Source: Microthrixaceae bacterium (GTDB lineage: Bacteria; Actinomycetota; Acidimicrobiia; Acidimicrobiales; Microtrichaceae). Taken from it: 64,000 nucleotides of DNA. Below, piece after piece: positions 1 through 64,000 of the stretch; positions within the stretch are counted from its first letter, which is position 1; each line of letters begins with the position of its first letter. The notes beneath the pieces were generated by a model. That model was given only the letters and a program-made list of their open reading frames with translations. It ran no database searches and had not been told where the DNA came from. The stretch covers positions 186,328-250,327 of the forward strand of contig JBAOHV010000004.1 in the NCBI GenBank assembly GCA_037045265.1. Reading direction: 5' to 3'. The position numbers and the translations under genes were made by a program.

Positions 1-1
1 G

Positions 2-85
2 GCCAACGTGATGGTGTTCCTGGCCAGCGACCTGTCGACCTACATGACCGGCGAGGTCGTGCCGGTCTCGAGCCAGCACGCCTGA
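2..85 (+). CDS. 3' end of an SDR-family oxidoreductase (5' part outside window)
   Basis: In-frame translation ANVMVFLASDLSTYMTGEVVPVSSQHA* with TGA at 83-85. The FLASD..SY.TG tail is typical of short-chain dehydrogenases. Confidence 0.55.
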   Translation, partial: ANVMVFLASDLSTYMTGEVVPVSSQHA

Positions 86-127
86 GCACCTGACCCCCCA
101 CCCGCACGCGACCCTGGAGCGATCCCG

Positions 128-598
128 ATGACCACTGCCCCGCTGACCACCGTGCAGAGCCCCTCCGAACTGCTCGACCTCGATGGCGCCGACCTGGGCG
201 TCACCGACTGGGAGCCCGTCACCCAGGAACAGGTGGATCTCTTCGCCGACTCGACCGGTGACCATCAGTGGATCCACGTCGACGTGGAGCGGGCGAACGC
301 CGAGTCCCCGTTCGGCGGACCGATCGCACACGGCTACCTCACCCTGTCGATGGTGAACCTGTTCCTGCCCAAGTTGCTCGAAGTGCAGGACGCCTCGATG
401 GGCGTGAACGTCGGTTTGGACAAGGTCCGCTTCCCCGCTCCTGTGCCGGTCGGATCCAGGCTGCGCGGTCGAGGTCGGATCGTCGCGGTCGAAGAGGCCA
501 AGGGTGGCGTGCAGGTCACCGTCCGGGTCACGGTCGAGCGCGAGGGTGCCGACAAGCCCGTCTGCATCGCCGACACCGTCAGCCGGTTCTTCCCCTGA
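128..598 (+). CDS. MaoC-like (R)-hydratase / hotdog-fold dehydratase
   Basis: 156 aa intact ORF. Carries GDHQWIHVDVERANAESPFGGPIAHGYLTLS, the MaoC dehydratase signature region. Confidence 0.85.
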   Translation: MTTAPLTTVQSPSELLDLDGADLGVTDWEPVTQEQVDLFADSTGDHQWIHVDVERANAESPFGGPIAHGYLTLSMVNLFLPKLLEVQDASMGVNVGLDKVRFPAPVPVGSRLRGRGRIVAVEEAKGGVQVTVRVTVEREGADKPVCIADTVSRFFP

Positions 599-624
599 AC
601 AGCCCGACCGGCTTGGCCAGCATT

Positions 625-640
625 GTTACCGACCGGTAAC
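625..640. promoter_or_regulatory. 16-bp near-perfect palindrome GTTACCGACCGGTAAC, candidate TetR-type operator upstream of the thiolase gene
   Basis: 7 of 8 base pairs are symmetric. It lies in the 133-nt gap between the MaoC and thiolase genes, about 90 nt upstream of the thiolase ATG. Confidence 0.3.
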
Positions 641-731
641 CTCCGTTGGTCGGCCGGCACCTGAGCCGGACCGATCGATCCACACGACCGGAGCGCCGCT
701 CGGCGGCGTCCACCTGCCCTGAGGGGGACCA

Positions 732-1970
732 ATGACCGAGGCCGTCATCGTCGCCACCGCCCGTACGCCGATCGGCCGTATGGCCAAAAGGGTTCGCTCA
801 AGGACATGCGTCCCGACGACCTGTCCGCGCACATCATCGCGAGGCCGTGCTCGACAAGGTGCCGGCGCTCGACCGCACCCAGATCGAGGACGTCCTGCTG
901 GGGCTGTGCGTCAGCCCGGCGGGCGAGTCCGGGCCACAACATCGCCCGCGTCGCGGCGCGTGCTCGCCGGACTGGACGACGTCCCGGGCTGCGACCGTCA
1001 ACCGCTACTGCTCGTCGTCGCTGCATGACGATCCGCATGGCTGCCCACGCCATCAAGGCGGGCGACGGCGACGTGTTCCTCTCCGGCGGCGTCGAGACCG
1101 TCAGCCGCTTCTTCAGTTCGGCATGGCCGACGGCGGCGCGACAGAACCCGATCTTCGCAGAGGCCGAGGCCCGCACCGCGCCCGCAGCGGCGGCGAGGGT
1201 GGTGCCCCCGTGTGGTCCCCGCCGGCCGGCCTTCCCGACATCTACCTCGCGATGGGCCAGACCGCCGAGAACGTCGCACAGTTCAAGAACGTGGGCTCGC
1301 GCCGGAGCCAGGACGAGTTCGCCGTGCGCAGCCAGAACCTGGCCGAGGAGAGCCTCGACAACGGCTTCTGGGACAGCCGAGATCACCCCGGTCGAGACCC
1401 CAGACGGCACGTGGTCACCAAGGACGACGGGATCCGCCCCGGCACCACCCTCGAGAAGGTCGTCGAGCCTGGCTCCAGCCGGTTTCCGTCCCGACGGCAC
1501 CGTGACCGCCGGCAACGCCTGCCCGCTCAACGACGGCGCCGCAGCCGTGCGTGGTCATGAGCGACACGAAGGCCAAGGAGCTGGGCATCACGCCACTGGC
1601 CCGCATCGTCTCGTCCGCCGCCACCGGCGCTGAACCCCGAGATCATGGGCCTCGGCCCGGTCGAGGCGGTCACGCAGGCGCTCGGCCGGGCGGGCATGAC
1701 GCGTCGGCGACATCGACCTGTTCGAGATCAACGAGGCGTTCGCCGCACAGGTCGTTGCCTTCGGCGTGCGAGCTCGGCATCCCCATGGACAAGCTCGAAC
1801 GCCCACGGCGGCTCGATCGCCCTGGGCCACCCCTTCGGCATGACCGGCGCCCGCATCATGACCACCCTGATCCACAACCTGGCGGAGTCCGACAAGGACC
1901 TTCGGCGTCGAGACCGATGTGCGTCGGCGGCGGCCAGGGCATGGCGATGGTGATCGAGCGCCTCAGCTGA
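732..1970 (+). pseudogene. acetyl-CoA C-acetyltransferase (thiolase), heavily frame-broken
   Basis: Thiolase segments are spread over all three + frames. Examples: [193 protein letters not shown]. By manual stitching there are about 18 frame changes. Confidence 0.85.
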
Positions 1971-1997
1971 ACCGAAGCCGATCCGGCTCGTTCTCCC

Positions 1998-2030
1998 GGT
2001 GGTCCCGGTCGCTCAGCGACCGGGACCACC
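1998..2030. terminator. perfect 15-bp stem / 3-nt loop hairpin between convergent thiolase and panD
   Basis: GGTGGTCCCGGTCGC tca GCGACCGGGACCACC, 28 nt after the thiolase stop. There is no U-tract, which is common in high-GC actinobacteria. Confidence 0.6.
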
Positions 2031-2032
2031 GA

Positions 2033-2071
2033 CGTTGTGGACCGAGGTTGTGGACCGACGTTGTGGACCGA
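2033..2071. repeat. 3 x 13-nt tandem repeat (C/G)GTTGTGGACCGA
   Basis: cgttgtggaccga / ggttgtggaccga / cgttgtggaccga. Sits directly after the hairpin and ends 4 nt before the panD stop. Confidence 0.8.
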
Positions 2072-2074
2072 CCG

Positions 2075-2449
2075 TCAGACCGACACGACCTCGGCGCGCA
2101 GCTCCTTGACCCGGTTGTGCTCGTCGACGAACACGGCAGTCGGCTGGTGCTCACGGGCCTCGGCGTCATCGACCTCGACGAAAGTCGCGAGGATGACGAC
2201 GTCGCCGGGGTGGATCAGGTGCGCCGCGGCGCCGTTGATGCCGATGACGCCCGAGCCCCGGGGCCCGGCGATCGCGTAGGTGGCCAGCCGGGCGCCGTTG
2301 GTGACATCCCAGATGTGGACCTCTTCCCATTCGAGGATGCCGGCGGTGTCGAGCAGGTCGGCGTCGATCGTCACCGAGCCCTCGTAGTCGACGTCCGCCA
2401 CGGTCACGGTGGCACGGTGGATCTTCGACGCGAACATGCGCCTGCGCAT
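2075..2449 (-). CDS. panD: aspartate 1-decarboxylase
   Basis: [38 protein letters not shown]...[17 protein letters not shown] at 2447-2449 is preceded by an AAGGAG RBS (2455-2460). The longer 202-aa ORF extension was rejected. Confidence 0.9.
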
Positions 2450-2620
2450 GACGGCTCCTTTCCCCACGACGGGGATTGACGGTCGCGCCCCGGAAGGGTG
2501 CGCGCTGCAAGCACAAGGTAACCAGAGTCGACCGCCTGACGAAAGGTCGGAGCGCCGGGTCGCCTCCAGCGTGAGCCCACGGTCGGGGCTGTCGTAGACC
2601 TTCTGTAGCGTCGTAGCCGG

Positions 2621-5600
2621 ATGCCTTCCTCTCACCTCCCACCCTCGCTGGACGTCCCTGGGGCACTCGCCGGATACGACCATCGCTCAGTCGAGCGCGG
2701 GGTGCGCTACGCGGCCCAGGGCCGTGTCGAGGTGCTCGACTCGGGGACGGGCTGGGTCACCGGCGAGGTGCAAGGAGGCCACTACGAGCCCTACGTGGTC
2801 GACGTCGAGTGGTTCGACGGTCCACGCGGCCAGGTGGTGAGCGACGAATGCAGCTGCCCGTTGGGCGGACGGTGCAAACACGCCGTCGCGCTGATCATCA
2901 CCTCGTCGCGTTCCAACGGCGCCGCTCAGCGGGCGACGGGCGGGTCGCCAGAGCCGCCGAAGGTGGACTGGCGACAGGCGCTGGCCAAGGTCGCCGTGGC
3001 CGAGTCGGCTGCTTCGCTGCCCCTGGCCCTGCAGTTCAGCGTTCAGGCCGCTGTCCCCACACGCTACGGAGCTCCGGCCGTGGCGCAGCTCGTGGTCAGA
3101 CCGATGCGAATGGGCGCCAAGGGCCGCTGGGTCAAGTCAGGTGCTTCCTGGCGAGACGTCGAGTCGCCGTACCTGCACTACGACCTCCGCGGCACCGATC
3201 CGTCCCAACTCGGCGCTCTGCGGGCGATGATCCATTCCTCGGGCAGCTCGATGTACTCCGTCGGCAGTGGCGTCGTCGCGCTGGACCGGTTCGGGCCCGG
3301 GATGTGGCCAGCGCTTCGACATGCCATCGGGCTGGGCGTGGAGCTGATCGGCCTCGACGAGTCGACGACCGTCGAGCTGGCACCCGACACTGCGGCGTTC
3401 ACCGTCGACCTGACAGCGACCACGGACGAGGGAATCCACGTGCGTGCAGGATTCGCCCGCGGTGGCAAGTCGGTGGAGCTGTCCTCCGGTCACGGCGCGA
3501 CGATCGGTTCGCCGCCGAGCGGGCTGTACGTCCTGGAACAGGGAAGGATCGAACTGGTCGAGCTCGAACAGCCGCTGGCCGACGGACTCGTCCCGTTGCT
3601 GAGTGCCGCCCAGCTCGACATCCCCCGCCACGACGTCGACGAGTTCCTCGACGTCTACCAGCCCCGACTGGCGCTTTCGGCAACCGTCGGCTCGTCGGAC
3701 GGCTCGGTGACAGACCACGTATCGGAGCTGGTCGGGCTGGTCGCCAAGGTCGACCACCATGCCGTGGACGCTGCTCGTCTCGAGTGGTGGGTCCGATACC
3801 GCCGGGGGAACCGCATCACTGACCATGCGCTCAACGCCAGGACAGGCGCCGTTCGCGATCGCTCCGGCGAGGCCGAACTCGTGGCGACGCTCGAGCTCCC
3901 CCCGAAGTTGCTCGAGCCGCTGGCCGACCCCGCCGGGCGCCCGCTCAACCTGAGTGTCAGCGGATCCAACACGGTGGTGCTCCTGAGCCAGGTGGTGCCT
4001 TGGCTCATCGAACGCGATCAGGTGACCGTAGAGGTGAGGGGCGACGCTCCCGAGCTTCGCCAAGCCGTCGGGGACCCACTGATCCACCTCGAGGTGAGCG
4101 ACGCCACCGACGATGACCGCAACGACTGGTTCGACCTGGCAGTGCAGGTCAGCATCGACGGCCAGCCCATCGCGTTCGCGGATCTGTTCAGTGCCCTGGC
4201 CCTGGACGAGCCCGTGCTCGTGCTCCCGAGCGGCACCTGGCTCACGCTCGACCGACCCGAGCTGGACCGGCTCCGCGAGCTCATCAGCGAAGCCCGTGGC
4301 CTGACCGACCCCGACGGAGACGGCCCGATCCGCATCAACCGATTCCAGTCGAGCTGGTGGGACGAGCTCATGGCGCTCGGGGTCGTGAGGTCGCAGTCGG
4401 AGCGGTGGGAGCGCAGCGTCGCCCGCATGTCCGAGCTCAGCGCCCCCGAACCGGTCGAGCCCTCGGGTGGGCTCGCGGCCAAGCTGCGCCACTACCAGCA
4501 GGAAGGCCTCGACTGGCTCGCGTTCCTTCACCGCAACGAGCTGGGCGGGATCCTCGCCGACGACATGGGGCTTGGCAAGACGATCCAGACCCTCGCGCTG
4601 TTCCTCCACGTCCTCGACCGACACCCGGATGCCCGTTTCCTGGTCGTCGCGCCTACCAGCGTGGTGAGCAACTGGCATCACGAGGCAGGGGTGTTCGCAC
4701 CCGGCATCGAAGTGCGCACAATCACCGAGACGCAGGCGCGCCGCGGCACCGACCTGGCCGGCGTCATCGGAGACGCCAGGGTCGTGGTCACCTCGTACGC
4801 GTTGTTCCGCCTCGAGTCAGACGACTACGCGGCCCTCGACTGGGAGATGCTCGTCCTGGACGAGGCTCAGTTCGTGAAGAACCACCGGGGCAAGACCTAC
4901 CAGTGCGTTCGCCGTCTGGATGCAACCATCAAGCTCGCCATCACCGGCACACCAATCGAGAACAGCCTCATGGACCTCTGGTCCCTGCTGTCGATCGTCG
5001 CACCGGGCCTGTACCCAGATCCGCGACGGTTCTCCGAGGTGTACCGCAAGCCAATCGAGAGCGGCCGGGCGCCGGACCTGCTCACGACGCTCCGCCGCCG
5101 CGTCCGCGCCGCTCATGCGCCGGCGAACCAAGGACGAGGTCCTCACCGAGCTGCCGCCCAAGATCGAACAGACGATCGAGGTCGAGCTGGGCCCCAAGCA
5201 CATGCGCCTCTACCAGACCCAGCTCCAGCAGCAACGCAAGAAGGTCCTGGGCCTGGTGGGCGACGTCGACAAGCACCGCTTCGAGATCCTCCGATCGCTC
5301 ACGATCCTGCGCCAGCTCAGCCTCGACCCTGCCCTGATCGACGATTCACACGCTTCGATCGGATCCGCCAAGATCGACCGGCTGCTCGACGACCTCACCC
5401 AGGTGATCGCCGAAGGTCACCGCGCTCTGGTCTTCTCGACCTTCACGCGGTACCTGTCACGGGTGAAGGCCAGGCTCGACGACGCCGGGATCTCCTACTC
5501 ATACCTCGATGGCAGGACCCGCAAGCGAGAACAGGCGATAAGCGCCTTCACCGACGGTGACGTCCCGGTCTTCGTCATCAGCCTGAAGGCAGGCGGCTTC

Positions 5601-5876
5601 GGGTTGAACCTCACCCAGGCCGACTACTGCTTCGTCCTGGACCCATGGTGGAACCCTGCGGCGGAGACCCAGGCCGTCGACCGGGCACACCGCATCGGCC
5701 AGGACAACAACGTCGTGGTGTACCGCTACGTGTCGACCGGCACGATCGAGGAGAAGGTCATGGAGCTCAAGGAGCGCAAGGCCGCGCTGTTCTCGAGTGT
5801 CATGGACGCAGACGACAAGCTCGCCGGAGCGCTCGACGCCAACGACATCCGCGCGCTGATCGATCTACCTGGCTGA
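2621..5876 (+). pseudogene. SWIM zinc-finger + SNF2/RAD54-family helicase, one frame break near 5109
   Basis: N-terminal SWIM motif CSCPLGGRCKHAVAL. Helicase motifs LRHYQQEGLDWL, ILADDMGLGKT, LVLDEAQFVKN. After ...LRRRVR the reading continues in the 4920 frame: PLMRRRTKDEVLTELPPK...DPWWNPAAETQAVDRAHRIGQ... Confidence 0.85.
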
Positions 5877-5950
5877 TCGATCTACCAGGCTGGCCGACCT
5901 TCCGGCTGACCGTCCTCGCGGCTGACCGTCCTCGTGGCTACCTCCGAGCT
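5855..5950. repeat. degenerate tandem array of about six 16-17-nt units starting GGCTGA/GGCTGG, spanning the SNF2 stop codon
   Basis: gctgatcgatctacct / ggctgatcgatctacca / ggctggccgaccttcc / ggctgaccgtcctcgc / ggctgaccgtcctcgt / ggctacctccgagct. The gene's TGA (5874-5876) lies inside unit 2. A second in-frame TGA is at 5907. Confidence 0.7.
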
Positions 5951-5992
5951 GGGCGGGGAGCGACCTGCTCCGCGGCGTTGCAGAATGCGCCC

Positions 5993-7397
5993 ATGGCTTT
6001 CCCCACCAGTACGGCGTCGGCACAGGGCATCGACGCATCGGCCCTGCTGAGCTTCGTTGACACGCTGGACACCGACGCACGCTTCGAGCCTCACGGGCTG
6101 ATCGTGCAGCGCCACGGACGGCGTGTGCTGGAGGCCTACTGGAGCCCACACCGCCCGGGCCAGGCCCGGCTCGTCTACTCGCTCAGCAAGTCGTTCACCG
6201 GTGCGGCCCTCGCTCTCGCCGTGGGTGACGGCCGGCTCACATTGGACGATCTGGTCGTCGACCATCTGGGCGACCTGATGGAGAACGCGGACGAGCGAAC
6301 GCCGCCGCATGCAGATCCGCCACATCGCTTCCATGTCCTCGGGTCACCGCGACGAGACGCTGCTCGACGCCTTCATGGCCGAGCCGGAGGACCCGCTACG
6401 CGGCTTCTTCGCACTCACACCGGAGCACGAGCCGGGCACCTGGTTCGCCTACAACCAGCCGCCGGTGCTCGCGTTGAGTGCCGTTCTGCACCGGGTGACG
6501 GGTGAGCGACTGAGTGACCAGCTCCGCCCGCGGGTCCTCGCCCCGCTGGGGATCGACAACCTCGAGTGGTACCGGTACCAGCCAGGCATCGACCTGGGGT
6601 TCTCCGGAGTGTTCACCGACCTGGACGCGATCGCCCGGTTCGGCCAGTTGCATCTGGACGACGGCGTGTGGGCCGGTCGCAGGCTCCTCCCCGACGGATG
6701 GGTCGCCCAGGCGTCGCGCCCGCAGATCAGCAACGCTCAGCGCACCGAGCCCGACTGGAGCCGCGGCTACGGGTTCCAGCTGTGGATGTGCCGGCACGGG
6801 TACCGCGGCGACGGTGCGTTCGGCCAGTACATGGTCGTCCTGCCCGAGCAGGACGCCGTCATCGCGTTCTTCTCACACACCGAACCGATGCAACCGTTCA
6901 TGGACCTGATCTGGGACCGGCTGATCCCCGCTTTCGGAGCCGTCGGAGCACCCGATCATGTGGGCGACGCGGCGGTCGCCGAGCGCACCTCGGGACTGAT
7001 GCTGAGCACCGCCGCACAGCGTTCCGGGTGGAACCGACCGGTCGGCGACGCGGCCGTCGGCGCCTATGTGCCGCGGCCCGGCTCCAGCAGCCACCCGAGC
7101 ATCACCGAAGTCGAGATCACCGACGGTCAACTGGTCCTGCACGAAGGCGATCTGGTCACCAGGGTGGCGCTGACCTCGTCGTGGACCGATGTGACGGGCG
7201 CTCCGATCGCAGCGAGCGCGGCCGTCGGGAACGACGGCGCGGTGACGGCCGACCTGGCGATGCTGGCGTCTCCTCACCGCATGGAGCTGACCACCGATCC
7301 GGCCAGCTCCACGTTCGTCGCGACCTGGTCCCTGGCCCCGCTCTTCGGGCTGGGCCTCGAACCGGTGCTGGCGCTGATGCGACCCCCGTCGTCGTAG
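5993..7397 (+). pseudogene. serine hydrolase of the beta-lactamase/transpeptidase-like family, one frame break near 6302
   Basis: MAFPTSTASAQGIDASALLSF...VYSLSKSFTGAALA (SxxK motif). Frame switches at ...ENADERT to RRMQIRHIASMSSGH... (the 6309 ORF), which runs to the stop at 7397. Confidence 0.8.
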
Positions 7398-7429
7398 CAT
7401 CGCCCGACGAGGACCGAGGGGGCTCGCAC

Positions 7430-10117
7430 ATGGGTGATGGAAACGCAGCTATCGCTTGGCACGCTCTGGGTGCCGATGAAACCATCGCCGCTCTGGGGTC
7501 GAACCTGGTGCAGGGGCTCGGCACCGCCGATGCGGCCGCCAGGTTGAACAGGACCGGTCCGAACGAGCTCGCCGAGTCGGCATCGCGCCCGGCCTGGAGG
7601 GTCCTGCTCGACCAGTACCGCGACTTCATGCAGTTCCTGCTGATCGGCGCCGGAGTCGTCAGCTGCGTCATCGGGCAGTTCTCCACCGGCGTGATGCTCT
7701 TCGCCCTCACCGTGCTCAACGCCTTCATGGGGTATCGCCAGGAGGCCAAGGCCGAAGCCGCCGTCGCAGCGCTGCAGGAGATGATGCACGTCTCGGCAAG
7801 AGTGCTGCGCGACGGTGAGCTCACCGAGATCGATGCACGTGAGCTCGTTCCGGGCGACGTGGTCGATGTGGAGGCCGGCGACCTGGTGCCGGCCGACGGA
7901 CGGATCGTCAGGGCCGCGACCCTCGAGATCGAGGAGTCGGCGCTGACCGGCGAGAGCCAGCCCTCGTCCAAGTCGGCGGAGACCGTCGAAGGCGACGGGG
8001 TGGCACTGGGCGATCGTCACGACATGGCATACCTGAACACGCAGGTCACCCGAGGGACCGGGAGGCTGATCGTGACAGGCACCGGCATGGCCACCGAGAT
8101 GGGTCGTATCGCCGGGATGCTCGACGAGGTGCAGGTCGAGCTGTCACCGCTTCAGCGTCAGATGAACCAGCTCGCCAAGGTGTTCGCCTATGTGGCGGGA
8201 CTGACGATCGCTCTCATGATGGTCGCCGGGCTGATCCGCGGCCTCGCCCGCGACGAGCTGTTCCTGCTCGGTATCACCGTCGCCGTCGGGGCGATCCCAA
8301 CCGGGCTGCCGATCATCATGACTTCGCTGCTGTCGATCGGCACCCGTCAGCTCGCCGAGCACAGGGCGGTCGTCAAGGACCTCACATCGGTCGAGACCCT
8401 CGGCTCCACCTCAGCCATCTGCTCGGACAAGACCGGGACGCTCACCCTGAACCAGATGACGGTCCGGGTGATCGCGACTGCCTCCGGGAGGTTCACCGTC
8501 GAGGGCAGCGGCTACGGATCCACAGGCGCGATCCTGCACCCGACCGGCGTGGACACGACAGCGCTCGAGCTACCGCTGACCGCCATGGCTCTGTGCAGCG
8601 ACGCCACCGTGCGCGACGGTGTCCTGTTGGGCGACCCGACCGAGGGGGCCGTCGTGGCGGTGGCTGCCAAGGGCGGCATCGATGTCGAGGCCACCCGGCT
8701 GCACTGCCCGCGGCGCGCCGAGCTGCCGTTCGACTCGGACTACAAGCTCATGGCCACCTTCCACGACTGGACCGACGACTCGGGCCGAGAGGTCGTGCGG
8801 TGCTTCATCAAGGGAGCACCCGACGTGATCCTGGCGAGGTCGTCCACAGCCCAGGGTCAAGAACAGAAGGTCTCGATCGAGCTTGCGACAGAGCTCGTCG
8901 AGACGACCAACCGCTCATTCGCGGAGCAGGGTCTACGGGTGCTCGCCTGCGCCTACCGGGACCTGGACCGAGACTCGTTCGACCCCTCCGCAGACATGCT
9001 CGAGCTGGTCTCGGAGCTCACGCTGCTTGGGTTGTTCGGCATCGTCGACCCACCGAGACCCGAGGCGCGCGACGCCATCGCCACGGCACGCAAGGCGGGG
9101 ATCCGGGTGCGGATGATCACCGGTGACCACGCGGTCACCGCCTCCGCGATCGCCGGTGAGCTCGGGATCGAAGGTCGGGCGATGACCGGTGCCGACCTCG
9201 ATCAGCTGAGCGACGAGGAACTGCAGGAGCAGATCGACGACATCGGAGTCATCGGCCGGGTCGCTCCCGAGCACAAGGTGCGGCTGGTGCGCTCGCTGCG
9301 CTCGCGCGGCGAGGTCGTCGCCATGACAGGTGACGGCGTGAACGATGCCCCCGCACTCAAGGCCGCCGACATCGGTGTAGCCATGGGGATCACCGGGACC
9401 GAGGTGTCCAAGCAGGCAGCACGGATGATCCTTACGGACGACAACTTCGCGACCATCGTCGAGGCCGTCCGCCAGGGCCGCGGGGTCTACGAGAACCTGA
9501 TGGAGTACATCCGGTTCCAGACCGCGTCGCTCGTCGCCTTCGTGGCTGCGTTCGTCGGGGCGACTCTGCTCAACATCGCCCAGGGTGCCCCACTCAACCC
9601 GGTGCAGCTGCTCTGGATCAGCTTCGTCATCATCGCTCCGCTGGGGGTCGCTCTCGGTTTCGACGGGACCAAGGACACCGTGATGGAACTGTCGCCGCGC
9701 GACCCGTCGAAGCCGGTGCTCGACACCAGTCGTTGGCTCCGACTGTCGCTGCTGGGTGTGACCATGGCGGCGGTCACGCTGGTCGTCACGGCCTCGGCAC
9801 CCGGCAACGCCGAACTCGGCGAGGCGACCGTGTCGAACACCATGGCGTTCGTGGTCATGTCGCTGAGCTGCATCGTCTGCGCGCTGTGTTGTCGGGACGA
9901 GTTCGACTCCGTGTTCGGCTCCGACCCCTTCGACAACACCAGGCTGCTGCGCTCCCTGATCGTGACCGGCGTGGTGACCGTGCTGGCCACCGAGTTGTCG
10001 TTCCTCCAGCAATGGCTGCTCACGACCCCGCTGTCGGCCCGCCAATGGGGCATCTGCCTGGTGGGCGCCGCGGTCGTCATCGCCGTCGACGAGGGGCGCA
10101 AGCTCGCCGAGCGCTGA
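7430..10117 (+). CDS. P-type cation-transporting ATPase (P2-type, Ca2+/Mg2+-like)
   Basis: Start MGDGNAAIAWHAL with a GAGGGGG RBS. Motifs TGES, ICSDKTGTLT, MITGD, MTGDGVNDAPALK. About 895 aa. The upstream part of the 1183-aa ORF overlaps the previous gene and is rejected. Confidence 0.9.
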   Translation: MGDGNAAIAWHALGADETIAALGSNLVQGLGTADAAARLNRTGPNELAESASRPAWRVLLDQYRDFMQFLLIGAGVVSCVIGQFSTGVMLFALTVLNAFMGYRQEAKAEAAVAALQEMMHVSARVLRDGELTEIDARELVPGDVVDVEAGDLVPADGRIVRAATLEIEESALTGESQPSSKSAETVEGDGVALGDRHDMAYLNTQVTRGTGRLIVTGTGMATEMGRIAGMLDEVQVELSPLQRQMNQLAKVFAYVAGLTIALMMVAGLIRGLARDELFLLGITVAVGAIPTGLPIIMTSLLSIGTRQLAEHRAVVKDLTSVETLGSTSAICSDKTGTLTLNQMTVRVIATASGRFTVEGSGYGSTGAILHPTGVDTTALELPLTAMALCSDATVRDGVLLGDPTEGAVVAVAAKGGIDVEATRLHCPRRAELPFDSDYKLMATFHDWTDDSGREVVRCFIKGAPDVILARSSTAQGQEQKVSIELATELVETTNRSFAEQGLRVLACAYRDLDRDSFDPSADMLELVSELTLLGLFGIVDPPRPEARDAIATARKAGIRVRMITGDHAVTASAIAGELGIEGRAMTGADLDQLSDEELQEQIDDIGVIGRVAPEHKVRLVRSLRSRGEVVAMTGDGVNDAPALKAADIGVAMGITGTEVSKQAARMILTDDNFATIVEAVRQGRGVYENLMEYIRFQTASLVAFVAAFVGATLLNIAQGAPLNPVQLLWISFVIIAPLGVALGFDGTKDTVMELSPRDPSKPVLDTSRWLRLSLLGVTMAAVTLVVTASAPGNAELGEATVSNTMAFVVMSLSCIVCALCCRDEFDSVFGSDPFDNTRLLRSLIVTGVVTVLATELSFLQQWLLTTPLSARQWGICLVGAAVVIAVDEGRKLAER

Positions 10118-10265
10118 GCCCCAGCAGAAACCGACTACAGGCGGCGCACGGGAACCGGCTTTGCTATGGCGGTGAATCCGACCGCCGCCACCAGCTTCCC
10201 GCTCTCGAGCACACCACCTCTGCCGCGACATCTGGCGCCACGCTTCGCGTCGCCGTCCCCGCATC

Positions 10266-12021
10266 GTGTTCGCCACGGCCATGTCGGTGATCAACAAGGC
10301 CTGCGACATCATGCCGGAGCTGCTCATCGGCGTAGCAGTGGACGTGGTGGTCAACGAGGGCGAGTCGCTGGTGGGTCGGATCACGGGGATCGAGGACCGC
10401 TTCGAACAACTGGTGGTCCTGGCAGCAGTCACCGTGGTGGTGTGGCTCGCAGAGTCGGGATCGCAGTACGTCGCGCACGTCACATGGCGGAACCTCGCCC
10501 AAGGGGTGGAGCACGACACGCGCATGGAGGTCTACACCCACGTCCAGTCCCTCGAGATGTCCTACTTCGAGGAAACCACGTCGGGCGGGATGATGACGGT
10601 GCTCAACGACGACGTGAATCAGTTGGAGCGGTTCCTCGACGTCGGAGCCGACGAGATCATCCAGACCATCGCGAACGTCGTCTTCGTCGGGATCGTGTTC
10701 GCCGTGATCTCACCGACTCTCGCCGTGCTCGCATTCCTACCCATCCCGGTGATCGTGATCGCATCGCTGCGCTACCAACGTCGCCTCGAACCCCGCTACG
10801 ACGCTGTCCGCGCGGCCACCACTCGCATCGGCGACACCCTCAGCAACAGCCTCGGCGGCGTGGCCACGGTGAAGGCCTTCAGCGGCGAGGACCGCGAGGT
10901 TCAACGCCTGGCCGAGGACAGCGACAACTACAGGGAGGTGAACCGCCGGGCGATCGCCTTGTCGAGCGCCTTCGTACCGCTCATCCGCATTGCGATCCTT
11001 GTCGGGTTCACGATGACGCTCGTCGGTGGCGGCGCGGCAGCACTCAACGGATCCCTGGCCGTGGGCAGCTACTCCGTGTTGGTCTTCATGACCCAACGGC
11101 TCCTGTGGCCGCTCACTCGGCTGGGCGAGATCCTGGACCTCTACCAGAGGGCCATGGCTTCGTGTCGTCGGATCTTCGGGCTCCTAGAGCTGGAGCCTAC
11201 GATCATGCCCGGATCCGCAGCGATCGACGCTCCTGTGCAGGGTGAGGTGCGCTTCGAGGACGTCACCTTCGGCTACCACCGGCCGGCACCGGGCTCCGAA
11301 CCCGACCGGCCCGGAGCGACTCCACACGCTCACACCGTCCTGTCGGAGTTCTCGCTTCACGTGCCGGCCGGCGAGACCCATGCGATCGTCGGTTCGACAG
11401 GCTCGGGCAAGTCGACCGTGCTGAAGCTGCTGCTGCGGCTCTACGAACCGGACGCCGGCACGATCACGTTGGATGGTCGACCGATCGAGCAGCTCACGTT
11501 CTCGTCGCTGCGCGGAGCGACCGGGTTCGTACCCCAGGACGTGTTCCTGTTCCACGGCAGCGTCCGCGACAACATCGCCTACGGCCGTCCGGACAGCGAC
11601 TGACGAGGAGATTCGTCGGGCCGCGGTGCTCGCCGAAGCAGATGACTTCATATCCGCCATGCCGCACGGCTACGACAGCGTGGTGGGAGAACGCGGCCAG
11701 AAGCTCTCCGGAGGCCAACGCCAGCGGATCACGATCGCCAGGGCACTGCTGCGCGACCCGGCGATCCTGTTGCTCGACGAAGCGACCTCCGCAATCGACA
11801 ACGAGACCGAAGCGGCGATCCAGGCATCGCTGGCCAGGGTCTCGATCGACCGCACGACCGTCGTCATCGCCCACCGGCTCTCGACGATCCGCCACGCCCA
11901 CCGGATCCACGTCATGGAGGCGGGCCGTGTCGTCGAGGCCGGGACCCACGACGAGTTGGTCGATCAGGGCGGGCTGTACGCGGCGCTCTGGCGTGTGCAG
12001 ACCGGAGAACTCGTCGCCTGA
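10266..12021 (+). pseudogene. ABC exporter, fused permease + ATPase (MsbA/MdlB-like), frame break near 11593; N-terminus uncertain
   Basis: Six-TM exporter domain. Walker A GSTGSGKST. ...NIAYGRPD then switches to the 11473 frame: [18 protein letters not shown]...[16 protein letters not shown]...[15 protein letters not shown]. First in-frame start is GTG 10266. Upstream in-frame sequence RDIWRHASRRRPRI looks coding but has no start codon. Confidence 0.8.
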
Positions 12022-12043
12022 AAGCGACGAGGGCCGCGCTCCC

Positions 12044-13396
12044 ATGCTGTGCGAGATCGGCGAGCATCTGACCTCCTGCACCCACCAGACGATCAGCCGT
12101 CACAGCCGAGAAACGTTTGAGGTTGAAACCGCACGCGCCGATACCCCTCGTGTGAGAGAAGGAACGGTCGCTGCAACTGACGGCGAAGAGCAGGCGGACT
12201 TCAGGCGTTGGAGCGGCGAGTTCGTGGATCCTCGCGACGAAAGGGCCTTCCTCGATAGCCAGATCGCCGCGAACCTGAGCCTGTACAGCCGGACGGCGCT
12301 GGTCATCGCCGCGATCCTGATGTCGTTCAGTCTGGTCGACGCGACGTCGCTCGGACTCGGTGCGCTCTGGGGAGCCCTGCTGATCGCGTGTGCAGCCACC
12401 GTGACGCTCGTGCTCATCACCCGCAGCCAGATGCTCCGCCACCCCCAACGGGTGCTCACCGGCAGCCCGTACGGGCTGATCGCCACAACGGAGCTCGTCG
12501 TCCTGGCGACGATGCTCCTGGCAACTGCGCTTCGGCCGGACGACGCCGCGACCAGCGCCCTCAGCTTCGGCGTGGTCATCCTCGGTTCGACCGTCCTGGT
12601 CCCCGGCCGCTTCAGGACCCAGGTGGTGGTCGGATTGCTGGCCATAGCCGGGCTCGGTGTCCTGGCCCTCACGACCCTCTCCGGCGCCCTGAGCCCCGTA
12701 CCGCTCGCTGCCAACCTGGTGCTCGCCCTCGTCTGGGGACTCGGAGTTCGCAGGATGACCGGCCGGGACGCCCGTAGGCGTTGGCATGCCGTCGCAGCAG
12801 CCCAGCGCGCCAACGAACGCCTCGAAGCCGAGCTGGTGGTGGCAGCCCAGCTCCGCTGCGATCTGCAGGTACTGGCCGAACGCGATCCGTTGACGTCGGC
12901 TGCGAACCGACGGGAGTTCTTGCGGGTGGCAGAAGCCATGCTGGCCGACCGCCGCGACGGCGGACGGTTCGCACTGCTCCTGCTCGACGCCGACCGCTTC
13001 AAGTCGATCAACGACCGTTTCGGACATGGGGTCGGAGACGCGGCCCTCGTGGCGATGACCACGTCCGCACGCGCCGCTGTGCGCGACCAGGACCTAGTCG
13101 CTCGGATCGGAGGCGAGGAGTTCGCCGTGCTCCTGCCCGGCATGTCCGAGGAGGCTGCCGCTGTCGTGGCCGAACGGGTACGCAGGTCCATCGCCGAGAC
13201 GCAGGTCCCGGGCGCCGAGCAGGTCGGTCTGAGCGTCTCGATAGGTCTGACAGCAGCGAGACCGGACGACTCCGTCGAGTCGCTGCTCGCGCGAGCCGAT
13301 GACGCGATGTACTCCGCGAAGCACGCCGGCGGCGACCGCTTCCACCGGGCATCCGCGCCGGCTGAGCGAGCGTGGCAACCGGTGCCATCGGCCTGA
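12044..13396 (+). CDS. membrane-anchored diguanylate cyclase (GGDEF domain)
   Basis: Multi-TM N-terminus followed by DPLTSAANRREF...LLLLDADRFKSINDRFGHGVGD...ARIGGEEFAVLLPG (GGEEF). Start is uncertain: ATG 12044 or GTG 12152. Confidence 0.85.
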   Translation: MLCEIGEHLTSCTHQTISRHSRETFEVETARADTPRVREGTVAATDGEEQADFRRWSGEFVDPRDERAFLDSQIAANLSLYSRTALVIAAILMSFSLVDATSLGLGALWGALLIACAATVTLVLITRSQMLRHPQRVLTGSPYGLIATTELVVLATMLLATALRPDDAATSALSFGVVILGSTVLVPGRFRTQVVVGLLAIAGLGVLALTTLSGALSPVPLAANLVLALVWGLGVRRMTGRDARRRWHAVAAAQRANERLEAELVVAAQLRCDLQVLAERDPLTSAANRREFLRVAEAMLADRRDGGRFALLLLDADRFKSINDRFGHGVGDAALVAMTTSARAAVRDQDLVARIGGEEFAVLLPGMSEEAAAVVAERVRRSIAETQVPGAEQVGLSVSIGLTAARPDDSVESLLARADDAMYSAKHAGGDRFHRASAPAERAWQPVPSA

Positions 13397-13403
13397 GCAG
13401 GCC

Positions 13404-14070
13404 ATGTCCGGGCGCTACGATCGGTCGGACATGGAAGCGACGACCGGCATCTTCCAGATATTGGCCGCGGTCATCGCCGTCGGTGGAGCCGCCAAGCTCG
13501 TCGCTCCTGCCGCGTTCACCGAGACCCTCAGGGCTCTCGGCCTGAACGGCGGGGAGCCGGCCGCGAGGACTGCCGGAGCGGTCGAGTTGGCGATCGGGGT
13601 CGGAGCGATCGTGATCGGAGGGTCGGCCGCCGCTCTCGTCGTCGCTGCGGCCTACGCCATCTTCGCAGTCACGGTGGTCAAGGCACGCAAGGTCGGTGCA
13701 GCATCGTGTGGCTGCTTCGGATCCGTCGCTGCACCGCCGAGCACGCTGCACGTGGTCGTCAACTTCGTCTCGGCCCTGTTGGCGCTGGGCGCCGCAGCCA
13801 CCTCACCCCGCGCTGCTGCTCGACGTGCTCGCTGATCAGCCACTTGCCGGGGTGCCGTACCTGGTGCTGCTCGGGGTAGGGGTATGGCTCACCGTGGCTC
13901 TCGACACCGTCGGCGCACAGCTGCTCGACGAGATGACCGCCGTGCGCAGGCTCGGACCGGTCCTGCGCGAGAACGGACACCCCCCGCGTCGCGTGGGCTC
14001 GAAGCACATCGCGCCCCGCTGGATCACGACGACTGGACTGACATGGCATCCGTGCTCGACCGAACCGTGA
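13404..14070 (+). pseudogene. MauE/DoxX-like redox-associated membrane protein, frame break near 13810; 3' end uncertain
   Basis: IFQILAAVIAVGGAAKLVAP...AASCGCFGS...LHVVVNFVSALLALGAAAT, then continues in the 13696 frame: PALLLDVLADQPLAGVPYLVLLGVGVWLTVAL... A C6 run at about 13980 could hide another indel. That indel would give a stop at 14038, 2 nt before the next ATG. Confidence 0.65.
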
Positions 14071-15276
14071 CCTTCCTGGCCGATCGGGTGGACCGTCGCG
14101 GGTTCCTCGGCAAGGCGGCAGTCGTCGGTTCGGCAGCGGTCGCAGCACCGCTCGAGTTCGGCCTCCGTCCCAACAGCGCGGTACGCAGCCATCTGCAACT
14201 GCAACGGTTCGAGCTGTCAGTGCGGTTCGCTCTGCTGCGACGGCTACACCGAGTTCTGCTGCACGCTCACGGGCGCCAACGCGTGCCCACCGGGAACGAT
14301 CACCGCTGGCTGGTGGAAGGTGGACGGCTCGCAGTTCTGCGGCGGGGCCGCCCGCTACTACCTGGACTGCAACGCTCAGTGCGGGTCGTGCGACTGCGGA
14401 TCCAACGGGGTGTGCAGCGGAGCGTGCAGCGGAACACCCTGCGGCTGCGCACAAGGCAACTGCAACAACCGCAAGGCCGGCTGCACCAGGTTCCGCTACG
14501 GCCAGTGCAACCAGCACGTGCGCTGCGTCGGGCCGATCGTCTGCCGGGTGGTCACGTGCGCACCACCTTGGTCGTTCGACCCCTCGTGCAGCACGACCGC
14601 TCGCACCGACGAGGCCACGCGTAGCCACGACCGGCCTTGTCTGAACGAGCCTTTCGGGGCGCTGAACGTCGTCGAGGGCGGCGACGGCACGATCCGCGTC
14701 ACCGGCTGGGCGGTCGCCAACTCCGACTATCAGCGCGCCGGCTTCAGGATCTTCGTCGACGACCAGCTCGCCCAGCACGGTGTGGCCACGCTGCCGCGCC
14801 CCGACGTCCAGCTCGCATATCCGGCGTTCGGCCGGGACACCGGGATCGACGTGACCGTCAACGCCCAGCCCGGCAAGCGACTCGTGTGCCTCTGGGGGGT
14901 CGACCGCCGCAACGGCCGTCAGGCGCTGATCGGAATGCGCGAGGTCACCGTCACCGGTCCGTTCGGTTCGGTCGACGGCTACGACGTGGGCACCGAACCT
15001 GGCGTGATCGTCGTGAGGGGATGGGCGTTGAGCGGACAGCAGCGGCTTCGCCAGGCACGGATCCGGGTGTTCCTCGACACCGACTGGGTGATCGACGTCC
15101 CTACCGACATCCCCCGCTCCGACGTCACCGAGATCTACCCGGGCGCCCACCTGGAGAGCGGGTACCGCATCGCCATACCGGCCACGCAGGGCAAGCACCT
15201 CGTTTGCGTCTGGGGCCGCGACACCGACAGTGGCGCCCAGGGTTTCATCGACGCGAAGGAGGTGGTGGTGCCGTGA
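14043..15276 (+). pseudogene. Tat-secreted cysteine-rich MauA-like (methylamine dehydrogenase light-chain-like) protein fused to two ~100-aa repeats; frame break near 14181
   Basis: MASVLDRTVTFLADRVDRRGFLGKAAVVGSAAVAAPLEFGLRPNSA (twin-arginine signal). Own translation of the next frame: YAAICNCNGSSCQCGSLCCDGYTEFCCTLTGANACPPGTITAGWWKVDGSQFCGGAARYYLDCNAQCGSCDCG...GPIVCRVVTCAPPW... About 26 Cys in about 150 aa. The C-terminal half is an internal duplication. Confidence 0.7.
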
Positions 15277-16118
15277 CCGTCCTGGTGGCGCTCCAGGGCG
15301 TGGTGATCCTCCTGCTCGCGATCCTCGTGGTCGGCCTGTTGCGTTCGCACGCCGAGATCCTGCGTGCGTTGCACGACCTGGGCGTCAACCTGGAGGACGG
15401 CGCCCCGGACAGCGGCCCCGGCAAGTTCGACCTGGCGACCCGCGCCCAGGCTCTGAGCTCGGCCAACCGCCGTGGAGTCGCACCCGGCGGGACCCCGGCC
15501 TCGGAGCGGGTCAGCGAGCACGGCGTGGCCCTGCCCGAGGACGGGCCGCTCGGCGACGCACACGACCTCATGGGCGTCACACCCCTAGGCGACGCTGCGG
15601 CCATCTCGGTGCACGCCGGACAAGGCCTGACACTGCTCGCCTTCCTCACGTCGGGCTGTGCCTCGTGTCTGGACTTCTGGGACGCCTTCCGGAACCCTGC
15701 CAACCGGTCCGTCGGCGGCGCGGCCACGACCCTGGTGGTGCTCACCAGAGGGCCTGGCGAGGAGAGTCCTGCGTCGGTGAAGAACCTGGCCGACCCGGAG
15801 CTGGTGACGATGATGTCCACCGAGGCGTTCGACGACTACTCGGTGCCGATCGCGCCGTACTTCGTCCTGGTCGACGCGGCGGCCGGCCGCATCATCGGTG
15901 AAGGCGCCGCTTCGTCGTTCGACCAGCTGCAATCGCTGCTGACCAAGGCGATGGCCGACGGCGGCTACGGGCTCTCGGCGCCGCGCAGCCGTCGCGAGGT
16001 GCTGCGAGGGCTGCGGCGTGGACCCAGCGCCGACGAGGCGCTCGAGTCAGCGGGCATCGGTCCCGGCCACCCGAGCCTCCACCAGGACCCCCAGAACGAC
16101 CGCTCGGCGGACGGCTGA
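15273..16118 (+). CDS. membrane-anchored thioredoxin-fold thiol-disulfide oxidoreductase (MauD/TlpA-like)
   Basis: The GTG start overlaps the upstream TGA (GTGA at 15273-15276). N-terminal TM VTVLVALQGVVILLLAILVVGLL. CxxC motif LTLLAFLTSGCASCLDFW. Confidence 0.7.
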   Translation: MTVLVALQGVVILLLAILVVGLLRSHAEILRALHDLGVNLEDGAPDSGPGKFDLATRAQALSSANRRGVAPGGTPASERVSEHGVALPEDGPLGDAHDLMGVTPLGDAAAISVHAGQGLTLLAFLTSGCASCLDFWDAFRNPANRSVGGAATTLVVLTRGPGEESPASVKNLADPELVTMMSTEAFDDYSVPIAPYFVLVDAAAGRIIGEGAASSFDQLQSLLTKAMADGGYGLSAPRSRREVLRGLRRGPSADEALESAGIGPGHPSLHQDPQNDRSADG

Positions 16119-16120
16119 AC

Positions 16121-16609
16121 ATGGAGCCACGTCGACTCCGCGCCTACGGCTTGTCGTGCGATCTGCTGCCCGGCTGGGACATCCGCATCGAGCAACGCGA
16201 ACAGTCCGAGGTTCCCGTGCCGGGTTCCACCGAGCCTATGGGTGGCTACACCCACCCCATCCTCCAGGCGGGCACCTCGGCCCTACCGGCGAGGCGTGGC
16301 GACTACGGCTCCGGCTACGTCGAACGCATGACCCACAGCGATGTCTTCGTCTGCCTGGGCGAGTTCGACCGTGCCGACGGCGCCCACCAGATGTTCGAGG
16401 ACGGGATGCCCGCAGCGCTGCAGGGCCGGGACTTCCACCCGGACGCACAGCAGCGCGTCATCGTGGGGATGTGCGGCGCCCAACGCTTCTTCGCCGTCGA
16501 CGGACGGGCGTTCTGCCTCTACGTCGTGCTCGGCTCGTGGCTGCAACGCTCCGCCCTTGTGCCACGCGCCAACCAGCTCCTGGCGTCGATACGGATCGAC
16601 CCGCAGTGA
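16121..16609 (+). CDS. hypothetical protein, no signal peptide, no recognised family
   Basis: 162-aa ORF starting 2 nt after the upstream stop. Position in the operon supports coding. I recognise no motif. Confidence 0.45.
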   Translation: MEPRRLRAYGLSCDLLPGWDIRIEQREQSEVPVPGSTEPMGGYTHPILQAGTSALPARRGDYGSGYVERMTHSDVFVCLGEFDRADGAHQMFEDGMPAALQGRDFHPDAQQRVIVGMCGAQRFFAVDGRAFCLYVVLGSWLQRSALVPRANQLLASIRIDPQ

Positions 16610-16649
16610 CCCACCACCGCTCACCAACGTCTCCTCAAGGAGCTCACCC

Positions 16650-17429
16650 ATGACACTGATCGTCGCGTTGGCCGCCGTGGTCGCCGTCGCCGCAGCCGCC
16701 CGCTCCACCTGGTCCCCCTGCGGCCTCTCGATGCTCTCGACCATCACCCCGATGGCGGAGCGGAGCAGGGGTCGCCGTTGGGGACTGACCGCGGCCTGGT
16801 TCATCCTGGGTGCCACCCTCGGCGGCGCGACCCTGGGCGCGCTGGCCGTGGCTTGTGCTTCCGTCGTCGGCCTGCTCGACCTGCCGGCACGCGCGGTGCT
16901 GGGCACCGCCGCCGTACTGGCCCTCGTCACCGCCGGGATGGACCTGGGGATCGGGACCCGCATGCCGCACCACCGACGCCAGGTCGACGAGCTGTGGCTC
17001 GACCAGTTCCGCTCCTGGGTGTACGGGATCGGCTTCGGTTTCCAGATCGGGACCGGCCTGATGACCTACATCATGACCGCTGCCGTCTATCTGACCGTCA
17101 TGATGGCGGCACTCACCGGGTCGGCTGTGACAGCGATGGCGCTGGCTCTGCTGTTCGGAGCCACCCGAGGCGCAGCCATCCTGCTCGGCGCCGGCCTGAC
17201 CGAGCCGGACCGGCTCCGACGTTTCCACCGCAGGTTCGAAGCACTCGGTCCGGCTGTCCGCCTTGGCGTGATCGGCGTGCAGATCGCGGTTGCAGTCGTG
17301 GCGTCAGGAGCAGCCTGGGGGGCGCTCGGTGCGGTCACAGCGGCGGTCTTCGGCGTCGCTGCGGTGCTCGTCACCCGCGGTGTACAGGCACCAGCAGCCA
17401 ACCCCACCGCGTTGCTCGTGGAGCGCTGA
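16650..17429 (+). CDS. polytopic membrane protein, CcdA/DsbD-like (possible transmembrane reductant conduit)
   Basis: AAGGAG RBS at 16637-16642. About 6 predicted TM segments. The first TM carries STWSPCGLSMLSTITP, resembling the SPC..P motif of CcdA/DsbD-family proteins. Confidence 0.45.
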   Translation: MTLIVALAAVVAVAAAARSTWSPCGLSMLSTITPMAERSRGRRWGLTAAWFILGATLGGATLGALAVACASVVGLLDLPARAVLGTAAVLALVTAGMDLGIGTRMPHHRRQVDELWLDQFRSWVYGIGFGFQIGTGLMTYIMTAAVYLTVMMAALTGSAVTAMALALLFGATRGAAILLGAGLTEPDRLRRFHRRFEALGPAVRLGVIGVQIAVAVVASGAAWGALGAVTAAVFGVAAVLVTRGVQAPAANPTALLVER

Positions 17430-17460
17430 CCGCCGGTCGCGCCGCTGATCGCCCGGTCGA

Positions 17461-18023
17461 TCAGAACGACACCTGCGGCGGAGCGCTGGATGCGTCGGGC
17501 GCGTCGTAGAACTCGCCCTTGACCACGCCCGACATGCCCACGAACAACGACCAGGGGATCGTCACCATCGTGCGGTTCAGCGTCGCACACGCGGTCGTTG
17601 TAGAACTGTCGGGCGAACGCCAGTTGGTCCTCGGTGCGCGAGAGCTCGGCCTGCAGCTGGGCGAAGTTCGTCGACGCCTTCAGGTCGGGGTAGCTCTCTG
17701 CCACGGCGAACAGGTTGGCGAGTGCTGCTCGCATCTCCCCGTCGGCAGCGGCACGCTCCCCCACCGACCGCGCACCCTGTGCGTCGGCACGGGCCTGGGT
17801 GACCGCTTCGAGCGTCTCGCGCTCGTGGCCCATGTAGCCCTTGACCGTCTCGACCAGGTTGGGGATCAGGTCAGCGCGACGCGTACAGCTGCACGTCGAT
17901 CCCTGCCAGGGCCTCCTCCACCGAAACCCTCTGGGTACGCAGCTTGTTCAACGCGACGACCACGAGCATCCCTGTGGCCACCACCAGCACGACCACCACC
18001 AACACCACGATCAGTGTTCCCAT
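17461..18023 (-). pseudogene. lemA: LemA family protein, two frame breaks (about 17575 and 17880)
   Basis: Own translation from ATG 18023 (AGGAGG RBS): MGTLIVVLVVVVLVVATGMLVVVALNKLRTQRVSVEEALAGIDVQLYA / RRADLIPNLVETVKGY MGHERETLEAVTQARA...YPDLKASTNFAQLQAELSRTEDQLAFARQFYND / ...RTMVTIPWSLFVGMSGVVKGEFYDAPD...PPQVSF*. Confidence 0.8.
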
Positions 18024-18060
18024 CAGACGGTCCTCCTAGACCTGGTTCCACCAGGATTCT

Positions 18061-19770
18061 TCACCACGATCCGCCTCCACCACCGCCACCGCCGGAACCA
18101 CCCGAGAAGCCTCCGCCACCGCTGCTGCTCGAAGCTGCCTGGGCGGCCGCGTAGGCGGTCGTCGCGCTCGAAATAGCTCCGTCGAACGACTGGCGCATGG
18201 ATCCGGCGTGGAATTGCCCACTGCCGGCCCACACGACCCACGGCACATCAGGAACCGCTACACCCTGCGCCTCGTACCGGCTCGCCCACGCATCGGCCAC
18301 ACCCAGGGCCGTTGCCCACGACAGGTACCGCGGGTACCAGTCCAGGTGCGCCGCTGCATCGAAGCGTGCCTCGGAAGAGTCGGTGGTGAGGAACCGTGCG
18401 AACCCGCCCGCCCTGGACCAGAGATCCCTTCCCTCGGGTGTACGTACGGTGGCGAGTCCGGACTCGACCATCATGCCCGCGGCGGCGAGCGTGAAGACCG
18501 ACGTGGCAGCCAGCAGCGGCCAGCGCAGCCAACCCGCGTCCACGAAGTATCGACCGACCATGAACAGCGTCGCACCCAGACAGACCCAGCCCAACAGACG
18601 CATCAGCACGCCCGGCCCGGATCGGTGCAGGAAGGTCGAGGCACTCGCGTCGACCTGGGAACGCAAGGCACCCCGGGCCGACGACACGACCCTCCCTGAG
18701 CCCTCGGTGGCCGCGACGACGAAGACCTCGCCCGCCTCGGTCAGCCCGAGCGCCGTGAGAAGTGCGCGCTCGGTCGGGTGGAGATGTTCTCCTTCGAGCG
18801 GCTCGACCACTTCGATCTGCCAGGCCGCGTCGTCGCCGCGCAGGCGCAGCACGCCCCTTTCCGCCAGGTCGAACAAGGTGGCCTGGAGATCGTCGTCGGA
18901 GTGGCGCTCGTCGAGCACCTTCACCCCGACCGCTGGCGGGACCATGAAGGGCGGCTCGAACAGGACGGGGAAGCCCGGCTCCCTCTCGCGGGTGGCCCGC
19001 CACCCCCAGGCGGCAACCCCAGCTGCCAAGACCGCCGCAGCGATCGCCCAGAGCAGATCCCGGTGGCGAGCTGGGGCCATCGGCTCGGCGACGTCGTCAG
19101 CGGCGAAGGCGACGCGGACCGTGACCGGTGTGTACGGCGCCAGCGGCCCGGTCCGCACGCTGAGCGTCGTTCCCTCGACGGTCGCGGTGCAGGGATCGTC
19201 CTTGCCGCTCACACACTCCGCCCTGAGGGGCTCCGCCGGGAGCTCAGCACGCACCGTCGCTTCGCCGATCGACATCTGCCAGCCCGAGCCGACCACATCC
19301 CACCACCACAGCGTCTCGCCGGCCCTGCCAGCTTCGAGCACGTCCTCGGTGGACGACACGATGCGATAGACGTGTTCACCCGCGTCGAGGTACACGTACT
19401 CGTTGCCGATCCGGATCGTGTCTGTGCCCCGGGCACCGTCGATGTGGACGTAGGGCTCGATGACGCCGTCACGCTCCACGGAGTCGACCCGAACCGGGTG
19501 GTCCACGTTCGACCTACGTGGGTCGGCGGTGTCGAAGATCCGGAAGATGCCACGCTTGCCGGCCGGCATCTCGACGGTGATCGTCTCGACCGAGCGAAGA
19601 CGACCGTCCGCCGACAGCTCCATCTTCGAGTCGTAGGTTCTGATCGACGCCGTGTCCTGCTGTTGCTGCCCCCCGAACGGTGAGCCGAACCAGACCGAGG
19701 CGAGGCCCACCAGCACCAACAGCCGTATGGCCCAGGCCACGATTGGACGGCGCTGTCGTCGTGAGCTCAC
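18061..19770 (-). CDS. DUF2207-domain membrane protein (usual LemA partner)
   Basis: Intact 569 aa. N-terminal TM, extracytoplasmic domain, central TM cluster, C-terminal Gly-rich tail SSSSGGGGFSGGSGGGGGGGGSW typical of DUF2207 proteins. Confidence 0.75.
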   Translation of the reverse strand: MSSRRQRRPIVAWAIRLLVLVGLASVWFGSPFGGQQQQDTASIRTYDSKMELSADGRLRSVETITVEMPAGKRGIFRIFDTADPRRSNVDHPVRVDSVERDGVIEPYVHIDGARGTDTIRIGNEYVYLDAGEHVYRIVSSTEDVLEAGRAGETLWWWDVVGSGWQMSIGEATVRAELPAEPLRAECVSGKDDPCTATVEGTTLSVRTGPLAPYTPVTVRVAFAADDVAEPMAPARHRDLLWAIAAAVLAAGVAAWGWRATREREPGFPVLFEPPFMVPPAVGVKVLDERHSDDDLQATLFDLAERGVLRLRGDDAAWQIEVVEPLEGEHLHPTERALLTALGLTEAGEVFVVAATEGSGRVVSSARGALRSQVDASASTFLHRSGPGVLMRLLGWVCLGATLFMVGRYFVDAGWLRWPLLAATSVFTLAAAGMMVESGLATVRTPEGRDLWSRAGGFARFLTTDSSEARFDAAAHLDWYPRYLSWATALGVADAWASRYEAQGVAVPDVPWVVWAGSGQFHAGSMRQSFDGAISSATTAYAAAQAASSSSGGGGFSGGSGGGGGGGGSW

Positions 19771-19842
19771 CGTCGGTCACCCGCCATGGACCGAAGCTAA
19801 CTCGCTGGAACGGTCGAACCGCGACATCGGAGACTGGACCGC

Positions 19843-20535
19843 ATGGTCGACGAGACAGCCGAAGGGGTCCACGACGATGGTGCTGCCACCTCGGAGCGGA
19901 CGACTGTTCGACGCGGGACGCCGCGGGCTCGCTACGACCGCGGCACGATCGTCGGTGTACTCGACTCCGCTCTCGTCGCCCACGTCGGCGTCGACACCCC
20001 CCAGGGCCCGCTGGTGCTCCCCATGGCCTACGGCCACGACGGCGAGACCATGTACCTCCACGGTGCTGCGGCCAACTCGCTGCTCGGGGCCGGCGCCGAC
20101 GCTGAGATCTGCGCGACGGTGACCCTCATCGACTCGTTGGTGCTGGCCCGCAGCGCGTTCCACAACTCGATGAACTACCGGTGCGTCGTGATCCGAGGCA
20201 GAGGCCGACGGGTCGACGACCCTGTCGAGCACGAGCATGCGCTGCGGTTGATCTCGGACCATGTGGTCGCCACCTGGGACCACGGCCGTGCACCCTCGAC
20301 CTCGGAGATGCGGCGCACCTTCGTGCTGGCGTTGCCGCTCGACGAGGCTTCGGCGAAGGTACGTACTGGCGACCCGGTGGACGAACCCGAGGATGTCGGC
20401 GGGCCCCACTGGGCAGGCACGGTCGCGGTCCGGACAGTGTTCGGCCGGCCCGTCCCCGCCGCGGACATGCCCGAGGGAACTCCCGTGCCGGTGCCCGTGC
20501 AGCGCACCTTCGGGAACTCCGGGTCCTCGGCCTAA
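19843..20535 (+). CDS. pyridoxamine 5'-phosphate oxidase-family (flavin-binding split-barrel) protein
   Basis: RRGTPRARYDRGTIVGVLDSALVAHVGV...PLVLPMAYGHDGETMYLHGAAANS... matches the PNPOx-like family pattern. Confidence 0.7.
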   Translation: MVDETAEGVHDDGAATSERTTVRRGTPRARYDRGTIVGVLDSALVAHVGVDTPQGPLVLPMAYGHDGETMYLHGAAANSLLGAGADAEICATVTLIDSLVLARSAFHNSMNYRCVVIRGRGRRVDDPVEHEHALRLISDHVVATWDHGRAPSTSEMRRTFVLALPLDEASAKVRTGDPVDEPEDVGGPHWAGTVAVRTVFGRPVPAADMPEGTPVPVPVQRTFGNSGSSA

Positions 20536-21215
20536 TCGCAATGATCCGCTGCCCGGTCGGTGGTTCCGCCGTCCGGGTAGTCGCCGATGTTCCCGTTCGG
20601 CAGCCGGGGCACGACGAATCGGCGCCACAGCACGAACAGGACCAACCCGACGATGCCAACGATCACCGCTCCCTGGAGCAGCCCCACAAGGTCGCCGACC
20701 TTCTTCCACCGATCGCCGAGCACAGCCCCTGCGCCGATCAGCGCCGTGTTCCACAGGAGGCTGCCCAGGGCGGTGAGCAAGGTGAAGCGCGCAAGCGGCA
20801 TCCGTCGGAAACCGGCCGGCACCGACACCACCGAACGGATCAACGGCACACAGCGACCGATCAGGACGGCGGTCCCCGCACGGCGGTCGAACCAGTCCTC
20901 GGCACGACGGAGGTCGCGTTCCTTCACCCCGAACCACCTGCCGCGACGCACGACGAAGGCGTGAAGACGAACCGGGCCGACAGCCGCGGACGCTCCGTAC
21001 AGAGCCCATGCCCCGACGACCGAACCGGCAGTGGCCGCGGCGATCATGCCGACGAGCGAGGCATCTCCCTCGCCCGCGACGAAGCCGGCCAAGGGAAGGA
21101 TCACCTCCGAGGGAATCGGCGGAAACACGTTCTCGAGCGCCACGAGGAACGCGACACCCACGTAGCCGAGGGCCTCCACGACGGTGGTGACCCATCCGGC
21201 GATGTCGTCGAGCAT
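20532..21215 (-). CDS. DedA-family membrane protein
   Basis: ALGYVGVAFLVALENVFPPIPSEVILPLAGFVAG...GRCVPLIRSVVSVPAG, classic DedA/SNARE-associated motifs. Confidence 0.85.
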   Translation of the reverse strand: MLDDIAGWVTTVVEALGYVGVAFLVALENVFPPIPSEVILPLAGFVAGEGDASLVGMIAAATAGSVVGAWALYGASAAVGPVRLHAFVVRRGRWFGVKERDLRRAEDWFDRRAGTAVLIGRCVPLIRSVVSVPAGFRRMPLARFTLLTALGSLLWNTALIGAGAVLGDRWKKVGDLVGLLQGAVIVGIVGLVLFVLWRRFVVPRLPNGNIGDYPDGGTTDRAADHCD

Positions 21216-21280
21216 CTGGAGCCCTCCGACCGGTCAGCTATCCGGTGATGCGGCGCGCCACCCCCGGAAGGGGCAGCTGC

Positions 21281-21865
21281 TCAGGCTCGCCACGAGACCT
21301 GGTCGACGATGTAGATCGTGGCGTTGTTCACCTGGATGGGACCGCAGACGACCTTGGCACCGTTGATGGTTAGCTCGTCCTCACCGTCGTCGATCATCAG
21401 CTTCTCGCCCGACAACGAAGTCACCGAGCCCGCCTCCGCCAACGCGTCGAGCGACTCTTCGCCCTCGACGACGTGCGAGCTGAGGAGCTCGTCGACCTGC
21501 TCGGGATCCGCGAGCAGCGAGTCGAGCTCACCGGCGGGGATCTGGCCGAACGCGGCGTTCGACGGCGCGAACACCGTGTAGGGGCCCTCCCCCTCCAGGG
21601 TCGAGGCCACCTCGGCGCCTGCCGATGCCGAGTTGAGGGTCGTGAGCAGCTGGGACTGCGCTATCGCTTCGGTCGCTGTCACCGTGGACATCGCCCCGAG
21701 GCTGCCCGGACCCTCGCCCGGGATCGAGCCGCACAGCGATCCGGACGGCGCGCTTGCGGACTCACCCTGCTGTACGTTCTCGTCGTCGCTCGAGCACCCT
21801 GTCGCGGCGAGGGCCACGACCAGGCCAACGGCCACCAGCGTCAGTCGGGATCGAGTCGTCCGCAT
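21281..21865 (-). CDS. fasciclin (FAS1) domain lipoprotein
   Basis: Lipobox LAATGCSS. FAS1 signature TVFAPSNAAFGQIP...LLSSHVV...TINGAKVV...NATIYIVDQV. Confidence 0.85.
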   Translation of the reverse strand: MRTTRSRLTLVAVGLVVALAATGCSSDDENVQQGESASAPSGSLCGSIPGEGPGSLGAMSTVTATEAIAQSQLLTTLNSASAGAEVASTLEGEGPYTVFAPSNAAFGQIPAGELDSLLADPEQVDELLSSHVVEGEESLDALAEAGSVTSLSGEKLMIDDGEDELTINGAKVVCGPIQVNNATIYIVDQVSWRA

Positions 21866-21994
21866 TCGGTTGCTCCTTGGGTCGGGTTAGAGCCGTAGCT
21901 CGAGTCGGGGACTTTCCGGGCCGGTGGATTCCGCTCGCCCGGGCGCACCACAGCATGCCTCGTCCGGGCGCCGGGGACCGATTCGGGACGGACC

Positions 21995-22954
21995 TCAGAC
22001 AGGCTCTGCACGTCGACGTGCCACCTCGTAACAGGCGACCGCACCGGCCGACGCCACGTTCAGGGACGCGAGCCTGCCGTGCAGCGGGATCGAGGCAACG
22101 AGGTCGCATCGCTGGCGTACGAGTCGTGAGAGGCCCTTGCCTTCGGCTCCGAGCACGAGACACACGCCCTCCGCGGCGACAGTCAACTTGTGGACCGGCG
22201 TGTCACCACCGGCGTCGAGGCCCACCACCCAGACCCCGGCGGCACGCATCGCTTCGATCGCTGTCGGCAGTCCCCCGACCAGCGCCATCGGCAGGTACTC
22301 GACGGCACCGGCCGCCGTCTTGGTGACCGTCGGGGTCACGTGCACCGCACGATGGCGGGGCAGGACTATCCCGGTCGCGCCCGCACACTCGGCGATCCGG
22401 AGCAGGGCACCCAGGTTCCCGGGGTCGGTGACGCCGTCGACCGCCAGCAGGAACGGAGTCGCCCCGTCATCGCCCGGTGCGCACAGCTCCTCCAGCGTCG
22501 ATTCGGGAAGCTCGGCCGCACGGGCCACGACCCCCTGAGGAGCGTCGGTGTGACTCAGAGCGTCCAACTTGGAGCGCCCGACCTCGGTCACCGGGACCCT
22601 CAGCTCGGCCGCCAACTCCACTATGTCGGTGACTATGTCGGCGCGGTCGGTCTCGGCCGACAGCAGGATCTCGTGGGTCCGGCGTCGCCCTGCCAGCAGG
22701 AGCTCACGAACGGCCTGGCGCCCCTCGACCTGAGTGCCGCCCAATCCACGCTCACGTATCGCCGAGCCCCTGTTGACACTGCGACCTGAACGATCGGCAC
22801 CTCCGCGATCAGCACCACCGCGGCCACCGGAGCTACGACCACCCTGCTGACGACTGCCCTGCTGACGGCCGCCCTGCTGACGGCCGCCCTGCTGACGGCC
22901 ACCCTGCTGACGGCCGCCCTGCTGACGGCCGCCCTGCCCCGATCGAGCACTCAT
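21995..22954 (-). CDS. rlmB: 23S rRNA (guanosine-2'-O)-methyltransferase RlmB (TrmH/SpoU family) with N-terminal GGRQQ-repeat tail
   Basis: Start MSARSGQ overlaps the ispF stop (ATGA). SpoU motifs LLAVDGVTDPGNLGALLRIAECAG, LVLGAEGKGLS, IPLHGRLASLNVASAGAV. Confidence 0.85.
   Translation of the reverse strand: MSARSGQGGRQQGGRQQGGRQQGGRQQGGRQQGSRQQGGRSSGGRGGADRGGADRSGRSVNRGSAIRERGLGGTQVEGRQAVRELLLAGRRRTHEILLSAETDRADIVTDIVELAAELRVPVTEVGRSKLDALSHTDAPQGVVARAAELPESTLEELCAPGDDGATPFLLAVDGVTDPGNLGALLRIAECAGATGIVLPRHRAVHVTPTVTKTAAGAVEYLPMALVGGLPTAIEAMRAAGVWVVGLDAGGDTPVHKLTVAAEGVCLVLGAEGKGLSRLVRQRCDLVASIPLHGRLASLNVASAGAVACYEVARRRAEPV
22841..22930. repeat. 6 x 15-nt near-perfect tandem repeat (CCCTGCTGACGGCCG), coding for (GGRQQ)n in RlmB
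   Basis: Units at 22841, 22856, 22871, 22886, 22901 and 22916, with only 3 variant bases overall. Confidence 0.9.
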
Positions 22955-23439
22955 CGGTCGACCTCGATCGCCATCAGCAGAGACGAGGCGGTACATGCGA
23001 TCCCCTCTGCACGCCCGAGTCCACCGATACCCTCGGCCCGACGCCCCTTCACGGTCACCGGTGCGCCCACCACCGCACTGAGGCGCTCCTGCATCGACTC
23101 CTTGTGTGGAGCGAGCTTCGGCTTCTCGGCGATCACCGAGCAGTCGACGTTGACCACCACCCAGCCCGCTTCTCGCGCCCTCGCCACGCACTCTGCGAGC
23201 AGGGTCATGCTGTCGGCACCACGCCAGCGTTCATCGGTGTCGGGGAAAAGCGTGCCGATGTCCTCCAGACCAGCGGCGCCGAGCAGCGACTCGGCGACCG
23301 CATGAGCGACCACATCCGCGTCGGAATGGCCGTGCAACCCCGTCTCATCGGCGATGGTCACCCCGCCGAGCACAAGGGGGCGCGAAGAGTCGTCGGAGAA
23401 GCGGTGGATGTCGTACCCGTTGCCGATGCGATAGCTCAC
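22951..23439 (-). CDS. ispF: 2-C-methyl-D-erythritol 2,4-cyclodiphosphate synthase
   Basis: IGNGYDIHRF...LGGVTIADETGLHGHSDADVVAHAV... Confidence 0.95.
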   Translation of the reverse strand: MSYRIGNGYDIHRFSDDSSRPLVLGGVTIADETGLHGHSDADVVAHAVAESLLGAAGLEDIGTLFPDTDERWRGADSMTLLAECVARAREAGWVVVNVDCSVIAEKPKLAPHKESMQERLSAVVGAPVTVKGRRAEGIGGLGRAEGIACTASSLLMAIEVDR

Positions 23440-24119
23440 GACGACGAGTCTGCTGCGTCATCGGAGTCCGCTGCGAGCCAGGCGGAAGCAATCACCCGGT
23501 CCGCTGGATCAGTGAGCTTGAGGTTCCGACGTTCCCCGACGACCAGGGCGACGGAGACACCGACAGCTTCGACCAGTCCGGCGTCATCGCTGGCATCGGG
23601 GAGATCGGAGTGGACCCGACGAAGCGTCGATGCCTCGAAGCCCTGCGGCGTCTGCACCGCCCGCAGGGAATCACGGTCCACCACTCCGCCATAGATGGAG
23701 CGGATCGTGTCCACCACGGGCACCACGGGCACCACGGCTTCCGACCCCGATCTGACGGCGTCGATCACGCGTCGGAACAGCGCTTCTGACGCGAGCGGCC
23801 TGGCGGCGTCGTGGACGAGCATGATCGTCGCTTCAGCTGGCACCACGGCGAGCCCCGACCGCACTGACTCCGAGCGGGTCGCGCCGCCCACCACCACCAG
23901 GTCAGCAGACGGGACATCACAGACCGGGGCGCCCTCGTCGTCGGCCGGAACGACCGCAACCACCCTGGCGCCCGCTTCGCGCGCAGCGTCGACGCTCCGG
24001 TCGATCACCCGTCGCCCTTCGAGCAGCTCGAACTGCTTGGCCCCACCCCAACGCCGCCCCGACCCCCCTGCCACGACGATGCACCACACGTCGCTGGCAG
24101 GTGCGGCGGGATCGGACAT
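23436..24119 (-). CDS. ispD: 2-C-methyl-D-erythritol 4-phosphate cytidylyltransferase
   Basis: [30 protein letters not shown]...VHDAARP...VQTPQGF. 4-nt overlap with ispF. The upstream part of the 309-aa ORF is rejected. Confidence 0.9.
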   Translation of the reverse strand: MSDPAAPASDVWCIVVAGGSGRRWGGAKQFELLEGRRVIDRSVDAAREAGARVVAVVPADDEGAPVCDVPSADLVVVGGATRSESVRSGLAVVPAEATIMLVHDAARPLASEALFRRVIDAVRSGSEAVVPVVPVVDTIRSIYGGVVDRDSLRAVQTPQGFEASTLRRVHSDLPDASDDAGLVEAVGVSVALVVGERRNLKLTDPADRVIASAWLAADSDDAADSSS

Positions 24120-24181
24120 CGGACGAACGCTACCCCCGCGCTGCCACATCGAGACCGAAGTCACCCGCTCATGTCGATACG

Positions 24182-24850
24182 ATGCTCGGCGTGACGGACC
24201 TCGATCTCCTGCAAGCCATCGACCTGTTCGACCAGTTCGACGACGACGACTTCCGGCAGTTGGCCGATGCAGCGGAACCGATCGAGCTGATCCGCTCCGA
24301 CGTGGTGTTCGCTGAAGGTTCCGAAGCCGACGCCTGCTACATCGTCGTACAGGGGCGGGTCGCAATCTCCAACAAGTCCTTCGACGGACGCGAGTCGATG
24401 TTCGCGATCATGGAGCGAGGGGATCTGTTCGGCGAGATGGGGCTGTTCGACGGGCTGGGTCGCTCGGCCGAGGCGCGTGCGCTCGAGTCGTCGTCGGTCC
24501 TGAGGCTCCCCTACGACGTGCTGCGCAGCGTCTGGGAGACCAAGCCGGAGCTGCTCTGGTCGGTGGTGCGCCTGCTGAGCCAGCGGATCCGCTCCACCGA
24601 CGAGGCCCTGGCCGACGCGTTCTTCCTCGACGTCACCGGCCGCACGGCTAAGCACCTGCTGGAGCTCGCCGGCGACACGGACGAGTTCGAGATCCCGATC
24701 ACCCAGGAGGAACTCGCCGGTCTGGTGGGAGCTTCACGGGAGCGGGTCAACAAGGCGATCGCCAGCTTCCTGCGCCTGGGGTGGATCGAGCAGCACGAGA
24801 GGTCCTACAAGATCCTGAAGCGCCGCGAGCTGGAGATCCGCTCGCAGTGA
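24182..24850 (+). CDS. Crp/Fnr-family transcriptional regulator
   Basis: cNMP-binding domain (FAEGSEADACYIVVQGRVAIS...GDLFGEMGLFD...RSAEARA) plus C-terminal HTH (TQEELAGLVGASRERVNKAI). Divergent from ispD. Confidence 0.85.
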   Translation: MLGVTDLDLLQAIDLFDQFDDDDFRQLADAAEPIELIRSDVVFAEGSEADACYIVVQGRVAISNKSFDGRESMFAIMERGDLFGEMGLFDGLGRSAEARALESSSVLRLPYDVLRSVWETKPELLWSVVRLLSQRIRSTDEALADAFFLDVTGRTAKHLLELAGDTDEFEIPITQEELAGLVGASRERVNKAIASFLRLGWIEQHERSYKILKRRELEIRSQ

Positions 24851-24880
24851 GCCGACCACCTCGGCGGGTCGAACGATGAC

Positions 24881-25957
24881 TCAGCTCTTGTAACGCTCGA
24901 GGATGCTGGTCTCGGCGATGCGCGACAACGCTGCCTTGATCGTCTCGGCCCAGTGCTCAGTGACACCATCGACCGCGGCCAGCTCTGCGACCGTAGATCG
25001 GCTGATCGGGTTGAGCGTAGAGAAGTGAGCGACCAGACCCTGAGCGACAGCAGCGGGCAGCCGGGGGATCTTGGAGAGCATCCGGAAACCACGTGGCTCG
25101 ATCGGAGCGTCGAGATCGTCGGTCTGACCCGACAGATGGAGGCTGTGCACGACCTCCTCGGCGTCCAGCAGCTCATCGATCGTCAGGTCCGACAGCGTGT
25201 CGATCGCCTGCTCCAGATCCCACGACGCGTCGGCCTGCACGTAGTCGCGCACGACCTGGCGTCGCTCATCCTCGACACCGGCGAGGAGCTCGCGCAGCTG
25301 TAGGCGGACGAGTCGGCCGTCTGTGCCGAGCTCGGTCAGGTACTGCTCGATCTCCTCGGAGATGCGGGCCACCAGCTCGGCCCTCTGGAGCAACGTGACC
25401 ACGTCACGCAGGGTGACCATGTCATGGATCTCGAGTGTGGTCAGGTTGGCGGACACCTCGTCGAGCCGAGTGCGGTACCGCTCGAGCGTCTGCAGCGCCT
25501 GGTTGCAGCGACCCAGGATCGCGGGGATCGACTCGAGCTGGTAGCGCTCGTTCTTCGTGTAGACGGTCAGAACCGCCATGTCCTCGGAGACGGAGATGAC
25601 AGGAACGCCGATCGAGCGCGCGACGCGTTCAGCTGTGCGGTGCCTCGTGCCGGTCTCCTCGGTCGGAACGTTCGGGTTGGGCATCAGGTGCACGTTGGCG
25701 CGCGCGATGTAGCCGGCATCGGGTGTCAGCACGATCGCACCGTCGGTCTTGGCCAGCTCCGACAGACGCTGCGGCGAGAACGACGCGTTCACGAGGAACC
25801 CGCCGGAGGAGATGTTGAGCACTTCGGGCCCGTCGCCGATGACGATCAGCGCACCCATGCCGGCCTTGACGATCCGGTCCAGGCCCTCTCGCAGCGGGCG
25901 GCCGGGAGCCACCGCCGCGAGCGCGCTGAGCAGCTCCTTGCTGTGACGCTCGGTCAT
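24881..25957 (-). CDS. disA: DNA integrity scanning protein DisA (diadenylate cyclase)
   Basis: MTERHSKELLSALAAVAPGRPLREGLDRIVKAGMGALIVIGD...DGAIVL...GTRHRTAER... with a C-terminal HhH region. Lies downstream of radA as usual. Confidence 0.9.
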   Translation of the reverse strand: MTERHSKELLSALAAVAPGRPLREGLDRIVKAGMGALIVIGDGPEVLNISSGGFLVNASFSPQRLSELAKTDGAIVLTPDAGYIARANVHLMPNPNVPTEETGTRHRTAERVARSIGVPVISVSEDMAVLTVYTKNERYQLESIPAILGRCNQALQTLERYRTRLDEVSANLTTLEIHDMVTLRDVVTLLQRAELVARISEEIEQYLTELGTDGRLVRLQLRELLAGVEDERRQVVRDYVQADASWDLEQAIDTLSDLTIDELLDAEEVVHSLHLSGQTDDLDAPIEPRGFRMLSKIPRLPAAVAQGLVAHFSTLNPISRSTVAELAAVDGVTEHWAETIKAALSRIAETSILERYKS

Positions 25958-26006
25958 CTGCGGCGCCCCTTCCACCGGAACATCGGCACAGTCTAGGTGG
26001 ACCCGG

Positions 26007-27362
26007 TCAGCTCCGGCGCAGGTCCGCCAGATCGAGCGCCGCGGCGAGCGTCGGCACACGCAGCAACTCGATCGGAGCGTCGATCTTCGGAGCGGACCGT
26101 GGGACCACTGCAGTCGTGAACCCGAGCCGTGAGGCCTCGGCCAGCCGACGCTCGATGCGCCCCACCTGACGAAGCTCGCCTCCCAACCCGACCTCGCCGC
26201 AAGCCACGGTCGTGGCAGCGATCGGCCGACCGACGAACGACGACGCCAGGGCCATGCACAGGGCCAGATCGGCACCGGGTTCGACCACCCGCGCGCCGCC
26301 CACTGCCATCGCGTAGACGTCCAGGGCTCCTATTGGGAGCTGCGCATGGCGGTCCAGGACGGCCAGGAGCAACGAGAGCCTTCCTGAGTCCAGACCCTGT
26401 GCCGACCGGCGGGGCTGGCTCAACGTCGACTGGGCGACGAGCGTCTGCACCTCGACCAGGATCGGACGGTGACCCTCGAGCGCAGGGGTCACCACCGCCC
26501 CTGGAACTCCAGGCCGGCGATCACCGAGGAAGAGCCCCGAAGGATCCGGCACTGGTTCCAGTCCCGACCCGGCCATGGCGAACAGGCCGAGCTCCTCGGT
26601 AGATCCGAAGCGGTGCTTCTGGGCCCGCAACAGTCGCAGCGCGTGGTGACGATCGCCCTCGAACGAGAGGACGGTGTCGACCACGTGTTCGAGCACCCGC
26701 GGTCCGGCGAGTTGGCCTTCTTTCGTCACGTGACCCACTAGCACGACCGTCGTGCCCGATGCCTTGGCGGCCTGCACGAGCTGGTGGGCACATTCACGCA
26801 CCTGGGTCACCGAACCAGGTGCCGAGCTGTACTGCGGGTCCTGCAGCGTCTGGACCGAATCGACGACGCAGATCTCGGGGCGCACCTGCTCCAGGTGCGA
26901 CAGGACGTGCGGCAGGGAGGTCTCGGCCGCGAGAAGGAGTCGGTCGGACAATGCACCGAGACGATCGGCACGCAGCCTCACCTGGTCTGCCGACTCCTCA
27001 CCGGTGACGTACAGCACGGTCGCACCGGCACGGGCACGGGCACCCATGAGTTGAAGCACCAGGGTGGACTTGCCCACCCCGGGCTCACCGCCGACCAGGG
27101 TGACGCTGCCAGGCACCAGCCCGCCGCCGAGCACCCGGTCCACCTCGGCTATTCCGGTCGGAACCGGTCGGCCGTCGGTGGACCGCACCGCGGTTATCGG
27201 CACAGGCGGAGTTGCGGTCCGAGTCAGGACGGCGGCCGGGCTCGGGGCGTCGAGCTCCTCGGCGAGGGTGTTCCACTCGCTGCAGGCGCTGCACTGCCCC
27301 GACCACTTTGGGGCACCCGCTCCGCAGCTCATGCACCTGAAGACGGTCCTGATCCTGGCCAT
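26007..27362 (-). CDS. radA: DNA repair protein RadA/Sms
   Basis: Zinc ribbon FRCMSCGAGAPKWSGQCSACSEWNT. Walker A GGEPGVGKSTL. KNRFG-like QKHRFG. Lon-like C-terminus. Confidence 0.95.
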   Translation of the reverse strand: MARIRTVFRCMSCGAGAPKWSGQCSACSEWNTLAEELDAPSPAAVLTRTATPPVPITAVRSTDGRPVPTGIAEVDRVLGGGLVPGSVTLVGGEPGVGKSTLVLQLMGARARAGATVLYVTGEESADQVRLRADRLGALSDRLLLAAETSLPHVLSHLEQVRPEICVVDSVQTLQDPQYSSAPGSVTQVRECAHQLVQAAKASGTTVVLVGHVTKEGQLAGPRVLEHVVDTVLSFEGDRHHALRLLRAQKHRFGSTEELGLFAMAGSGLEPVPDPSGLFLGDRRPGVPGAVVTPALEGHRPILVEVQTLVAQSTLSQPRRSAQGLDSGRLSLLLAVLDRHAQLPIGALDVYAMAVGGARVVEPGADLALCMALASSFVGRPIAATTVACGEVGLGGELRQVGRIERRLAEASRLGFTTAVVPRSAPKIDAPIELLRVPTLAAALDLADLRRS

Positions 27363-27415
27363 GCCGACACCCTACGGGCGCGCACCGACAGTGAAGATCG
27401 ACACTGCCGGGGAGC

Positions 27416-28174
27416 TCATCCCCGGCGCCGGACCATACCGATCACGACCAGTACCGCTGCGCTCACGATGCACAGCGCGCCGAGCGCGCCCAGCAGCCGG
27501 GTCCGTCCGGACGAGGTGGAGCTCACTGCCGTGAGCTGCTCGGAGGTGGGCTCGCCACCGCTCAGCGGGAACGACCATCGAGAGGCACCGTCGAACACCT
27601 CGCCGTTCGTCTCGGGTTCGCCACCGGGCAGCTCGACGACAACGTCCAGAACCATGGCACCGGGATCTGCGGCGCCTTCCAGGGCGAGCTCCTCAGGGGT
27701 ACGGGCCAAGGGCAGCCCTTCGAGGACATCGGTCAGCGCCTCGTCGCCGAACTGCTCGGGGTTGCCGGTCAGCTCCACCTGCGCCGAGAAGTCGTAGGTG
27801 GTGCTTCCGAGCCCATCGTCGACAGTGAGCCCGACCTCACGGAACACCCCGTCCTTGCCGCCGATCTCATCGAGCACCGGAGCCAGATCCTCCGGCGACG
27901 CGAACGGCCGCTCGGCCCGGAGCTCCAGCCCGCTGTCCGACGCCAGTGGTGTGTCCAGCTTCCAGCCGGCTTCGACCAGATCGGCCATCTGCAGTGCGGT
28001 GCCAGGGTCTCCCAGCCGACGCGCTGCTTCTGGGTCCAACCGGACGGTCACGACCACCACGCCCGATCCGTCCTCTTCGACTTCCACAGCAACCTCGCCG
28101 CGCACCTCACACGCGCCGAGCAGCAGCGCCGCGAGCACGACGAGCAACGACCATATGAGCTGGCGGCGCGGCAC
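27416..28174 (-). CDS. hypothetical lipoprotein with C-terminal TM anchor
   Basis: GTG start. Signal plus lipobox LLLGAC. Acidic extracytoplasmic domain. C-terminal LLGALGALCIVSAAVLVVIGMVRRRG. Confidence 0.6.
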   Translation of the reverse strand: MPRRQLIWSLLVVLAALLLGACEVRGEVAVEVEEDGSGVVVVTVRLDPEAARRLGDPGTALQMADLVEAGWKLDTPLASDSGLELRAERPFASPEDLAPVLDEIGGKDGVFREVGLTVDDGLGSTTYDFSAQVELTGNPEQFGDEALTDVLEGLPLARTPEELALEGAADPGAMVLDVVVELPGGEPETNGEVFDGASRWSFPLSGGEPTSEQLTAVSSTSSGRTRLLGALGALCIVSAAVLVVIGMVRRRG

Positions 28175-28203
28175 GGGAGCGAGGCTATCTCCGGACAGCG
28201 ACA

Positions 28204-28228
28204 GGGGCCGACCCGGTGGGTCGGCCCC
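28204..28228 (-). terminator. hairpin downstream of clpC (11-bp stem, 3-nt loop)
   Basis: GGGGCCGACCC ggt GGGTCGGCCCC, 43 nt past the clpC stop. Confidence 0.5.
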
Positions 28229-28270
28229 GTGCAGATCGGACTCGCCGCGACTGGCTAACGACCGGTCGTG

Positions 28271-30804
28271 TCAGTCACCGGTGTTGGTGGTCACCACGAG
28301 CTCCTCGATCGGAGGAGGCGTGAAACCCTCGACGCCGGTGAAGGTGAAGATCTGCTGGGTCTCGTCCTCGGGATCCGGGGCGACGTCGACGATGATCGTC
28401 TGGCCGGCGTGGAACTCCTTGTAGAGAAGCCGCTCGGACAGAGGATCCTCGATGAGGCGCTGGATCGCCCGACGAAGCGGCCGCGCGCCCAGGGTCGGGT
28501 CGTAGCCACGGTCCGCGAGCAGGAGCTTTGCGGCCTCAGAGACCTCGATCCCCATGCCGAGCCCGACCAACTGCTCGTTCACCCTCTTGATCATCAGGTC
28601 GACGATCGTGGTGACCTCGCTCTTGGACAGCTCGTGGAAGACGATCACATCGTCGACGCGGTTCAGGAACTCCGGCCTGAAGTGGGCCTTGAGAGCATCG
28701 TTGACCTTCTCCTTCATCTTCTCGTAGGAGATCGCCTCGTCACGCTTGGAGAAGCCGACGTTGGCCTTGCGCAGGTCCGCGGTGCCCAGGTTGGAGGTCA
28801 TGATCAGCACGGTGTTGCGGAAGTCGACCGAACGACCCTGCGAGTCGGTCAGGCGGCCCTCTTCGAGGATCTGCAGCAGCGTGTTGAACACGTCCGGGTG
28901 GGCCTTCTCGATCTCGTCGAAGAGCACCACCGAGAACGGCTTGCGGCGAACGGCCTCGGTCAGCTGACCACCCTCTTCGTAGCCGACGTATCCAGGCGGC
29001 GAGCCGACCAGCCGGCTGACCGTGTGCTTCTCCATGTACTCCGACATGTCGAGGCTGATCATCGCCGTCTCGTCACCGAAGAGGAACTCGGCGAGTGTCT
29101 TGGCGAGCTCGGTCTTTCCGACGCCTGACGGTCCCAGGAAGATGAACGACCCCGACGGACGCTTGGGGTCCTTGAGCCCGGCGCGAGTGCGCCGGATCGC
29201 CTGGGATACGGCCTTGATCGCCTGCTCCTGTCCGATGACACGGCGATGCAGTTCGTCCTCCATGCGCAGGAGCTTCGCCGTCTCCTCTTCGGTGAGCTTG
29301 TAGACGGGGATCCCGGTCCACAGAGACAGCACCTCGGCGATGGCCTCTTCGTCGACCTCGTCGAACAGATCGACGCCGGATGCCCTCATCTCGGAGTCCT
29401 TGGCTTCCTTGCGGGCGAGCAGCTCCTTCTCACGGTCGCGCAGGCGCCCGGCCTCCTCGAAGTCCTGGCTGTCGACCGCGTCCTTCTTCTGGCGCACCAC
29501 CTCGGCGAGCTCGTTCTCGATCTCGCGGTAGTCCGGCGGCGTCTGCATGCGGCGGATCCGCAGCCGCGACCCGGCCTCGTCGATCAGGTCGATCGCCTTG
29601 TCAGGCAGGAAGCGGTCGGAGATGTAGCGGTCGGCGAGGTTCGCCGCAGCGATCAGGGCCTGATCGGTGATGGTGACCCGGTGGTGCTCCTCGTAGCGCT
29701 CACGCAGGCCCTTGAGGATCTCGATCGTGTGTGCGACCGATGGCTCATCGACGATGACCTTCTGGAAGCGGCGCTCTAGGGCTGCGTCCTTCTCCAGGTG
29801 CTTGCGGTACTCATCGAGGGTGGTAGCGCCGATGGTCTGCAGCTCGCCGCGTGCCAACATCGGCTTGAGGATGCTGGCTGCGTCGATCGCCCCCTCGGCA
29901 GCACCTGCTCCGACGAGCGTGTGGATCTCGTCGATGAAGAGGATGATGTCGCCCCGGGTCTTGATCTCCTTGAGGACCTTCTTGAGCCGCTCCTCGAAGT
30001 CGCCTCGGTAGCGGGACCCGGCTACCAAGGCGCCCAGATCGAGGGTGTAGAGCTGCTTGCCCTGGAGCGTCTCGGGCACGCGGTCGGCCGCGATCGCCTG
30101 GGCGAGGCCCTCGACGATGGCCGTCTTGCCTACGCCGGGCTCGCCGACGAGCACCGGGTTGTTCTTGGTGCGGCGACTCAGGACCTGCATCATGCGCTCG
30201 GTCTCACGGTCGCGACCTATGACGGGGTCGAGCTTCTTGTCGCCGCGAGCTGGGTGAAGTTCCGTCCGAACTGGTCGAGCACCAGCGAACCCGACGGGGT
30301 GTCCCCACCCGATCCGGTGCTGGCGCCAGCCTTCTCCTGGCCCTGTGGCGCCTGCCCCGATGCCCCGGGGTAGCCGGACAGGAGCTGGATCACCTGCTGG
30401 CGCACACGCGAGAGATCTGCGCCGAGCTTGACGAGAACCTGTGCCGCTACGCCTTCGCCCTCACGGATGAGGCCCAGCAGGATGTGCTCGGTGCCGATGT
30501 AGCTGTGACCCAACTGCAGCGCCTCGCGCAACGACAGTTCCAGGACCTTCTTGGCGCGCGGGGTGAACGGGATGTGGCCTGACGGGGACGAGCCTCCCTG
30601 GCCGATGATCTCCTCTACCTGCTGGCGGACTGCCTCGAGGGAGATGCCGAGCGACTCCAGTGCCTTCGCGGCCACACCCTCGCCCTCGTGGATGAGGCCG
30701 AGGAGGATGTGCTCGGTACCGATGTAGTTGTGGTTGAGGAGGCGCGCCTCCTCCTGGGCCAGCACGACCACCCGACGTGCACGGTCGGTGAAGCGTTCGA
30801 ACAC
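28271..30804 (-). pseudogene. clpC: ATP-dependent Clp protease ATP-binding subunit ClpC, one frame break near 30245
   Basis: GTG start at 30804 with a GGAGG RBS. VFERFTDRARRVVVLAQEEARLLNHNYIGTEHILLGL...[12 protein letters not shown] then a frame switch to [39 protein letters not shown]... and on to the stop at 28271. Confidence 0.9.
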
Positions 30805-31054
30805 GTTGCTGCCTCCAGAGAACGTTGTTGGACCAGTGTAACTCCGGGGGGTCCGATCACCTTCCCGGGTTGTGCAACCCCCTTTCGGCAGATCGCGGCG
30901 ATCCCACAGGATTGCGGCGAGACCGGACCGGTGGGCTCCCTGCGGGTGGTGCCGCGCGGCCGTCTCGCGATGCACCGGTCAGGGGCGCATGGGGGCATGG
31001 GGGCGCCTCGCGGGTATCTTCGTCGCCGTGGCTGGAGCCAACCCCCTGTCCGTG

Positions 31055-32024
31055 ATGCCATCGATGACCGACGACCTCGAGCGACTCGAGGCCGGCCTCG
31101 TCGACGCCGCCACCACCGAGGACCCGACGCTCACCGAGATCGCCACCCACCTGATCACAGCCGGTGGCAAGCGGGTGCGCCCCGGGTTCACCATCGCGGC
31201 AGCGGCGACAGCCCTGACCGACGACTCCCCCGCCAGTGACGAAGCACTCACAGGCGGCATAGCGGTCGAGCTCGTGCATCTTGGTTCGCTCTACCACGAC
31301 GACGTCATGGACGAGGCCGAGGTCCGTCGCACTGTCGACAGCGTCAATGCCAGATGGGGAAACCTGCGGGCGATCCTCGCCGGCGACTTCCTGTTGGCGC
31401 GGGCCTCGGAGCTGGCAGCATCGCTGGGGGTCGAGGTGGCGAGCCTGCTGGCCAACACGATCAGCCGCCTGTGTGCCGGTCAGCTGCTCGAGTTGCAGCA
31501 CGCTTTCGATGTGGACCGCTCCGAGGACGTCTACCTCCGGTCGATCGACGGCAAGACCGCCTCGTTGCTCGCCTCGAGCTGTCGGATAGGCGGGATCGTC
31601 GCGGGTCTGCCTCGTGAGCAGATCGAGGCCCTGACCACGTTCGGACACAGCTACGGCATGGCGTTCCAGATCGTCGACGACGTGCTCGACCTGGTGGCTT
31701 CCGAGGCGGAGATGGGCAAGCCCGTCGGTCACGACATCGAGGAGGGTGTCTACACCCTCCCGGTCCTCTACGCGCTCGCCGGCAGCAACGGCGCTGAGCT
31801 GCGGTCGCTGCTCGGCGACAAGGTCGACCCCGATCAGCGCGACCGGGCCGCCGGGATCGTCCCGCGGCGGCGACGGGATCGGCAGGGCGATCGAGCGAGC
31901 GGACGGGTTCGCCGCCGAGGGCCGCGCGGCACTGGCGACGCTTCCTCCCAGCCCGGGGGTGACGGGACTCTCCGCGGCGGCCGACTACCTGCTCGCCAGC
32001 GTCGAAGCTGCCGCCACGGTCTGA
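31055..32024 (+). pseudogene. trans-polyprenyl diphosphate synthase, frame break near 31862
   Basis: DDxxD motifs LGSLYHDDVMDE and MAFQIVDDVLD. The tail continues in the 31746 frame (GDGIGRAIERADGFAAEGRAALATLP...*). Start is ATG 31055, with alternates at 31052 and 31064. Confidence 0.85.
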
Positions 32025-32182
32025 TCGGCCGGGGTCACACCGGGCGTGTGCTCACGCTGACGTCATGATGGTGCAGCTCGACGCCGGTCGTGGCCTCGTG
32101 CACCCTGAGCTCACCTGGAGCCGGGCTCACAACCGTGGCTGTTGGCCTCGGTTCCGAGAATCCGTGATCCACCCTGGACTTG

Positions 32183-32201
32183 CGAGGTTCGGAGTGCTTA
32201 A
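32183..32201. promoter_or_regulatory. weak IdeR/DtxR-box-like sequence upstream of bfd
   Basis: cgAGGTTcGGagtgCtTAA matches the remembered consensus TTAGGTTAGGCTAACCTAA at 11 of 19 positions. Lies 11 nt upstream of the bfd start. Confidence 0.2.
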
Positions 32202-32211
32202 TATCTTTCCT

Positions 32212-32406
32212 GTGATCGTGTGCCACTGTCACGGGGTCAGCGACCGGAGGATCCGCACCGAAGCGCGCCTCGGTGCGGGCTGCCCTGACGAGCTGGCATC
32301 ACGTTGTGGGGCCGGCGACGACTGCGGAGGCTGCATGCCGTTCTTCGAGGACCTCATCCTCGACATGTCCGCCGGAGACGGCACCCCGGTCCGCCTCGCC
32401 TCCTGA
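32212..32406 (+). CDS. bfd: bacterioferritin-associated ferredoxin, (2Fe-2S)-binding
   Basis: V-IVCHCHGVSDRRIR...CGAGDDCGGC, the four-Cys Bfd pattern. GTG start at 32212. Confidence 0.8.
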   Translation: MIVCHCHGVSDRRIRTEARLGAGCPDELASRCGAGDDCGGCMPFFEDLILDMSAGDGTPVRLAS

Positions 32407-32428
32407 GGCTCGTGAGGCTCCTGAGGCA
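32402..32428. repeat. 3 x 9-nt tandem repeat C(C/G)TGAGGC(T/A) containing the bfd stop and two further in-frame TGAs
   Basis: cctgaggct / cgtgaggct / cctgaggca. TGAs at 32404, 32413 and 32422 are all in the bfd frame. Confidence 0.8.
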
Positions 32429-32617
32429 TCCTTACACTCCATCACGGCCCTACATGACGGCCGTGGTTGCAACCTGACCGTCGCGTGCTTCGGCCCTCCT
32501 CACAACTCATATCAGGCGCCGCATCCCAGCCATCCGCGTCGTAACCTTGTCGATCGAGCGAGCGCGCCGGTCGACTGTGGACGAACCGGTCGAGCTGAAC
32601 GAACCAGGAGCGAAGCC

Positions 32618-33102
32618 ATGCAGGGTGACCCCGAGATCATCGAGCTGCTTGAACGAGGCTGCTGACCGCCGAGCTGACCGCCATCAACCAGTACTTCATC
32701 CACGCCAAGATGTGCGAGAACTGGGGCTTCGAGCGCCTCGCCGCACAAGTTCCACGAAGAGTCGATCGACGAGATGAAGGACGCCGACGAAGATCATCGA
32801 GCGGATCCTCTACCTCGAAGGCGTCCCGAACCTCCAGCGACTACAGCACCGTGATCGGTCGGTGAGACCGTGCCCGAGCAGCTCGAGCTGGACCGCCAGA
32901 CCGAGGTCGCAGCCGTCGAGCGCTACAACCGGGGCATCGAACTCGCTGTGAGCCAACGGGCGACAACGGCACACGCGAACTGCTCGAGGACCGCCTCACC
33001 GACGAGGAGTCCCACCTCGACTGGATCGAGACGCAGCTCAGCGTGATCGACGACATCGGCGTGCAGAACTACCTGGCGGAGCAGCTGCACAGCGACGACT
33101 GA
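32618..33102 (+). pseudogene. bfr: bacterioferritin, at least six frame breaks
   Basis: AGGAG RBS. Pieces in different frames: [145 protein letters not shown]. The span is 485 nt, not a multiple of 3. Confidence 0.85.
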
Positions 33103-33132
33103 CCCCGGTCGCACCTCCCCGTCCGACCGGGG
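33103..33132. terminator. hairpin between convergent bfr and ABC ATPase (9-bp stem, 12-nt loop)
   Basis: CCCCGGTCG ... CGACCGGGG. Confidence 0.35.
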
Positions 33133-33147
33133 GACCGCACCGGCGGA

Positions 33148-34263
33148 CTACTGCGCCGGGAACCAGGCGGCGCGGTCACCGACCCAACGGACCCGCACCA
33201 GATCACCCCTGGCAGCGACCGGCATCGACGCACGGCGTATGTGCAGCTCGATGTCGTCGGCGCGCACGACGTAGGTCGTGTCGTGTCCGACGAACTCGAC
33301 CAGCTCGACCCGGGCCGACATGCCGTCGCCCTGATCGTGAGAGCCTCGGGCGGGTCCCTCGATGTCGGGAACCAACTCGAGCTCCTCGGGGCGGATCAGC
33401 AGGTCCACCGGCCCGTCCGCGCTCTCGTGGAGCTGTACGGGACCCAGCGGGGTGACGGCTCCTGTCCCCGCTGCCTCGGCCGCCACGAAGTTCGCGTCGC
33501 CGACGAAGCCGGCCAGCCAGCGCGTGGCAGGGCGCTGGTACAGGACCTCGGGCGGGCCCAGCTGCACCACCGACCCCGTCTGCGATCACCGCTACCCGAT
33601 CCCCCAGGACGAAGGCCTCGTCCTGGTCGTGGGTCACGAAGATCGTCGTGATCCCGAGCTCGACCAGCAGCTGGTGGATCTCGGTTCGCACCTGTGAGCG
33701 CAGCGAGGCGTCCAGGTTCGAGAACGGCTCGTCCAGCAACAGAACCGACGGCCGTGGCGCGATCGCGCGAGCGAGCGCCACGCACGCTGCTGCTGGCCGC
33801 CGGAGAGCGTCGCGGGCATGCGGTCGCCCATGCTGGACAGCCCGACAAGTTCGAGTGCCTCGTCGATGCGAGGAGATCTGCGCCTCTCCTGACGGGGCAG
33901 GCCGAAACCCACGTTGCGAGAGACCGACAGGTGGGGGAAAAGCGCCCAGTCCTGGAACACCATCCCCACCCGGCGACGCTCGGGCGGCACCATCGTCGAC
34001 GGCCCGGTCAGCGTCCGGCCTCCTACTGACACCGTGCCGTCGTCGGGTCGGTCCAGACCCGCGATGATCCGCAACAACGTCGTCTTGCCACATCCGCTGG
34101 GGCCCAGCAGCGCCAGGGTAGCCCCGGCGTCGACGTCCACATCCACCCCTTGCAGGACATTGGTCGAGCCGTCGAAGGACTTCGAGACTCCGAGCACCCT
34201 CACATCGGCGGTGACCGACGTCCGAGCGCCAGGAAGGGGCTCAGCCACTGCCGATTCCGTCAT
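33148..34263 (-). pseudogene. ABC transporter ATP-binding protein (FbpC/PotA-like importer ATPase), two frame breaks (about 33575 and 33785); no permease or binding protein adjacent
   Basis: Walker [20 protein letters not shown] then a frame switch to [25 protein letters not shown]...[11 protein letters not shown]...VAVIADG, then a switch to [27 protein letters not shown]... Confidence 0.8.
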
Positions 34264-35780
34264 CGATCGCGTCGCTCGCTGCGCCCGCCGCCGGTTCCGT
34301 CACGTCGGGCAGCTCGGACAGGTCCTGCTCCGGTCGCAGGGTCGGGAACAGCACTATGTCGCGGATGGTGTGGGTATCGGTGAGCAGCTGAGCGAGACGG
34401 TCCATTCCGATGCCCAGCCCGACCGTGGGCGGAAGGCCGTAGTCGAGCGACCTGAGGTAGTCGTGGTCCACGGCCATCGCTTCGTCGTCACCGGCCGCCT
34501 TCTGGGCGGCCTGGTCCATGAAGCGTCTGCGCTGCTCGATCGGGTCGGTCAGCTCGGTGAAGCCGTTGCAGAGCTCCCTGCCGACGACGATCGCCTCGAA
34601 ACGCTCGGTCAGACCAGCACGTCAGCGGTGCTCACGCGCCAACGGTGAGACCTCGGTCGGGTAGTCGATCACGAAGGTCGGATCCCACAGCGTGTGCTCG
34701 GTGGTCTTCTCGTAGAGCTCCAGGAGGAGCTTGCCAGGCCCGTACGAGTCCTTGAACGGCACTTCGTGACGGTCGCACAGCTCCCGAAGGCGCGACACCG
34801 GTGTGTCCATGTCGACGGCCTCACCGATCTGTTCGGAGGTGAGCTCTGCCATGGTCGCTCGCCGCCACGGGGTGGAGAGGTCGACGTCGCGGCCGTCGAA
34901 CGTGACGGTGGTGGATCCGCAGATCTGGCTCGCCAGGTGGGACACGAGCTGCTCGACCAGCTCCATGTGCACGTGGTAGTCGCCGTACGCCTCGTAGGCC
35001 TCGAGCATGGTGAACTCGGGATTGTGCCGGTTGCGAAGTGCCCTCGTTGCGGAAGACACGGGCGATCTCGAAGACCTTCTCGAATCCGCCCACGACCAGC
35101 CGCTTCAGGTACAGCTCGGGCGCGATCCGCAGGAACATCTGCTGGTCCGAGCGCGTTGTGGTGCGTGCTGAACGGTCGCGCGAGTGCTCCGCCGGGGATG
35201 GGGTGGAGCATCGGGGTCTCGACCTCGAGGAAGCCCCGCTGTCCTCCATGAAGCCGTCGACTGAGCGACATGATCGCGCGATCGCTGCTGGAAGCGCCAA
35301 CCGTGCTTCGTCGGTGACCCACAGGTCGACGTAGCGCTGGCGGTAGCGAGTGTCAGGATCTGTGATCCCGTGCCACTTGTCGGGGAACGAACGGCGTGTC
35401 GGGTGCCAGCAACGCCCACGAGTCGACCCTCACCGAGAGCTCTCCACGTCGGGTCGTCATCACCTGGCCGCGCGACGCCGATCCAGTCGCCCAGGTTCAG
35501 CTCACAGAACTGCTCGAAGTCGGGTGTCGACGCCGACGGGGCGAACAGCTGGATCCGGCCGCTCGGAGTCGGCGAGCGTCCCGAATGCCAGCTTCCCCTG
35601 GACCCGGCGCAGCATCAGCCGTCCCGCCACCGCTGCCACATGGTCCGTCTCCACCCCGGGCTCGAGCATCTCGAAACGAGTTGCCAGCTCGTCGGCGGTG
35701 TCGGTTACGTCGTAGGTGTAGGGCTGGTCGAACCACCGTTCGCGGGCGACGTCGGGTGAGATCTGAGGATCGTCGCTCAC
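34241..35780 (-). pseudogene. lysS: lysine--tRNA ligase (class II), multiple frame breaks (at least six)
   Basis: Pieces in different frames: VAGRLMLRRVQGKLAFGTL; [42 protein letters not shown]; [36 protein letters not shown]; [19 protein letters not shown]...DYPTEVSPLAREHR; [37 protein letters not shown]...[11 protein letters not shown]. The GTG start overlaps the coaX stop. Confidence 0.85.
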
Positions 35781-36558
35781 GGCTGGTTCTTCTCCCAGAT
35801 CAGGCGGAGGCCGTGCAGCGTCAGCCAGGGCTCCTCGTGTTCGATCGACTCTGCGATCGGGGCGATGAGTGACGCCAGCCCTCCCGTCGAGATGATGGTC
35901 GCTTCACCCACGACGTCCTCGATGCGATCGCACATGCCGTCGACCATGGCCGAGTAGCCATAGACCGCACCCGACTGGACCGACTCCATCGTCGTCTTGC
36001 CGATCACGCTGCGCGGCTCGCTCAGCTCCACCCGACGCAGGGCCGCAGCTCGGCCGAACGAGCGCGTCCATGGAGATCTCGATACCGGGGAAGATGGCTC
36101 CACCGAGGTACTCGCCCTTGTCGGAGATCACGTCGAAGGTCGTCGCGGTCCCGAAGTCGACGACGATCGTCGGTCCGCCGTACAGGTCGTACGCACCGAC
36201 CGCGTTGGCGATCCGGTCGGCCCCGACCTCACGTGGGTTGTCGTAGAGCACCGGCATACCCGTCTTCACGCCGAGTACCCAGGATCACCGGTTCGTCATG
36301 GAGGTACCTCTCGCACATCTGACGCAGCTCATAGGTGATCGAGGGAACACCGGACGAGACCGCCACACCCTGGATGTCCTTGCTCAGATCCAGGCCCCGG
36401 GTAGCCAGGAGGTGACGGATGAACAGGGCCAGTTCGTCGCTGGTGCGCTCGGAACGGGTGGCCATGCGCCAATGGTCGACCAGATCGCTACCTGGATCGG
36501 CCAGGTCGTAGAGACCCACGACCGTCTGGGTGTTGCCGACGTCGATCACCAGCAGCAC
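35777..36558 (-). pseudogene. coaX: type III pantothenate kinase, two frame breaks (about 36050 and 36275)
   Basis: MLLVIDVGNTQTVVGLY...; [65 protein letters not shown]; [29 protein letters not shown]...ATIISTGGLA. Confidence 0.85.
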
Positions 36559-36670
36559 GGTGCCTCCTCGGGCGATGGTCCTGGAGGTGGCCCCCCGGGT
36601 CGGTGGAGCTCTCTTCGGACGAGACGAACATGATGCTCGCCCGAGCAGCGGTTGCGCACGTCAGATCCGC

Positions 36671-37543
36671 TCAGTTCAGGTCCAACCCCAGGTCGAGCAC
36701 CGGAGCGGAGTTGGTGATCGCTCCCACCGAGATCATGTCGACCCCTGTCCCGGAGTACTCACCGATCGTGGTCAGGGTGACGCCGCCCGAGACCTCCAAC
36801 AACGTGCGCCGGGCCGATCCGCCCTGACGTTCCCTCGCGGCCACACAAGTGCGGACGGTACCAGGATCCATGTTGTCCAACAGGATCGAGTCCGCCCCCA
36901 CCTCCAGCGCCTCGATGCACTGATCGACCGTGTCGCACTCGACGTGCACCGTGCGCCCCGGCCAACGGTCCCGGGCGGTGCATACGGCGTCGGTGATCGA
37001 CACCCCTCCGAGGTGGTTGTCCTTGATCAGCATCCAGTCGGAGAGGTTTCCCCGGTGGTTGCGACCACCTCCTGCACGAACTGCGGCCTTCGCGAGCGCC
37101 CTCAGCCCCGGCACCGTCTTGCGGGTGTCCCACACACGGGCCTGTCCCCCGGCCGCCGCCGCAGCGACGTACGCAGCCGTGAGTGTCGCGATCCCCGACA
37201 GGTGACCCAGGAAGTTCAGCGCCGTCCGCTCGCCGGTCAGGATCGGTCTGAACGGACCGCGCACCATTCCGAATATCTCGCCGGGTGCCAGCTCGGCACC
37301 CTCGGGCACCGACCACGACACCTCTACTCTCGGATCAAGCTGAGCAAACGTCTCGACCGCGCACGCGGTACCGGCGAGCCGACCGCCGACGCGCGCTGCG
37401 AAACGCGCTTCGCCGTCGACCGTCGGGACGAGCGTTGCGGTGAGATCGCCCAGCGGAGTCAGGTCCTCGGCGAGCGCGCGGGTGACAGCGTCGCGCACCG
37501 CGCCCGCGGGGGGATGGACCCAGTTGTGTTCGAAGGAGCTCAC
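36671..37543 (-). CDS. nadC: nicotinate-nucleotide diphosphorylase (carboxylating)
   Basis: The GTG start overlaps the nadB stop (GTGA at 37540-37543). ...RTALNFLGHLSGIAT...VWDTRKTVPGLRALAKAAVRAGGGRNHRGNLSDWMLIKDNH...LLDNM...EVSGGV. The rest of the 503-aa ORF is rejected. Confidence 0.9.
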   Translation of the reverse strand: MSSFEHNWVHPPAGAVRDAVTRALAEDLTPLGDLTATLVPTVDGEARFAARVGGRLAGTACAVETFAQLDPRVEVSWSVPEGAELAPGEIFGMVRGPFRPILTGERTALNFLGHLSGIATLTAAYVAAAAAGGQARVWDTRKTVPGLRALAKAAVRAGGGRNHRGNLSDWMLIKDNHLGGVSITDAVCTARDRWPGRTVHVECDTVDQCIEALEVGADSILLDNMDPGTVRTCVAARERQGGSARRTLLEVSGGVTLTTIGEYSGTGVDMISVGAITNSAPVLDLGLDLN

Positions 37544-39214
37544 CGGTGGAAGTGTTGCACGACGAGGCGACGAGCCTGTTCGGGATCGGTGGCCGGGTGA
37601 TCGATCCGCGTGTGGGTGCCCCGGCTCTCGGTCCGGGCGCTGGCCGCTGAGACGAGTACCGAGGCGATCGTCGCGAGGTTCCGCAGCTCCGCAGCATCGA
37701 CACCGGAACGACCGTCGACCGCTGCGAGCGTGGCGGCCGCCACCCCTGCCGCATTGATCAGGCTGCGCTCGTCGCGGAGAACCCCTGCATCGACCGACAT
37801 CGTCTGCTGCAGCCGGGCCCTGAGATCTGCCAGGTCGTCTCCTTCCGCTGCTCGGAGCAACCCGTCGGTAGGATCGGGCGACGGGACCGAAACCGGAAGG
37901 GCGACACCGCCTATGACCAGGTCGTCGCCGTCCATCACGTCGCGGTCGCCGACGGCCTCGCGTCCGATTCCGGCGACGGACCGCATCGCGCCACTCGCCG
38001 AGCACCCCCGCACCCCGGAGGCGATGGCCTCGACCGCCCGCGGCCCGAAGACCATGCCTTCGAGAAGCGAGTTCGAGGCGAGCCGGTTGGCGCCGTGCAC
38101 CCCGGTGCAGCTCGTCTCGCCAGCTGCCCACAGGCCCGGCATCGACGTCGCACCGACGAGGTCGGTCACGATCCCCCCGCACTGGTGATGGGCGGCGGGC
38201 GCCACGGGCAACCAGTCGGTCCGGGGATCGAGCCCTACATCGACTAGGTCGGCATGGATCGTCGGGAACCGCCGGTCGAAGTGGTCGAGGCCCGTGGCAT
38301 CGAGCCAGACGTGCTCGGACCCGTGGGTCATCATCGCTGCGAGGATCGCCCGCGACACGACGTCACGGGGCAACAGCTCGTCGACGAAACGCTCGCCGGT
38401 CGAGTCACGCAGCAGTGCGCCGTGACCCCGCAAAGCCTCCGACAGCAAGGGCCGCGGCATGCCCTGGTGATGCAGCGCGGTCGGGTGGAACTGGAAGAAC
38501 TCCAGGTCCGCGACGGCCACCCCGGCGCGTAGTGCCATCGCGACCCCGTCGCCCGTCGCGACCGTGGGGTTCGTAGTGATGGCGAAGAGCTGACCGGCAC
38601 CGCCCGTCGCCAACAGGACGTGTCTGGCCCTCACGGCATGGACCTCACCGGACGCCCCCAACGCCCGGACGCCACAGCAGCGCCCGTCATCGGAGAGGAG
38701 ATCGAGGGCGAAGGTGTGCTCGAGCAGCACGGCGGCCGTACTGCGCACCGCTGCGACCAGAGCTCGTTCGATCTCGGCCCCGGTCGCCGCCCCACCGGCG
38801 TGAACGACACGCGGGACCGAATGCCCGCCCTCGCGGGCGAGCTCCAGGTTGCCCCGCTCGTCACGGTCGAACTCGGCGCCCATCGCTATCAGCTCCTCGA
38901 CGCGACGCGGCCCCTCGTCGACCAGCACCCTCACGGCATCCACGTCACACAGGCCCGCACCAGCGGCGAGGGTGTCCGCGAGATGGAGGTCGATCTCCTC
39001 CGGGTCGCCGCTCAGCGCGGCCGCCACTCCGCCCTGCGCCCAACGGGTGGTTGCCAGGTCCAGGCCGCCCTTGGTCAGCACACCTGTACGCAGTCCGTGC
39101 CGACCGGCGGCGCGCACCGCCGCGGGACAACCCGGCGACCCCGGATCCCAGGACCAGCAGATCGAGCTCGGCGAGGTCCGCCGTCGTGTCCCCCGCCGAA
39201 GAGGCCCCGCTCAT
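37540..39214 (-). pseudogene. nadB: L-aspartate oxidase, one frame break near 39120
   Basis: N-terminus DLLVLGSGVAGLS (FAD GxGxxG motif) is in the 38945-39214 ORF. The body TKGGLDLATTRWAQGGVAAAL...GEVHAVRARHVLLATGGAG...HPTAL...TSCTGVHGANRLASNSLLEG is in the 525-aa ORF. Confidence 0.9.
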
Positions 39215-40105
39215 CCTGGAGCCGCCTCGGACCTGCCGGTCGACTCGCCCACCGCGAGGTTGTCGATCAACCGTGCCCTGCCGAACCTGACGGCACCGAA
39301 CAGCCTGGAGCGTTCGTCGGCCCGCCCCAGCGGCACGAGTGTGTCGGGATCGGCGACCTCGACGTAGTCGAGCTCGCCCAGCGGTGCTGCGTCGATCTCG
39401 GCTGCCATCAGCGAACGCAGAGCGTCTGCATCCTCGAGCCCGTCGCGCACCGCTGCCGCGCCGAGAGCGAGCGATCTGTACAGCACCGGCGCGACCAGGC
39501 GCTCGTCATCGCTCAGGTAGGCGTTGCGCGACGACATGGCGAGCCCATCGGGCTCACGGACGACCGGGCAAGCGACCACATCGACAGGGAACGAGAGGTC
39601 CTGCACCATGCGTCGCACGATCGCCAGCTGCTGGTAGTCCTTCTCACCGAAGTAGGCGCGACACGGCCCGACGATGTTGAACAACTTGGCCACGACCGTG
39701 CACACCCCGCCGAAGTGCGTACGCCGCGATGCACCCTCCATGACCGACGACAGCGCCGGGACAGCGACCCCGGCGAGCACGTGGTCGCGACCGTCTGGGT
39801 ACATCTCCTCCTCGGAGGGCAGGAACAGGGTGTGCACCCCCGCCGAAGTTGCTCTGAGCGCGTCCACCGTCGGGGTCGCGCGGGTAGGTGGTCAGGTCCT
39901 CGTCGGGAGCGAACTGCAATGGATTGACGAAGATGGTCATGGCGACGTGGTCACAGGATCCTGCTGCTGCGCGGGCCAGGGACACGTGACCGTCGTGCAG
40001 GTGACCCATGGTGGGCACGAGCCCCACCGTGGCGCCGTCGGAACGCACTGCGTCCAGCCGTGAGCGCAGCTCGCCGATCGTCACGACCCGGTCCATCGGC
40101 GGCAT
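39211..40105 (-). pseudogene. panC: pantoate--beta-alanine ligase, one frame break near 39868
   Basis: [19 protein letters not shown]...[20 protein letters not shown] then a switch to ...[10 protein letters not shown]...[16 protein letters not shown]...[11 protein letters not shown]...MSSRN. The stop overlaps the nadB ATG (ATGA). Confidence 0.9.
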
Positions 40106-40106
40106 G

Positions 40107-40850
40107 CTAGGACCCGTCGTCAGCGAGTTCGGCCGGCAGCTCGGTTCCGACCAGCCGGGCCGCCTGGGCTGCCATGGCCAGGTAGGCCGGATGCTCGGAC
40201 CGGTCGATCACTTCCAGGTGTCGGCGAACCGTGGACCAGTCACCGCGGGCGACCGGGCCGGTGAGCGCAGCGGGCGGACCGAGCTCGGCCACGTTGGCGA
40301 GCGATCCGCCGGCGAGAGCCAGATAGGCCTCGAGCGGCACACCCACCTGTGCAGCCACCCTCTCGACCTGGCCCATCAACGCCACCAGGTGGTTGGACGC
40401 GATCGCAGCAGCGGCGTGGTAGGAACCACGCAACTCGTCGGGCACCTCTACCGCGGTTCCTTCGAGAGCCTCCACGACCTTCAGCGCCGCAGGATCGCCC
40501 GCCACCCCGAACCACGCTCCGCGCAGCCGGAGAGCCCCCTTCGGACCGTCGGGGAGGGAGACGAGGGGATGGACCGAAGCCCTGCGTGGATGCGGGTGCA
40601 ACACGTCCAGGCCCAACGACCCCGAGCAGTGGACGACCAGCGTGGCGGGGTGCACCGGCCACGACGCCACCAGTTCCGGGACCGCTGCGTCGGGAACGCA
40701 GCACAGGACCATGTCGACACCCGCGCCCGGATCCAGATGGGTGTGTCGCACCAGGTCGACGCTCCAGCCCCGCGACTCGAGGGCACCGGAGAACGACGAC
40801 CCGGCCCGACCCGAGCCGACCACGCGCAGACGCGATGCACTTGCGCTCAC
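40107..40850 (-). CDS. Rossmann-like + DUF2520-domain protein (putative oxidoreductase commonly found next to panC in actinobacteria)
   Basis: GTG start. [14 protein letters not shown] dinucleotide-binding motif. C-terminal ...LTGPVARGD... typical of DUF2520. Confidence 0.65.
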
Positions 40851-40860
40851 GGGCGACCGG

Positions 40861-41313
40861 TCACAGCAAATCGACCTGCACGACCGCGCCGTCCGACAGC
40901 TGCAGGTCGCGGGCTGTCACCAGCTCGGGCGCCAGGTCGTGCAGCGGTGCCAGCACGAACCGACGCTGCTTCCAACGTGGGTGGGGGATCGTCAATCGCT
41001 CATCGTCCATCGTCACGCCGTCCATCCAGATGATGTCGATGTCCAGGGTGCGGGGACCCCAGCGGACATCACGCTTGCGTTCGGCTGACGATTCGATGCG
41101 GTGACACACCCCGAGCAACTGGAACGGGGTCAGCTCGGTGTCCATCTCGACCACCAGGTTGAGGAAGTTGTCCTGTGCCGGACCACCCACGGGAGCCGTC
41201 TCGTACACCGGCGACACGGCCACGACGTCCGGCAGCGACTCGACGGCTTCGCGCAGCAGCGCTCTGCGGTCGCCGAGGTTGGACCCCAACGACAGGAACG
41301 TCCGCGTGCTCAT
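40861..41313 (-). CDS. folK: 2-amino-4-hydroxy-6-hydroxymethyldihydropteridine diphosphokinase
   Basis: FLSLGSNLGDR...SPVYETAPVGGPAQDNFLN...WGPRTLDIDII...LTIPHPR...RRFVLAPL. Confidence 0.95.
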   Translation of the reverse strand: MSTRTFLSLGSNLGDRRALLREAVESLPDVVAVSPVYETAPVGGPAQDNFLNLVVEMDTELTPFQLLGVCHRIESSAERKRDVRWGPRTLDIDIIWMDGVTMDDERLTIPHPRWKQRRFVLAPLHDLAPELVTARDLQLSDGAVVQVDLL

Positions 41314-41323
41314 CGGGTACGGC

Positions 41324-41713
41324 TCATCGGTCCCGGCCGCAGGTGACGACGACCCCCGAGCTGTCGAGCAGTTGTGGGATCGGTGGGCGCAGCTTCCTCA
41401 CCGCGACCCGGACCGCTGCGATCCTGCCGTCGAGTCCGAGCACTGCTTCCGCGACCTCGACCGCCAGCCGTTCGAGGAGCTGAGGCCGCAGGTCCGCGAC
41501 CGTCGACTCGACGAGACCGCAGACTGCCCCGTAGTCGACGGTGTCGGCCAGATCGTCGCTGCTGGCCGACACGAACATGTCGACGTAAAGGTCGAGGTCG
41601 AACTCCAGGGGCTGGGCCCGGGTGCGCTCCTCGGGCAGGACGCCCACGACGCCTGCCATCCGGAGGCCGCGCAGCTCGATGCGGTCGGCGTCGGCGCCCG
41701 GGACGATGGCCAC
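41324..41713 (-). CDS. folB: dihydroneopterin aldolase
   Basis: DRIELRGLRMAGVVGVLPEERTRAQPLEFDLDL...DDLADTVDYGAV. Confidence 0.9.
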   Translation of the reverse strand: MAIVPGADADRIELRGLRMAGVVGVLPEERTRAQPLEFDLDLYVDMFVSASSDDLADTVDYGAVCGLVESTVADLRPQLLERLAVEVAEAVLGLDGRIAAVRVAVRKLRPPIPQLLDSSGVVVTCGRDR

Positions 41714-41721
41714 TGCTGTTG

Positions 41722-42240
41722 TCAGGCCTCTTCGGCCAGCCGGGCGGCCTCGGTCACGAGCTGTCGACCGTCGGCGCCGATCTGCCTCCCGGTGATGTGC
41801 TCGATGAGGGCGATCGCCTTGGGGGGCTCTGGAACCATCGCGTTCCAGACCAGGTAACCGGCCAGGAATCCCACCAACCGCTCGGAGAGCTCGTCCTGGT
41901 GCAGGATCAGACGCTGCCGTTCCGTGAGCAACCGCCGCAGCTCGGTGTAGGACTGACGGAGGAACTTCGGGATGTCCTCACCGGCCGGGAATGGCCAGTG
42001 GCGCCAGCGCACGCCGAGCTCGTCGTAGCTGTGCAGGTTGTTGGGCGCGCTGGAGAGCGACACGACGAGGTCGAATCCCTGCTCCCGGATCCAGATGATC
42101 TCCTCTTGGCGACGCACCTTGCGGTGGTTCTGTCCGAACCCGCCGGGACGCTCGCAGATGGCGAGCTGATCCTTGATTATCCAACTGAAGTGACGGGGTT
42201 CGATGCCCTGTGCCCATTTGCCCTTGGCGGCCAACTCCAC
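41722..42240 (-). CDS. dual-specificity-phosphatase-like protein lacking the catalytic Cys (HQDELSER in place of HCxxGxxR)
   Basis: 172 aa. GTG start 1 nt after the folP TGA, with a GGGAGG RBS inside the folP 3' end. Layout ...ICERPGG...WIREQGFDLVVSLS...YDELGVRWRHWPFPAGEDIP...LILHQDELSERLVGFLAGYLVW resembles the DSP/PTP fold. Confidence 0.5.
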   Translation of the reverse strand: MELAAKGKWAQGIEPRHFSWIIKDQLAICERPGGFGQNHRKVRRQEEIIWIREQGFDLVVSLSSAPNNLHSYDELGVRWRHWPFPAGEDIPKFLRQSYTELRRLLTERQRLILHQDELSERLVGFLAGYLVWNAMVPEPPKAIALIEHITGRQIGADGRQLVTEAARLAEEA

Positions 42241-43227
42241 TCACCTCCCAGATCGCGCGACGCCGGCGGACGATCGTAGAGGATGTCGGGCGCCGTCGGT
42301 GCCGACATCGACCGACCGACCCGGGTCGGCGGGGGATCCGTGTTCGCGGAACCCGCCGGCGACGATCACCGCAGCCTGGACCGTAGCCAGGACGTCATGA
42401 GCACGAACCATCGCCGCACCTTGCTGCATCGCCCATGTCGCGGTCGCCAGCGAGCCGTCGATCCGCTCCGACACCGGCACCGGCACCGGCACCGGCACCG
42501 GCACGATCGCAGAGGATCCGGTGGGTGCACGCCTGGGCTCGGTGTTCATGTGCAGGTCGGACCGTGCGAGCAGCTCGCCGGTGAACCGCTTGCGGCTGGT
42601 CCCCACAAGCACGGGGAACCCCTCGCCCACCAGCACATCGAGGTGGGCCAGCAACTCCAGGTTGTGCGACGTCGTCTTGCCGAACCCGATCCCCGGGTCG
42701 ACCCAGACCTCCTCCACACCGGCGTCGACAGCCGCTTCAGCTCGCTCCACCAGAAACGCCCGCACGTCGTCCACCACGTCGTCGTAGACAGGGTTCGCCT
42801 GCATCGTGCGCGGGTCACCTGACATGTGCATGGCGACCCACCCGACGCCGAGCTCAGCCGCCGTCGGCCACAGCGACGCACTCACGTCGTTGATCAACGT
42901 GGCTCCTGCCGCCACTGCAGCGCCGGCGGTCAGGGCGTTGCGCGTGTCGATGGAGAGCCTGGCCCCACGTTCGGACACGACCGGCGACAGCGCCTCGATC
43001 ACCGGAATGACACGGCTGAGCTCGTCGGCGACGTCGACCGGGTCAGCACCGGGCCGTGTCGATTCACCCCCGACGTCGATCACCACAGCACCCTGGTCGA
43101 GCATCTCGACCGCGTGTTCCACGGCTCGCCCCGGATCCTGGAACCGTCCCCCGTCCGAGAACGAGTCTGGTGTGATGTTGAGCACACCCATCACCGCAGG
43201 TGCGCTGCTTGGCTGGTTCGAGGACAT
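42241..43227 (-). CDS. folP: dihydropteroate synthase with a (PV)5-containing insertion and C-terminal extension
   Basis: MSSNQPSSAPAVMGVLNITPDSFSDGGRF...IDVGGESTRPGA...INDVSA...VDPGIGFGKT...LVGTSRKRF...MVRAHDV. Start is 4 nt downstream of the folE stop. Confidence 0.9.
   Translation of the reverse strand: MSSNQPSSAPAVMGVLNITPDSFSDGGRFQDPGRAVEHAVEMLDQGAVVIDVGGESTRPGADPVDVADELSRVIPVIEALSPVVSERGARLSIDTRNALTAGAAVAAGATLINDVSASLWPTAAELGVGWVAMHMSGDPRTMQANPVYDDVVDDVRAFLVERAEAAVDAGVEEVWVDPGIGFGKTTSHNLELLAHLDVLVGEGFPVLVGTSRKRFTGELLARSDLHMNTEPRRAPTGSSAIVPVPVPVPVPVSERIDGSLATATWAMQQGAAMVRAHDVLATVQAAVIVAGGFREHGSPADPGRSVDVGTDGARHPLRSSAGVARSGR
42472..42504. repeat. 5.5 x hexanucleotide repeat CACCGG inside folP (encodes PVPVPVPVPV on the minus strand)
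   Basis: caccgg x5 followed by cac. Perfect copies. Confidence 0.9.
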
Positions 43228-43231
43228 CGAC

Positions 43232-43924
43232 TCAGCGGCGGTTCTCGATGAAGCGCATCGCCTCGGCCCGTGCCGCCGAGTCCGTACGGAACACCCCGCG
43301 TACCGCCGAGGTGACCGTCGATGCTCCGGTCTTGCGGATCCCGCGCATCGCCATGCACATGTGCTCCGCCTCGATGACGACCAGGACACCGCGGGGATCC
43401 AAGCTGGCTTCGATCGCGTCGGCGATCTGGGTCGTCAGACGCTCCTGGACCTGCGGGCGTCGGGCGTACCCGTCGACGAGGCGGGCGATCTTGGACAGTC
43501 CTGTCACCCGACCGTCCATGTTGGGGATGTACGCGACATGAGCTGACCCGAAGAACGGCACCAGGTGGTGTTCGCACATGGAGAACATGGAGATGTCGCG
43601 GACCATGATCACCTCGTCGTGACCGGCGTCGAAGGTGACCTTCAGATGCCGCGCGGCGTCCTCGTGCAGACCCGAACAGGTCTCTGCGTACATCCTGGCG
43701 ACCCGAGCAGGGGTGTCCGCGAGGCCCTCACGTTCTGGATCCTCACCGATCGCCGCGAGGATCTCCCTGACAGCACGTTCGATCCTGGGCTGGTCGACCT
43801 GGGGTGACAGGTCGGGTGCGAGCGGCAGCGAGTCCGGTGTGTTCAGGTCGTTCGAACGAGGCCGTGGGGCGTGGTCGTCGTTGCTCAGCTCGTGAGCGTC
43901 TCTGGTCTGCGACATCTGGTCCAC
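43232..43924 (-). CDS. folE: GTP cyclohydrolase I
   Basis: ...[29 protein letters not shown]...[10 protein letters not shown]...RPQVQERLT...[11 protein letters not shown]. Confidence 0.95.
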
Positions 43925-44064
43925 CTTCGGGGCGGGTCGGGTGTGGAGAATCGAGGGGAGTCGGGAGAGGTCAGATCAGGCTACAGAGCGCCCCGTTACG
44001 TTGCGGACGAGGAGGTCCGCACACGGCTTGGGTGCCGCGGCGCCGGCCGCGCGAGGCTCTCGCC

Positions 44065-45507
44065 GTGAACCACGACTTCCGCGGACCGTTCAGCGACGGA
44101 CCACCCGCATCGGCGCTCATCGTCGACGAACCGCCTCTCGCGGGATTCCGCATGGCCGACGTGAGGCGGATGATCACCGCGGCTGCCGTTCTCTCGTGGT
44201 CGGTGCTCGCTGCGCTCGGGCGGAGGGTTCTGCGCAGACAGGACAGCTCGATCGTCGAGGCAGCCTGCAACGGCCTGGTCGACGGGTTCATCCGTCTGGG
44301 TCCGACGTTCGTCAAGGGCGGACAGATCATCGCCAGCTCCGGCAGCATGTTCCCCCCTGTGCTGGCCGATGCAGCTCGCAGATGCCTTGACGAGGTGCCG
44401 GCGTTCCCGGTCGAATCCGTCCGCGAGACGATCGCCGGCGACCTGGGTGCACCGGTGGAGCAGATCTTCGCGTCGTTCGACGACGAGCCGCTCTCCGCCG
44501 CATCGATCGGCCAGGTGCACGCCTGCACACTCCGCGATGGCCGCTGCGGTGTGGTCAAGGTGCAGCGTCCCGACATCCGCGATCAGATGGCTACCGACCT
44601 GCGCAACATGTACCGGATCGCCGGGCTGATCGAACGCACCCCGTGGGGCCGCACCTCGGGTGCCCGCGGGATCATCCGCGACCTGCACGCGGTCACGTTC
44701 CGGGAGCTGAACCCTGCACTCGAGGCATACCAGCAGGACCTGTTCCGCTCGAACATCTGGGCGTTCGGAGACAACAGCCGCGTGACTGCGCCCGAGGTCT
44801 ACTGGGACCACTGCGGCCCGCGCATCATCTGCATGGAACGCGTCAGCGGGATCGCCATGGACCGCTTCGACGACCTCGCCGCTCGGGGTGTCGACGGGCA
44901 GTCGGTGCTGCGCAGGGGGGCCAAGGTCTGGGCCGAGTCGGCGATGGTGCACGGACCGTTCCACGGCGACATGCACGCCGGCAACATCTGGGTCCTCGAC
45001 GACGGCCGCGGCTGCTACCTGGACTTCGGGATCATGGGAGAGCTGTCACCCGAGTGGCGCGACGTCCTCAAGGACCTCTTCTACACGTGCGCTTTCGACC
45101 AGGACTTCACCCGGGTCGCGAAGGCGTACAGGGCAGTGGGCGCGATCCCTGCCGACATGGGCACCGACGAGGAGCTCGGGATGTTCCTCAACATGGTCCT
45201 CGCCCCGATGCTCAACGACGGATTCGCCAGCATCGACATCGCCGTGCTCGTCGCTCAGTCCCTGGAGATGCTCAAGACGTACCGGGCTTCCGTACCCCAG
45301 GAGCTGGCGCTGATCGCCAAGCAGCTCCTCTACATAGACCGCTTCACCAAGTTCCTGGCACCCGAGTACTCGATCACCACTGATCCGTACATCATGAAGA
45401 ACGTCTTCCCTGAGCAGGCCCGGGCGAAGGCGGAGGAGCTCGGTGTGGTGCTCGATGACACGGATCCGGCCTTCGAGCTGGGCGTCGGCACGAGGGCCGT
45501 CGACTGA
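44065..45507 (+). CDS. ABC1/UbiB-family atypical kinase
   Basis: LGPTFVKGGQIIASSGSMFP...FDDEPLSAASIGQVHACTLRDGRCGVVKVQRPDI...HGDMHAGNIWVLDDG...YLDFGIMG. Start uncertain: GTG 44065 or ATG 44152. Confidence 0.8.
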   Translation: MNHDFRGPFSDGPPASALIVDEPPLAGFRMADVRRMITAAAVLSWSVLAALGRRVLRRQDSSIVEAACNGLVDGFIRLGPTFVKGGQIIASSGSMFPPVLADAARRCLDEVPAFPVESVRETIAGDLGAPVEQIFASFDDEPLSAASIGQVHACTLRDGRCGVVKVQRPDIRDQMATDLRNMYRIAGLIERTPWGRTSGARGIIRDLHAVTFRELNPALEAYQQDLFRSNIWAFGDNSRVTAPEVYWDHCGPRIICMERVSGIAMDRFDDLAARGVDGQSVLRRGAKVWAESAMVHGPFHGDMHAGNIWVLDDGRGCYLDFGIMGELSPEWRDVLKDLFYTCAFDQDFTRVAKAYRAVGAIPADMGTDEELGMFLNMVLAPMLNDGFASIDIAVLVAQSLEMLKTYRASVPQELALIAKQLLYIDRFTKFLAPEYSITTDPYIMKNVFPEQARAKAEELGVVLDDTDPAFELGVGTRAVD

Positions 45508-45517
45508 TCCCGCCCTC

Positions 45518-46093
45518 CTAGTCGCAGTCGGGCTCGTAGACGGCCAGGTAGCGCAGGTTCCGGAACCGCTCCGAGGCATCCAACCCGTAGCCGACGACGA
45601 AGTCGCCCGGGATGGTGAATCCGACGTAGCGCACGCCGAGCCCATCGAGGTCGGCCGATTCGCGTGCCAGGAGCGTGCACACCTCGAGACTCGCCGGGCC
45701 CCGGGCCTCGAGGCTCCGACGCAGGTACCGCAGCGTCAGTCCGGTGTCGACGATGTCCTCGACGAGGATCACGTCGCGATCGTTCAGATCGACGTCGAGG
45801 TCCTTGACGAGTCGCACCACGCCGGAGGTCCGCGTCGAGGAGCCGTAGGACGACACGGCGATGAAGTCGATCTCGACCGGCAGGTCGATGGCGAATGCCA
45901 GATCGGTCAGGAATGCGTAGGCACCGCGGAGGACGCACACGAGCAGCGGGCGCTTGCCGGCGTAGTCGGTGGTGATCTCGTCGCCGATCTCACGGATCCG
46001 TGCCGTGAGCTGCTCCTCGGTCAGCAGCACCCGAGAGAGCTCGAGCTCAGATGCCAGGTTTGGTTGGTCCGATCCCGCGCGGTCGTCACTCAT
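45518..46093 (-). CDS. hpt: hypoxanthine phosphoribosyltransferase
   Basis: ...LLVCVLRGAYAFLTDL...DFIAVSSYG...DVILVEDIVDTGLTL... Confidence 0.95.
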   Translation of the reverse strand: MSDDRAGSDQPNLASELELSRVLLTEEQLTARIREIGDEITTDYAGKRPLLVCVLRGAYAFLTDLAFAIDLPVEIDFIAVSSYGSSTRTSGVVRLVKDLDVDLNDRDVILVEDIVDTGLTLRYLRRSLEARGPASLEVCTLLARESADLDGLGVRYVGFTIPGDFVVGYGLDASERFRNLRYLAVYEPDCD

Positions 46094-47048
46094 CGTCAGA
46101 TGACGTTAGCCCCGGGCTCTCCGTCGACCCACTCCGATCGGGATCGGGCGGAACCAGCGTGAGGCGACCGGCGCTACGGGTGACCCTCCAACCGCCGACC
46201 ACGTCGCACGACCGCGACTCGCCGGACGCGACCCGAAGGACCCTGCCGATCGCCTCCCGGCCGGGCGGGTAGGCCATAGCTGTGCATTCCATCCACCATG
46301 CCCGGAAGGCCGCCGATGCCACCGCTGGCGGTGCCGCCGACAGGGCCTCGGCGGCCGTCGGATCCAGTTCGGCCGCCGCTTCTGCGATCAGCTCGGCGTC
46401 CTCTCCCGCCAGATCCGCCAGGCGGCACAGCAAGGGGACGACGTCGCGGCCAGCAACGTCGTCGAGCAGCGGTAGGACCTCGCGGCGCACACGGTTGCGG
46501 GTGAACCTCGGCGAGGTGTTGGTCGGGTCCACCAGCGGATCCACTCCCAGGTGCTCACACAGGGCGACGGTCTCGGCGCGGCGTAGGTCCAGCAGCGGGT
46601 GGGTCGCTCGATCCATCGCTGCGAGGCCCGAAGGGCCTGTGCCGCGCAGGATGCGCAGGAGAACGGTCTCGGCCAGGTCGTCGGCGGTGTGGCCGTAGAG
46701 AGCATCGTCGGGGAGAACTCCCCGACGAGCCTCCCGTGCACGCGCCTCGAGGTTCGGCCCCTCGGAGACCACGACGCGAGCCGAGCTCGCTCGGGCCCCC
46801 CACCGGGTAGCGATGGTGGCGACGACCTCGCCGTCGGTGCAGCTGGCCTCCCGTAGACCGTGATCGACGTGGAACGCGGTGACATCGAGCGACGAGGCGA
46901 CAGCCAGGGCGAGGAGCGCGGTCGAGTCGGCGCCCCCGGACACCGCGCACGTGACAGTCGAGCCCGGCGGAGGGAAGTGGCAGCGGGCCAGCAGGCGCTG
47001 CATCACCGGATCGTCGGCACTCGGCCGGAGGGTACGAGCGGGGTTCAC
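46086..47048 (-). CDS. tilS: tRNA(Ile)-lysidine synthase
   Basis: PP-loop motif VTCAVSGGADSTALL. 8-nt overlap with hpt. Confidence 0.9.
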   Translation of the reverse strand: MNPARTLRPSADDPVMQRLLARCHFPPPGSTVTCAVSGGADSTALLALAVASSLDVTAFHVDHGLREASCTDGEVVATIATRWGARASSARVVVSEGPNLEARAREARRGVLPDDALYGHTADDLAETVLLRILRGTGPSGLAAMDRATHPLLDLRRAETVALCEHLGVDPLVDPTNTSPRFTRNRVRREVLPLLDDVAGRDVVPLLCRLADLAGEDAELIAEAAAELDPTAAEALSAAPPAVASAAFRAWWMECTAMAYPPGREAIGRVLRVASGESRSCDVVGGWRVTRSAGRLTLVPPDPDRSGSTESPGLTSSDDE

Positions 47049-47100
47049 CTGCTGCTGGACGAGGTGGCCGCGTGGATGCGCCGGCGGCTCACCGGTGCGT

Positions 47101-48159
47101 TCATGCCACCTCGCTCATGCGTCGCAGCCATACAGCCGGGTCGCGGATCTCGTGCAGCGTCGGCAGGTTCGCCGGACGCTCGAACGCGCGGTTCAACAAC
47201 GAGGGCCCACCGGCGGCCTCGACCTGTGCGATGAACTTCTCGCCCTGTTCGTACTGGGCGAGCTTGGCTTCGAGCCCGATGACGCGTTGCAACAGACGAG
47301 TCGCCAGGTTCATCTCCTTGCGCCTCGACCGAAGGACCCGAGCGAAGCGGTCGGCGCTCGGAACCTGGTCGACTGCTGCCCGGTCCATGGTGACGTCCCC
47401 GTGCCCCTCGAGCAGACTCATCAGCCCTCCGACGCGGTCCATGGCGTCGCGCTGTTCGGGACTGGCGAACAGCGCCACGACGCCGCCGTCCTCGAGAGGG
47501 TTCGTCCAGGTACGGGCAGCATCTGCCAGTCGACCAACCGCGGTGAAGATCCTCGTCGGGTCGGGCTCAGCCGCGCCCATGAGCTCCTCGACCAGCCCCA
47601 GGAAGTAGGGGCGGAGCCACGGAACACCTGTGAACTGCGTGCGGTGGGTCACCTCGTGAAGTGCCACCCAGAGTCTGAACTCCCGGGGAGGAAAGCCGTG
47701 ACGTTTCTCGAGCGAGAGGATGTTCGGCCCAACGTAGTAGACGAGATCCTGCTCCTCGGGGTCCTCATCCTCCAGCACCAGCAGGTCGTACTGGCCGAGG
47801 ACCCTTGTGGACATCCAGCCCAGCAGCCCCCCCAGCTCCACCGCGGCGATTCGCCCCGACAACATGCTGGCCGGCCCACCGGATAGCTCCTCCAGCCTGC
47901 CCAGCACGGGGCGTAGCAGCCGCTGGTAGGACGCCAGGTTCGCACGGACCCAGGCGTTGCGATCCACGACCCTGGCCCGCGCGTCGCCCGCCGCGGAGGT
48001 GATGCCGGTCTCTGCCTCCACGTAGTGCTGTGCCCGGCTGGTCAGCTCTGCGAAGTCCCGGGTCATCCCCGCAGCGTGATACGACGAAGCGAACGGATCG
48101 CTCCCCGACAGCCGCGCTGCGACCTGTTCGGCCAACGCCCAGTCGACCGTGTCCCCCAT
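47101..48159 (-). CDS. zinc-dependent metalloprotease (DUF2342-like, HExxH)
   Basis: 352 aa, LWVALHEVTHRTQFTGVPWLRPYF. Actinobacterial family usually found near tilS-hpt. Confidence 0.75.
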   Translation of the reverse strand: MGDTVDWALAEQVAARLSGSDPFASSYHAAGMTRDFAELTSRAQHYVEAETGITSAAGDARARVVDRNAWVRANLASYQRLLRPVLGRLEELSGGPASMLSGRIAAVELGGLLGWMSTRVLGQYDLLVLEDEDPEEQDLVYYVGPNILSLEKRHGFPPREFRLWVALHEVTHRTQFTGVPWLRPYFLGLVEELMGAAEPDPTRIFTAVGRLADAARTWTNPLEDGGVVALFASPEQRDAMDRVGGLMSLLEGHGDVTMDRAAVDQVPSADRFARVLRSRRKEMNLATRLLQRVIGLEAKLAQYEQGEKFIAQVEAAGGPSLLNRAFERPANLPTLHEIRDPAVWLRRMSEVA

Positions 48160-48180
48160 GGTCCGGCGTCGCCCCCGTCG

Positions 48181-48342
48181 TCAGCTGTCGTTGCTGGGGT
48201 AGCGGGTCTTGGTGACCCTCAGCGCGTAGAGGCCGAGCACCGTCACGACGGCGAGCACCGCGCCGGCGGCGATGGGAACGGCGAGCCAGAAGTGCCAGAC
48301 CTTGTCTGCGAACAACATGGTGGCGAGTGTAGGTCCGCTCAT
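48181..48342 (-). CDS. small single-TM protein (hypothetical); start uncertain
   Basis: FADKVWHFWLAVPIAAGAVLAVVTVLGLYALRVTKTRYPSNDS*. Candidate ATGs at 48342 and 48318. No clear RBS. Confidence 0.3.
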   Translation of the reverse strand: MSGPTLATMLFADKVWHFWLAVPIAAGAVLAVVTVLGLYALRVTKTRYPSNDS

Positions 48343-48377
48343 GTCGCCCGGCACAGCCGGGCCCGCACGCCGATCTG

Positions 48378-48527
48378 TCAATCAGCCTTGTGGGAGTGAT
48401 CTCGGCTCTGTCCGGCGCCGTTGCTGTAGTAGTCCTGCCTGCGGATCCAAGTTCCGCAGCGCGGGCACTTGCTCGCGGCGCCAGCGCAAAGACCCCGACA
48501 GTGGCTGCACCCCGTTGTGCTGCTCAT
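48378..48527 (-). CDS. 49-aa zinc-ribbon-like small protein (below the ORF-track length cut-off)
   Basis: Own translation: MSSTTGCSHCRGLCAGAASKCPRCGTWIRRQDYYSNGAGQSRDHSHKAD*. Two CxxC pairs. A GGAGG RBS sits 8 nt upstream of the ATG. Confidence 0.45.
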   Translation of the reverse strand: MSSTTGCSHCRGLCAGAASKCPRCGTWIRRQDYYSNGAGQSRDHSHKAD

Positions 48528-48652
48528 GGCCGTACCTCCGTTGTGGAACCTCCCGGCGACGGTGCCGGGACTGCTCCCCCTCCAGTGAACCGGTTCCGGA
48601 CCCCGGACACAACGCGACCCACGAGAAGCACCGCGACGGTACGGTCGACACC

Positions 48653-48907
48653 ATGTGCCGCAACATCACTCCCCTGCGAGGACTCGCCCCTCCCGCCACA
48701 CGACAGGAGATCGAGGCTGCCGCCTTGCAGTACGTCCGCAAGGTGGGTGCGCTCTCGACGATCAGCGCCGCGAACGCTGCCGCCGTGGACGCCGCTGTTC
48801 AGGAGATCTCGGATGTGACCGAACGCCTGCTGGGCGACCTTCCCCAACGACGCCAACCGCCGAAGGTAGACCCTCCGCTGCGCCGACTGGCCCGAGCCGA
48901 GACCTGA
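48653..48907 (+). CDS. DUF2277-domain protein
   Basis: MCRNITPLRGLAPPATRQEIEAAALQYVRKVGALS..., the characteristic MCRNI...P.T..EI..AA.Q.VRKV start of DUF2277. Confidence 0.7.
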   Translation: MCRNITPLRGLAPPATRQEIEAAALQYVRKVGALSTISAANAAAVDAAVQEISDVTERLLGDLPQRRQPPKVDPPLRRLARAET

Positions 48908-48923
48908 AGCTCCGGGGCTCCGG

Positions 48924-49706
48924 TCAGGCTTCGGTCAAGCCGCGGCGACGAGCGACGAGCAACAACACGGTGCCGGCCAACAGCGACGCCGCGCCCAGGA
49001 GCAGGCCGGTCGTCGAGTTGGACCCGGTCAGCGCGAGCTTCGCCGGCGCGTCGGCTGCCACCACGTCGGCGTTGTCGACCGGGACTGTCGTCTCGGCGGC
49101 GACCTGTACGGGCGCGGTCGAGCTGGGCACCGGGAGCGTCGTCGAGGCGAGGACCTCAGGGACCGTGCTCGACGTCGGAGCAGCGGTGGTCGAGGTCGTC
49201 GCCGGGTTGCATCCGGGGTTGCCGAAGTGCTGGTAGGACGTGTCGACGTCGAACGGGAACAGCAGTGGTCCGTGCCAAGGCCCTGTCGGCGCTATCTGCT
49301 GTGGAGTCTCTCCGCTCAGCACGTCGAACTGGACGGGGTCACATCCCTTCTCGAAGGCGATCTCGGTGACACCGGCGCCGTCGATGGTGAAGGGAACGAC
49401 TTCCACGAGCGTCTGGGGCCACTGCTCGCCGTTGCCCGGCATGGCATAGACGACAGCCTTGGCCTCGATCGGCGTGCACGGTGCCGCCGCTGCACGGACG
49501 ATCAGGGTGAAGGCATCAGCATCGTTGCGCAGCGCGCGGGTCAGCCCCAGCGAACCTGGGCTGCAGGGGAGGTCCGACTCCGCAGGTGTCTGCTCGATCG
49601 TGATCGCACTGAGGGTCTGGGCGCCGGCGACCGTCGCAAGGGTCATGGGGACCGCCACGGCGGCGAGGAGCGCTGCGGCCAAGCGCCGCCTGTGAATTGC
49701 AATCAT
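48924..49706 (-). CDS. secreted cell-wall-anchored protein with LAxTG sorting signal
   Basis: GGGAGGG RBS. Signal peptide MIAIHRRRLAAALLAAVAVPMTLATVAGA. Thr/Pro/Ser-rich stalk. C-terminal LALTG + hydrophobic segment + RRRG (class E sortase type). Confidence 0.75.
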   Translation of the reverse strand: MIAIHRRRLAAALLAAVAVPMTLATVAGAQTLSAITIEQTPAESDLPCSPGSLGLTRALRNDADAFTLIVRAAAAPCTPIEAKAVVYAMPGNGEQWPQTLVEVVPFTIDGAGVTEIAFEKGCDPVQFDVLSGETPQQIAPTGPWHGPLLFPFDVDTSYQHFGNPGCNPATTSTTAAPTSSTVPEVLASTTLPVPSSTAPVQVAAETTVPVDNADVVAADAPAKLALTGSNSTTGLLLGAASLLAGTVLLLVARRRGLTEA

Positions 49707-49911
49707 CGGTGTTCCCTCCCGGAAGCCAGCGTCGCGACGCGCAGCCAGCGTCGAACGGTGCGACATGGTAGTACCCGCTTCGCACAACATTCGAAGCTGT
49801 GACCCCTTTCGGCCACATGGCACATCGGCACGGGGCTGAGGTTGGGAGGCCCTCACGCGGCGATACGCTGGGCTCGGAAGCGGATCCGACCCCCTGATGA
49901 GGTGACACTGC

Positions 49912-51540
49912 ATGGAGCTCCCATTCCTGCTGAGCGCGATGCGCCGCTACATCTGGGTGGTCGTACTGGGTGCCTTGCTGGGAGCGCTCCCCGGGATCGC
50001 GTTGGCGATGACCGCGAGCGAGTACTACGAGTCCCGGGCCGTGTTGCTGATCGCTCCACCCACCGACGCTCGCTCGTTGGCCCCCGTAGCAGCCGATCCA
50101 GATCGGTATCTCGCTGGTGAGCTGAGCGTGCTCGAGTCGTACTCCGACCAGGTCGCCGAGCAGCTCGATGACGTATCAGCCGGGGAAGTGGGAGCGTCGG
50201 TCAGCTTCGAGCAGCAGCCCGACACCGACGTCGTCGTCGTGGTGGCTCGGGCCGACAGCGCCAGGGAGGCGCAGCAGATCGCCCAGACGTACACCGACGT
50301 GTACTTCGAGGGACTCCGAGCCCAGCTGGCGAGTGTCCGCGCTCCCGAACTGGCCGAACTCGAGGCCCAGATGGCGGAGGTCCAGACACAGCTGACAGAC
50401 GTGGACGCACGGATCGAACAGGCTCTCGCCCCCTACAGGGACAGAACAGCCGTCCCCACGGTCGAACAGGTCGCACCCGCACTGGCATCCGAGAAGGAGC
50501 TCCTCGTCACCCGCTACAACGAGCTGAGCACCTCCCACAGCGAACTCGGCGCCGGCCTCCAGGCATCCAGTCGGGTGGTCCGTGACGCGACCCTGCCCAC
50601 CGAGGCGAGTGCTTCCTCGGGCAAGGCACTGGTTCTGATCGGTTCGATCGTCGGAGCGTTCTTGGGGACCGTAATCGCCGTTGCCCTCGCCCGCTTCTCA
50701 CGCAACGTGCTCGACACCGAGCAGGCCGAGGAGATCCTCGGTCAGCCCGTGGTCGGCGCCATGCCAGTTCGCCCCGAGATCGACGACGACCCGGCATCCA
50801 TGCTCGCTGCTCCGGACCAGCGGGCAGCGGGCTTCCTGTCGACGCTCGCCGTCCGTGTCGAGGCAGCAGCAGGAGCTGACGATGCTCTGAGCGTGCTGGT
50901 GGCCAGCACAGGCCCGGGTGCGGGCGCGTCCACGCTTGCCGCCTCGTTGGCACGACAGATCGCAGCATCAGGTCCTCGGGTGCTGCTCGTAGATGCCGAC
51001 CGACGACACCCCGAGATCGGCCTTCTCGCGACCCGGGGCTCACGCCGCCGTGACGGGCGCAACTTCGCCACACTCGCCCCCAACCTCCAGGTCTGCTCCC
51101 TGGGAGACCTGCTGCCGGGTACCAGTGAGCGCGACACGACCAGGATGTTCGATGCCACCGCCGTCATCTCCAAGGCGACCGCCGAGGCAGACGTCGTCAT
51201 CTTCGACGGTGGAGCGCTGATGGATTCAGCCTCGACCGTGCAGCTCAGCCGAGCCTGCAGCCTGACCGTGCTTGCGCTGGCAGAACACCTGCCGGTGAAG
51301 CAACTCGTCATCGCCGCCGAGGAGCTGTCCAACAGGCGGGTCCTGCCGGTGTGGATGCCCGAGCCGCCGTCACGTCGGCGTCGCTCGAGCAAGCCCCGAC
51401 CACCTGCACCCGTGGCCGTCAGGGAGACGCATTCATCGCCTCCCCCCGCCGCATGGTCGCCGCATGGCCGCGGCGACAGCGCGGGAGCCGCGCCCGAGGC
51501 CTCAGCTTCGCCCACCCAGGCCGGCTCGAAACGGTCCTGA
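49912..51540 (+). CDS. polysaccharide chain-length determinant (Wzz-like) fused to a degenerate BY-kinase-like P-loop domain
   Basis: N-terminal TM plus a coiled periplasmic-type region plus a second TM. C-terminal VLVASTGPGAGASTLA (Walker A without Lys), VLLVDADRRHPEIG (Walker A'), ADVVIFDGG (Walker B-like). No C-terminal Tyr cluster. Confidence 0.7.
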   Translation: MELPFLLSAMRRYIWVVVLGALLGALPGIALAMTASEYYESRAVLLIAPPTDARSLAPVAADPDRYLAGELSVLESYSDQVAEQLDDVSAGEVGASVSFEQQPDTDVVVVVARADSAREAQQIAQTYTDVYFEGLRAQLASVRAPELAELEAQMAEVQTQLTDVDARIEQALAPYRDRTAVPTVEQVAPALASEKELLVTRYNELSTSHSELGAGLQASSRVVRDATLPTEASASSGKALVLIGSIVGAFLGTVIAVALARFSRNVLDTEQAEEILGQPVVGAMPVRPEIDDDPASMLAAPDQRAAGFLSTLAVRVEAAAGADDALSVLVASTGPGAGASTLAASLARQIAASGPRVLLVDADRRHPEIGLLATRGSRRRDGRNFATLAPNLQVCSLGDLLPGTSERDTTRMFDATAVISKATAEADVVIFDGGALMDSASTVQLSRACSLTVLALAEHLPVKQLVIAAEELSNRRVLPVWMPEPPSRRRRSSKPRPPAPVAVRETHSSPPPAAWSPHGRGDSAGAAPEASASPTQAGSKRS

Positions 51541-51594
51541 CCACACGCGATCCTGACCACACGCGATCCTGACCACACGCGATCCTGACCACAC
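51536..51594. repeat. 3.7 x 16-nt perfect tandem repeat CCTGACCACACGCGAT spanning the Wzz-like stop codon
   Basis: The gene's TGA (51538-51540) is inside copy 1. The 16-nt period places TGAs in all three frames. Lies between convergent genes. Confidence 0.9.
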
Positions 51595-51602
51595 TGCAGA
51601 CT

Positions 51603-54600
51603 TCAGCTGGCTGTTGCCATCCCTGAACGCGTCGCATCGTTCGACTGCACCGAGCTTTCGGCATCGGTGATAGCACTGCGGATGTGACCGGCGAGCACAC
51701 GCACCGCCGGCTCGAGGACCATCGAGTCGTGGTCCCCGGGGACCTCGGTCACCTGGACCCGCCGACAGTAGGGACCCCAACCGTTGTCGAAGTAGACGAA
51801 GCGACGGTTGATGTCGATCTGGCGGTCAGGTCCGAACACATGAGCAGGCGTGAGACGCGGCCGGTACAAGGTCACGGTGCCCTCGTAGGGACGGACGTCG
51901 TATCGCTCCAGGGCACGGTAGAACGCCGCCTCGATCACCTCCGAGTGCAACGTCGTGTCAGGTCCGACAGCAGGCCCGGCTGCGCGGCGTCGACGCTCCT
52001 TCTCCCATGCGATGCGGTTCCGGGCCCACGACCTGACATACGAGGCACCCTCCTCGCGGATGTTGTCCAGCTGGATCTTGACCCTGTCCGAAACCCTCAG
52101 CGGTGGCTGGTCCGGCAGCGGGGTGTCGAGCAGGACCAGCAGTGACGTCTCCTCACCAGCCGCACGGAGTTGCTGTGCCATCTCGAAGGCGGCGATTCCA
52201 CCACCGGAGAACCCGCCCAGCAGGTATGGCCCGTGGGGCTGCACGCTACGAAGCTCCTCCAGGTACTCCTGGGCCATCTCAACGAAGTCCTCGTGCGGCG
52301 GATCGTCGCCGAACAGACCGCGTGCCTGGATGCCGTAGAAGGGCCTGTCGGCACCGATCTGGTGTGCCAGGTGGCGCAGGTTCAACACGTTGCCGAACAT
52401 GCCCGCAACCAGGAAGAACGGGGTCCGGTCGGATCCGTCACCAGGGTGCAGCGCCACGAGGTACCGGTACCGGGGCTTTGCCGCGACAATGGACGACTCG
52501 CTCGTGAGATCTCCGTCATCGCTCGGGAGGGCTTCCGAGATCAGCTCGGCGCACGCCTCGACCGTCGGGGCTTCGACGAGGACCGAGATCGGGAAGTCGA
52601 CCGAGAAGGTCCGCTTGATCTGGGCGAAGAGGCGCACCGCTATCAGGCTGTGCCCTCCCAGGTCGAAGAAGTTGTCGCGGACACCGACCTGGTCGATGCC
52701 GAGGAGCTCCTGCCACATCACGACGAGCTGCTCCTCCACGTCGTTGCGAGCTGCGACGAACTCGGAGTCGAGCTTCGGTCGACTGAACACCGCGCTCGCT
52801 TCGCCGCCGGCGCTCGAGCCGATCTGCTCAGCCGCGATGAGGTCGCCCTGGTGTGACAGCGCCGGGAGGTCGAGCGAGGTCACGTAGACCACCGGGTCCA
52901 CATCGGGGCCGATGGTCCGGAGGAACTCCCGTCCCCCCTCGATCGGGCGGATGCCCTGGCGGAGGTTGCTCTCGAGAGCCAGCTCGGGAAGGGTCCGTTG
53001 CCGGGCGCCGGCCGATCCGTCGAAGTCGACCTCGGCCGCGAGCGCAGGACGCCCTCCGACCTCGAGACGTCCTTCCAGCCGCTTGACGGCGAACCCTTCG
53101 ACCTCGACGAGCACGCGCCCGTCACGGTCGCAGAGCAATACGTCGAACGACGCGACGCCGCTCTTCTCGGACGTTCCCGACAGCACCTCGGCGACCGCCG
53201 TCAGCTCGGACGGCAACCGATCGTGGATGCGGACCCGGCGATACTCGACCGGCACCCACAGCCGGTCACCCGTGTAGCCGGGGATGAGGTCCATGGCGAA
53301 CCCGGTGCCCAGGTCGACGAGCGCCGGATGCAGCCCCATCGACAGGTCCTCTGTGTCGTACGGGGCCTTCAACTTCAGCTCTGCCACAGCGGTTCTGTCG
53401 CCGTAGCGGACCTCGGTCACCACGTCCCAGCGAGGACCGAACCTGAGGTGGTCCTGCTGGCGGGTCCGCGTGGCGCCACGACGATCGCATCCGGCGAGGA
53501 CCCTGGCCAGCTCGACCGAGTCCGCCGGATCCAGTGGGTGCAGCAGCAGGTCCGCCTCGCCGGTGAGGCGCCAACCGACCCTGACCGAGGTCACCTCGCC
53601 CTCGCCGCCGTAGCTGGTGACCGATACGCGCTCACGGATCTCGAAGCTGTAGCCGGACTCCGTGGGCCGGAGGACCACTTCGGCGCTCACGTTCCCGTCG
53701 GCATCTACCGCCAGGGGACGCAGGAAGGTCAGATCGCGCATCTCGAACGGGCGCTCCAGTCCGAGCTCGGCGAGCGACGCTCGGGCCAGCTCCAGGTATG
53801 TCGCTCCCGCGACCACCGCGTCACCGTCGCCTGTGCGGTGCTCGTCGAGCGGCCAGGAATCGCGCTCGTTCCAGTCGATCGAGAGCCTGACCACCCCGTC
53901 TTGCGCCCTGCGCAACTCACCGAAGAAGGGATGAACCGCTTGACGCAGCTCGACGTCCTCGATGTCGCCTGACGAGTCAACCGCAGCGGCAGCTGCCGCC
54001 ATGCCGACCTCGTCCCAGACCCCCCAGTTGACGGCGCGGACGTGGCGATCGCCACGGGCACGGCGTGACTCGGCGAACGCGTTGAGGAAGGAGTTCGCAG
54101 CGACGTAGTCGACCTGTCCGATCGGAGCCGTGACGGTGCTGGTCGAGGAGAACACGACGAACAGATCGAGGTGATCGGATGCGGTCGCGGTCTCCAGTAC
54201 GAGGGTCCCGTACACCTTGGGGGCGAGGACGTCCTCCATCTGCATGGGCGACTTGGTGACCAGCAGGGCGTCGTCGATCACCCCCGCCGCGTGCACCACT
54301 CCGTTCAGGGTTCCGAACTCGCTGCGGACCCTGGCGACCGCGGAGTTGAGAGACTCCGGATCTGTCACGTCACCCTCGACCACGATGACCTCGGCGCCCT
54401 CCTCCTCGAGGCTGCGCACCCCGCGGATCCGCACTGCCGTCGGGTGATCGTTACCGAGACGACCGAGAACCTCGTCCCAGGTATCCCTCGGCGGCAGGCC
54501 ACGCCGTGCCAGCAGGGCCACGCGGGCGCCACGCTCGCGGTACAACGCTTCGGCCACGCTCAGACCGATGCCGCCCAGGCCTCCGGTGATCAGCACGACG

Positions 54601-57600
54601 CCGTGTCGGCGCAACACCGCACGATCGGGCTCCGGCAGACGGGTCCTGCGCACGTCGCGCACGTAGCGTCTGTCGCCACGGAGCGCCACCACCGAATCCT
54701 CGAGAGGTGCTCGCACTTCGGCGACCACCTCGTCGATCAGGGAGAACTCGGTGATCGCCGCCTCGGATGTCGCCGAGCGAATACGCCCCATGATCGACCC
54801 GGCCTGTCGCCGACCAACACCGACGGCATCAGCCACCTGCGCCGGGTCGAGGTCGAAGGTCGAGACGCTGACGTCGGCGAACTCCCGGGGGATCACCTGC
54901 ACGGGCCCGAGGACCGTCGCCTGCTCGGGGAACGGCACGGCGTCGGAACCGGGAACCGATTGGGAGCCCATGGTCGCCACCGAGATGGCGAGGCTCCGCT
55001 GCACGCCGGCCGAGGCCCAGGCCTGCGCCAGATAGACGAGGCTCTGGAAGCCGAGCTCCTGGTTCCGATGGAAGAAGCTGCTTCCGGGCCGGAAGTCGCG
55101 GTCGTCGGTGGCCAGCAACGAGAGGTGCGCCACCCGGTCGGGCAGCCGGTCCGTTCGCACCAGGTCCTTCACCAGGCTCTCGTAACCCGCCAGTCCGAGC
55201 TCGGGACTCAACACGTACTCGTCGTCAGACACCGCTCTGAAGAGGTCGCCCATCCGAACCACGACGACGGAGTCGCCGGTTGCACGAAGCTCGGCGACGA
55301 CCTCGTCGGCGAAGCCGGCTGCATCGGCGAGGACCAACCAACGGTTGGGGCCGTCGACGGCATCCTCACGGTCCTTGCTCTTCCAGACCGGCTTCCAGGA
55401 CCACCGATCCACGTCGCTCTCGCGGCTGACGAACGCCAGATCGTCGGATTCGGTGACCCCGGCACCTGGAGCGATGAAGAACGTCTGGGTCTGGAACGGG
55501 TACGTCGGAAGGCCCACGGTCCGGCGTCCATCGGCGGGGAACCATCGGTCGGCCTCGATGGTCGAGCCCGCCGCCCAGATCCGACCCACCGCTGTCAGAA
55601 GGGCCGCGTTGTCGTCTGTCTCCTCCTCGGGGTGACGCATCGCCGGCACGGCAACCTGGTTCGACCTGACCGCCGTGGGGTGGGCCCTCACCAGCGACGA
55701 CAGGGTCTTTCCGGGACCGACCTCGAGAAGAACCCGCGGGCCGGCGGCGGCGAGAGTCGCCACGTCGTCGGCGAAGCGGACAGTCGAGCGCAGGTGCCGG
55801 ACCCAGTACTCGGGATCCGTCGCCTGCTCCGTCGTGATCCAGGTGCCGGTGGTGTTCGACACCCAGGGGATCGTCGGCGGATGCAACTCGATACCGCGCA
55901 GGTAGTCGCCGAACTGCTCCAGGACCGGGTCCAGCAGGCGGCTGTGGACAGGAGTCGTGACCTGCACCGGCAACGGCTCGATGCCGCTCTCGCGGATCTC
56001 CTGTTCGAACAGGTCCAGGCTCGCCTGCGGACCGGAGACGACCACCACGTCGGGCGCGTTGACCACCGCCAGGTCCAGCGCCAGACGTTCGACCGCCTCG
56101 GCCACGTCGTCTGGTGTGAGCGGCACCGCCACCGCTGCTCCTTCGACGGTGTCCATCAGACGGCCACGGAGAACGACCAGACCTAGGCAGTCCTCGAAGG
56201 AGATGGTGCCTGCCACACAGGCCGCCGTGTTCTCGCCCAGGCTGTGCCCGACGAGCGCCGAAGGTTCGAGTCCCCAGCTCATCAGCAGGTGCGCGAGCGC
56301 ATGCTCGATGATGAAGATCAGCGGCAGCTGATGCGTCATGGACGCGAGTCGGGTGTCGAGCTCCGGGCTCCTGTCCTCACCCAGCAGGAGATCGGCGAGG
56401 TCCAGCTGGTGCCTGTCCCTGAGGAGGCCCAGACCGCGGTCGACCTGAGCTGCGAACGCCGGTTCGCAGCGGTGGAGATCGGCCCCCATGCCCAGATGCT
56501 GGGATCCGCCACCGGGGAACATGAACGTGAGTCCGAGTTCAGCGGTGGTGGCGGTGTGGGTCGGGAGACGACGTACGTCCGCGGAGCGCAGCAGCACGAT
56601 CGCGTCGGCGACGTCGCGCACGGCGAGGACTCTGCGCTCGTCGAAGTGGTGTCGTCCCACGAACAGCGTGCGTGCGACGTCCTCGATCGGCAGGTCGAGG
56701 TTGTCCGCCAGGTGATCGGCCAGTCGGACGCCGGCTTCGTCGAGTGCTCCCCGGCTACGCGCCGACAGTGTCAGCAGGTGCCACCGCTCAGATTCCGCTG
56801 TCCCTGGTTCGCCCGAGGGGTCGCGACGTTCTGGCTCTGCGGGGGCCTCCTCGAGGACTGCGAAGGCGTTGGTGCCACCGACACCGAGCGAGTTGACCCC
56901 GGCCCGGCGCGGTCCGTTGGAGCCGCTGGTCCATGGCGTGAGGTGGTCGTTCACCACGAAGGGGGTGTCGTCCAGCTCGAGGTTCGGGTTGGGTCGCTCG
57001 AAGTTCAGGCTCGCGGGCAGCGCACCGTGATGCAGCGACAACGCGACCTTGATCAGACCGGCGGCACCGGCGGCAGTGTCGAGGTGCCCGATGTTGGTCT
57101 TCACACTGCCGATCCGACACGAGCCGGTCACGGTGGGTCCCAGGTCGAACGCTTGGGCGAGCGCTGCGACCTCGATGGGGTCCCCCATCGGGGTGCCGGT
57201 GCCGTGGCACTCGACGTACTGGATCGAGTCCGCGTCCACATCGGACACGGCGATCGCCTCGGAGACGCATGCCGCCTGGCCGTCGACCGACGGCGCCAGG
57301 TACCCGACCTTCTGGTCGCCGTCGTTGTTGACAGCGGTTCCTTTGATCACCGCGTAGATGCGGTCACCGTCATCGAGGGCGTCGTCGAGTCTCCGGAGTG
57401 CGACCACTCCGGCGCCCGAACCGAAGACCGTTCCCTGGGAACGGTGGTCGAACGCTCGGCAGTGCCCATCCGGCGAGAGCACCTCGCCCTCGTGGTACAC
57501 GTAGCCCTGCCCGTGGGGGATCTCGATCGTCGATCCCCCGGCGAGGGCGAGGTCGCACTCACCGCTGAGCAGGTGCTGCACCGCCAGGTGGGTGGCGACC

Positions 57601-58142
57601 AGCGAGGTCGAGCACGCCGTCTGCACGTTCACGGACGGCCCACGGAGGTTCAACGAGTAGCTGGCCCTGGTTGCGAGGAAGTCCTTGTCGTTGCCCGTGT
57701 GGCGCAGGAGGAACACACCGACGTCGCGGACGAGGTCAGGGTTCGAGAGCAGGTTCCTCATGAAGTAGGACCCCATGCCGCAGCCGGCGAACACTCCGAT
57801 CGCTCCGTCGAACGACGACGGAACGTGGCCGGCGTCCTCCATGGCCTCCCAGGCGGCCATGAGGAAGTGCCGGTGCTGGGGATCCATGATCCCCGCTTCC
57901 TTGGGCGACAGCCCGAAGAAGTCGGCGTCGAAGTCGAACACGCCATCGAGTGGAGCTGCTGAACGGACGTAGTTCGGCGAGCGGAGCTCTGCCTCGCCGA
58001 CGCCTGCTTCCACGAGCTCCTGCTCGCTGAGCTCGCGGATGCTCTCGACGCCGTCGACCAGGTTGCGCCAGTAGGCAGTCGGGTTCGCTGCACCTGGTAG
58101 GTGCGCTGCGAGTCCGACGATCGCTATGTCGTTGTCAGCCAT
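51603..58142 (-). CDS. type I polyketide synthase, KS-AT-KR-DH-ACP-TE (PfaA/HglE-like KS)
   Basis: Intact 2179 aa. KS: DKDFLATRASY, VQTACSTSLVA, ECHGTGT, NIGHL. AT: GHSLGE. KR: VVLITGGLGGIG, HAAGVIDDA, VDYVAANSF. DH: HPFFGEL...LDEHRTGDGDAVVAGATYLE. Carrier: FFDLGGHSLIAVRL. TE: LLGGFSGGG. Confidence 0.9.
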   Translation of the reverse strand: MADNDIAIVGLAAHLPGAANPTAYWRNLVDGVESIRELSEQELVEAGVGEAELRSPNYVRSAAPLDGVFDFDADFFGLSPKEAGIMDPQHRHFLMAAWEAMEDAGHVPSSFDGAIGVFAGCGMGSYFMRNLLSNPDLVRDVGVFLLRHTGNDKDFLATRASYSLNLRGPSVNVQTACSTSLVATHLAVQHLLSGECDLALAGGSTIEIPHGQGYVYHEGEVLSPDGHCRAFDHRSQGTVFGSGAGVVALRRLDDALDDGDRIYAVIKGTAVNNDGDQKVGYLAPSVDGQAACVSEAIAVSDVDADSIQYVECHGTGTPMGDPIEVAALAQAFDLGPTVTGSCRIGSVKTNIGHLDTAAGAAGLIKVALSLHHGALPASLNFERPNPNLELDDTPFVVNDHLTPWTSGSNGPRRAGVNSLGVGGTNAFAVLEEAPAEPERRDPSGEPGTAESERWHLLTLSARSRGALDEAGVRLADHLADNLDLPIEDVARTLFVGRHHFDERRVLAVRDVADAIVLLRSADVRRLPTHTATTAELGLTFMFPGGGSQHLGMGADLHRCEPAFAAQVDRGLGLLRDRHQLDLADLLLGEDRSPELDTRLASMTHQLPLIFIIEHALAHLLMSWGLEPSALVGHSLGENTAACVAGTISFEDCLGLVVLRGRLMDTVEGAAVAVPLTPDDVAEAVERLALDLAVVNAPDVVVVSGPQASLDLFEQEIRESGIEPLPVQVTTPVHSRLLDPVLEQFGDYLRGIELHPPTIPWVSNTTGTWITTEQATDPEYWVRHLRSTVRFADDVATLAAAGPRVLLEVGPGKTLSSLVRAHPTAVRSNQVAVPAMRHPEEETDDNAALLTAVGRIWAAGSTIEADRWFPADGRRTVGLPTYPFQTQTFFIAPGAGVTESDDLAFVSRESDVDRWSWKPVWKSKDREDAVDGPNRWLVLADAAGFADEVVAELRATGDSVVVVRMGDLFRAVSDDEYVLSPELGLAGYESLVKDLVRTDRLPDRVAHLSLLATDDRDFRPGSSFFHRNQELGFQSLVYLAQAWASAGVQRSLAISVATMGSQSVPGSDAVPFPEQATVLGPVQVIPREFADVSVSTFDLDPAQVADAVGVGRRQAGSIMGRIRSATSEAAITEFSLIDEVVAEVRAPLEDSVVALRGDRRYVRDVRRTRLPEPDRAVLRRHGVVLITGGLGGIGLSVAEALYRERGARVALLARRGLPPRDTWDEVLGRLGNDHPTAVRIRGVRSLEEEGAEVIVVEGDVTDPESLNSAVARVRSEFGTLNGVVHAAGVIDDALLVTKSPMQMEDVLAPKVYGTLVLETATASDHLDLFVVFSSTSTVTAPIGQVDYVAANSFLNAFAESRRARGDRHVRAVNWGVWDEVGMAAAAAAVDSSGDIEDVELRQAVHPFFGELRRAQDGVVRLSIDWNERDSWPLDEHRTGDGDAVVAGATYLELARASLAELGLERPFEMRDLTFLRPLAVDADGNVSAEVVLRPTESGYSFEIRERVSVTSYGGEGEVTSVRVGWRLTGEADLLLHPLDPADSVELARVLAGCDRRGATRTRQQDHLRFGPRWDVVTEVRYGDRTAVAELKLKAPYDTEDLSMGLHPALVDLGTGFAMDLIPGYTGDRLWVPVEYRRVRIHDRLPSELTAVAEVLSGTSEKSGVASFDVLLCDRDGRVLVEVEGFAVKRLEGRLEVGGRPALAAEVDFDGSAGARQRTLPELALESNLRQGIRPIEGGREFLRTIGPDVDPVVYVTSLDLPALSHQGDLIAAEQIGSSAGGEASAVFSRPKLDSEFVAARNDVEEQLVVMWQELLGIDQVGVRDNFFDLGGHSLIAVRLFAQIKRTFSVDFPISVLVEAPTVEACAELISEALPSDDGDLTSESSIVAAKPRYRYLVALHPGDGSDRTPFFLVAGMFGNVLNLRHLAHQIGADRPFYGIQARGLFGDDPPHEDFVEMAQEYLEELRSVQPHGPYLLGGFSGGGIAAFEMAQQLRAAGEETSLLVLLDTPLPDQPPLRVSDRVKIQLDNIREEGASYVRSWARNRIAWEKERRRRAAGPAVGPDTTLHSEVIEAAFYRALERYDVRPYEGTVTLYRPRLTPAHVFGPDRQIDINRRFVYFDNGWGPYCRRVQVTEVPGDHDSMVLEPAVRVLAGHIRSAITDAESSVQSNDATRSGMATAS

Positions 58143-58181
58143 GTTCCTCTGGGCCTGTGGTGGTCGTGAAGTTCGGGATGG

Positions 58182-61100
58182 TCAGCTGCTGCGCACGCGC
58201 CGTCGCTGCAGGTTCTCGCGCCTGCGAGCAGCGCGGTCGGCGCTCGCCTGACGCAGCGATGCACCGCCGTCGCCCGACAGCGAGTCCGAGAACGAGCGCA
58301 CAGTCGGGTGCCGGTAGAGCTCGGTCAACGCGATGGGCCGCTCGAGCAGCTCCTTCAGCCGACGGTGCATGCGCACGATCAACAGTGAATGACCGCCGAT
58401 GTCGAAGAAGTTGTCGTCGATGCCGATTCCGCTGCGTCCGAGGGTCTCCTCCCAGACCGACAGCACCAGCCGCTCGGTCTCGTTCGACGCTTCGGCCGCC
58501 GGCGAGGCGCTGTCACGCCGCGCCAAGTCGCCGAGCGACGGCAGGGCGTTGCGGTCGATCTTGCCGTTCGGGGTGTGGGGCAGGTCCGCGAGCAGCACAA
58601 GGTGACCGGGGACCATGACGTCGGGCAGCACACTGCGCAGACGGTCCTTGAGCTCGGCGGCATCGAGGGTGGCTCCCGCCGAAGCGGACGCGTAGGCGAC
58701 GAGCTGCTGATCGCCCGGCGAGTCCTCGCGGACCGCTGCAACGCATTCGCGCACACCTGGGCAGCGCCCGAGCTGCGCCTCGATCTCGCCCAGCTCGATC
58801 CGGTAGCCACGGATCTTGACCTGGTGATCGATTCGGCCCAGGAACTCCAGGAGCCCACTTCCGTCGGCCTGTTCTCGCCAACGGGCCAGGTCACCTGTCA
58901 GGTACATGCGATGGTCACCGCCGCGGAACGGGTCGGCGACGAAGCGCTCGGCTGTGAGCTCCGGCCGTTCGTGGTAGCCGCGCACCACGCCGAGACCGCC
59001 GATCCACAGCTCGCCAGCGACACCCGGCGGAACGGGCTGGTGGTTGCGGTCCAGTATGTAGATCCGGGTGTTGGCTATCGGTGTCCCGATCGGGATGATG
59101 TTCAGATCGCCGTGCAGGGGCCACGTGGTCGACCAGATGGTCGTCTCGGTCGGACCGTACATGTTCGTGACCTTGCCGCTGAGTGAGCGGGTGCGCAGCT
59201 CGTCCGCCAGTGCGACCGGGAAGGCTTCGCCGCCGACGAACAGGTGCTCCACCGAGGCGAGCGCGTCGCGCGACTCTTCCTGCATGCTGAGCATGCGTGC
59301 CATCGACGGGGTGCACTGCATGTGGGTGACCCCGTGGCGTGTCAGCTGGGAGGCGACCGACTGGTCGAGTGCCGCCGGCTGCGCCTCGGGATCGGCCTGT
59401 GCCCCTGCCCCTGCGTTGGACTCACGTCGGATGCGGTCGAGCAACGGGAGCGAATCGAGCACCTCGTCGGTGTCGATGCCGAAGTCGATGAGACAAGCGA
59501 TCTCATCGACACCGATGCCCTTGAGCTTGTCGACGGTCTCGCGGCAGCGCTCAGGCGTTCCGAAGAGCCCTGACGTCTCGTAGTAGCGCAGGAAGGCGAA
59601 CTCGAGCACCGCGTCCATCTCGTCGTCACCCAGGTCGTGGAAGACGTCGTCGTTCAGGTCGTCTGCAGTCCGGGGAGCGGCGCCACCGGGGCGCTGGAAG
59701 GCCGGGAAGCTCCACGCGTAGTCGCGCAGCAGCGAGGCGGAGGTGCCCAGGTAGTCCTTGAGCGGACCGCGGACCTTCTCGCGAACGACATCTTCGTCCT
59801 CGCCGACGAACGTGTGAAGCATCAGGCTGACGATGCCGGCGTCGGGGTCGAACCCGGCTTCGGCACGAGCCTGACGGTAGGCCTCGATCTTCGGCGCGAG
59901 CTGCTCGATCGACTGCCCGAGCAGGTGGGTCAGCACGTTCGCACCCACCCTTCCGGCCTGGACGTAGGTGTCCGGGTTGCCGGCGGTGGTCACCCATGCC
60001 GGCACTTCCTCCTGCACCGGTCGGGGCAAGGTGCGAACCGGAACCTCGGCACCGTCGACGCCGATGAAGGTCACCGTCTCCCCCCGCCACAGACGACGCA
60101 GCTGATCGAGGCCCTCGAACATCTTGGCCTTGGCGTCCTTGTAGTTCTGCGGACGCAGCACGAAGTCGTTGGGCTGCCACCCCGACGCCACCGAGATGCC
60201 GACACGGCCGTCGGACAGGTTGTCCACGACGCTCCACGCCTCGGCCACGCGGATCGGGTGCTCCAGCGGCATGACCACGGACCCGGAGCGGATCTTGACG
60301 CGCTCGGTGATCGTCGCGATCGCCGCGCTGGTCACTGCCGGCTGCGGGTAGAGCCCACCGAAGTCGTGGAAGTGCCGCTCGGGGGTCCAAACTGCGGTGA
60401 AGTCGTGCCGGTCGGCGAATCGGGCCCCGTCGAGCAGGAGGCGATAGCGGTCCGAACCTGCACCGGTGCTCGCGTCACCGGAGAAGTAGAACAGCGAGAA
60501 GTCCATCGGCAGCTGTGGGTGCTGCTCGACGAAGATGCCCTGGTCCTCGTCGTCCTCGTCGTCATGGCGGTCACGGTCGAGGTAGACGACGACGCTGAAG
60601 CCGCGTGCCAGGGTGTAGAGGAGCTCCAGAACCGAGATGTCGAACGACAACGAGGTGACCGCGAACCAGGTCGCCGGCAGCTCGTGGGCAACCCGCTCGT
60701 CCATTCCCTCGAAGAAGTTGACGACGTTGCCGTGCTCGATGAGCACGCCTTTGGGGAGACCCGTGCTGCCCGAGGTGTAGATGCAGTAGGCCAGGTTCGA
60801 CGGCGACACGTCGACCATCGGCCTGGTCGTCGGCCGCGAAGCGATCAGCTCACGATCCTCATCGAGCGACACCACGGTGATGTGCTCGCTCACGTCGAGC
60901 GGGAGCGTGTCACGCTGGGCCGACTGCGTTAGAACGACCTCACACCCGCTGTCGTTGATCATGTGCTCGAGCCGGTTGGCTGGGTAGACGGGGTCGAGCG
61001 GCACGTAGGCACCACCGGCCTTGTGGACACCGAGCACCGCCACGACGAGGTCGATGCCACGGGTGACGTGGACTCCGACGAGGTCGTCCGGGCCGACTCC

Positions 61101-62936
61101 CAGGTCGATCAGGCTGTGGGCCAGGCGGTTCGCCCGCTCGTCGAGCTCGCGGTAGGTGATCGACCGGTCCTCGAACACGACCGCCGTCACGTCGGGAGAC
61201 GTGTCGGCGGTGGCCTCGATCAGCTGGTGGACGGTCGTCGCGGGTACCGGTCGGTCCGTGGCGTTCCAGTCCTCCAGGATGCGATGCCGGAGCTCGGTTC
61301 CCAGCAGGTCGACGTGACCCACCGGGCGAGTCGGGTCGCTCGCCAGCTCCTCGAGCACCGCCTTCAGACAGGACACGAGCAGCGCCCCGTCGGCGGCGTC
61401 GACGAGACCGGTGTCGAGCACCACCGACCAACCCGTGGCGCCCTCGACGAGCTCCGCCACGACCTCGTCGGCGGTGTCGCCCTCACCGAAGCGAACAGCA
61501 ACCGGCAGAAGCCGCCCGGCGGCGAGGTCGGGGTTGCGTGTCAGGTCCGGGTGACGGGCGATCAGCTCCTGGGCGAACGGCAACCGCCCGCGTGCGGCTG
61601 CGAGTCGATCGGCCACCCCTGACACGGCGCCGGCCAGCGACTCGGTGGGGTCGATGCTGATCTCGACGGGTGCGGAGCGTGCGAACAGACCGGCCGTGGC
61701 GCCGAGCGCACCGGCCCACGCGGCGTCGCTCACTGCGAGGTGGAACCTGTCCTTGCCCACGAGCCTGGACAGCAGCGTCGCCCATGCGCCGACCACGGCG
61801 TCGACCGCGAGTCCGTCCGGTACGTCCAGCGCCGTACGTTCGTGGCGGGCGACATGGTCGGCGGTCGGGGTCCTGGCCCAGGGCAGCTCCACGGGCTCGA
61901 GCGAGTGGAGCTGGCGCTCGTACAGGGACTCCGCTCGAGCCGCCTGCGCTGCCAGAGAAACCAGCGCCTCGCCCGTCCTCGGGTCGAGGCTCGACAGCAC
62001 GCGACCCGGCCGCAGGTCGTGGGCCTCGATCGCCTGGGTCAGGTCGAGAGCCCCACCCCTGGCGGTGGCGACCGCGGTTATGGCCAGCGCGCCCTCGCCG
62101 CATGCGACGACGACTGCATCGGGGTCGCTCGAGATGATCGTGCCGGACACACCTGCCACGTCACGCACCTCGGCAGAGACGACCGTCACCGTCCCGTCGC
62201 TGCTCGACAGGTCGCCGACGACGAGCTTGGGTGTGCACACCGTGTTCGGGTACGGACCGAAGCTCAGGGCCCGCACCAGTCGGTCGAGTTCCGCCGCGGG
62301 TCGCGAGAAGTCCAGTATGCCGAAAGCGTCGGGGCGGTCATGACGACTGAAGGTGCGCCGCTGGATCGAGGTGTCCTGGGGCCGCCCGGTGACATCACCG
62401 GAGACCAGCAGGTCGATGAGCTCCTGGAAGGAGTCGATCGCGGCCTCGAAGTTGCGCGTGTTGAGCGACAGCGAGGTCTCCTCGTCGGCCACGTCGAAGC
62501 GACGCTCGACGAGGACGTCGCCCTCATCGATGCCTGCGGTGACGAGGTGCCAGGTGATGCCGTAGGTGGGCGCGCCGTCGATCAGCGCCCACACAGGAGC
62601 GTTCAGGCCTCCGTAGGCGGGCAACAGGCCGTCGTGGAAGTTGACAGAACCCCGTTCGGGTATCGACAGGACGCTGTCGGGCAGCAGCTTCAGGTGAGTG
62701 ATGGCGAGCAGCCAGTCGAAGCTGTGCCGCGACAGCTGCTGCTCCCACTCGGCGGTGGGCCCCGACGCGTCGAACCAGGCCAGGTCCTTGGAACGAGCCC
62801 ATTCGCCGACCTTGGGGGTGCCGGCGGCGACCACGGTGACCTCGTGGCCGGCAGCCAGCAGGGCCTCTCCACACTCGACGAGCAGGCTGTCTGCACCAAC
62901 GAGTGCGCACCGGAGGCGCTGATCTGTAGTGGTCAT
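58182..62936 (-). CDS. NRPS loading module: formyltransferase domain / C-like linker / adenylation domain interrupted by a luciferase-like monooxygenase / PCP
   Basis: Intact 1584 aa. F: SVNFHDGLLPAYGGLNAPVWALIDG...GIDEGDVL. A: LAYCIYTSGSTGLPKGV, FDISVLEL | LLM insert MDFSLFYFSG...FTAVWTPERHF...LIDFG | NMYGPTETTIWST, YLTGDL, KIRGYRIELGEIE, PNGKIDR. PCP: FFDIGGHSLL. Confidence 0.9.
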   Translation of the reverse strand: MTTTDQRLRCALVGADSLLVECGEALLAAGHEVTVVAAGTPKVGEWARSKDLAWFDASGPTAEWEQQLSRHSFDWLLAITHLKLLPDSVLSIPERGSVNFHDGLLPAYGGLNAPVWALIDGAPTYGITWHLVTAGIDEGDVLVERRFDVADEETSLSLNTRNFEAAIDSFQELIDLLVSGDVTGRPQDTSIQRRTFSRHDRPDAFGILDFSRPAAELDRLVRALSFGPYPNTVCTPKLVVGDLSSSDGTVTVVSAEVRDVAGVSGTIISSDPDAVVVACGEGALAITAVATARGGALDLTQAIEAHDLRPGRVLSSLDPRTGEALVSLAAQAARAESLYERQLHSLEPVELPWARTPTADHVARHERTALDVPDGLAVDAVVGAWATLLSRLVGKDRFHLAVSDAAWAGALGATAGLFARSAPVEISIDPTESLAGAVSGVADRLAAARGRLPFAQELIARHPDLTRNPDLAAGRLLPVAVRFGEGDTADEVVAELVEGATGWSVVLDTGLVDAADGALLVSCLKAVLEELASDPTRPVGHVDLLGTELRHRILEDWNATDRPVPATTVHQLIEATADTSPDVTAVVFEDRSITYRELDERANRLAHSLIDLGVGPDDLVGVHVTRGIDLVVAVLGVHKAGGAYVPLDPVYPANRLEHMINDSGCEVVLTQSAQRDTLPLDVSEHITVVSLDEDRELIASRPTTRPMVDVSPSNLAYCIYTSGSTGLPKGVLIEHGNVVNFFEGMDERVAHELPATWFAVTSLSFDISVLELLYTLARGFSVVVYLDRDRHDDEDDEDQGIFVEQHPQLPMDFSLFYFSGDASTGAGSDRYRLLLDGARFADRHDFTAVWTPERHFHDFGGLYPQPAVTSAAIATITERVKIRSGSVVMPLEHPIRVAEAWSVVDNLSDGRVGISVASGWQPNDFVLRPQNYKDAKAKMFEGLDQLRRLWRGETVTFIGVDGAEVPVRTLPRPVQEEVPAWVTTAGNPDTYVQAGRVGANVLTHLLGQSIEQLAPKIEAYRQARAEAGFDPDAGIVSLMLHTFVGEDEDVVREKVRGPLKDYLGTSASLLRDYAWSFPAFQRPGGAAPRTADDLNDDVFHDLGDDEMDAVLEFAFLRYYETSGLFGTPERCRETVDKLKGIGVDEIACLIDFGIDTDEVLDSLPLLDRIRRESNAGAGAQADPEAQPAALDQSVASQLTRHGVTHMQCTPSMARMLSMQEESRDALASVEHLFVGGEAFPVALADELRTRSLSGKVTNMYGPTETTIWSTTWPLHGDLNIIPIGTPIANTRIYILDRNHQPVPPGVAGELWIGGLGVVRGYHERPELTAERFVADPFRGGDHRMYLTGDLARWREQADGSGLLEFLGRIDHQVKIRGYRIELGEIEAQLGRCPGVRECVAAVREDSPGDQQLVAYASASAGATLDAAELKDRLRSVLPDVMVPGHLVLLADLPHTPNGKIDRNALPSLGDLARRDSASPAAEASNETERLVLSVWEETLGRSGIGIDDNFFDIGGHSLLIVRMHRRLKELLERPIALTELYRHPTVRSFSDSLSGDGGASLRQASADRAARRRENLQRRRVRSS

Positions 62937-63136
62937 CGTTTCTTCCTCACGATCGGACGGACGGCACCAGGAAGCGCCTGGGGTGGGTTCGCCGACGAAC
63001 GCGATCGTAACGCTGCTTCGACTGCTACCACAGGGCCCTATCGGTCACAGCAGGCCGAACATGAGCGGGTGGCCGTGGGTCACAGGGCAGGCTGCACACC
63101 GAACTGGGCCGCGACGACAAGAATGCGTCGGTGCGC

Positions 63137-64000
63137 ATGACCTTCGAGGCACTGAAGAAGCTCCGACAGAGCGGGCTCGTAGGCGAGTCCTCGTGGGGGC
63201 TCGGGCTCGAGGTGACCGCCCTTCTCGGCACGATCCTGTCGTTCATGTTCCTCGGGCGATCATTGGGACCCGAGGGCTATGGCGGCTATGCGTCGCTCTA
63301 CGCGATCGTCGGCCCTCTGGTGACACTCGCCGCTTCGGGGGTGACGCTGTCGCTGCTCCAGCACGTGATGCGCGACGGCGAGCCGCTGGAACGAACCGCC
63401 AGGTCGTGCCTGACCTTGGGCCTGGGCCTGGGGATCGCCCTGACCGGGATCGGCTTCGGTTTCGCCTTGTGGATAATCGAGACCCTCTCGATGGCGGCGA
63501 TCCTGTCGATACTCCTGACCGAGTTCGTCACCATGCCGGTGCTCAACCTGGCCGCCGCGACGGTGCAGGCTACGACCGGGTTCGGCGGCGCGGCGAGGAT
63601 CCGCATATTCGTGATGGTCGCCCGGATCGTGGTGCTCGTAGCCCTGTTCGCCACCTCGTCGCTGACCGTCGAGTCGTTCGGTGTATCGATGCTGTCGATC
63701 TCGACGATCTCAGGGATCTTCTTCCTCCACGTCGTCGGAAAGGAGCACGGATTCGCTTTCGTACCGGGTCGGGTTCTGTGGCCCCATGTGAAGTCGAACC
63801 TCTCCTACTCGGGCGGGATCTCCGCCGACTCCCTGGGCAACGACGGCGACAAGCTCGTGCTCGCCGCCAACCAGATGGTGGTCGAGACGGGCCTCTACTC
63901 CGCTGCCTACAGAGTCGTGCAGATGGGGCTGGTCCCGGTCGGGAGCGTCATCCAGGCGACCCATGGCCGCTTCCTCACCCACGAGGAGGGACTGAAGGGC
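63137..64000 (+). CDS. polysaccharide biosynthesis / oligosaccharide flippase (MOP/Wzx-like), 3' end outside window
   Basis: Own translation: MTFEALKKLRQSGLVGESSWGLGLEVTALLGTILSFMFLGRSLGPEGYGGYASLYAIVGPLVTLAASG... Open for 288 codons to the window edge with multiple TM segments. Absent from the ORF track because no stop is reached. Confidence 0.65.
   Translation, partial: MTFEALKKLRQSGLVGESSWGLGLEVTALLGTILSFMFLGRSLGPEGYGGYASLYAIVGPLVTLAASGVTLSLLQHVMRDGEPLERTARSCLTLGLGLGIALTGIGFGFALWIIETLSMAAILSILLTEFVTMPVLNLAAATVQATTGFGGAARIRIFVMVARIVVLVALFATSSLTVESFGVSMLSISTISGIFFLHVVGKEHGFAFVPGRVLWPHVKSNLSYSGGISADSLGNDGDKLVLAANQMVVETGLYSAAYRVVQMGLVPVGSVIQATHGRFLTHEEGLKG

Follow-up and report, generated by a model that had tools for sequence, protein, structure and literature searches.

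A candidate operon for substrate-dedicated oxidative folding of a cysteine-rich, putative surface protein in Acidimicrobiia

Introduction

What does a MauE- and MauD-like kit serve when it is encoded beside a Tat-exported, cysteine-rich protein and the usual mau partners are missing? The question is raised by five tightly packed genes, all real, in the genome of a Microthrixaceae bacterium (class Acidimicrobiia), which were analysed within a stretch of 64,000 nucleotides, referred to here as the window. The original prediction had described the second gene as a MauA-like protein with its own maturation kit, and had closed on the idea of a self-contained, extracytoplasmic protein that is either disulfide-knotted or carries a cross-linked cofactor. 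The families given to genes 1, 3 and 5, the absence of the mau partners and the disulfide-knot idea have stood, and the last of these fits the evidence well; MauA homology and the cofactor have not, and the adjacent GGDEF gene is not conserved. Our results suggest that the locus is probably, if not securely, an oxidative-folding operon of Acidimicrobiia dedicated to one substrate, a surface domain with an apparently new fold.

Results

All five genes lie on the + strand, and their coordinates bear out the close spacing and overlapping GTGA that had been described. The MauE-family membrane protein (gene 1; 13404 to 14041) starts 7 nt downstream of a GGDEF gene ending at 13396 and has 211 amino acids without the extra bases at 13814 and 13980; its start had been placed correctly, but its end had been put at 14070 because the frame break at 13980 was overlooked. 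Gene 2 (14043 to 15276), which encodes the Tat/Cys-rich protein (410 amino acids when intact), starts 1 base past the MauE stop codon and shares the GTGA with the gene for a Trx-like protein of 281 amino acids (gene 3; 15273 to 16118). A 162-amino-acid protein (gene 4; 16121 to 16609) and a multi-pass membrane protein of 259 amino acids (gene 5; 16650 to 17429) follow. Every motif that had been quoted was found, namely RRGFLGK, CGSLCCDGYTEFCC, CPPGTITAGWW, CGCFG, CASC and WSPCGLSML.

Gene-neighbourhood conservation was assessed in 49 related loci with full flanks and in a wider set of 80 loci, and the module is kept in class Acidimicrobiia. The Trx-like and 162-amino-acid genes are present in 44 of the 49 fully flanked loci, with MauE as well in 42, and all four of the MauE, Tat/Cys-rich, Trx-like and 162-amino-acid genes co-occur in about 90%. 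In the wider set the Trx-like gene was found at 70 of 80 loci and the 162-amino-acid gene at 68 to 69. The six-helix membrane protein (gene 5) is encoded in 31 of the 49 loci (63%); as it is absent from 37% of complete loci, it is either dispensable or encoded elsewhere in those genomes. No further neighbour family is common to more than 15 of the related loci. The GGDEF gene, remarked on in the original prediction, adjoins in just 6 of 80 loci and is outside the module. Five loci carry paralogs but no kit at all.

The Tat/Cys-rich protein begins, as predicted, with a twin-arginine signal peptide (residues 1 to 48; 14043 to 14187, + strand, with the extra base at 14180 inside it), which scores 20.4 bits against TIGR01409 (cut-off, 16.7) and has an A-Y-A signal-peptidase motif at residues 46 to 48. 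None of R18, R19, A46, Y47, A48 and A49 varies among 40 homologs. The Cys-rich domain (residues 49 to 205; 14188 to 14658) has 26 Cys in the stretch from residue 51 to residue 199, matching the earlier estimate of about 26 within about 150 amino acids, and each is invariant in 40 close homologs. This domain occurs in 448 representative clusters, and its sequence has no match in Pfam, NCBIfam or the PDB. AF2 gave a confident model (pLDDT 94.2; pTM 0.88) for which Foldseek found no match at an E value of ≤0.001 in the PDB or BFVD; the modelled fold is new relative to the PDB. Fused to the domain, as had been noted, are two tandem repeats (residues 204 to 305 and 306 to 410; 14653 to 15273), modelled with a pLDDT of >90 throughout as Ig/FN3-like beta-sandwiches and matching tandem FN3/Ig modules in Foldseek, for example those of Ihog, RbmA and transglutaminase C-terminal domains (E, ~1e-6). 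The number of repeats ranges from 2 to about 5 among relatives, and the homologs fall into length groups of about 410, 515, 615 and 715 amino acids. The Tat signal and the cell-wall-binding modules in which some relatives terminate (CWB2 and SLH domains in P0137 and P0102) make it most likely that the Cys-rich protein is either exposed at the cell surface or set free from it. Many of its polar residues are invariant, which suggests a binding or catalytic site and not a mere scaffold.

The MauE assignment of gene 1, with its CGCFG, is secure (PF07291; E, 1.9e-11; 44.8 bits against a cut-off of 27). The codons at positions 13707 to 13721 encode the active-site C102-G-C104-F-G, and among 67 orthologs conservation reaches 90% or more at every one of K31, E61, C102, G103, C104, F105 and G106. 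MauE proteins able to complement an E. coli dsbB deletion have these K, E and CGCFG residues as their signature (Gonzalez et al., bioRxiv 2026, 10.64898/2026.03.05.709764). By its sequence the operon's MauE bears this DsbB-like signature in full, and we propose that it is a DsbB-like disulfide-generating oxidase. The Trx-like protein was correctly foreseen to be membrane anchored, with a thioredoxin fold and a likeness to MauD: its single hydrophobic segment, residues 3 to 21, forms one N-terminal transmembrane helix, its CxxC (C129-A-S-C132; 15657 to 15668) has both Cys invariant, and its family profile matches the thioredoxin-fold structure 3ewl_A (E, 0.008) with the CxxC aligned. The sole NCBIfam family matched is MauD (TIGR02661), which 13 of 18 orthologs hit (best E, 5.9e-7), with a score of about 24 bits that falls far short of the cut-off of 188.6. 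We propose a DsbA-like carrier that hands disulfides to the substrate.

The 162-amino-acid protein has neither a signal peptide nor a transmembrane segment nor a conserved Cys and is presumably cytoplasmic, as the original prediction had it; no Pfam or PDB sequence match was obtained, even with the family profile. Its conserved residues include G18, W19, P56, G60, D61 and G63, and its partner may be either the gene 5 membrane protein or the Tat substrate.

Hydropathy analysis gives gene 5 about six helices. PF13386 matches 4 of 27 orthologs (best E, 1.4e-6) and PF02683 matches one (E, 0.0033); the window's own protein has no Pfam match, and no structure was matched by sequence. The CcdA/DsbD-like label is thus upheld at a distance, with gene 5 as a remote member of the DsbD_2/CcdA superfamily. 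CcdA and DsbD need two Cys. Gene 5 has one conserved redox residue, Cys24 (16719 to 16721) in the motif RSTWSPCG, and a known CcdA-type reductant relay therefore cannot operate. In 27 of 46 orthologs an in-frame TGA is aligned with Cys24, followed downstream by a SECIS-like double hairpin that covaries, with compensatory changes, and is absent from the Cys forms. These orthologs appear to be an undescribed selenoprotein family with selenocysteine at the Cys24 position.

Do the 26 Cys form disulfides, or do they bind metal? In the latter case the domain would be a metallothionein, copper-storage or Fe-S protein that receives its metal in the cytoplasm and is then carried out by Tat already folded, while the thiol-redox neighbours keep its thiols reduced or handle the metal. 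The very high Cys density would suit such a protein, as would the Tat signal, which commonly marks proteins folded or loaded with cofactor before export, and the likeness of gene 5 to PF13386, a family that includes metal-transporter-like proteins as well. However, among 133 domain sequences, 122 have an even number of Cys (range, 14 to 28), and the presence of particular Cys is paired across relatives (C51/C60, r = 0.95; C53/C65, r = 0.97; C124/C128, r = 0.92), a pattern in which Cys are gained and lost by pairs. Even parity and paired change are predicted by disulfides and not by metal sites, and hence argue for disulfides, of which the domain would, judging from parity, probably have 13. 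Classical Fe-S or CxxC-metal spacing motifs are absent, the MauE has the full oxidase signature, and AF2 yields a confident, compact fold without a ligand. We consider metal binding unlikely.

Less probable still is the earlier reading, which makes the Cys-rich domain a diverged light chain of the MauA type, or a carrier of a Trp-derived quinone cofactor (TTQ or CTQ), that works with no heavy-chain partner and owes its maturation to the MauE/MauD-like kit. Like MauA, the protein has a Tat signal and MauE/MauD-like neighbours; it also shares a 13-column motif at the MauA cofactor Trp (NACPPGTITAGWW against TNCPPGTKLATASWV in MauA, whose sequence was confirmed against 1mg2_B), W90 and W91 do not vary in any of 133 relatives, and W or Y occupies position 176. 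Gene 2 was nevertheless rejected as a MauA homolog on sequence, profile and structure. PF02975 was not matched at an E value of ≤0.1, a PDB search with the family profile brought up no light chain of MADH or AADH at an E value of ≤10, and BLASTP gave an E value of 0.15. hhalign gave a probability of 0.7% over only the 13 columns of the CPPGT..W motif, and the local YYLDCN was unaligned with the YRDCCG of MauA in every comparison. In Foldseek the pLDDT-94 model recovered none of the many MADH and AADH light chains that the PDB contains. For a cross-linked cofactor, W90 and W91 are the one feature in favor. The predicted absence of a heavy chain (MauB), MauG and amicyanin holds for the annotated part of the window, which ends at ~61.5 kb: precomputed Pfam annotation over ~4 to 35 kb and 40 to 61.5 kb and a Pfam scan of seven ORFs elsewhere gave no mauB, mauG or cupredoxin gene, and none is present at related loci. 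Part of the stretch from ~61.5 to 64 kb falls within a large NRPS-like gene. LodB-type flavoprotein and radical-SAM genes are likewise absent from the annotated part and not conserved at related loci. Moreover, MauA occurs in only ~10% of MauE-bearing species, ~90% being without it (10.64898/2026.03.05.709764), so MauE without MauA is not unusual.

Comparison with a 99.85% identical contig identified the frame-breaking bases as an extra T at 13814, C at 13980 and G at 14180; the first and last correspond to the two breaks originally placed near 13810 and 14181, and the second had been missed. Over 21 kb there are 10 single-base differences, all of them insertions in the window, spread across unrelated genes at about 1 per 2 kb, and the breaks look like errors of the window's assembly. 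The 211-amino-acid MauE gene is intact on contigs L001 to L004. A decaying pseudogene cluster, in which the two breaks in the MauE frame and the one in the Cys-rich gene are real, is hardly credible, as intact proteins are encoded on 15 or more contigs from several samples, with the 410-amino-acid Cys-rich protein intact on 15 that are nearly identical (so the locus is not dead), the insertions are scattered over unrelated genes and the genes are under obvious constraint over hundreds of genomes.

Discussion

We favor an operon for the oxidative folding of its own substrate. The Tat pathway would export the Cys-rich protein, and cleavage after A-Y-A would leave an N-terminal domain of ~155 amino acids, stapled by 13 disulfides and borne on two Ig/FN3-like stalk repeats. 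MauE would act like DsbB, with its extracytoplasmic CGC pair reoxidised via a membrane quinone, and would oxidise the CxxC of the membrane-anchored MauD-like thioredoxin, which in turn would pass disulfides to the 26 substrate Cys; this order of oxidation is the one we infer. Gene 5, with its one reactive Cys (selenocysteine elsewhere), and the 162-amino-acid protein may form a corrective arm, for the reduction or isomerisation that a 13-disulfide fold would need. Tat cargo is usually already folded, which is awkward for folding outside the cell; MauA is a precedent for the combination.

A close comparison is with methylamine-utilisation (mau) clusters, in which a MauE/MauD pair matures the MauA light chain, a Tat-exported protein with six disulfides. 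Both systems have CGCFG in MauE, a membrane-anchored CxxC thioredoxin-fold partner and a small Cys-rich substrate with a Tat signal encoded beside the pair. However, the operon's substrate lacks homology to MauA, whether judged by sequence, by profile or by fold, and has an inferred 13 disulfides instead of 6, its Trx-like protein is far under the MauD equivalog cut-off, and MauB, MauG, amicyanin and TTQ chemistry have no counterpart in it, whereas two additional conserved genes encode the DsbD-like Cys/Sec membrane protein and the 162-amino-acid protein.

In the generalist MauE pathway (10.64898/2026.03.05.709764), DsbB-DsbA and VKOR, the membrane oxidase is of a four-helix type, with a Cys pair that is reactive and with Lys and Glu conserved close to the predicted quinone site. 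The operon's MauE shares this make-up, and the route proposed here likewise runs through a thioredoxin-fold partner. The generalist MauE serves as a housekeeping system, whereas the operon's MauE, a predicted oxidase, sits with one extremely Cys-rich client. CcdA, DsbD and ScsB (PF02683 and PF13386) are multi-pass proteins like gene 5, some orthologs of which match PF13386 remotely, and in gene 5, as in CcdA, a Pro stands directly before the reactive residue (SPC), within the first hydrophobic region; the relay of these proteins depends on a second Cys, in contrast to the single conserved Cys/Sec of gene 5. A parallel in organization is DsbL/DsbI, a Dsb pair dedicated to arylsulfate sulfotransferase, in which an oxidase and a carrier are likewise encoded beside one needy client, although the protein families are different and the client of the operon described here would have many more disulfides.

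Results

The operon and the sequence errors of the window. The five genes at 13404-17429, in a window of high GC content (~68%), all run in one direction on the + strand with intergenic gaps of 1, -4, 2 and 40 nt. They encode MauE (gene 1), a Cys-rich protein with a Tat signal (gene 2; 410 aa, Cys-rich domain at residues 49-205), a thioredoxin-like (Trx-like) protein (gene 3), a 162-aa protein (gene 4) and a 259-aa membrane protein (gene 5); genes 1, 3, 4 and 5 are referred to as the helpers. The tight packing and all of the motifs quoted in the original prediction are present, with coordinates corrected: gene 1 ends at 14041 and a single base separates it from the ATG of gene 2. The frame breaks suspected there do exist in the window sequence, but the reading frames give three and not two. 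In a public ENA contig, L001, which shares 99.85% identity with the window over 21 kb, none of the five genes is broken. It differs from the window by ten indels, all of them single-base insertions in the window with zero deletions, spread over unrelated genes (5104, 6302, 10223, 11595, 13814, 13980, 14180, 17442, 17593 and 17884). Three fall within the operon (T at 13814, C at 13980 and G at 14180), and at least the insertions at 11595, 13814, 13980 and 14180 break frames, in an ABC transporter, MauE and the Cys-rich gene. The intact 410-aa protein (P0001) occurs on 15 contigs from several samples. Because the scattered insertions are found only in the window and the genes are intact elsewhere, the frame breaks look like assembly or sequence errors, and on comparison with L001-L004 we reject the reading of a pseudogene. 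With insertions only, this assembly may well contain systematic errors of that kind; hence, other apparent frameshifts of the window call for equal caution. The gene 5 protein is 100% identical to an entry labelled Microthrixaceae bacterium. A search of 13000-18200 for sigma-70 promoter and intrinsic terminator consensus sequences gave no match, a result that is uninformative for this phylum.

Two other features of the window were observed. A LemA and DUF2207 membrane-protein pair lies on the minus strand at about 17460-19770, convergent on the operon end; L001 and L002, two near-identical copies of the locus, have this pair as well. At 51603-62936, also on the minus strand, a large PKS gene (2179 aa) adjoins an NRPS-like gene (1584 aa) with a formyltransferase, two AMP-binding domains and a luciferase-like domain; the two genes resemble a cluster for a lipid or natural product that has no connection with the operon.

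Conservation of the module. A tblastn search of 80 related genome loci detected the Trx-like gene in 70, the 162-aa gene in 68, MauE in 64, the membrane protein in 46 and the GGDEF cyclase gene, which lies upstream of the operon, in 6, a frequency that rules out the cyclase as a member of the module. All four helpers occur in 31 of the 49 loci with full flanks. In 11 others gene 5 alone is missing, in 2 MauE and gene 5 are both missing but the Trx-like gene and the 162-aa gene remain, and in 5 the Cys-rich gene is a lone paralog. Cys-rich paralogs with none of the four helpers within 7 kb were seen in L041, L059, L061, L069 and L078; these are presumably second copies whose kit is located elsewhere in the genome. 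The proposal of a MauE/MauD-like kit beside the Cys-rich gene holds. Clustering of neighbouring ORFs, with a crude GC3-based coding filter that dropped many real genes, produced no further common family and no haem peroxidase, MauG-like protein, flavoprotein or radical-SAM protein.

MauE and the thioredoxin-like protein. Gene 1 was predicted to be MauE and passes the Pfam gathering score for PF07291 (44.8 bits against a cut-off of 27; E = 1.9e-11). Gonzalez et al. described the MauE active site as CXC followed by F-G, with a conserved Lys and Glu close to the predicted quinone site (10.64898/2026.03.05.709764). This signature is present in full, including the Lys of the first helix and the Glu of the second: K31, E61, C102, G103, C104, F105 and G106 are each at least 90% conserved in 67 orthologs. 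Three proteins (P0099, P0153 and P0188) carry annotations as fusions of MauE with the Cys-rich protein. We set these aside as Rosetta-stone evidence, since only 1 nt separates genes 1 and 2 and they are likely to be gene-calling fusions.

Gene 3 had been called MauD-like. A membrane-anchored thioredoxin fold with a CxxC beside MauE is borne out, but the score against the MauD model TIGR02661 is well below the equivalog cut-off (23.9 against 188.6 bits; E = 2e-5), and no other family matched. The same model is matched weakly by 13 of 18 orthologs (best E = 5.9e-7), and the family profile matches a thioredoxin-fold structure, 3ewl_A, with E = 0.008 and CxxC aligned with CxxC. The protein has an invariant C129xxC132 and one hydrophobic segment, at the N terminus; synteny of its gene with MauE holds in 42 of 49 complete loci. 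Two further motifs lie outside the thioredoxin fold, the strongly conserved LLRSHAEILRxLHxLG next to the membrane segment (window 15273-15390) and the conserved AGIxPGxxxL at the C terminus (16040-16100); MauE or the gene 5 protein may dock there. Gene 4 had no match in Pfam or the PDB, profile search included.

The Cys-rich protein is not a MauA homolog. The original prediction took gene 2 to be related to MauA, the light chain of methylamine dehydrogenase (MADH). Kinship was examined by Pfam, by phmmer and a family profile against the PDB, by hhalign and BLASTP, and by Foldseek with a confident model, the MauA sequence used having been confirmed against PDB 1mg2_B. Gene 2 belongs to no Pfam family, with no match to PF02975 at E<=0.1, and a TAT-signal match is its sole match in NCBIfam. 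The alignment of its family with 1mg2_B by hhalign has a probability of 0.7% and covers 13 columns only (NaCPPGT--taGWW against TNCPPGTKLATASWV), and BLASTP against MauA gave E = 0.15. No light chain of MADH or of aralkylamine dehydrogenase (AADH) was found by the family profile among PDB sequences at E<=10. The prediction had also called for superposing a structural model on the MADH light chain; Foldseek with the confident model of the Cys-rich domain recovered no light chain from the PDB, where dozens from MADH and AADH are present, and the best match of any kind had E = 4.5 and TM 0.15. W90 and W91 never vary and W176 is kept in most sequences, but only the first Trp sits in a motif that can be aligned with MauA. 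On sequence, profile and fold alike we thus reject homology, and the likeness to MauA is a short motif resemblance only. In line with the original prediction, the annotated ~61 kb of the window has no mauB, mauG or cupredoxin gene; mauB and mauG are also not conserved in the 80 related loci.

A Cys-rich domain, probably at the cell surface. Homologs of gene 2 number >1000, all unnamed or labelled "TAT signal protein", and come from Microthrixaceae, Iamiaceae, Rhabdothermincola, Aquihabitans and other Acidimicrobiia. Their lengths cluster at about 410, 515, 615 and 715 aa because the C-terminal repeats vary from 2 to 5. A domain-only search of 1.84 billion representatives found the Cys-rich domain in 448 clusters. 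In a first AlphaFold run, with the full-length protein and 40 close homologs, this domain was left unmodelled (pLDDT <50), and only an input of 114 more diverse sequences produced a model of it, with a pLDDT of 94.2 and a pTM of 0.88. Foldseek of this model against BFVD gave no match. The two C-terminal repeats are modelled as confident Ig/FN3-like sandwiches.

In 133 sequences the domain has between 14 and 28 Cys, an even number in 122 of them; across the whole set, variable Cys are gained or lost jointly (C51/C60, r = 0.95; C53/C65, r = 0.97; C124/C128, r = 0.92). Even counts and joint gain or loss point to disulfide partners, a pattern that is not predicted for metal ligands, and from these two properties we infer that the 26 Cys of the window domain form 13 disulfides. 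In the 40 close homologs, W90, W91, R104, D108, N110, K144, F150-R-Y-G-Q154, R168, D179, R187 and H195 are invariant or nearly so, and W90 and W91 are also kept in 133 of 133 sequences of the wider set; these residues hint at a functional surface. Some relatives (P0137 and P0102) end in CWB2 or SLH wall-binding modules, which points to a location of the gene 2 protein at the cell surface.

A Cys/Sec switch in gene 5. Gene 5 of the window had no Pfam match at E<=0.1; PF13386 (DsbD_2) was matched by 4 of 27 orthologs (best E = 1.4e-6) and PF02683 by one (0.0033). The family profile had no match among PDB sequences, and there was none in NCBIfam, selenoprotein models included. The one conserved Cys is Cys24, with none in the second half of the protein, a pattern other than the two membrane-embedded Cys, one per half, of CcdA/DsbD. 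More than half of the orthologs (27 of 46) start abruptly at GESMLSS; in every one a TGA precedes this point and the frame runs on upstream as ...RSTWSP. The in-frame TGA aligns with Cys24 in the WSPCG of the window (16719-16721), so that RSTWSP-TGA-GESMLSS in these 27 Sec forms (e.g., L034:11031-11093, L022:7551-7613 and L082:6348-6410) stands against RSTWSPCGLSMLS in 19 Cys forms, among them that of the window organism.

Two hairpins lie 3' of the TGA. Hairpin 1 is invariant; in hairpin 2 the loop, GGN, begins a distance of 33 nt after the UGA and three pairs show compensatory changes. Across both hairpins 98.3% of cells are paired, a value reached by 0 of 500 shuffles, whereas in the 19 Cys forms only about 4 of 6 and 3.8 of 7 positions pair. 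Codon use differs likewise, with AGC always present in Sec forms and TCN or ACC at the same place in Cys forms. The SECIS-like hairpin had no family in Rfam. The Sec forms combine a TGA aligned with Cys between conserved flanks and a downstream stem-loop with a small G-containing loop, and by these usual computational criteria they are predicted bacterial selenoproteins; the exchange probably marks residue 24 as the reactive centre. Homologs of gene 5 number >1500 and are unnamed or labelled "MFS permease". A table published in 2026 that lists 119 families of prokaryotic selenoproteins (PMC13188914) does not include this family. On sequence comparison it looks like a hitherto undescribed group of selenoproteins that belongs to the membrane proteins of the DsbD superfamily and carries a clean SECIS-like element. 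The genus Actinomarina belongs to the Acidimicrobiia. The genes selC, selA and selD and a divergent selB have been reported from it in a 2026 preprint (10.64898/2026.04.03.716425).

Gene order was also noted. In Sec-form loci (e.g., L034, L022 and L025) the Trx-like gene is followed by the membrane protein and then the 162-aa gene, while in Cys-form loci (L005-L013) the 162-aa gene comes first or the membrane protein is on the opposite strand; the Sec/Cys state and gene order go together in the loci inspected.

Discussion

MauE was proposed only recently as a third major bacterial disulfide-forming enzyme, in a 2026 preprint which showed that MauE from two phyla can replace DsbB of E. coli, considered a thioredoxin-fold partner to be probable and found MauA in only ~10% of MauE-bearing species (10.64898/2026.03.05.709764). 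The simplest reading of our results is that MauE and the Trx-like protein are the oxidase and the carrier for the adjoining 26-Cys client. A similar inference was drawn in an earlier genome-mining study of Streptomyces, where MauE/MauD genes adjoin Cys-rich precursors (PMC7794033). We regard the locus as a disulfide pathway that is centred on MauE and serves a private client, and it is best described as a putative dedicated, Acidimicrobiia-specific oxidative-folding operon for a surface domain of new fold with 13 predicted disulfides. The tempting annotation "orphan methylamine dehydrogenase light chain" is corrected by this result. The domain itself is very strongly conserved, with 448 representative protein clusters and several hundred hits in Acidimicrobiia genomes. 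As both a family name and a structural neighbour are missing, solving its ligand or reaction would give an annotation to a surface protein that is widespread in a lineage common in the environment and in wastewater.

The operon is also a natural unit of client and machinery for dissecting the MauE pathway, as it contains a predicted oxidase and carrier, a probable corrective arm and the 26-cysteine client. The selenoprotein finding is an additional lead, in which the Cys/Sec switch would pinpoint the active residue of gene 5. For this protein we propose an isomerase or resolving role. It is possible, though we hold this full picture only tentatively, that the operon forms a complete and private system of oxidative folding around an unseen fold and its 13 disulfides, and that gene 5 founds an undescribed family of DsbD-superfamily selenoproteins whose single Sec/Cys nucleophile shuffles or resolves wrong disulfides at the membrane surface. 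If true, the protein would be a bacterial disulfide isomerase that depends on selenium. Because its conserved Cys/Sec is single, gene 5 is not a classical two-Cys relay of the CcdA type: one conserved Cys or Sec residue is present in gene 5, in contrast to the two Cys of classical CcdA.

Follow-up and report, generated by a model that had tools for sequence, protein, structure and literature searches.

The open reading frame at 58182..62936 (minus strand, ATG start, 1584 aa) of the 64,000-nucleotide stretch of DNA analysed here, referred to as the window, probably codes for the loading module of an NRPS-PKS cassette, which consists of two genes and belongs to a large conserved family. Together with the chemistry and the role in a cell-surface glycan proposed below, we give this reading a probability of roughly 60%. 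The NRPS has a formyltransferase (F) domain, a C-lobe remnant, an A domain with a glycine-type code that is split by a monooxygenase, and a PCP, in this order. The domains and the genes that surround them are:

62022..62936, minus strand, aa 1–305: F domain, N-terminal catalytic and C-terminal subdomains (PF00551, PF02911, match to 5UAI)
61293..61964, minus strand, aa ~325–548: remnant of a C domain, C-terminal lobe (profile matches to C domains in the PDB)
60537..61259, minus strand, aa ~560–800: N-terminal part of the A domain, motifs up to a4 (FDISVLE) (Pfam AMP-binding)
59427..60503, minus strand, aa 812–1170: luciferase-like FMN-dependent monooxygenase (MOx/LLM) between a4 and a5 (TIGR04020, PF00296, 6KET)
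58542..59381, minus strand, aa ~1186–1465: C-terminal part of the A domain, HMQCTPS to PNGKID (TIGR01733, AMP-binding_C)
58284..58469, minus strand, aa 1490–1551: PCP (PF00550, PP-binding, E 9e-12)
58185..58244, minus strand: basic C-terminal tail DRAARRRENLQRRR (conserved in the alignment of homologues)
51603..58142, minus strand: type I PKS, 2179 aa (Pfam, NCBIfam and PDB matches)
49912..51540, plus strand: Wzz / P-loop protein, a BY-kinase-like polysaccharide co-polymerase encoded convergently to the PKS (Pfam hits to Wzz and CbiA, both weak; our own Wzz and P-loop HMMs)
63137..64000, plus strand: Wzx-type flippase (Polysacc_synt), transcribed away from the NRPS and truncated by the window end (PF01943, PF13440)

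The original prediction had placed the reading frame at exactly these coordinates, and all the motifs that it named can be found in the translated sequence (VNFHDGLLPAYGG, GIDEGD, FDISVLE, HMQCTPS, LFVGGE, NMYGPTE, TTIWST and PNGKID). It had listed an F domain, a C remnant, an A domain and a PCP. All four domains could be identified, but the A domain is not contiguous, and the monooxygenase insert of ~400 aa had been overlooked. The proposal of a loading or initiation module with an F domain, a glycine-type A domain and a PCP, upstream of a PKS, is supported by the domain order and the specificity code.

Analysis with Pfam assigned Formyl_trans_N (PF00551) to aa 62–163 (E 6e-17) and Formyl_trans_C (PF02911) to aa 205–302. 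The top PDB match of the F domain was the Met-tRNA formyltransferase 5UAI (E 2.8e-23), which spans both subdomains, and the Asn/His/Asp of this enzyme correspond to Asn99, His101 and Asp137 of the window protein. The triad is unchanged in an alignment of 19 homologues from several phyla, from Actinomycetota to Proteobacteria. The PF00551 match and the invariant triad thus bear out the predicted Fmt-type domain, and the concern that the triad might be lacking on proper alignment falls away. The F domain of LgrA, which formylates a carrier-bound amino acid in linear gramicidin synthesis, is likewise fused to an A-PCP unit, and its catalytic subdomain is homologous to that of the window protein (E 8e-9). 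LgrA uses valine rather than glycine, and it aligns with the N-terminal subdomain only (aa 68–170, 38 bits in the PDB search), whereas Met-tRNA and sugar formyltransferases reach 71–86 bits. The F domain of the window retains Formyl_trans_C and is nearer to Met-tRNA formyltransferase and ArnA.

Among the best PDB matches of the F domain are GDP-perosamine formyltransferase (77 bits) and ArnA (71 bits). As these sugar N-formyltransferases outscore the F domain of LgrA and the locus is a polysaccharide locus, the domain might act on an amino sugar of the adjoining pathway instead of on PCP-bound glycine. We consider this very unlikely. The same F domain and C remnant head modules of ~1200 aa with the order F-C*-A-PCP, which are uninterrupted, have many different amino-acid codes and lack a sugar context, as one would expect of a loading domain in an NRPS. 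Moreover, all full-length homologues that were listed or examined keep the fusion of F to the A-PCP unit. The window protein itself combines F, A and a Ser-bearing PCP in one polypeptide with no functional C domain upstream.

The segment between the F and A domains had been described as a C-domain-like remnant, which agrees with our searches. A profile of aa 325–548 matched nothing but NRPS condensation domains in the PDB, and only the C-terminal lobe of these (TomB, E 2.5e-9; CDA-C1; Txo1/2). As a single sequence the same segment gave a collinear match to Txo1, and the Pfam Condensation model matches the equivalent region in relatives of the NRPS. The N-lobe is absent and the HHxxxDG motif was not found in the translation. 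According to the profile and the Pfam matches in relatives, the F domain stands exactly where the ancestral C domain would have had its N-lobe.

The two parts of the A domain are covered by AMP-binding (aa 574–790, profile positions 2–242), TIGR01733 (aa 1186–1400) and AMP-binding_C (aa 1384–1459). The core motifs and Lys1459 are unchanged across the 19 homologues. The specificity code DILQFGMIWK, which had been read by eye, was reproduced by anchoring on the motifs and by pairwise mapping of the sequence. We take DILQLGLIWK to be the reference code for glycine. All of the ~155 monooxygenase-bearing relatives have codes of the form DILQ[MFLYC]G[ML][IV]WK, and exact DILQLGLIWK is found among these; F-A-PCP relatives without the insert have diverse codes. 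Judged from its 10-residue code, the A domain is predicted to recruit glycine.

The A domain is interrupted by ~400 aa between FDISVLE and HMQCTPS/NMYGPTE, and code positions 239 and 278 are 437 residues apart as compared to 39 in uninterrupted relatives. The insert belongs to the MupA/Atu3671-type monooxygenases (TIGR04020, 499.6 bits against a cutoff of 244) and also matches PF00296 (E 1e-46). Dozens of its residues are unchanged among the 19 homologues across phyla. The nearest solved structure in the PDB search was PuwE from the puwainaphycin pathway (6KET, E 5.6e-112, full length). PuwE has been proposed to put a 2-hydroxyl group on a carrier-bound acyl chain, alpha to the thioester (PMC4219810); unlike the insert, it is located between PKS and NRPS modules, not within a glycine A domain, and has a fatty acyl chain as its substrate.

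Monooxygenases of the type seen here are known from glycine-recruiting A domains, where they hydroxylate the alpha-carbon (PMC11342130), and in MtaG and MelG of the myxothiazol and melithiazol pathways the monooxygenase is placed between a4 and a5 (PMC10204066). The window NRPS has the same insert position, a glycine-type code and a luciferase-like FMN monooxygenase of the TIGR04020 family in common with these proteins (PMC10204066, PMC11342130). Going by their descriptions, MtaG and MelG stand at the end of their assembly lines as C-A(MOx)-PCP-TE modules, where a long chain is taken over and set free as an amide, whereas the window NRPS has F in place of the C-domain N-lobe, contains neither a functional C domain nor a TE, is followed by a PKS and would act as a starter.

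The PCP has its phosphopantetheine serine, Ser1517, in a GGHS motif that is unchanged in the 19 homologues. The basic tail that follows has three arginines (R1568, R1572 and R1579) which are unchanged in the alignment of homologues, and it may serve for docking to the PKS. The PKS begins 39 nt 3′ of the NRPS stop codon and has the domains KS(4–431)-AT(539–836)-KR(1181–1378)-DH(1404–1691)-ACP(1805–1868)-TE(1910–~2150). The earlier statement that there is only one PKS module is confirmed, also when ~9 kb past the window edge are included. In the PKS translation, the KS has its Cys in TACSTS and its His residues in HGTGT and NIGH, the AT has GHSLGE, and the TE has GFSGG ... GDH. The KR (IDD and Tyr/Asn) and the DH (His and Asp) both have intact motifs and appear to be active. 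The domain order of the PKS is unusual in that the KR precedes the DH.

From these domains we infer a short series of chemical steps. The A domain would load glycine onto the PCP, as suggested by its code, and the F domain would N-formylate the glycine with N10-formyl-tetrahydrofolate, by analogy to LgrA and CongA. The FMN-dependent monooxygenase would then hydroxylate the alpha-carbon of glycine as in MtaG, MelG and SolF. The KS-AT-KR-DH-ACP-TE module would add one malonyl unit, reduce and dehydrate it, and the TE would release or transfer a C4 unit. This unit would be 4-formamido-4-hydroxybut-2-enoyl or, if the carbinolamide collapses, 4-oxobut-2-enoyl and formamide. The PKS could also work iteratively and produce a longer polyene instead of the C4 unit. 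We know of no characterised precedent for formylation followed by hydroxylation of glycine.

A variant of this chemistry is that the hydroxylation labilises the bond between N and the alpha-carbon, so that formamide leaves and PCP-bound glyoxylyl primes the PKS. The product would then be 4-oxobut-2-enoate (fumaraldehydate) or a longer omega-oxo-polyenoate, and the formyl group would mimic the N-acyl group needed by the monooxygenase. The same arrangement of a monooxygenase between a4 and a5 of a glycine A domain is what yields T-bound glyoxylate in MtaG and MelG (PMC11342130; PMC10204066), and an F domain that replaces the N-lobe of a C domain fits a module which recognizes N-acyl-glycine but is bereft of an upstream chain. 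However, the modules of MtaG and MelG are terminal, and in solanimycin B, where chain extension continues, the hydroxyglycine is kept (PMC10204066). The route would also be an expensive one for making a simple 2-oxo acid. We regard a glyoxylyl starter as rather improbable and favour extension of the formylated hydroxyglycine itself.

The original prediction had pointed to formyl-glycine starters in pathways of the oxazolomycin and conglobatin type, with F-A-PCP loading modules. This is correct: in CongA and OzmO an F-A(Gly)-PCP module acts with a putative cyclodehydratase (PMC4504003). The window assembly line also starts exactly as do those of CongA, OzmO and rhizopodin (PMC4504003), with F, an A domain for which the glycine-type code is confirmed, and a PCP that hands over to a KS. 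Ring closure of the formyl-glycine starter to an oxazole, as for polyketides of the oxazolomycin, conglobatin or phthoxazolin type, is nevertheless the least probable of the readings considered here and is largely refuted by context. No PP-loop enzyme of the CongE/OzmP type was found in the window, in ~9 kb beyond its edge or in the ~80 related loci inspected, which extends the earlier remark that no cyclodehydratase is visible, and the oxazole idea is not supported for this reason. The sole PP-loop protein of the window (46086–47048, beside hpt) was considered as a CongE-like cyclodehydratase but was rejected as TilS because of its TilS substrate-binding domain and its surroundings, a tilS-hpt-folE-folP housekeeping block.

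Other features also argue against the suggested kinship with oxazole pathways. Modules of the OzmO/CongA type have not been described with a monooxygenase within the A domain, and the F domain of the window resembles Met-tRNA and sugar formyltransferases far more than it does that of LgrA. CongA and OzmO work with multi-modular PKSs, which are absent here, as is a line that would keep a beta-keto group for ring closure; the single KR/DH/TE module would instead reduce the ketone required for an oxazole. Finally, the adjoining genes are polysaccharide genes. The window is thus not an oxazole-antibiotic cluster.

The Wzx-type flippase that is cut at the window end has a full length of 431 aa on contig L001, and is followed by genes for WecG, GT2, DUF1996, GT4 and Wzy_C; the WecG, GT2 and GT4 glycosyltransferases lie 1.5–6 kb upstream of the NRPS. 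A Wzz/P-loop gene is also found 3′ of the PKS in a 68%-identical Acidimicrobiales locus (L002), where a PPTase gene is located 3′ of the PKS as well. No PPTase was found in the window in a search with our own HMMs. Of further polysaccharide genes in the window, these HMMs detected the Wzz/P-loop protein only and missed the Pfam-positive Wzx at 63137, so their reach in Actinomycetota is limited.

At least one type of polysaccharide gene was present within 10 kb in 62 of 84 related loci and at least two types in 50 of the 84; these raw counts, uncorrected for background, are rough lower bounds because the greedy longest-ORF calling erred at several high-GC loci (e.g. antisense ORFs in L006, L015 and L022). 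The HMMs were built mainly from proteobacterial sequences, which makes positive and negative counts rough alike. With these HMMs and crude ORFs, some phyla (Acidobacteriota, Chloroflexota and several Myxococcota) yielded no polysaccharide gene inside 10 kb. Wzx, Wzy, Wzz, priming sugar transferases and glycosyltransferases recur near the cassette in Alpha-, Beta- and Gammaproteobacteria, Myxococcota, Cyanobacteria and Acidimicrobiales. A polysaccharide context is also seen in the RefSeq annotation of Aminobacter, Shinella and Ruegeria conchae. In Ruegeria, the genes for PKS, GT2, NRPS and PPTase and the one that follows are packed so tightly that stop codons touch or overlap the neighbouring starts. 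Agrobacterium sp. and Aulosira have the NRPS without the PKS, still within polysaccharide loci, and in Aulosira it adjoins a DegT aminotransferase and a PglD-like acyltransferase.

The NRPS-PKS pair was found at full length in more than ten phyla, and the two genes are adjacent in most of the related loci. Full-length copies of the protein are present in Actinomycetota, Cyanobacteria, Myxococcota, Planctomycetota, Acidobacteriota, Chloroflexota and Proteobacteria. The N-terminal region of F domain and C remnant alone makes up 1233 clusters at 50% identity, not all of which bear the monooxygenase. Rhodobacterales proteins are 44–46% identical to the window NRPS over 97–100% of its length, and next to them is a PKS with the same set of KS, AT, KR, DH, carrier and TE domains, together with linked glycosyltransferase and PPTase genes. 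The window copy differs from these in being Acidimicrobiales-like, in its position between Wzx and Wzz, and in having neither an adjacent PPTase nor an intercalated GT2.

In gene content the pair corresponds to the conserved hybrid PKS/NRPS cluster of the roseobacters. The passages on the roseobacter cluster in PMC5014874 and PMC4337385 describe a core of PKS, glycosyltransferase, NRPS and PPTase (Martens et al. 2007) and a product that is "not yet identified". The cassette of marine roseobacters has been on record since 2007, and the searchable papers assign no product to it and contain no biochemical or genetic data on any member. The original prediction had named a close characterised homologue cluster as a possible objection; a homologous family does exist in the roseobacters, but it is an uncharacterised one.

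As the cassette lies within Wzx/Wzy-type polysaccharide loci both here and in many phyla, we infer that its product most likely serves a cell-surface glycan as building block, aglycone or decoration and is not a free antibiotic. A free diffusible small molecule (a signal, siderophore-like compound or antibiotic), for which the polysaccharide setting is incidental or means no more than glycosylation by the linked GT2, seems doubtful to us. Such a product would agree with the TE, which suggests release, with members that lack polysaccharide genes inside 10 kb (e.g. locus L004), and with the Rhodobacterales core as given in the passages cited above, which consists of PKS, glycosyltransferase, NRPS and PPTase alone. 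It is at odds with the recurrence of Wzx, Wzy, Wzz, priming sugar transferase and glycosyltransferase genes in so many groups, and with the PKS-less NRPSs of Agrobacterium sp. and Aulosira, which have kept their polysaccharide setting.

The glycan reading can be put in a more specific form, which we offer as a tentative proposal that is itself somewhat unlikely to hold in full. The NRPS, usually with a one-module PKS, would be a dedicated surface-polysaccharide part across more than ten phyla that makes a C4 enoyl unit derived from formyl-hydroxyglycine or glyoxylyl, with which a Wzx/Wzy-dependent glycan is built, primed or decorated. To our knowledge there is no characterised precedent for a glycan substituent made by an assembly line. 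If true, the glycan reading would explain the role of the long-known conserved PKS/NRPS cluster of Roseobacter.

Both parts of the starter module are already known: one is a loading domain that formylates, the other a glycine A domain into which an alpha-hydroxylase is set. Their combination in one starter module is not described in the searchable papers, and it occurs here in a widespread two-gene NRPS-PKS cassette that usually lies within cell-surface polysaccharide loci. The formyl-hydroxyglycine chemistry and the recurrent position in polysaccharide operons make up a concrete hypothesis that is testable in cultured carriers. In public databases these synthetases of 1500 aa are annotated as just "luciferase-like monooxygenase", and they are easily overlooked for this reason.

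An ORF was found at precisely the positions of the original prediction for the formyltransferase-headed nonribosomal peptide synthetase (NRPS), and a polyketide synthase (PKS) gene follows on the same strand. G+C is ~0.68 across the whole window, and the composition is unbroken at this NRPS–PKS cassette. The two genes and the domains of the NRPS are:

58182..62936, minus strand: NRPS, 1584 aa, ATG start
51603..58142, minus strand: PKS, 2179 aa, start 39 nt downstream of the NRPS
NRPS aa 62-163: Formyl_trans_N (Pfam)
NRPS aa 205-302: Formyl_trans_C (Pfam)
NRPS aa 574-790: AMP-binding, first of two pieces (Pfam, profile positions 2-242)
NRPS aa 812-1145: Bac_luciferase (Pfam)
NRPS aa 813-1170: TIGR04020 'MupA/Atu3671 family FMN-dependent luciferase-like monooxygenase' (NCBIfam, 499.6 bits, cutoff 244)
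NRPS aa 1186-1400: adenylation (A) domain, second half (NCBIfam)
NRPS aa 1384-1459: AMP-binding_C (Pfam)
NRPS aa 1490-1551: PP-binding (Pfam)

These domain identities and their conservation are direct observations. The best PDB match of the first 314 aa is the Met-tRNA formyltransferase 5UAI (E 2.8e-23, both subdomains), with GDP-perosamine N-formyltransferase and ArnA next, whereas the formyltransferase (F) domain of LgrA gave 38 bits restricted to aa 68-170. As 'GSVNFHDGLLPAYGG' aligns to 'GCINSHASLLPRWRG' of 5UAI and 'GIDEGD' to 'GLDTGP', Asn99, His101 and Asp137 represent the canonical formyltransferase triad. The triad seen by eye is therefore kept on proper alignment, and it is unchanged in 19 aligned homologues from several phyla.

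The following region had been described as a remnant of a condensation (C) domain, which is correct. Residues ~315-580 are collinear with the C-terminal lobe and C-A linker of Txo1/Txo2 (E 7.7e-12, single sequence). A profile of aa 325-548 built from 16 homologues matches NRPS condensation domains only, each time in the C-terminal half (TomB E 2.5e-9, CDA-C1, Txo1/2 and others), and Pfam Condensation matches this stretch in related proteins (profile positions 188-329 and 399-456). The HHxxxDG motif was not found in the NRPS translation. In effect, the F domain substitutes for the N-lobe of an ancestral C domain.

The A-domain motifs originally read are present, but the domain is not contiguous as had been assumed: an insert of ~400 residues separates FDISVLE (a4) from HMQCTPS/NMYGPTE (a5). 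Code positions 239-278 thus span 437 residues in the NRPS compared with 39 in uninterrupted relatives, as in GrsA. The specificity code DILQFGMIWK, previously read by eye, was reproduced by both motif anchoring and pairwise mapping, with 8/10 positions invariant among the 19 aligned homologues. When every relative obtained of >1100 aa was surveyed, the code DILQ[M/F/L/Y/C]G[M/L][I/V]WK was found in all insert-bearing proteins (~155/~155), including exact matches to the textbook glycine code DILQLGLIWK. Codes are diverse in the F-A-PCP relatives without the insert, where we take them to be Gly-, Cys-, Ser-, Thr-, Asn- and Val-like. The uniform glycine-type code of the insert-bearing proteins agrees with the literature, in which this monooxygenase is located inside A domains that recruit glycine and hydroxylates C-alpha (PMC11342130), so glycine is well supported as the predicted substrate.

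The closest solved structure to the inserted monooxygenase is PuwE 6KET (E 5.6e-112, full domain). The PuwE domain is proposed to place a 2-hydroxyl on a carrier-bound acyl chain (PMC4219810), and alpha-hydroxylation is the general assignment for TIGR04020 domains in PKS/NRPS lines (PMC8739492). For MtaG and MelG, hydroxylated glycine undergoes carbinolamide cleavage to an amide and carrier-bound glyoxylate, while in solanimycin B alpha-hydroxyglycine is kept where chain extension goes on (PMC10204066). Compared with characterised systems, the NRPS is new in joining an F-type loading module to a glycine A domain interrupted, as in MtaG, by a monooxygenase.

The PKS contains KS, AT, KR with structural prefix, DH, carrier protein and TE, in that order (Pfam, NCBIfam). 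Motifs read from its translation are intact for KS (TACSTS, HGTGT, NIGH), AT (GHSLGE), KR (IDD with catalytic Tyr and Asn), DH (His, Asp) and TE (GFSGG ... GDH). We take GHSLGE to indicate a malonyl-type AT and IDD a B-type KR. Among type I PKS structures, 8XJU is the best match of KS-AT (E 6e-213). The placement of KR ahead of DH (KS-AT-KR-DH-ACP-TE; 51603-58142, minus strand) is a non-canonical modular order, and the carrier-TE end is more like NRPS PCP-TE pairs (tyrocidine, surfactin, EntF) than PKS ACP-TE pairs. From its domains, a single extension with reduction and dehydration would be expected to give a C4 2-enoyl product, and the PKS may be used iteratively.

By analogy with these systems, we infer that the NRPS would form Gly-S-PCP, N-formylate it and hydroxylate the glycine at C-alpha. 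Formylation is needed for later extension in LgrA (as cited by PMC4504003). The PKS would then carry out a single malonyl extension, ketoreduction and dehydration, and the TE would release or transfer the product. The formamido-carbinol could either be retained or collapse to an aldehyde and formamide.

The cassette is flanked by the following features:

49912-51540, plus strand: Wzz/P-loop gene, polysaccharide co-polymerase-like, downstream of and convergent with the PKS
48924-49913, minus strand: 329-aa ORF separating the Wzz-like gene from the housekeeping block
42241-48159: housekeeping block past the Wzz/P-loop gene (zincin-like peptidase, tilS, hpt, ABC1 kinase, folE, folP)
upstream of the NRPS, divergent: Wzx flippase, truncated by the window end

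The sole Pfam match of the 329-aa ORF is a weak one to the LPXTG cell-wall anchor at its C-terminus (E 0.014). L001, a metagenomic contig with an identical NRPS protein, reaches 9 kb past the window and there carries the complete flippase, a WecG-family transferase, GT2, a DUF1996 protein, GT4 and a Wzy_C protein, in this order. Cyclodehydratase, MbtH and PPTase genes are absent from these 9 kb, and none was seen in the examined part of the window (for MbtH, as judged from Pfam alone). Otherwise the window contains common actinobacterial housekeeping genes (DisA, RadA-like, ClpC-like, polyprenyl synthase, others), and the flanking blocks fit the Acidimicrobiales affiliation of the nearest homologues. 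DisA, the RadA-like ATPase and the ClpC-like AAA+ protein lie at 24881-30193. Further genes at 2621-13396 (plus strand), for an SNF2-family helicase (979 aa), a P-type cation ATPase (1183 aa), an ABC transporter and a GGDEF diguanylate cyclase, are unrelated to the cassette as far as seen.

Called genes and Pfam show that the 68%-identical locus of an Acidimicrobiales MAG (L002) has the NRPS, then PKS, PPTase, Wzz/P-loop and Acyl_transf_3 genes. Its Wzz/P-loop (BY-kinase-like) gene lies at 22141-23829 and the remaining neighbours differ, which suggests that this gene is a conserved cassette partner in this lineage. Two further loci have the PKS after the NRPS: one from a deltaproteobacterium, where the same approach found no sugar genes nearby, and one from Microvirga, which also carries PPTase, WecG, Bac_transf and two GT2 genes. 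The order in Gemmobacter is GT2-PKS-GT2-NRPS-PPTase.

We roughly surveyed 84 loci, using our own ORF calling and HMMs of gene families with representatives verified by Pfam, and counted GT2, GT4, WecG, Wzx, Wzy, Wzz, P-loop and Bac_transf genes within 10 kb. At least one type was present in 62/84 loci and at least two in 50/84; for non-Rhodobacterales loci the numbers were 27/49 and 16/49. RefSeq annotation of the Aminobacter, Shinella and Ruegeria conchae loci is consistent with a polysaccharide context, and the Ruegeria genes for PKS, GT2, NRPS and PPTase and the one after them touch or overlap at stop/start codons. In these three (L086-L088), the cassette and polysaccharide genes are on large plasmids or chromids of 364-787 kb. 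The NRPS also occurs without an adjacent PKS, still among polysaccharide-type genes, in Agrobacterium sp. AGB01 (L066, 9998-14638) and Aulosira (L032, 9968-14641). Immediately after the Aulosira NRPS come genes for a PglD-like hexapeptide acyltransferase and a DegT-family sugar aminotransferase, an arrangement which hints that a carrier-bound glycine derivative may pass to an amino sugar. A conserved hypothetical protein of ~316-440 aa (L039 10422-11372), with homologues in ~13 loci such as L066 (16589-17911), L010, L028 and L081, adjoins the NRPS or PPTase in Alpha-/Betaproteobacteria; it has no Pfam match, and its N-terminus is hydrophobic by eye.

From the F-A(Gly)-PCP loading module, the original prediction had considered an oxazole-type pathway as for OzmO/CongA. 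This is unsupported. The CongE/OzmP-type enzyme required by that route (PMC4504003) is absent from the window, the L001 extension and the related loci inspected; ring closure needs a ketone that the PKS would reduce; the surrounding genes are of polysaccharide type; and the loading module bears a monooxygenase. The recurrent Wzx/Wzy-type embedding across phyla suggests that the putative product belongs to a surface glycan, a tentative reading to which we give about three chances in ten. The interest of the cassette lies in its unusual, testable chemistry and this suggestive tie to cell-surface polysaccharides.

The antibiotic-type novelty initially suspected was not borne out. The cassette is widespread and mis-annotated. 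The whole-length architecture occurs at 44-91% identity in Acidimicrobiales MAGs, in Deltaproteobacteria/Myxococcota, Microvirga and Hydrogenophaga, and in a great many Rhodobacterales. A scan with one genome per species gave at least 596 candidate relatives. The best 80 of these all cover essentially the entire protein and span Actinomycetota, Planctomycetota, Myxococcota, Acidobacteriota, Gemmatimonadota, Chloroflexota, Salinivenus, Cyanobacteria and Alpha-/Beta-/Gammaproteobacteria. NCBI names the ~1500-aa NRPSs 'MupA/Atu3671 family FMN-dependent luciferase-like monooxygenase' or 'LLM class flavin-dependent oxidoreductase', after the inserted domain alone, which hides their synthetase nature. 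A roseobacter PKS/NRPS cluster has been noted since 2007 and is present in 28/57 genomes, with its product described as not identified so far (PMC5014874, PMC4337385). The copy in the window represents an Acidimicrobiales type of this uncharacterised gene-cluster family.

The F domain and C-domain remnant together are found in 1233 cluster representatives (E<=1e-30) of three sizes: ~1500-1600 aa with the insert, ~1200 aa without it (F, remnant, A, PCP), and longer multi-domain proteins. Three relatives with this N-terminus (P0141, P0169 and P0191) differ further: in one, the A domain is followed by PCP-PCP-nitroreductase, and in the other two it appears to carry two interruptions, a luciferase-like monooxygenase and a methyltransferase.

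What the first reader, a model, noticed from the sequence alone, without database searches (positions are those of the whole stretch)
59412..60524. Luciferase-like monooxygenase (~370 aa) inserted inside the adenylation domain of a starter module
The A domain is split between the FDISVLEL...VVVY region and the QCTPS/NMYGPTE region. The insert begins MDFSLFYFSG...RYRLLLDGARFADRHDFTAVWTPERHF and ends ...IACLIDFGID, which is the LLM/FMN-dependent monooxygenase pattern.

A-domain-embedded LLM domains are known from terminal glycine-extending modules (myxothiazol/melithiazol type). There, alpha-hydroxylation of glycine releases a terminal amide. Combining such a domain with an N-terminal formyltransferase in a loading module is a domain order I do not recognise. 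It implies chemistry on a formyl-glycyl thioester before chain extension.
Basis: partly seen in the sequence, partly recalled or inferred. Interest (0 to 1): 0.6.

Follow-up and report, generated by a model that had tools for sequence, protein, structure and literature searches.

The report
Formyl-glycine NRPS loader with built-in hydroxylase
The gene encodes a one-module peptide synthetase that most likely loads glycine, formylates it and hydroxylates it with a flavin monooxygenase spliced into its activating domain. It is one copy of a widespread two-gene pathway, found next to sugar-polymer genes, whose product is still unknown.

Summary
One open frame (58182-62936, minus strand, 1584 aa) carries a complete luciferase-like monooxygenase (LLM; TIGR04020, 499.6 bits, cut-off 244) at residues 812-1170. 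It sits between adenylation motifs a4 and a5, where papers place the MtaG/MelG insert.

- **Signs of function:** the specificity code DILQFGMIWK is glycine-type. The F triad (N99/H101/D137) and the carrier serine are invariant in 120 homologues. The LLM is among the best-conserved parts.
- **Partner:** a KS-AT-KR-DH-ACP-TE synthase starts 39 nt downstream and accompanies the gene in every related locus with enough flanking DNA.
- **Setting:** the pair lies between Wzz-like and Wzx-like genes. The closest relative continues into GT2/WecG/GT4/Wzy genes.

The architecture is not rare. About 108 of the 150 nearest 50%-identity LLM clusters share it, across at least six phyla. They include the orphan Roseobacter NRPS/PKS/glycosyltransferase/PPTase cluster.

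Most likely chemistry (inferred): glycine is formylated and then alpha-hydroxylated on the carrier, and the PKS extends the result. No paper I found describes this domain order or a product. It is a new variant of known kinds, of moderate interest.

The parts
58182..62936 (-). Whole NRPS gene, 1584 aa: F, C-terminal lobe of C, A(a1-a4), LLM, A(a5-a10), T, basic tail
   Evidence: It is a single ORF. Domains were assigned by Pfam and NCBIfam.
62007..62936 (-). Formyltransferase domain (res 1-310), catalytic and C-terminal subdomains
   Evidence: Formyl_trans_N matches 62-163 and Formyl_trans_C matches 205-302. N99, H101 and D137 are invariant in 120 of 120 homologues. The best solved relatives are Fmt 5UAI, WbkC 5VYS and ArnA; the LgrA F domain matches only at E 3e-8.
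61257..62006 (-). Remnant of a condensation domain (res 311-560): C-terminal lobe only, no HHxxxDG
   Evidence: A profile of 16 homologues matches McyB 231-480 (E 3.9e-23), Txo2 198-474 and Txo1 194-471. None of 120 members has HHxxxD. It is the least conserved part, with 29% mean identity.
60567..61256 (-). N-terminal part of the adenylation domain, motifs a1-a4 (res 561-790)
   Evidence: AMP-binding matches 574-790. The a3 motif YTSGSTGLPKG is at 720 and the a4 motif FDISV at 765.
60504..60566 (-). Acidic, unconserved linker into the insert (res 791-811)
   Evidence: Mean identity is 11%. pLDDT is below 50 at model residues 231-243.
59427..60503 (-). Luciferase-like flavin monooxygenase inserted in the A domain (res 812-1170): the finding itself
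   Evidence: TIGR04020 scores 499.6 bits. It is 56% identical to the PuwE OX domain 6KET, E 2e-112, and the model superposes on 6KET at TM 0.90-0.92. Mean family identity is 61%, and 30% of columns are at least 95% conserved.
59352..59426 (-). Unconserved linker back into the A domain (res 1171-1195)
   Evidence: Mean identity is 24%.
58527..59351 (-). C-terminal part of the adenylation domain, motifs a5-a10 (res 1196-1470)
   Evidence: TIGR01733 matches 1186-1400 and AMP-binding_C matches 1384-1459. Motifs a5, a7, a8 and a10 are conserved. The specificity code is DILQFGMIWK.
58257..58484 (-). Thiolation (carrier) domain (res 1485-1560), GGHSL serine
   Evidence: PP-binding matches 1490-1551. 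The serine is invariant in 120 of 120.
58185..58256 (-). Arg-rich C-terminal tail (res 1561-1584), a candidate docking element for the PKS
   Evidence: The pattern RA..R.....RRR is conserved in at least 70% of 120 homologues. The function is inferred.
51603..58142 (-). Partner PKS, 2179 aa, KS-AT-KR-DH-ACP-TE, starting 39 nt after the NRPS stop
   Evidence: Domains were assigned by Pfam. All catalytic motifs are intact and conserved across phyla. It lies next to the NRPS in all related loci with enough flank.
49912..51540 (+). Wzz / chain-length-determinant-like gene, convergent on the PKS
   Evidence: Wzz and P-loop hits come from Pfam and TIGR01005. It is a conserved neighbour in L006 (81% identity) and in L001/L008, which are the same contig (50%).
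63131..64000 (+). Wzx-type polysaccharide flippase gene, divergent from the NRPS, running off the window
   Evidence: It matches Polysacc_synt. It is 90% identical to the L006 gene, which is followed there by GT2, WecG, GT2, GT4 and Wzy genes.

Best explanation
The gene encodes an intact loading module with three catalytic activities on one carrier arm.

**Shown by sequence**
- The A domain carries a glycine-type specificity code.
- The T domain has its phosphopantetheine serine.
- The N-terminal Fmt/ArnA-like formyltransferase keeps its Asn-His-Asp triad.
- A complete TIGR04020 flavin monooxygenase is spliced into the a4-a5 loop of the A domain.
- A condensation-domain C-lobe without the catalytic His motif joins F to A.

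**Inferred mechanism**
1. The A domain adenylates glycine and loads it on T.
2. F transfers formyl from N10-formyl-tetrahydrofolate, giving N-formylglycyl-S-T. This supplies the N-acyl group that an upstream C domain supplies in MtaG/MelG.
3. The LLM uses reduced FMN (from a reductase encoded elsewhere) and O2 to hydroxylate the glycine alpha-carbon, giving an N-formyl-alpha-hydroxyglycyl thioester (a carbinolamide).
4. This species, or the glyoxylyl thioester left if the carbinolamide collapses, passes to the KS of the adjacent KS-AT-KR-DH-ACP-TE synthase. The synthase adds at least one malonyl unit, reduces it, dehydrates it and releases the product.

The pair is a member of a widespread orphan NRPS-PKS family. 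Its product is probably used in, or attached to, a cell-surface glycan made by the surrounding Wzx/Wzy-type genes.
For: **Domains and boundaries**
- Assigned.
- The LLM matches TIGR04020 at 499.6 bits against a cut-off of 244.
- It is 56% identical to the solved PKS/NRPS OX domain 6KET.

**Signs that each part works**
- Glycine-type code: DILQFGMIWK here and DILQ[MFLY]GMIWK across 120 homologues. One member has exactly DILQLGLIWK. These are glycine codes by Stachelhaus rules, which I recalled rather than computed.
- The F triad is invariant in 120 of 120 and the carrier serine in 120 of 120.
- The LLM is among the most conserved parts (61% mean identity). The C remnant is the least conserved (29%).
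- The modelled A fold is intact around the insert.

**Chemical precedent**
- LLM/FMO domains at a4-a5 in MtaG/MelG, and at a8-a9 in SolF, hydroxylate the alpha-carbon of N-acylated glycyl-S-PCP (PMC10204066, PMC11411415).
- F-A-PCP loading of formylglycine is reported for conglobatin and the oxazolomycin/phthoxazolin family. Those papers surfaced (PMC4504003, PMC9057759, PMC5764310) but I did not open them, so the formylglycine detail is from my own knowledge.

**Role of the N-terminal domain**
- Sister proteins have a full C domain (HHxxxDG present) in place of F plus C-lobe, on the same A(LLM)-T core. One of them has the same PKS.
- This fits the N-terminal domain's job being to N-acylate the glycine.

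**Partner and setting**
- The PKS lies next to the NRPS in every related locus with enough flank.
- All its catalytic motifs are intact.
- Glycan context is documented.
Against: - No biochemical datum exists for any member. The substrate, the order of formylation and hydroxylation, and the fate of the carbinolamide are all inferred.
- The F domain is much closer to Fmt, sugar N-formyltransferases and ArnA than to the proven NRPS F domain of LgrA. Its folate-loop motif also departs from the canonical SLLPxxRG: it reads HDGLLPAYGG here and HDGPLPRYAG in the family consensus. Another acceptor is therefore not excluded.
- The FMN-contact residues were not mapped individually.
- No flavin reductase or PPTase gene was found beside the pair in this window.
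- The closest solved LLM (PuwE OX) is from a PKS/NRPS hybrid and, to my knowledge, acts on an acyl chain rather than on glycine.
- The glycosyltransferases next to the pair are not orthologous between Actinomycetota and Pseudomonadota. The glycan link therefore rests on gene category only.
Confidence: 0.6

Rival explanations
1. Glyoxylyl-starter generator. Formylation and hydroxylation happen as above, but the N-formyl carbinolamide collapses as in MtaG/MelG. This releases formamide and leaves glyoxylyl-S-T. The formyl group is a disposable activating group, and the PKS extends the glyoxylyl unit to a 4-oxo-2-enoyl (fumaraldehydic-acid-type) C4 product.
For: - In MtaG/MelG, the same a4-a5 LLM on a glycine module is followed by carbinolamide cleavage to an amide plus a glyoxylyl thioester (PMC10204066, PMC11411415).
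- F-type and C-type N-termini are interspersed on the A(LLM) tree: 14 Fitch changes against 19.7 for shuffled labels. The same PKS follows a C-type sister. This is easier to understand if the N-acyl group does not end up in the product.
Against: - In solanimycin B and skyllamycin the alpha-hydroxyglycine is retained (PMC10204066), so collapse is not obligatory.
- A free-amine glycyl thioester, once hydroxylated, would give the glyoxylyl unit without any F domain. Yet the F triad is invariant.
- The tree is of 50%-identity representatives with moderate support. Interspersed labels may partly reflect poor resolution.
Confidence: 0.2
2. The LLM does not act on the glycyl thioester. It acts on the PKS-bound chain after extension (alpha-hydroxylation of an acyl-S-ACP), and its place inside the A domain is only a structural accident.
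For: - The closest solved structure is the OX domain of PuwE, a PKS/NRPS hybrid, at 56% identity.
Against: - All 150 nearest LLM clusters whose context could be read keep the LLM inside a glycine-type A domain next to its own T domain.
- The only characterised a4-a5 cases act on the module's own glycyl-S-PCP (PMC10204066).
Confidence: 0.08
3. The formyltransferase-like domain does not formylate the carrier-bound glycine. It either formylates an amino sugar of the neighbouring glycan pathway or serves only as a scaffold that replaces the lost N-lobe of the condensation domain.
For: - Its best solved relatives are Fmt, the GDP-perosamine N-formyltransferase WbkC and ArnA. LgrA F is far weaker.
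- The folate-loop motif is non-canonical.
- The locus is a glycan locus.
Against: - The Asn-His-Asp triad is invariant in 120 of 120 homologues across phyla, which argues against a mere scaffold.
- The domain is always fused at the N-terminus of the A-T unit, as in proven F-A-PCP initiation modules.
- Sister proteins have a catalytic C domain at the same place, which points to N-acylation of the glycine.
Confidence: 0.08
4. The LLM insert is a decayed relic with no activity, and the module simply delivers N-formylglycine, as in oxazolomycin or conglobatin loading modules.
For: The FMN-contact residues were not mapped individually. No flavin reductase gene lies in the cluster.
Against: - The match to TIGR04020 is full length, at twice the cut-off.
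- The LLM is among the most conserved parts of the protein across at least six phyla.
- The modelled barrel is complete.
- The reading frame is intact.
Confidence: 0.03

Closest known systems
MtaG (myxothiazol) and MelG (melithiazol) terminal modules, C-A(MOx)-PCP-TE
   Same: Both have a glycine-activating A domain interrupted by a flavin monooxygenase in the loop between motifs a4 and a5. The monooxygenase hydroxylates the alpha-carbon of N-acylated glycyl-S-PCP (PMC10204066, PMC11411415). The retained C-terminal lobe of a C domain here suggests descent from a C-A(MOx)-T module of this kind.
   Different: - MtaG and MelG are the last modules of long assembly lines. They have a catalytic C domain and a cis TE, and their useful product is the released terminal amide.
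- Here the module is first in line. The C domain has lost its catalytic half, and a formyltransferase supplies the N-acyl group.
- There is no TE on this protein, and a PKS follows.
- I could not obtain the MtaG/MelG sequences, so no direct alignment was made.
Conserved Roseobacter-group NRPS / PKS / glycosyltransferase / PPTase cluster (orphan; attributed to Martens et al.)
   Same: - It belongs to the same protein family. Rhodobacterales homologues are 44-46% identical over the full length, with the same Pfam set.
- In Gemmobacter fulvus the order is GT2, PKS, GT2, NRPS, PPTase. This matches the four-gene cluster reported in 28 of 57 roseobacter genomes (PMC4337385).
- It also matches the 4527-nt NRPS plus 6333-nt T1PKS hybrid found in 18 of 37 Paracoccaceae species (PMC10584327).
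   Different: - The papers describe that cluster only at gene level, with no domain order and no product.
- The copy here is in an Acidimicrobiia (Microthrixaceae-like) genome.
- It has no adjacent PPTase or GT2 orthologues.
- It is embedded in a Wzz/Wzx/Wzy-type locus instead.
F-A-PCP initiation modules: LgrA (linear gramicidin), and OzmO/CongA-type formylglycine loaders
   Same: Both have an N-terminal formyltransferase fused to an A-PCP unit in the first module. In the oxazolomycin, conglobatin and phthoxazolin systems glycine is the formylated residue (papers surfaced but not opened; this detail is from my own knowledge).
   Different: - The F domain here is only distantly related to LgrA F (E 3e-8, against 8e-23 for Fmt).
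- It keeps the Fmt/ArnA-type C-terminal subdomain.
- It is separated from A by half a condensation domain.
- The A domain carries a monooxygenase.
SolF (solanimycin) glycine module with an FMO domain
   Same: Both have a glycine A domain carrying a flavin monooxygenase that makes alpha-hydroxyglycine. In SolF the residue is retained and extended further (PMC10204066). This is the precedent for carbinolamide retention.
   Different: The SolF insert lies between a8 and a9, not a4 and a5. SolF is an internal elongation module with a C domain and has no F domain.
PuwE OX domain, PDB 6KET ('flavin-utilizing monooxygenase domain of hybrid PKS/NRPS')
   Same: It is the closest solved structure: 56% sequence identity over the whole LLM and TM 0.90-0.92 to the model. 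It belongs to the same TIGR04020 subfamily.
   Different: It is a discrete domain of a PKS/NRPS hybrid and is not embedded in an A domain. To my knowledge it acts on an acyl chain rather than on glycine.

Membership tests
TIGR04020 (MupA/Atu3671 natural-product FMN-dependent LLM) | Score above the curated cut-off over the full model | tested here: met
   It scores 499.6 bits against a cut-off of 244.45, covering profile 1-341 of 341 and residues 813-1170.
TIGR04020 (MupA/Atu3671 natural-product FMN-dependent LLM) | Complete TIM-barrel LLM fold | tested here: met
   The AF2 model superposes on 6KET at TM 0.90-0.92 and rmsd 3.4-3.8 A over 361 columns.
TIGR04020 (MupA/Atu3671 natural-product FMN-dependent LLM) | Flavin-contact and catalytic residues present | tested here: inconclusive
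   - Individual FMN contacts were not mapped because no ligand-bound reference was available to me.
- Indirect support: 30% of LLM columns are at least 95% conserved in 120 homologues, including ERHFH, SGW and TAGNP.
- The domain is 56% identical to 6KET.
MOx-interrupted adenylation domain of the MtaG/MelG type | Monooxygenase inserted between A-domain motifs a4 and a5 | tested here: met
   The a4 motif FDISV is at 765, the LLM at 812-1170 and the a5 motif NMYGPTE at 1258. The position for MtaG/MelG is taken from PMC10204066.
MOx-interrupted adenylation domain of the MtaG/MelG type | Glycine-specific A domain | tested here: met
   The code is DILQFGMIWK. The family shows DILQ[MFLY]GMIWK, including one exact DILQLGLIWK. 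Assignment to glycine rests on Stachelhaus rules recalled from memory. No predictor was run.
MtaG/MelG terminal amide-forming module (C-A(MOx)-PCP-TE) | Catalytic condensation domain (HHxxxDG) upstream of the A domain | tested here: not met
   Only the C-terminal lobe is present. None of 120 family members has HHxxxD, whereas the C-type sisters L014 and L019 have it.
MtaG/MelG terminal amide-forming module (C-A(MOx)-PCP-TE) | Thioesterase in cis, last module of the line | tested here: not met
   The protein ends about 24 residues after the T domain. A PKS follows 39 nt downstream.
F-A-PCP formylating initiation module (LgrA type) | N-terminal formyltransferase with the Asn-His-Asp catalytic triad | tested here: met
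   Formyl_trans_N matches 62-163. N99, H101 and D137 are invariant in 120 of 120.
F-A-PCP formylating initiation module (LgrA type) | F domain homologous to LgrA F and joined directly to the A domain | tested here: not met
   LgrA F matches only at E 3e-8 over residues 68-170, against 8e-23 for Fmt. A 250-residue C-lobe remnant separates F from A.
F-A-PCP formylating initiation module (LgrA type) | Formylation of the carrier-bound amino acid from N10-formyl-THF | not testable with these tools
   This needs an in vitro assay.
Roseobacter-type orphan NRPS-PKS pair | Full-length homology of the NRPS with the same domain set | tested here: met
   Identity to Rhodobacterales proteins is 44-46% over 97-100% of the length, with identical Pfam sets.
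Roseobacter-type orphan NRPS-PKS pair | Adjacent KS-AT-KR-DH-ACP-TE partner | tested here: met
   The partner is shown. Its KS is 63-94% identical to the partners in 17 related loci, and its motifs are conserved.
Roseobacter-type orphan NRPS-PKS pair | Adjacent GT2 glycosyltransferase and PPTase genes | tested here: not met
   The window has no homologue of the proteobacterial GT2 or PPTase genes. The closest relative has non-orthologous GT2, WecG, GT4 and Wzy genes instead.

The most novel reading that the evidence does not exclude
The F plus LLM pair turns glycine into an alpha-oxidised two-carbon starter (an N-formyl carbinolamide or a glyoxylyl thioester). The one-module PKS converts this into a reactive C4 enoyl unit, such as a 4-oxo-2-enoate or a gamma-substituted butenolide. 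That unit primes, caps or decorates a Wzx/Wzy-made cell-surface polysaccharide. This would be a role for NRPS-PKS chemistry in glycan assembly that is conserved in at least six bacterial phyla and has never been described.
Probability: 0.2. Interest if true: 0.8.

Novelty: new variant of a known kind. Interest (0 to 1): 0.5.

Why it matters
Two tailoring devices known separately are combined here in one loading module. One is the formylating initiation module. The other is the MOx-interrupted glycine A domain. The combined module still carries the stump of the condensation domain it replaced, which makes it a clear natural example of how NRPS modules are rebuilt by domain swapping.

The family is very large and crosses phyla. 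It is the commonest 'unknown' hybrid cluster in marine Roseobacter and Paracoccaceae genomes, and its product has been unidentified for nearly two decades. A concrete, testable proposal for the first steps, together with the repeated link to glycan genes, gives a starting point for finding that product. The points to test are glycine loading, then N-formylation, then alpha-hydroxylation, and whether the carbinolamide is kept or collapses.

For this window alone, the gene is an ordinary, intact member of that family.

Tried and rejected
- **Literature.** Nine full-text searches found no paper that describes an F-A(LLM)-T domain order or a product for this cluster. Absence from this library is not proof of absence.
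- **MtaG/MelG/CtaG sequences.** None was reachable with the tools, so the insert was not aligned or placed on a tree with them. Their insertion point is taken from PMC10204066.
- **Own genome.** The rest of the genome could not be searched for a PPTase, a flavin reductase or further cluster genes.
- **C-lobe in single-sequence Pfam.** Pfam on the window's own 311-560 linker gave nothing. Only 3 of 16 homologues hit PF00668. The C-lobe assignment rests on the profile search and on the single-sequence Txo1 match.
- **Monophyly of F-type proteins.** I expected them to form one clade derived once from C-type ancestors. This was not supported: labels are interspersed, with 14 changes against 19.7 for shuffled labels.
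- **Glycosyltransferase orthology.** I expected the neighbouring glycosyltransferases to be orthologous across phyla. They are within Pseudomonadota (37-64% identity) but not between those and the actinobacterial locus.
- **Other insert types.** A methyltransferase, ketoreductase or nitroreductase-type Ox insert was rejected. The only families matching 812-1170 are LLMs.
- **Stachelhaus code.** The positions were placed by motif alignment and my recalled GrsA numbering, not by a predictor.
Full report
**What is there**

The interval given (59412-60524) lies inside a single uninterrupted minus-strand ORF, 58182-62936, of 1584 aa. Pfam finds these domains:
- Formyl_trans_N at 62-163 and Formyl_trans_C at 205-302;
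- AMP-binding in two pieces, with Bac_luciferase at 812-1145 between them;
- AMP-binding_C at 1384-1459;
- PP-binding at 1490-1551.

It matches residues 813-1170 over its whole length at 499.6 bits (cut-off 244.45; E 4.3e-150).

The insert follows the a4 motif (FDISV, 765-769). It precedes QCTPS (1207) and the a5 motif NMYGPTE (1258). Poorly conserved, partly acidic linkers flank it.

An AlphaFold2 model of residues 561-1560 was built on 40 homologues and has mean pLDDT 83.7. It shows:
- a complete A domain that superposes on whole A domains (1AMU TM 0.85, 8WWW 0.86);
- the LLM as a separate barrel that superposes on 6KET, the flavin-utilising OX domain of the PuwE PKS/NRPS hybrid (TM 0.90-0.92).

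The LLM is 56% identical in sequence to 6KET.

Residues 311-560, between F and A, are not a plain linker.
- The single sequence aligns to residues 252-457 of the Txo1 C-A structure.
- A profile of 16 homologues matches the C-terminal halves of solved condensation domains: McyB 231-480 (E 3.9e-23), Txo2 198-474 and Txo1 194-471.
- The catalytic HHxxxDG motif belongs to the missing N-terminal half. None of 120 family members has HHxxxD in the first 620 residues. Two sister proteins with a full C domain have it at positions 142 and 159.

The real order is therefore F, C-lobe remnant, A(a1-a4), LLM, A(a5-a10), T. The remnant is the least conserved part of the protein, at 29% mean identity with 2% of columns at least 95% conserved. 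This fits a structural rather than a catalytic role.

**Are the parts functional?**

I aligned 120 full-length homologues.
- The formyltransferase triad (N99, H101, D137) is invariant.
- A-domain motifs a3, a4, a5, a7, a8 and a10 are conserved.
- The carrier serine (GGHSL) is invariant.
- The LLM is among the most conserved parts, at 61% mean identity with 30% of columns at least 95% conserved.

The ten specificity-code positions read DILQFGMIWK. Across the family they read DILQ[MFLY]GMIWK, with one member exactly DILQLGLIWK. By the established Stachelhaus rules these are glycine codes. I placed the positions by motif and recalled numbering, not with a predictor.

The F domain is closest to Met-tRNA formyltransferase (5UAI, E 8e-23), the sugar N-formyltransferase WbkC and ArnA. 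It is only weakly similar to the proven NRPS F domain of LgrA (E 3e-8). This looks like an independent recruitment of a formyltransferase. Its folate-loop motif is non-canonical.

**Surroundings**

A 2179-aa KS-AT-KR-DH-ACP-TE synthase starts 39 nt downstream (51603-58142). All its catalytic motifs are intact and conserved across phyla. The exception is the DH motif in this window, which has Ala where relatives have the Pro of HxxxGxxxxP.

The pair is flanked by a Wzz/chain-length-determinant-like gene (49912-51540, convergent) and a Wzx-type flippase gene (63131 onward, divergent). Beyond the Wzz-like gene lie housekeeping genes: tilS, hpt, folE and folP.

The closest relative is a Microthrixaceae MAG with 87% NRPS identity, which places the window in Acidimicrobiia. 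It has the same Wzz, PKS, NRPS and Wzx order. Past the flippase it continues into GT2, WecG/TagA-type, GT2, DUF1996, GT4 and Wzy-like genes. Together these make a full Wzx/Wzy-type glycan locus.

**How common it is**

The word-indexed search returned 408 proteins. The 120 listed are all 1494-1618 aa. Nearly all carry the same Pfam set, although Formyl_trans_C or AMP-binding_C is missing from some rows. They come from Acidimicrobiales, a 'Deltaproteobacteria' MAG, Microvirga, Hydrogenophaga, Devosia and many Rhodobacterales.

The exhaustive search with the LLM alone found 2024 50%-identity clusters at E no greater than 1e-30. Of the 150 nearest:
- about 108 have the F-type architecture;
- about 21 have a full C domain instead;
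- in every case where the context is readable, the LLM sits between the same two halves of the A domain.

The species-level genome scan adds Planctomycetota, Holophagae, Longimicrobiales and Ignavibacteriaceae.

In every related locus with enough flanking DNA the same PKS is adjacent, with KS identity of 63-94%. Glycan genes are also frequent neighbours:
- Gemmobacter: GT2, PKS, GT2, NRPS, PPTase;
- Microvirga: Bac_transf, WecG, PPTase, NRPS, PKS, GT2, GT2;
- Hydrogenophaga: WecG, GT2, PKS, GT2, NRPS, PPTase, GT1.

The GT2 genes are orthologous among the Pseudomonadota but not with the actinobacterial ones. Across phyla the glycan link is therefore one of gene category, not of conserved genes.

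The Gemmobacter arrangement matches the conserved Roseobacter NRPS, PKS, glycosyltransferase and PPTase cluster. That cluster was reported in 28 of 57 genomes with its product uncharacterised (PMC4337385). A 2023 survey found a 4527-nt NRPS plus 6333-nt T1PKS hybrid in 18 of 37 Paracoccaceae species, with no MIBiG match (PMC10584327).

**Mechanism**

Literature precedent supports alpha-hydroxylation as the chemistry of LLM/FMO domains in glycine modules.
- In MtaG/MelG the domain sits between a4 and a5. It hydroxylates N-acyl-glycyl-S-PCP, after which the carbinolamide breaks into a terminal amide and a glyoxylyl thioester.
- In SolF (a8-a9) the alpha-hydroxyglycine is kept and extended (PMC10204066, PMC11411415).

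Those LLM substrates are N-acylated. Here the catalytic half of the C domain is gone and a formyltransferase stands in its place. Sister proteins keep a full C domain on the same A(LLM)-T core, and one of them has the same PKS.

The simplest reading is that F supplies the smallest possible N-acyl group. The proposed sequence is:
1. Glycine is loaded on the carrier.
2. Glycine is N-formylated.
3. The alpha-carbon is hydroxylated.
4. The product is handed to the KS.

All four steps are inferred.

Whether the carbinolamide is retained or collapses to glyoxylyl-S-T plus formamide cannot be decided here. F-type and C-type N-termini are interspersed on the A(LLM) tree, with 14 changes against 19.7 for shuffled labels. 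This mildly favours a disposable N-acyl group. The invariant F triad and the SolF precedent favour retention.

Either route, after one KS-AT-KR-DH cycle, predicts a small alpha-oxidised C4 enoyl product. The TE could hydrolyse it, lactonise it or transfer it.

**Comparison and verdict**

- The insert is a member of TIGR04020 and of the a4-a5 MOx-interrupted glycine A-domain type.
- The module is not an MtaG-type termination module, because it has no catalytic C domain and no TE.
- It is not an LgrA-type F-A-PCP module in the strict sense, because the F domain is distant and a C-lobe intervenes.
- It is a member of the orphan Roseobacter-type NRPS-PKS family, placed here in an actinobacterial glycan locus.

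The main correction is that the architecture is abundant rather than singular. I rate it a new variant of known kinds, of moderate interest. The puzzle is real, but it belongs to the whole family and not to this window.

Notes from earlier agents on other genomes, read after my own analysis, reach the same picture. They are not independent evidence.

Noticed in passing
window 58185-58256 (-), residues 1561-1584: The NRPS ends in an Arg-rich tail (RA..R.....RRR) conserved in at least 70% of 120 homologues. The partner PKS begins directly with its KS. The tail could be a docking element for the PKS.
   Followed up: partly
L014:8732-13114 and L019:8571-12941: Sister proteins from Chromatiaceae and Acidobacteriota MAGs have a full condensation domain (HHxxxDG present) in place of F plus C-lobe, on the same A(LLM)-T core. 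In L019 the same KS-AT-KR-DH-ACP-TE PKS follows.
   Followed up: partly
proteins P0261, P0141, P0245, P0139/P0153/P0196/P0200: Variant architectures exist:
- F-A(LLM)-T fused to a further C-A-T module (P0261);
- F followed by a full C domain (P0141);
- C followed by F (P0245);
- members whose C-terminal A half is hit twice, suggesting a second insert near a8-a9.
   Followed up: no
window 51603-58142 (-), PKS residues about 1434-1445: The DH active-site motif reads HRTGDGDAVVAG in this window. The six full-length relatives from other loci (L001 to L005 and L016) and the C-type partner (L019) have the canonical Pro (…ALLPG). This is a lineage-specific Pro-to-Ala change in an otherwise intact DH.
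   Followed up: partly
PKS KS domain, window about 56793-58142 (-), compared with L001-L020 and L046: The KS of the partner PKS is 63-94% identical across phyla. It is clearly more conserved than the NRPS (40-87%), which hints at a tightly constrained substrate.
   Followed up: partly
L001:14861-21434: In an Actinomycetota MAG (68% NRPS identity) the partner PKS is split into two genes: KS alone, then AT-KR-DH-ACP-TE.
   Followed up: no
L016:10996-16707 (Limimaricola): The longest ORF for the NRPS is 1903 aa, with the F domain starting near residue 437. This leaves about 330 extra N-terminal residues that overlap the end of the PKS gene. It may be a real extension or only an upstream start codon.
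   Followed up: no
window 49912-51540 (+), L001:22141-23829, L006:21416-23041: The Wzz-like gene convergent on the PKS is a conserved neighbour in two other actinobacterial contigs, at 50% and 81% identity. In the record behind L001 it carries no Pfam hit.
   Followed up: partly
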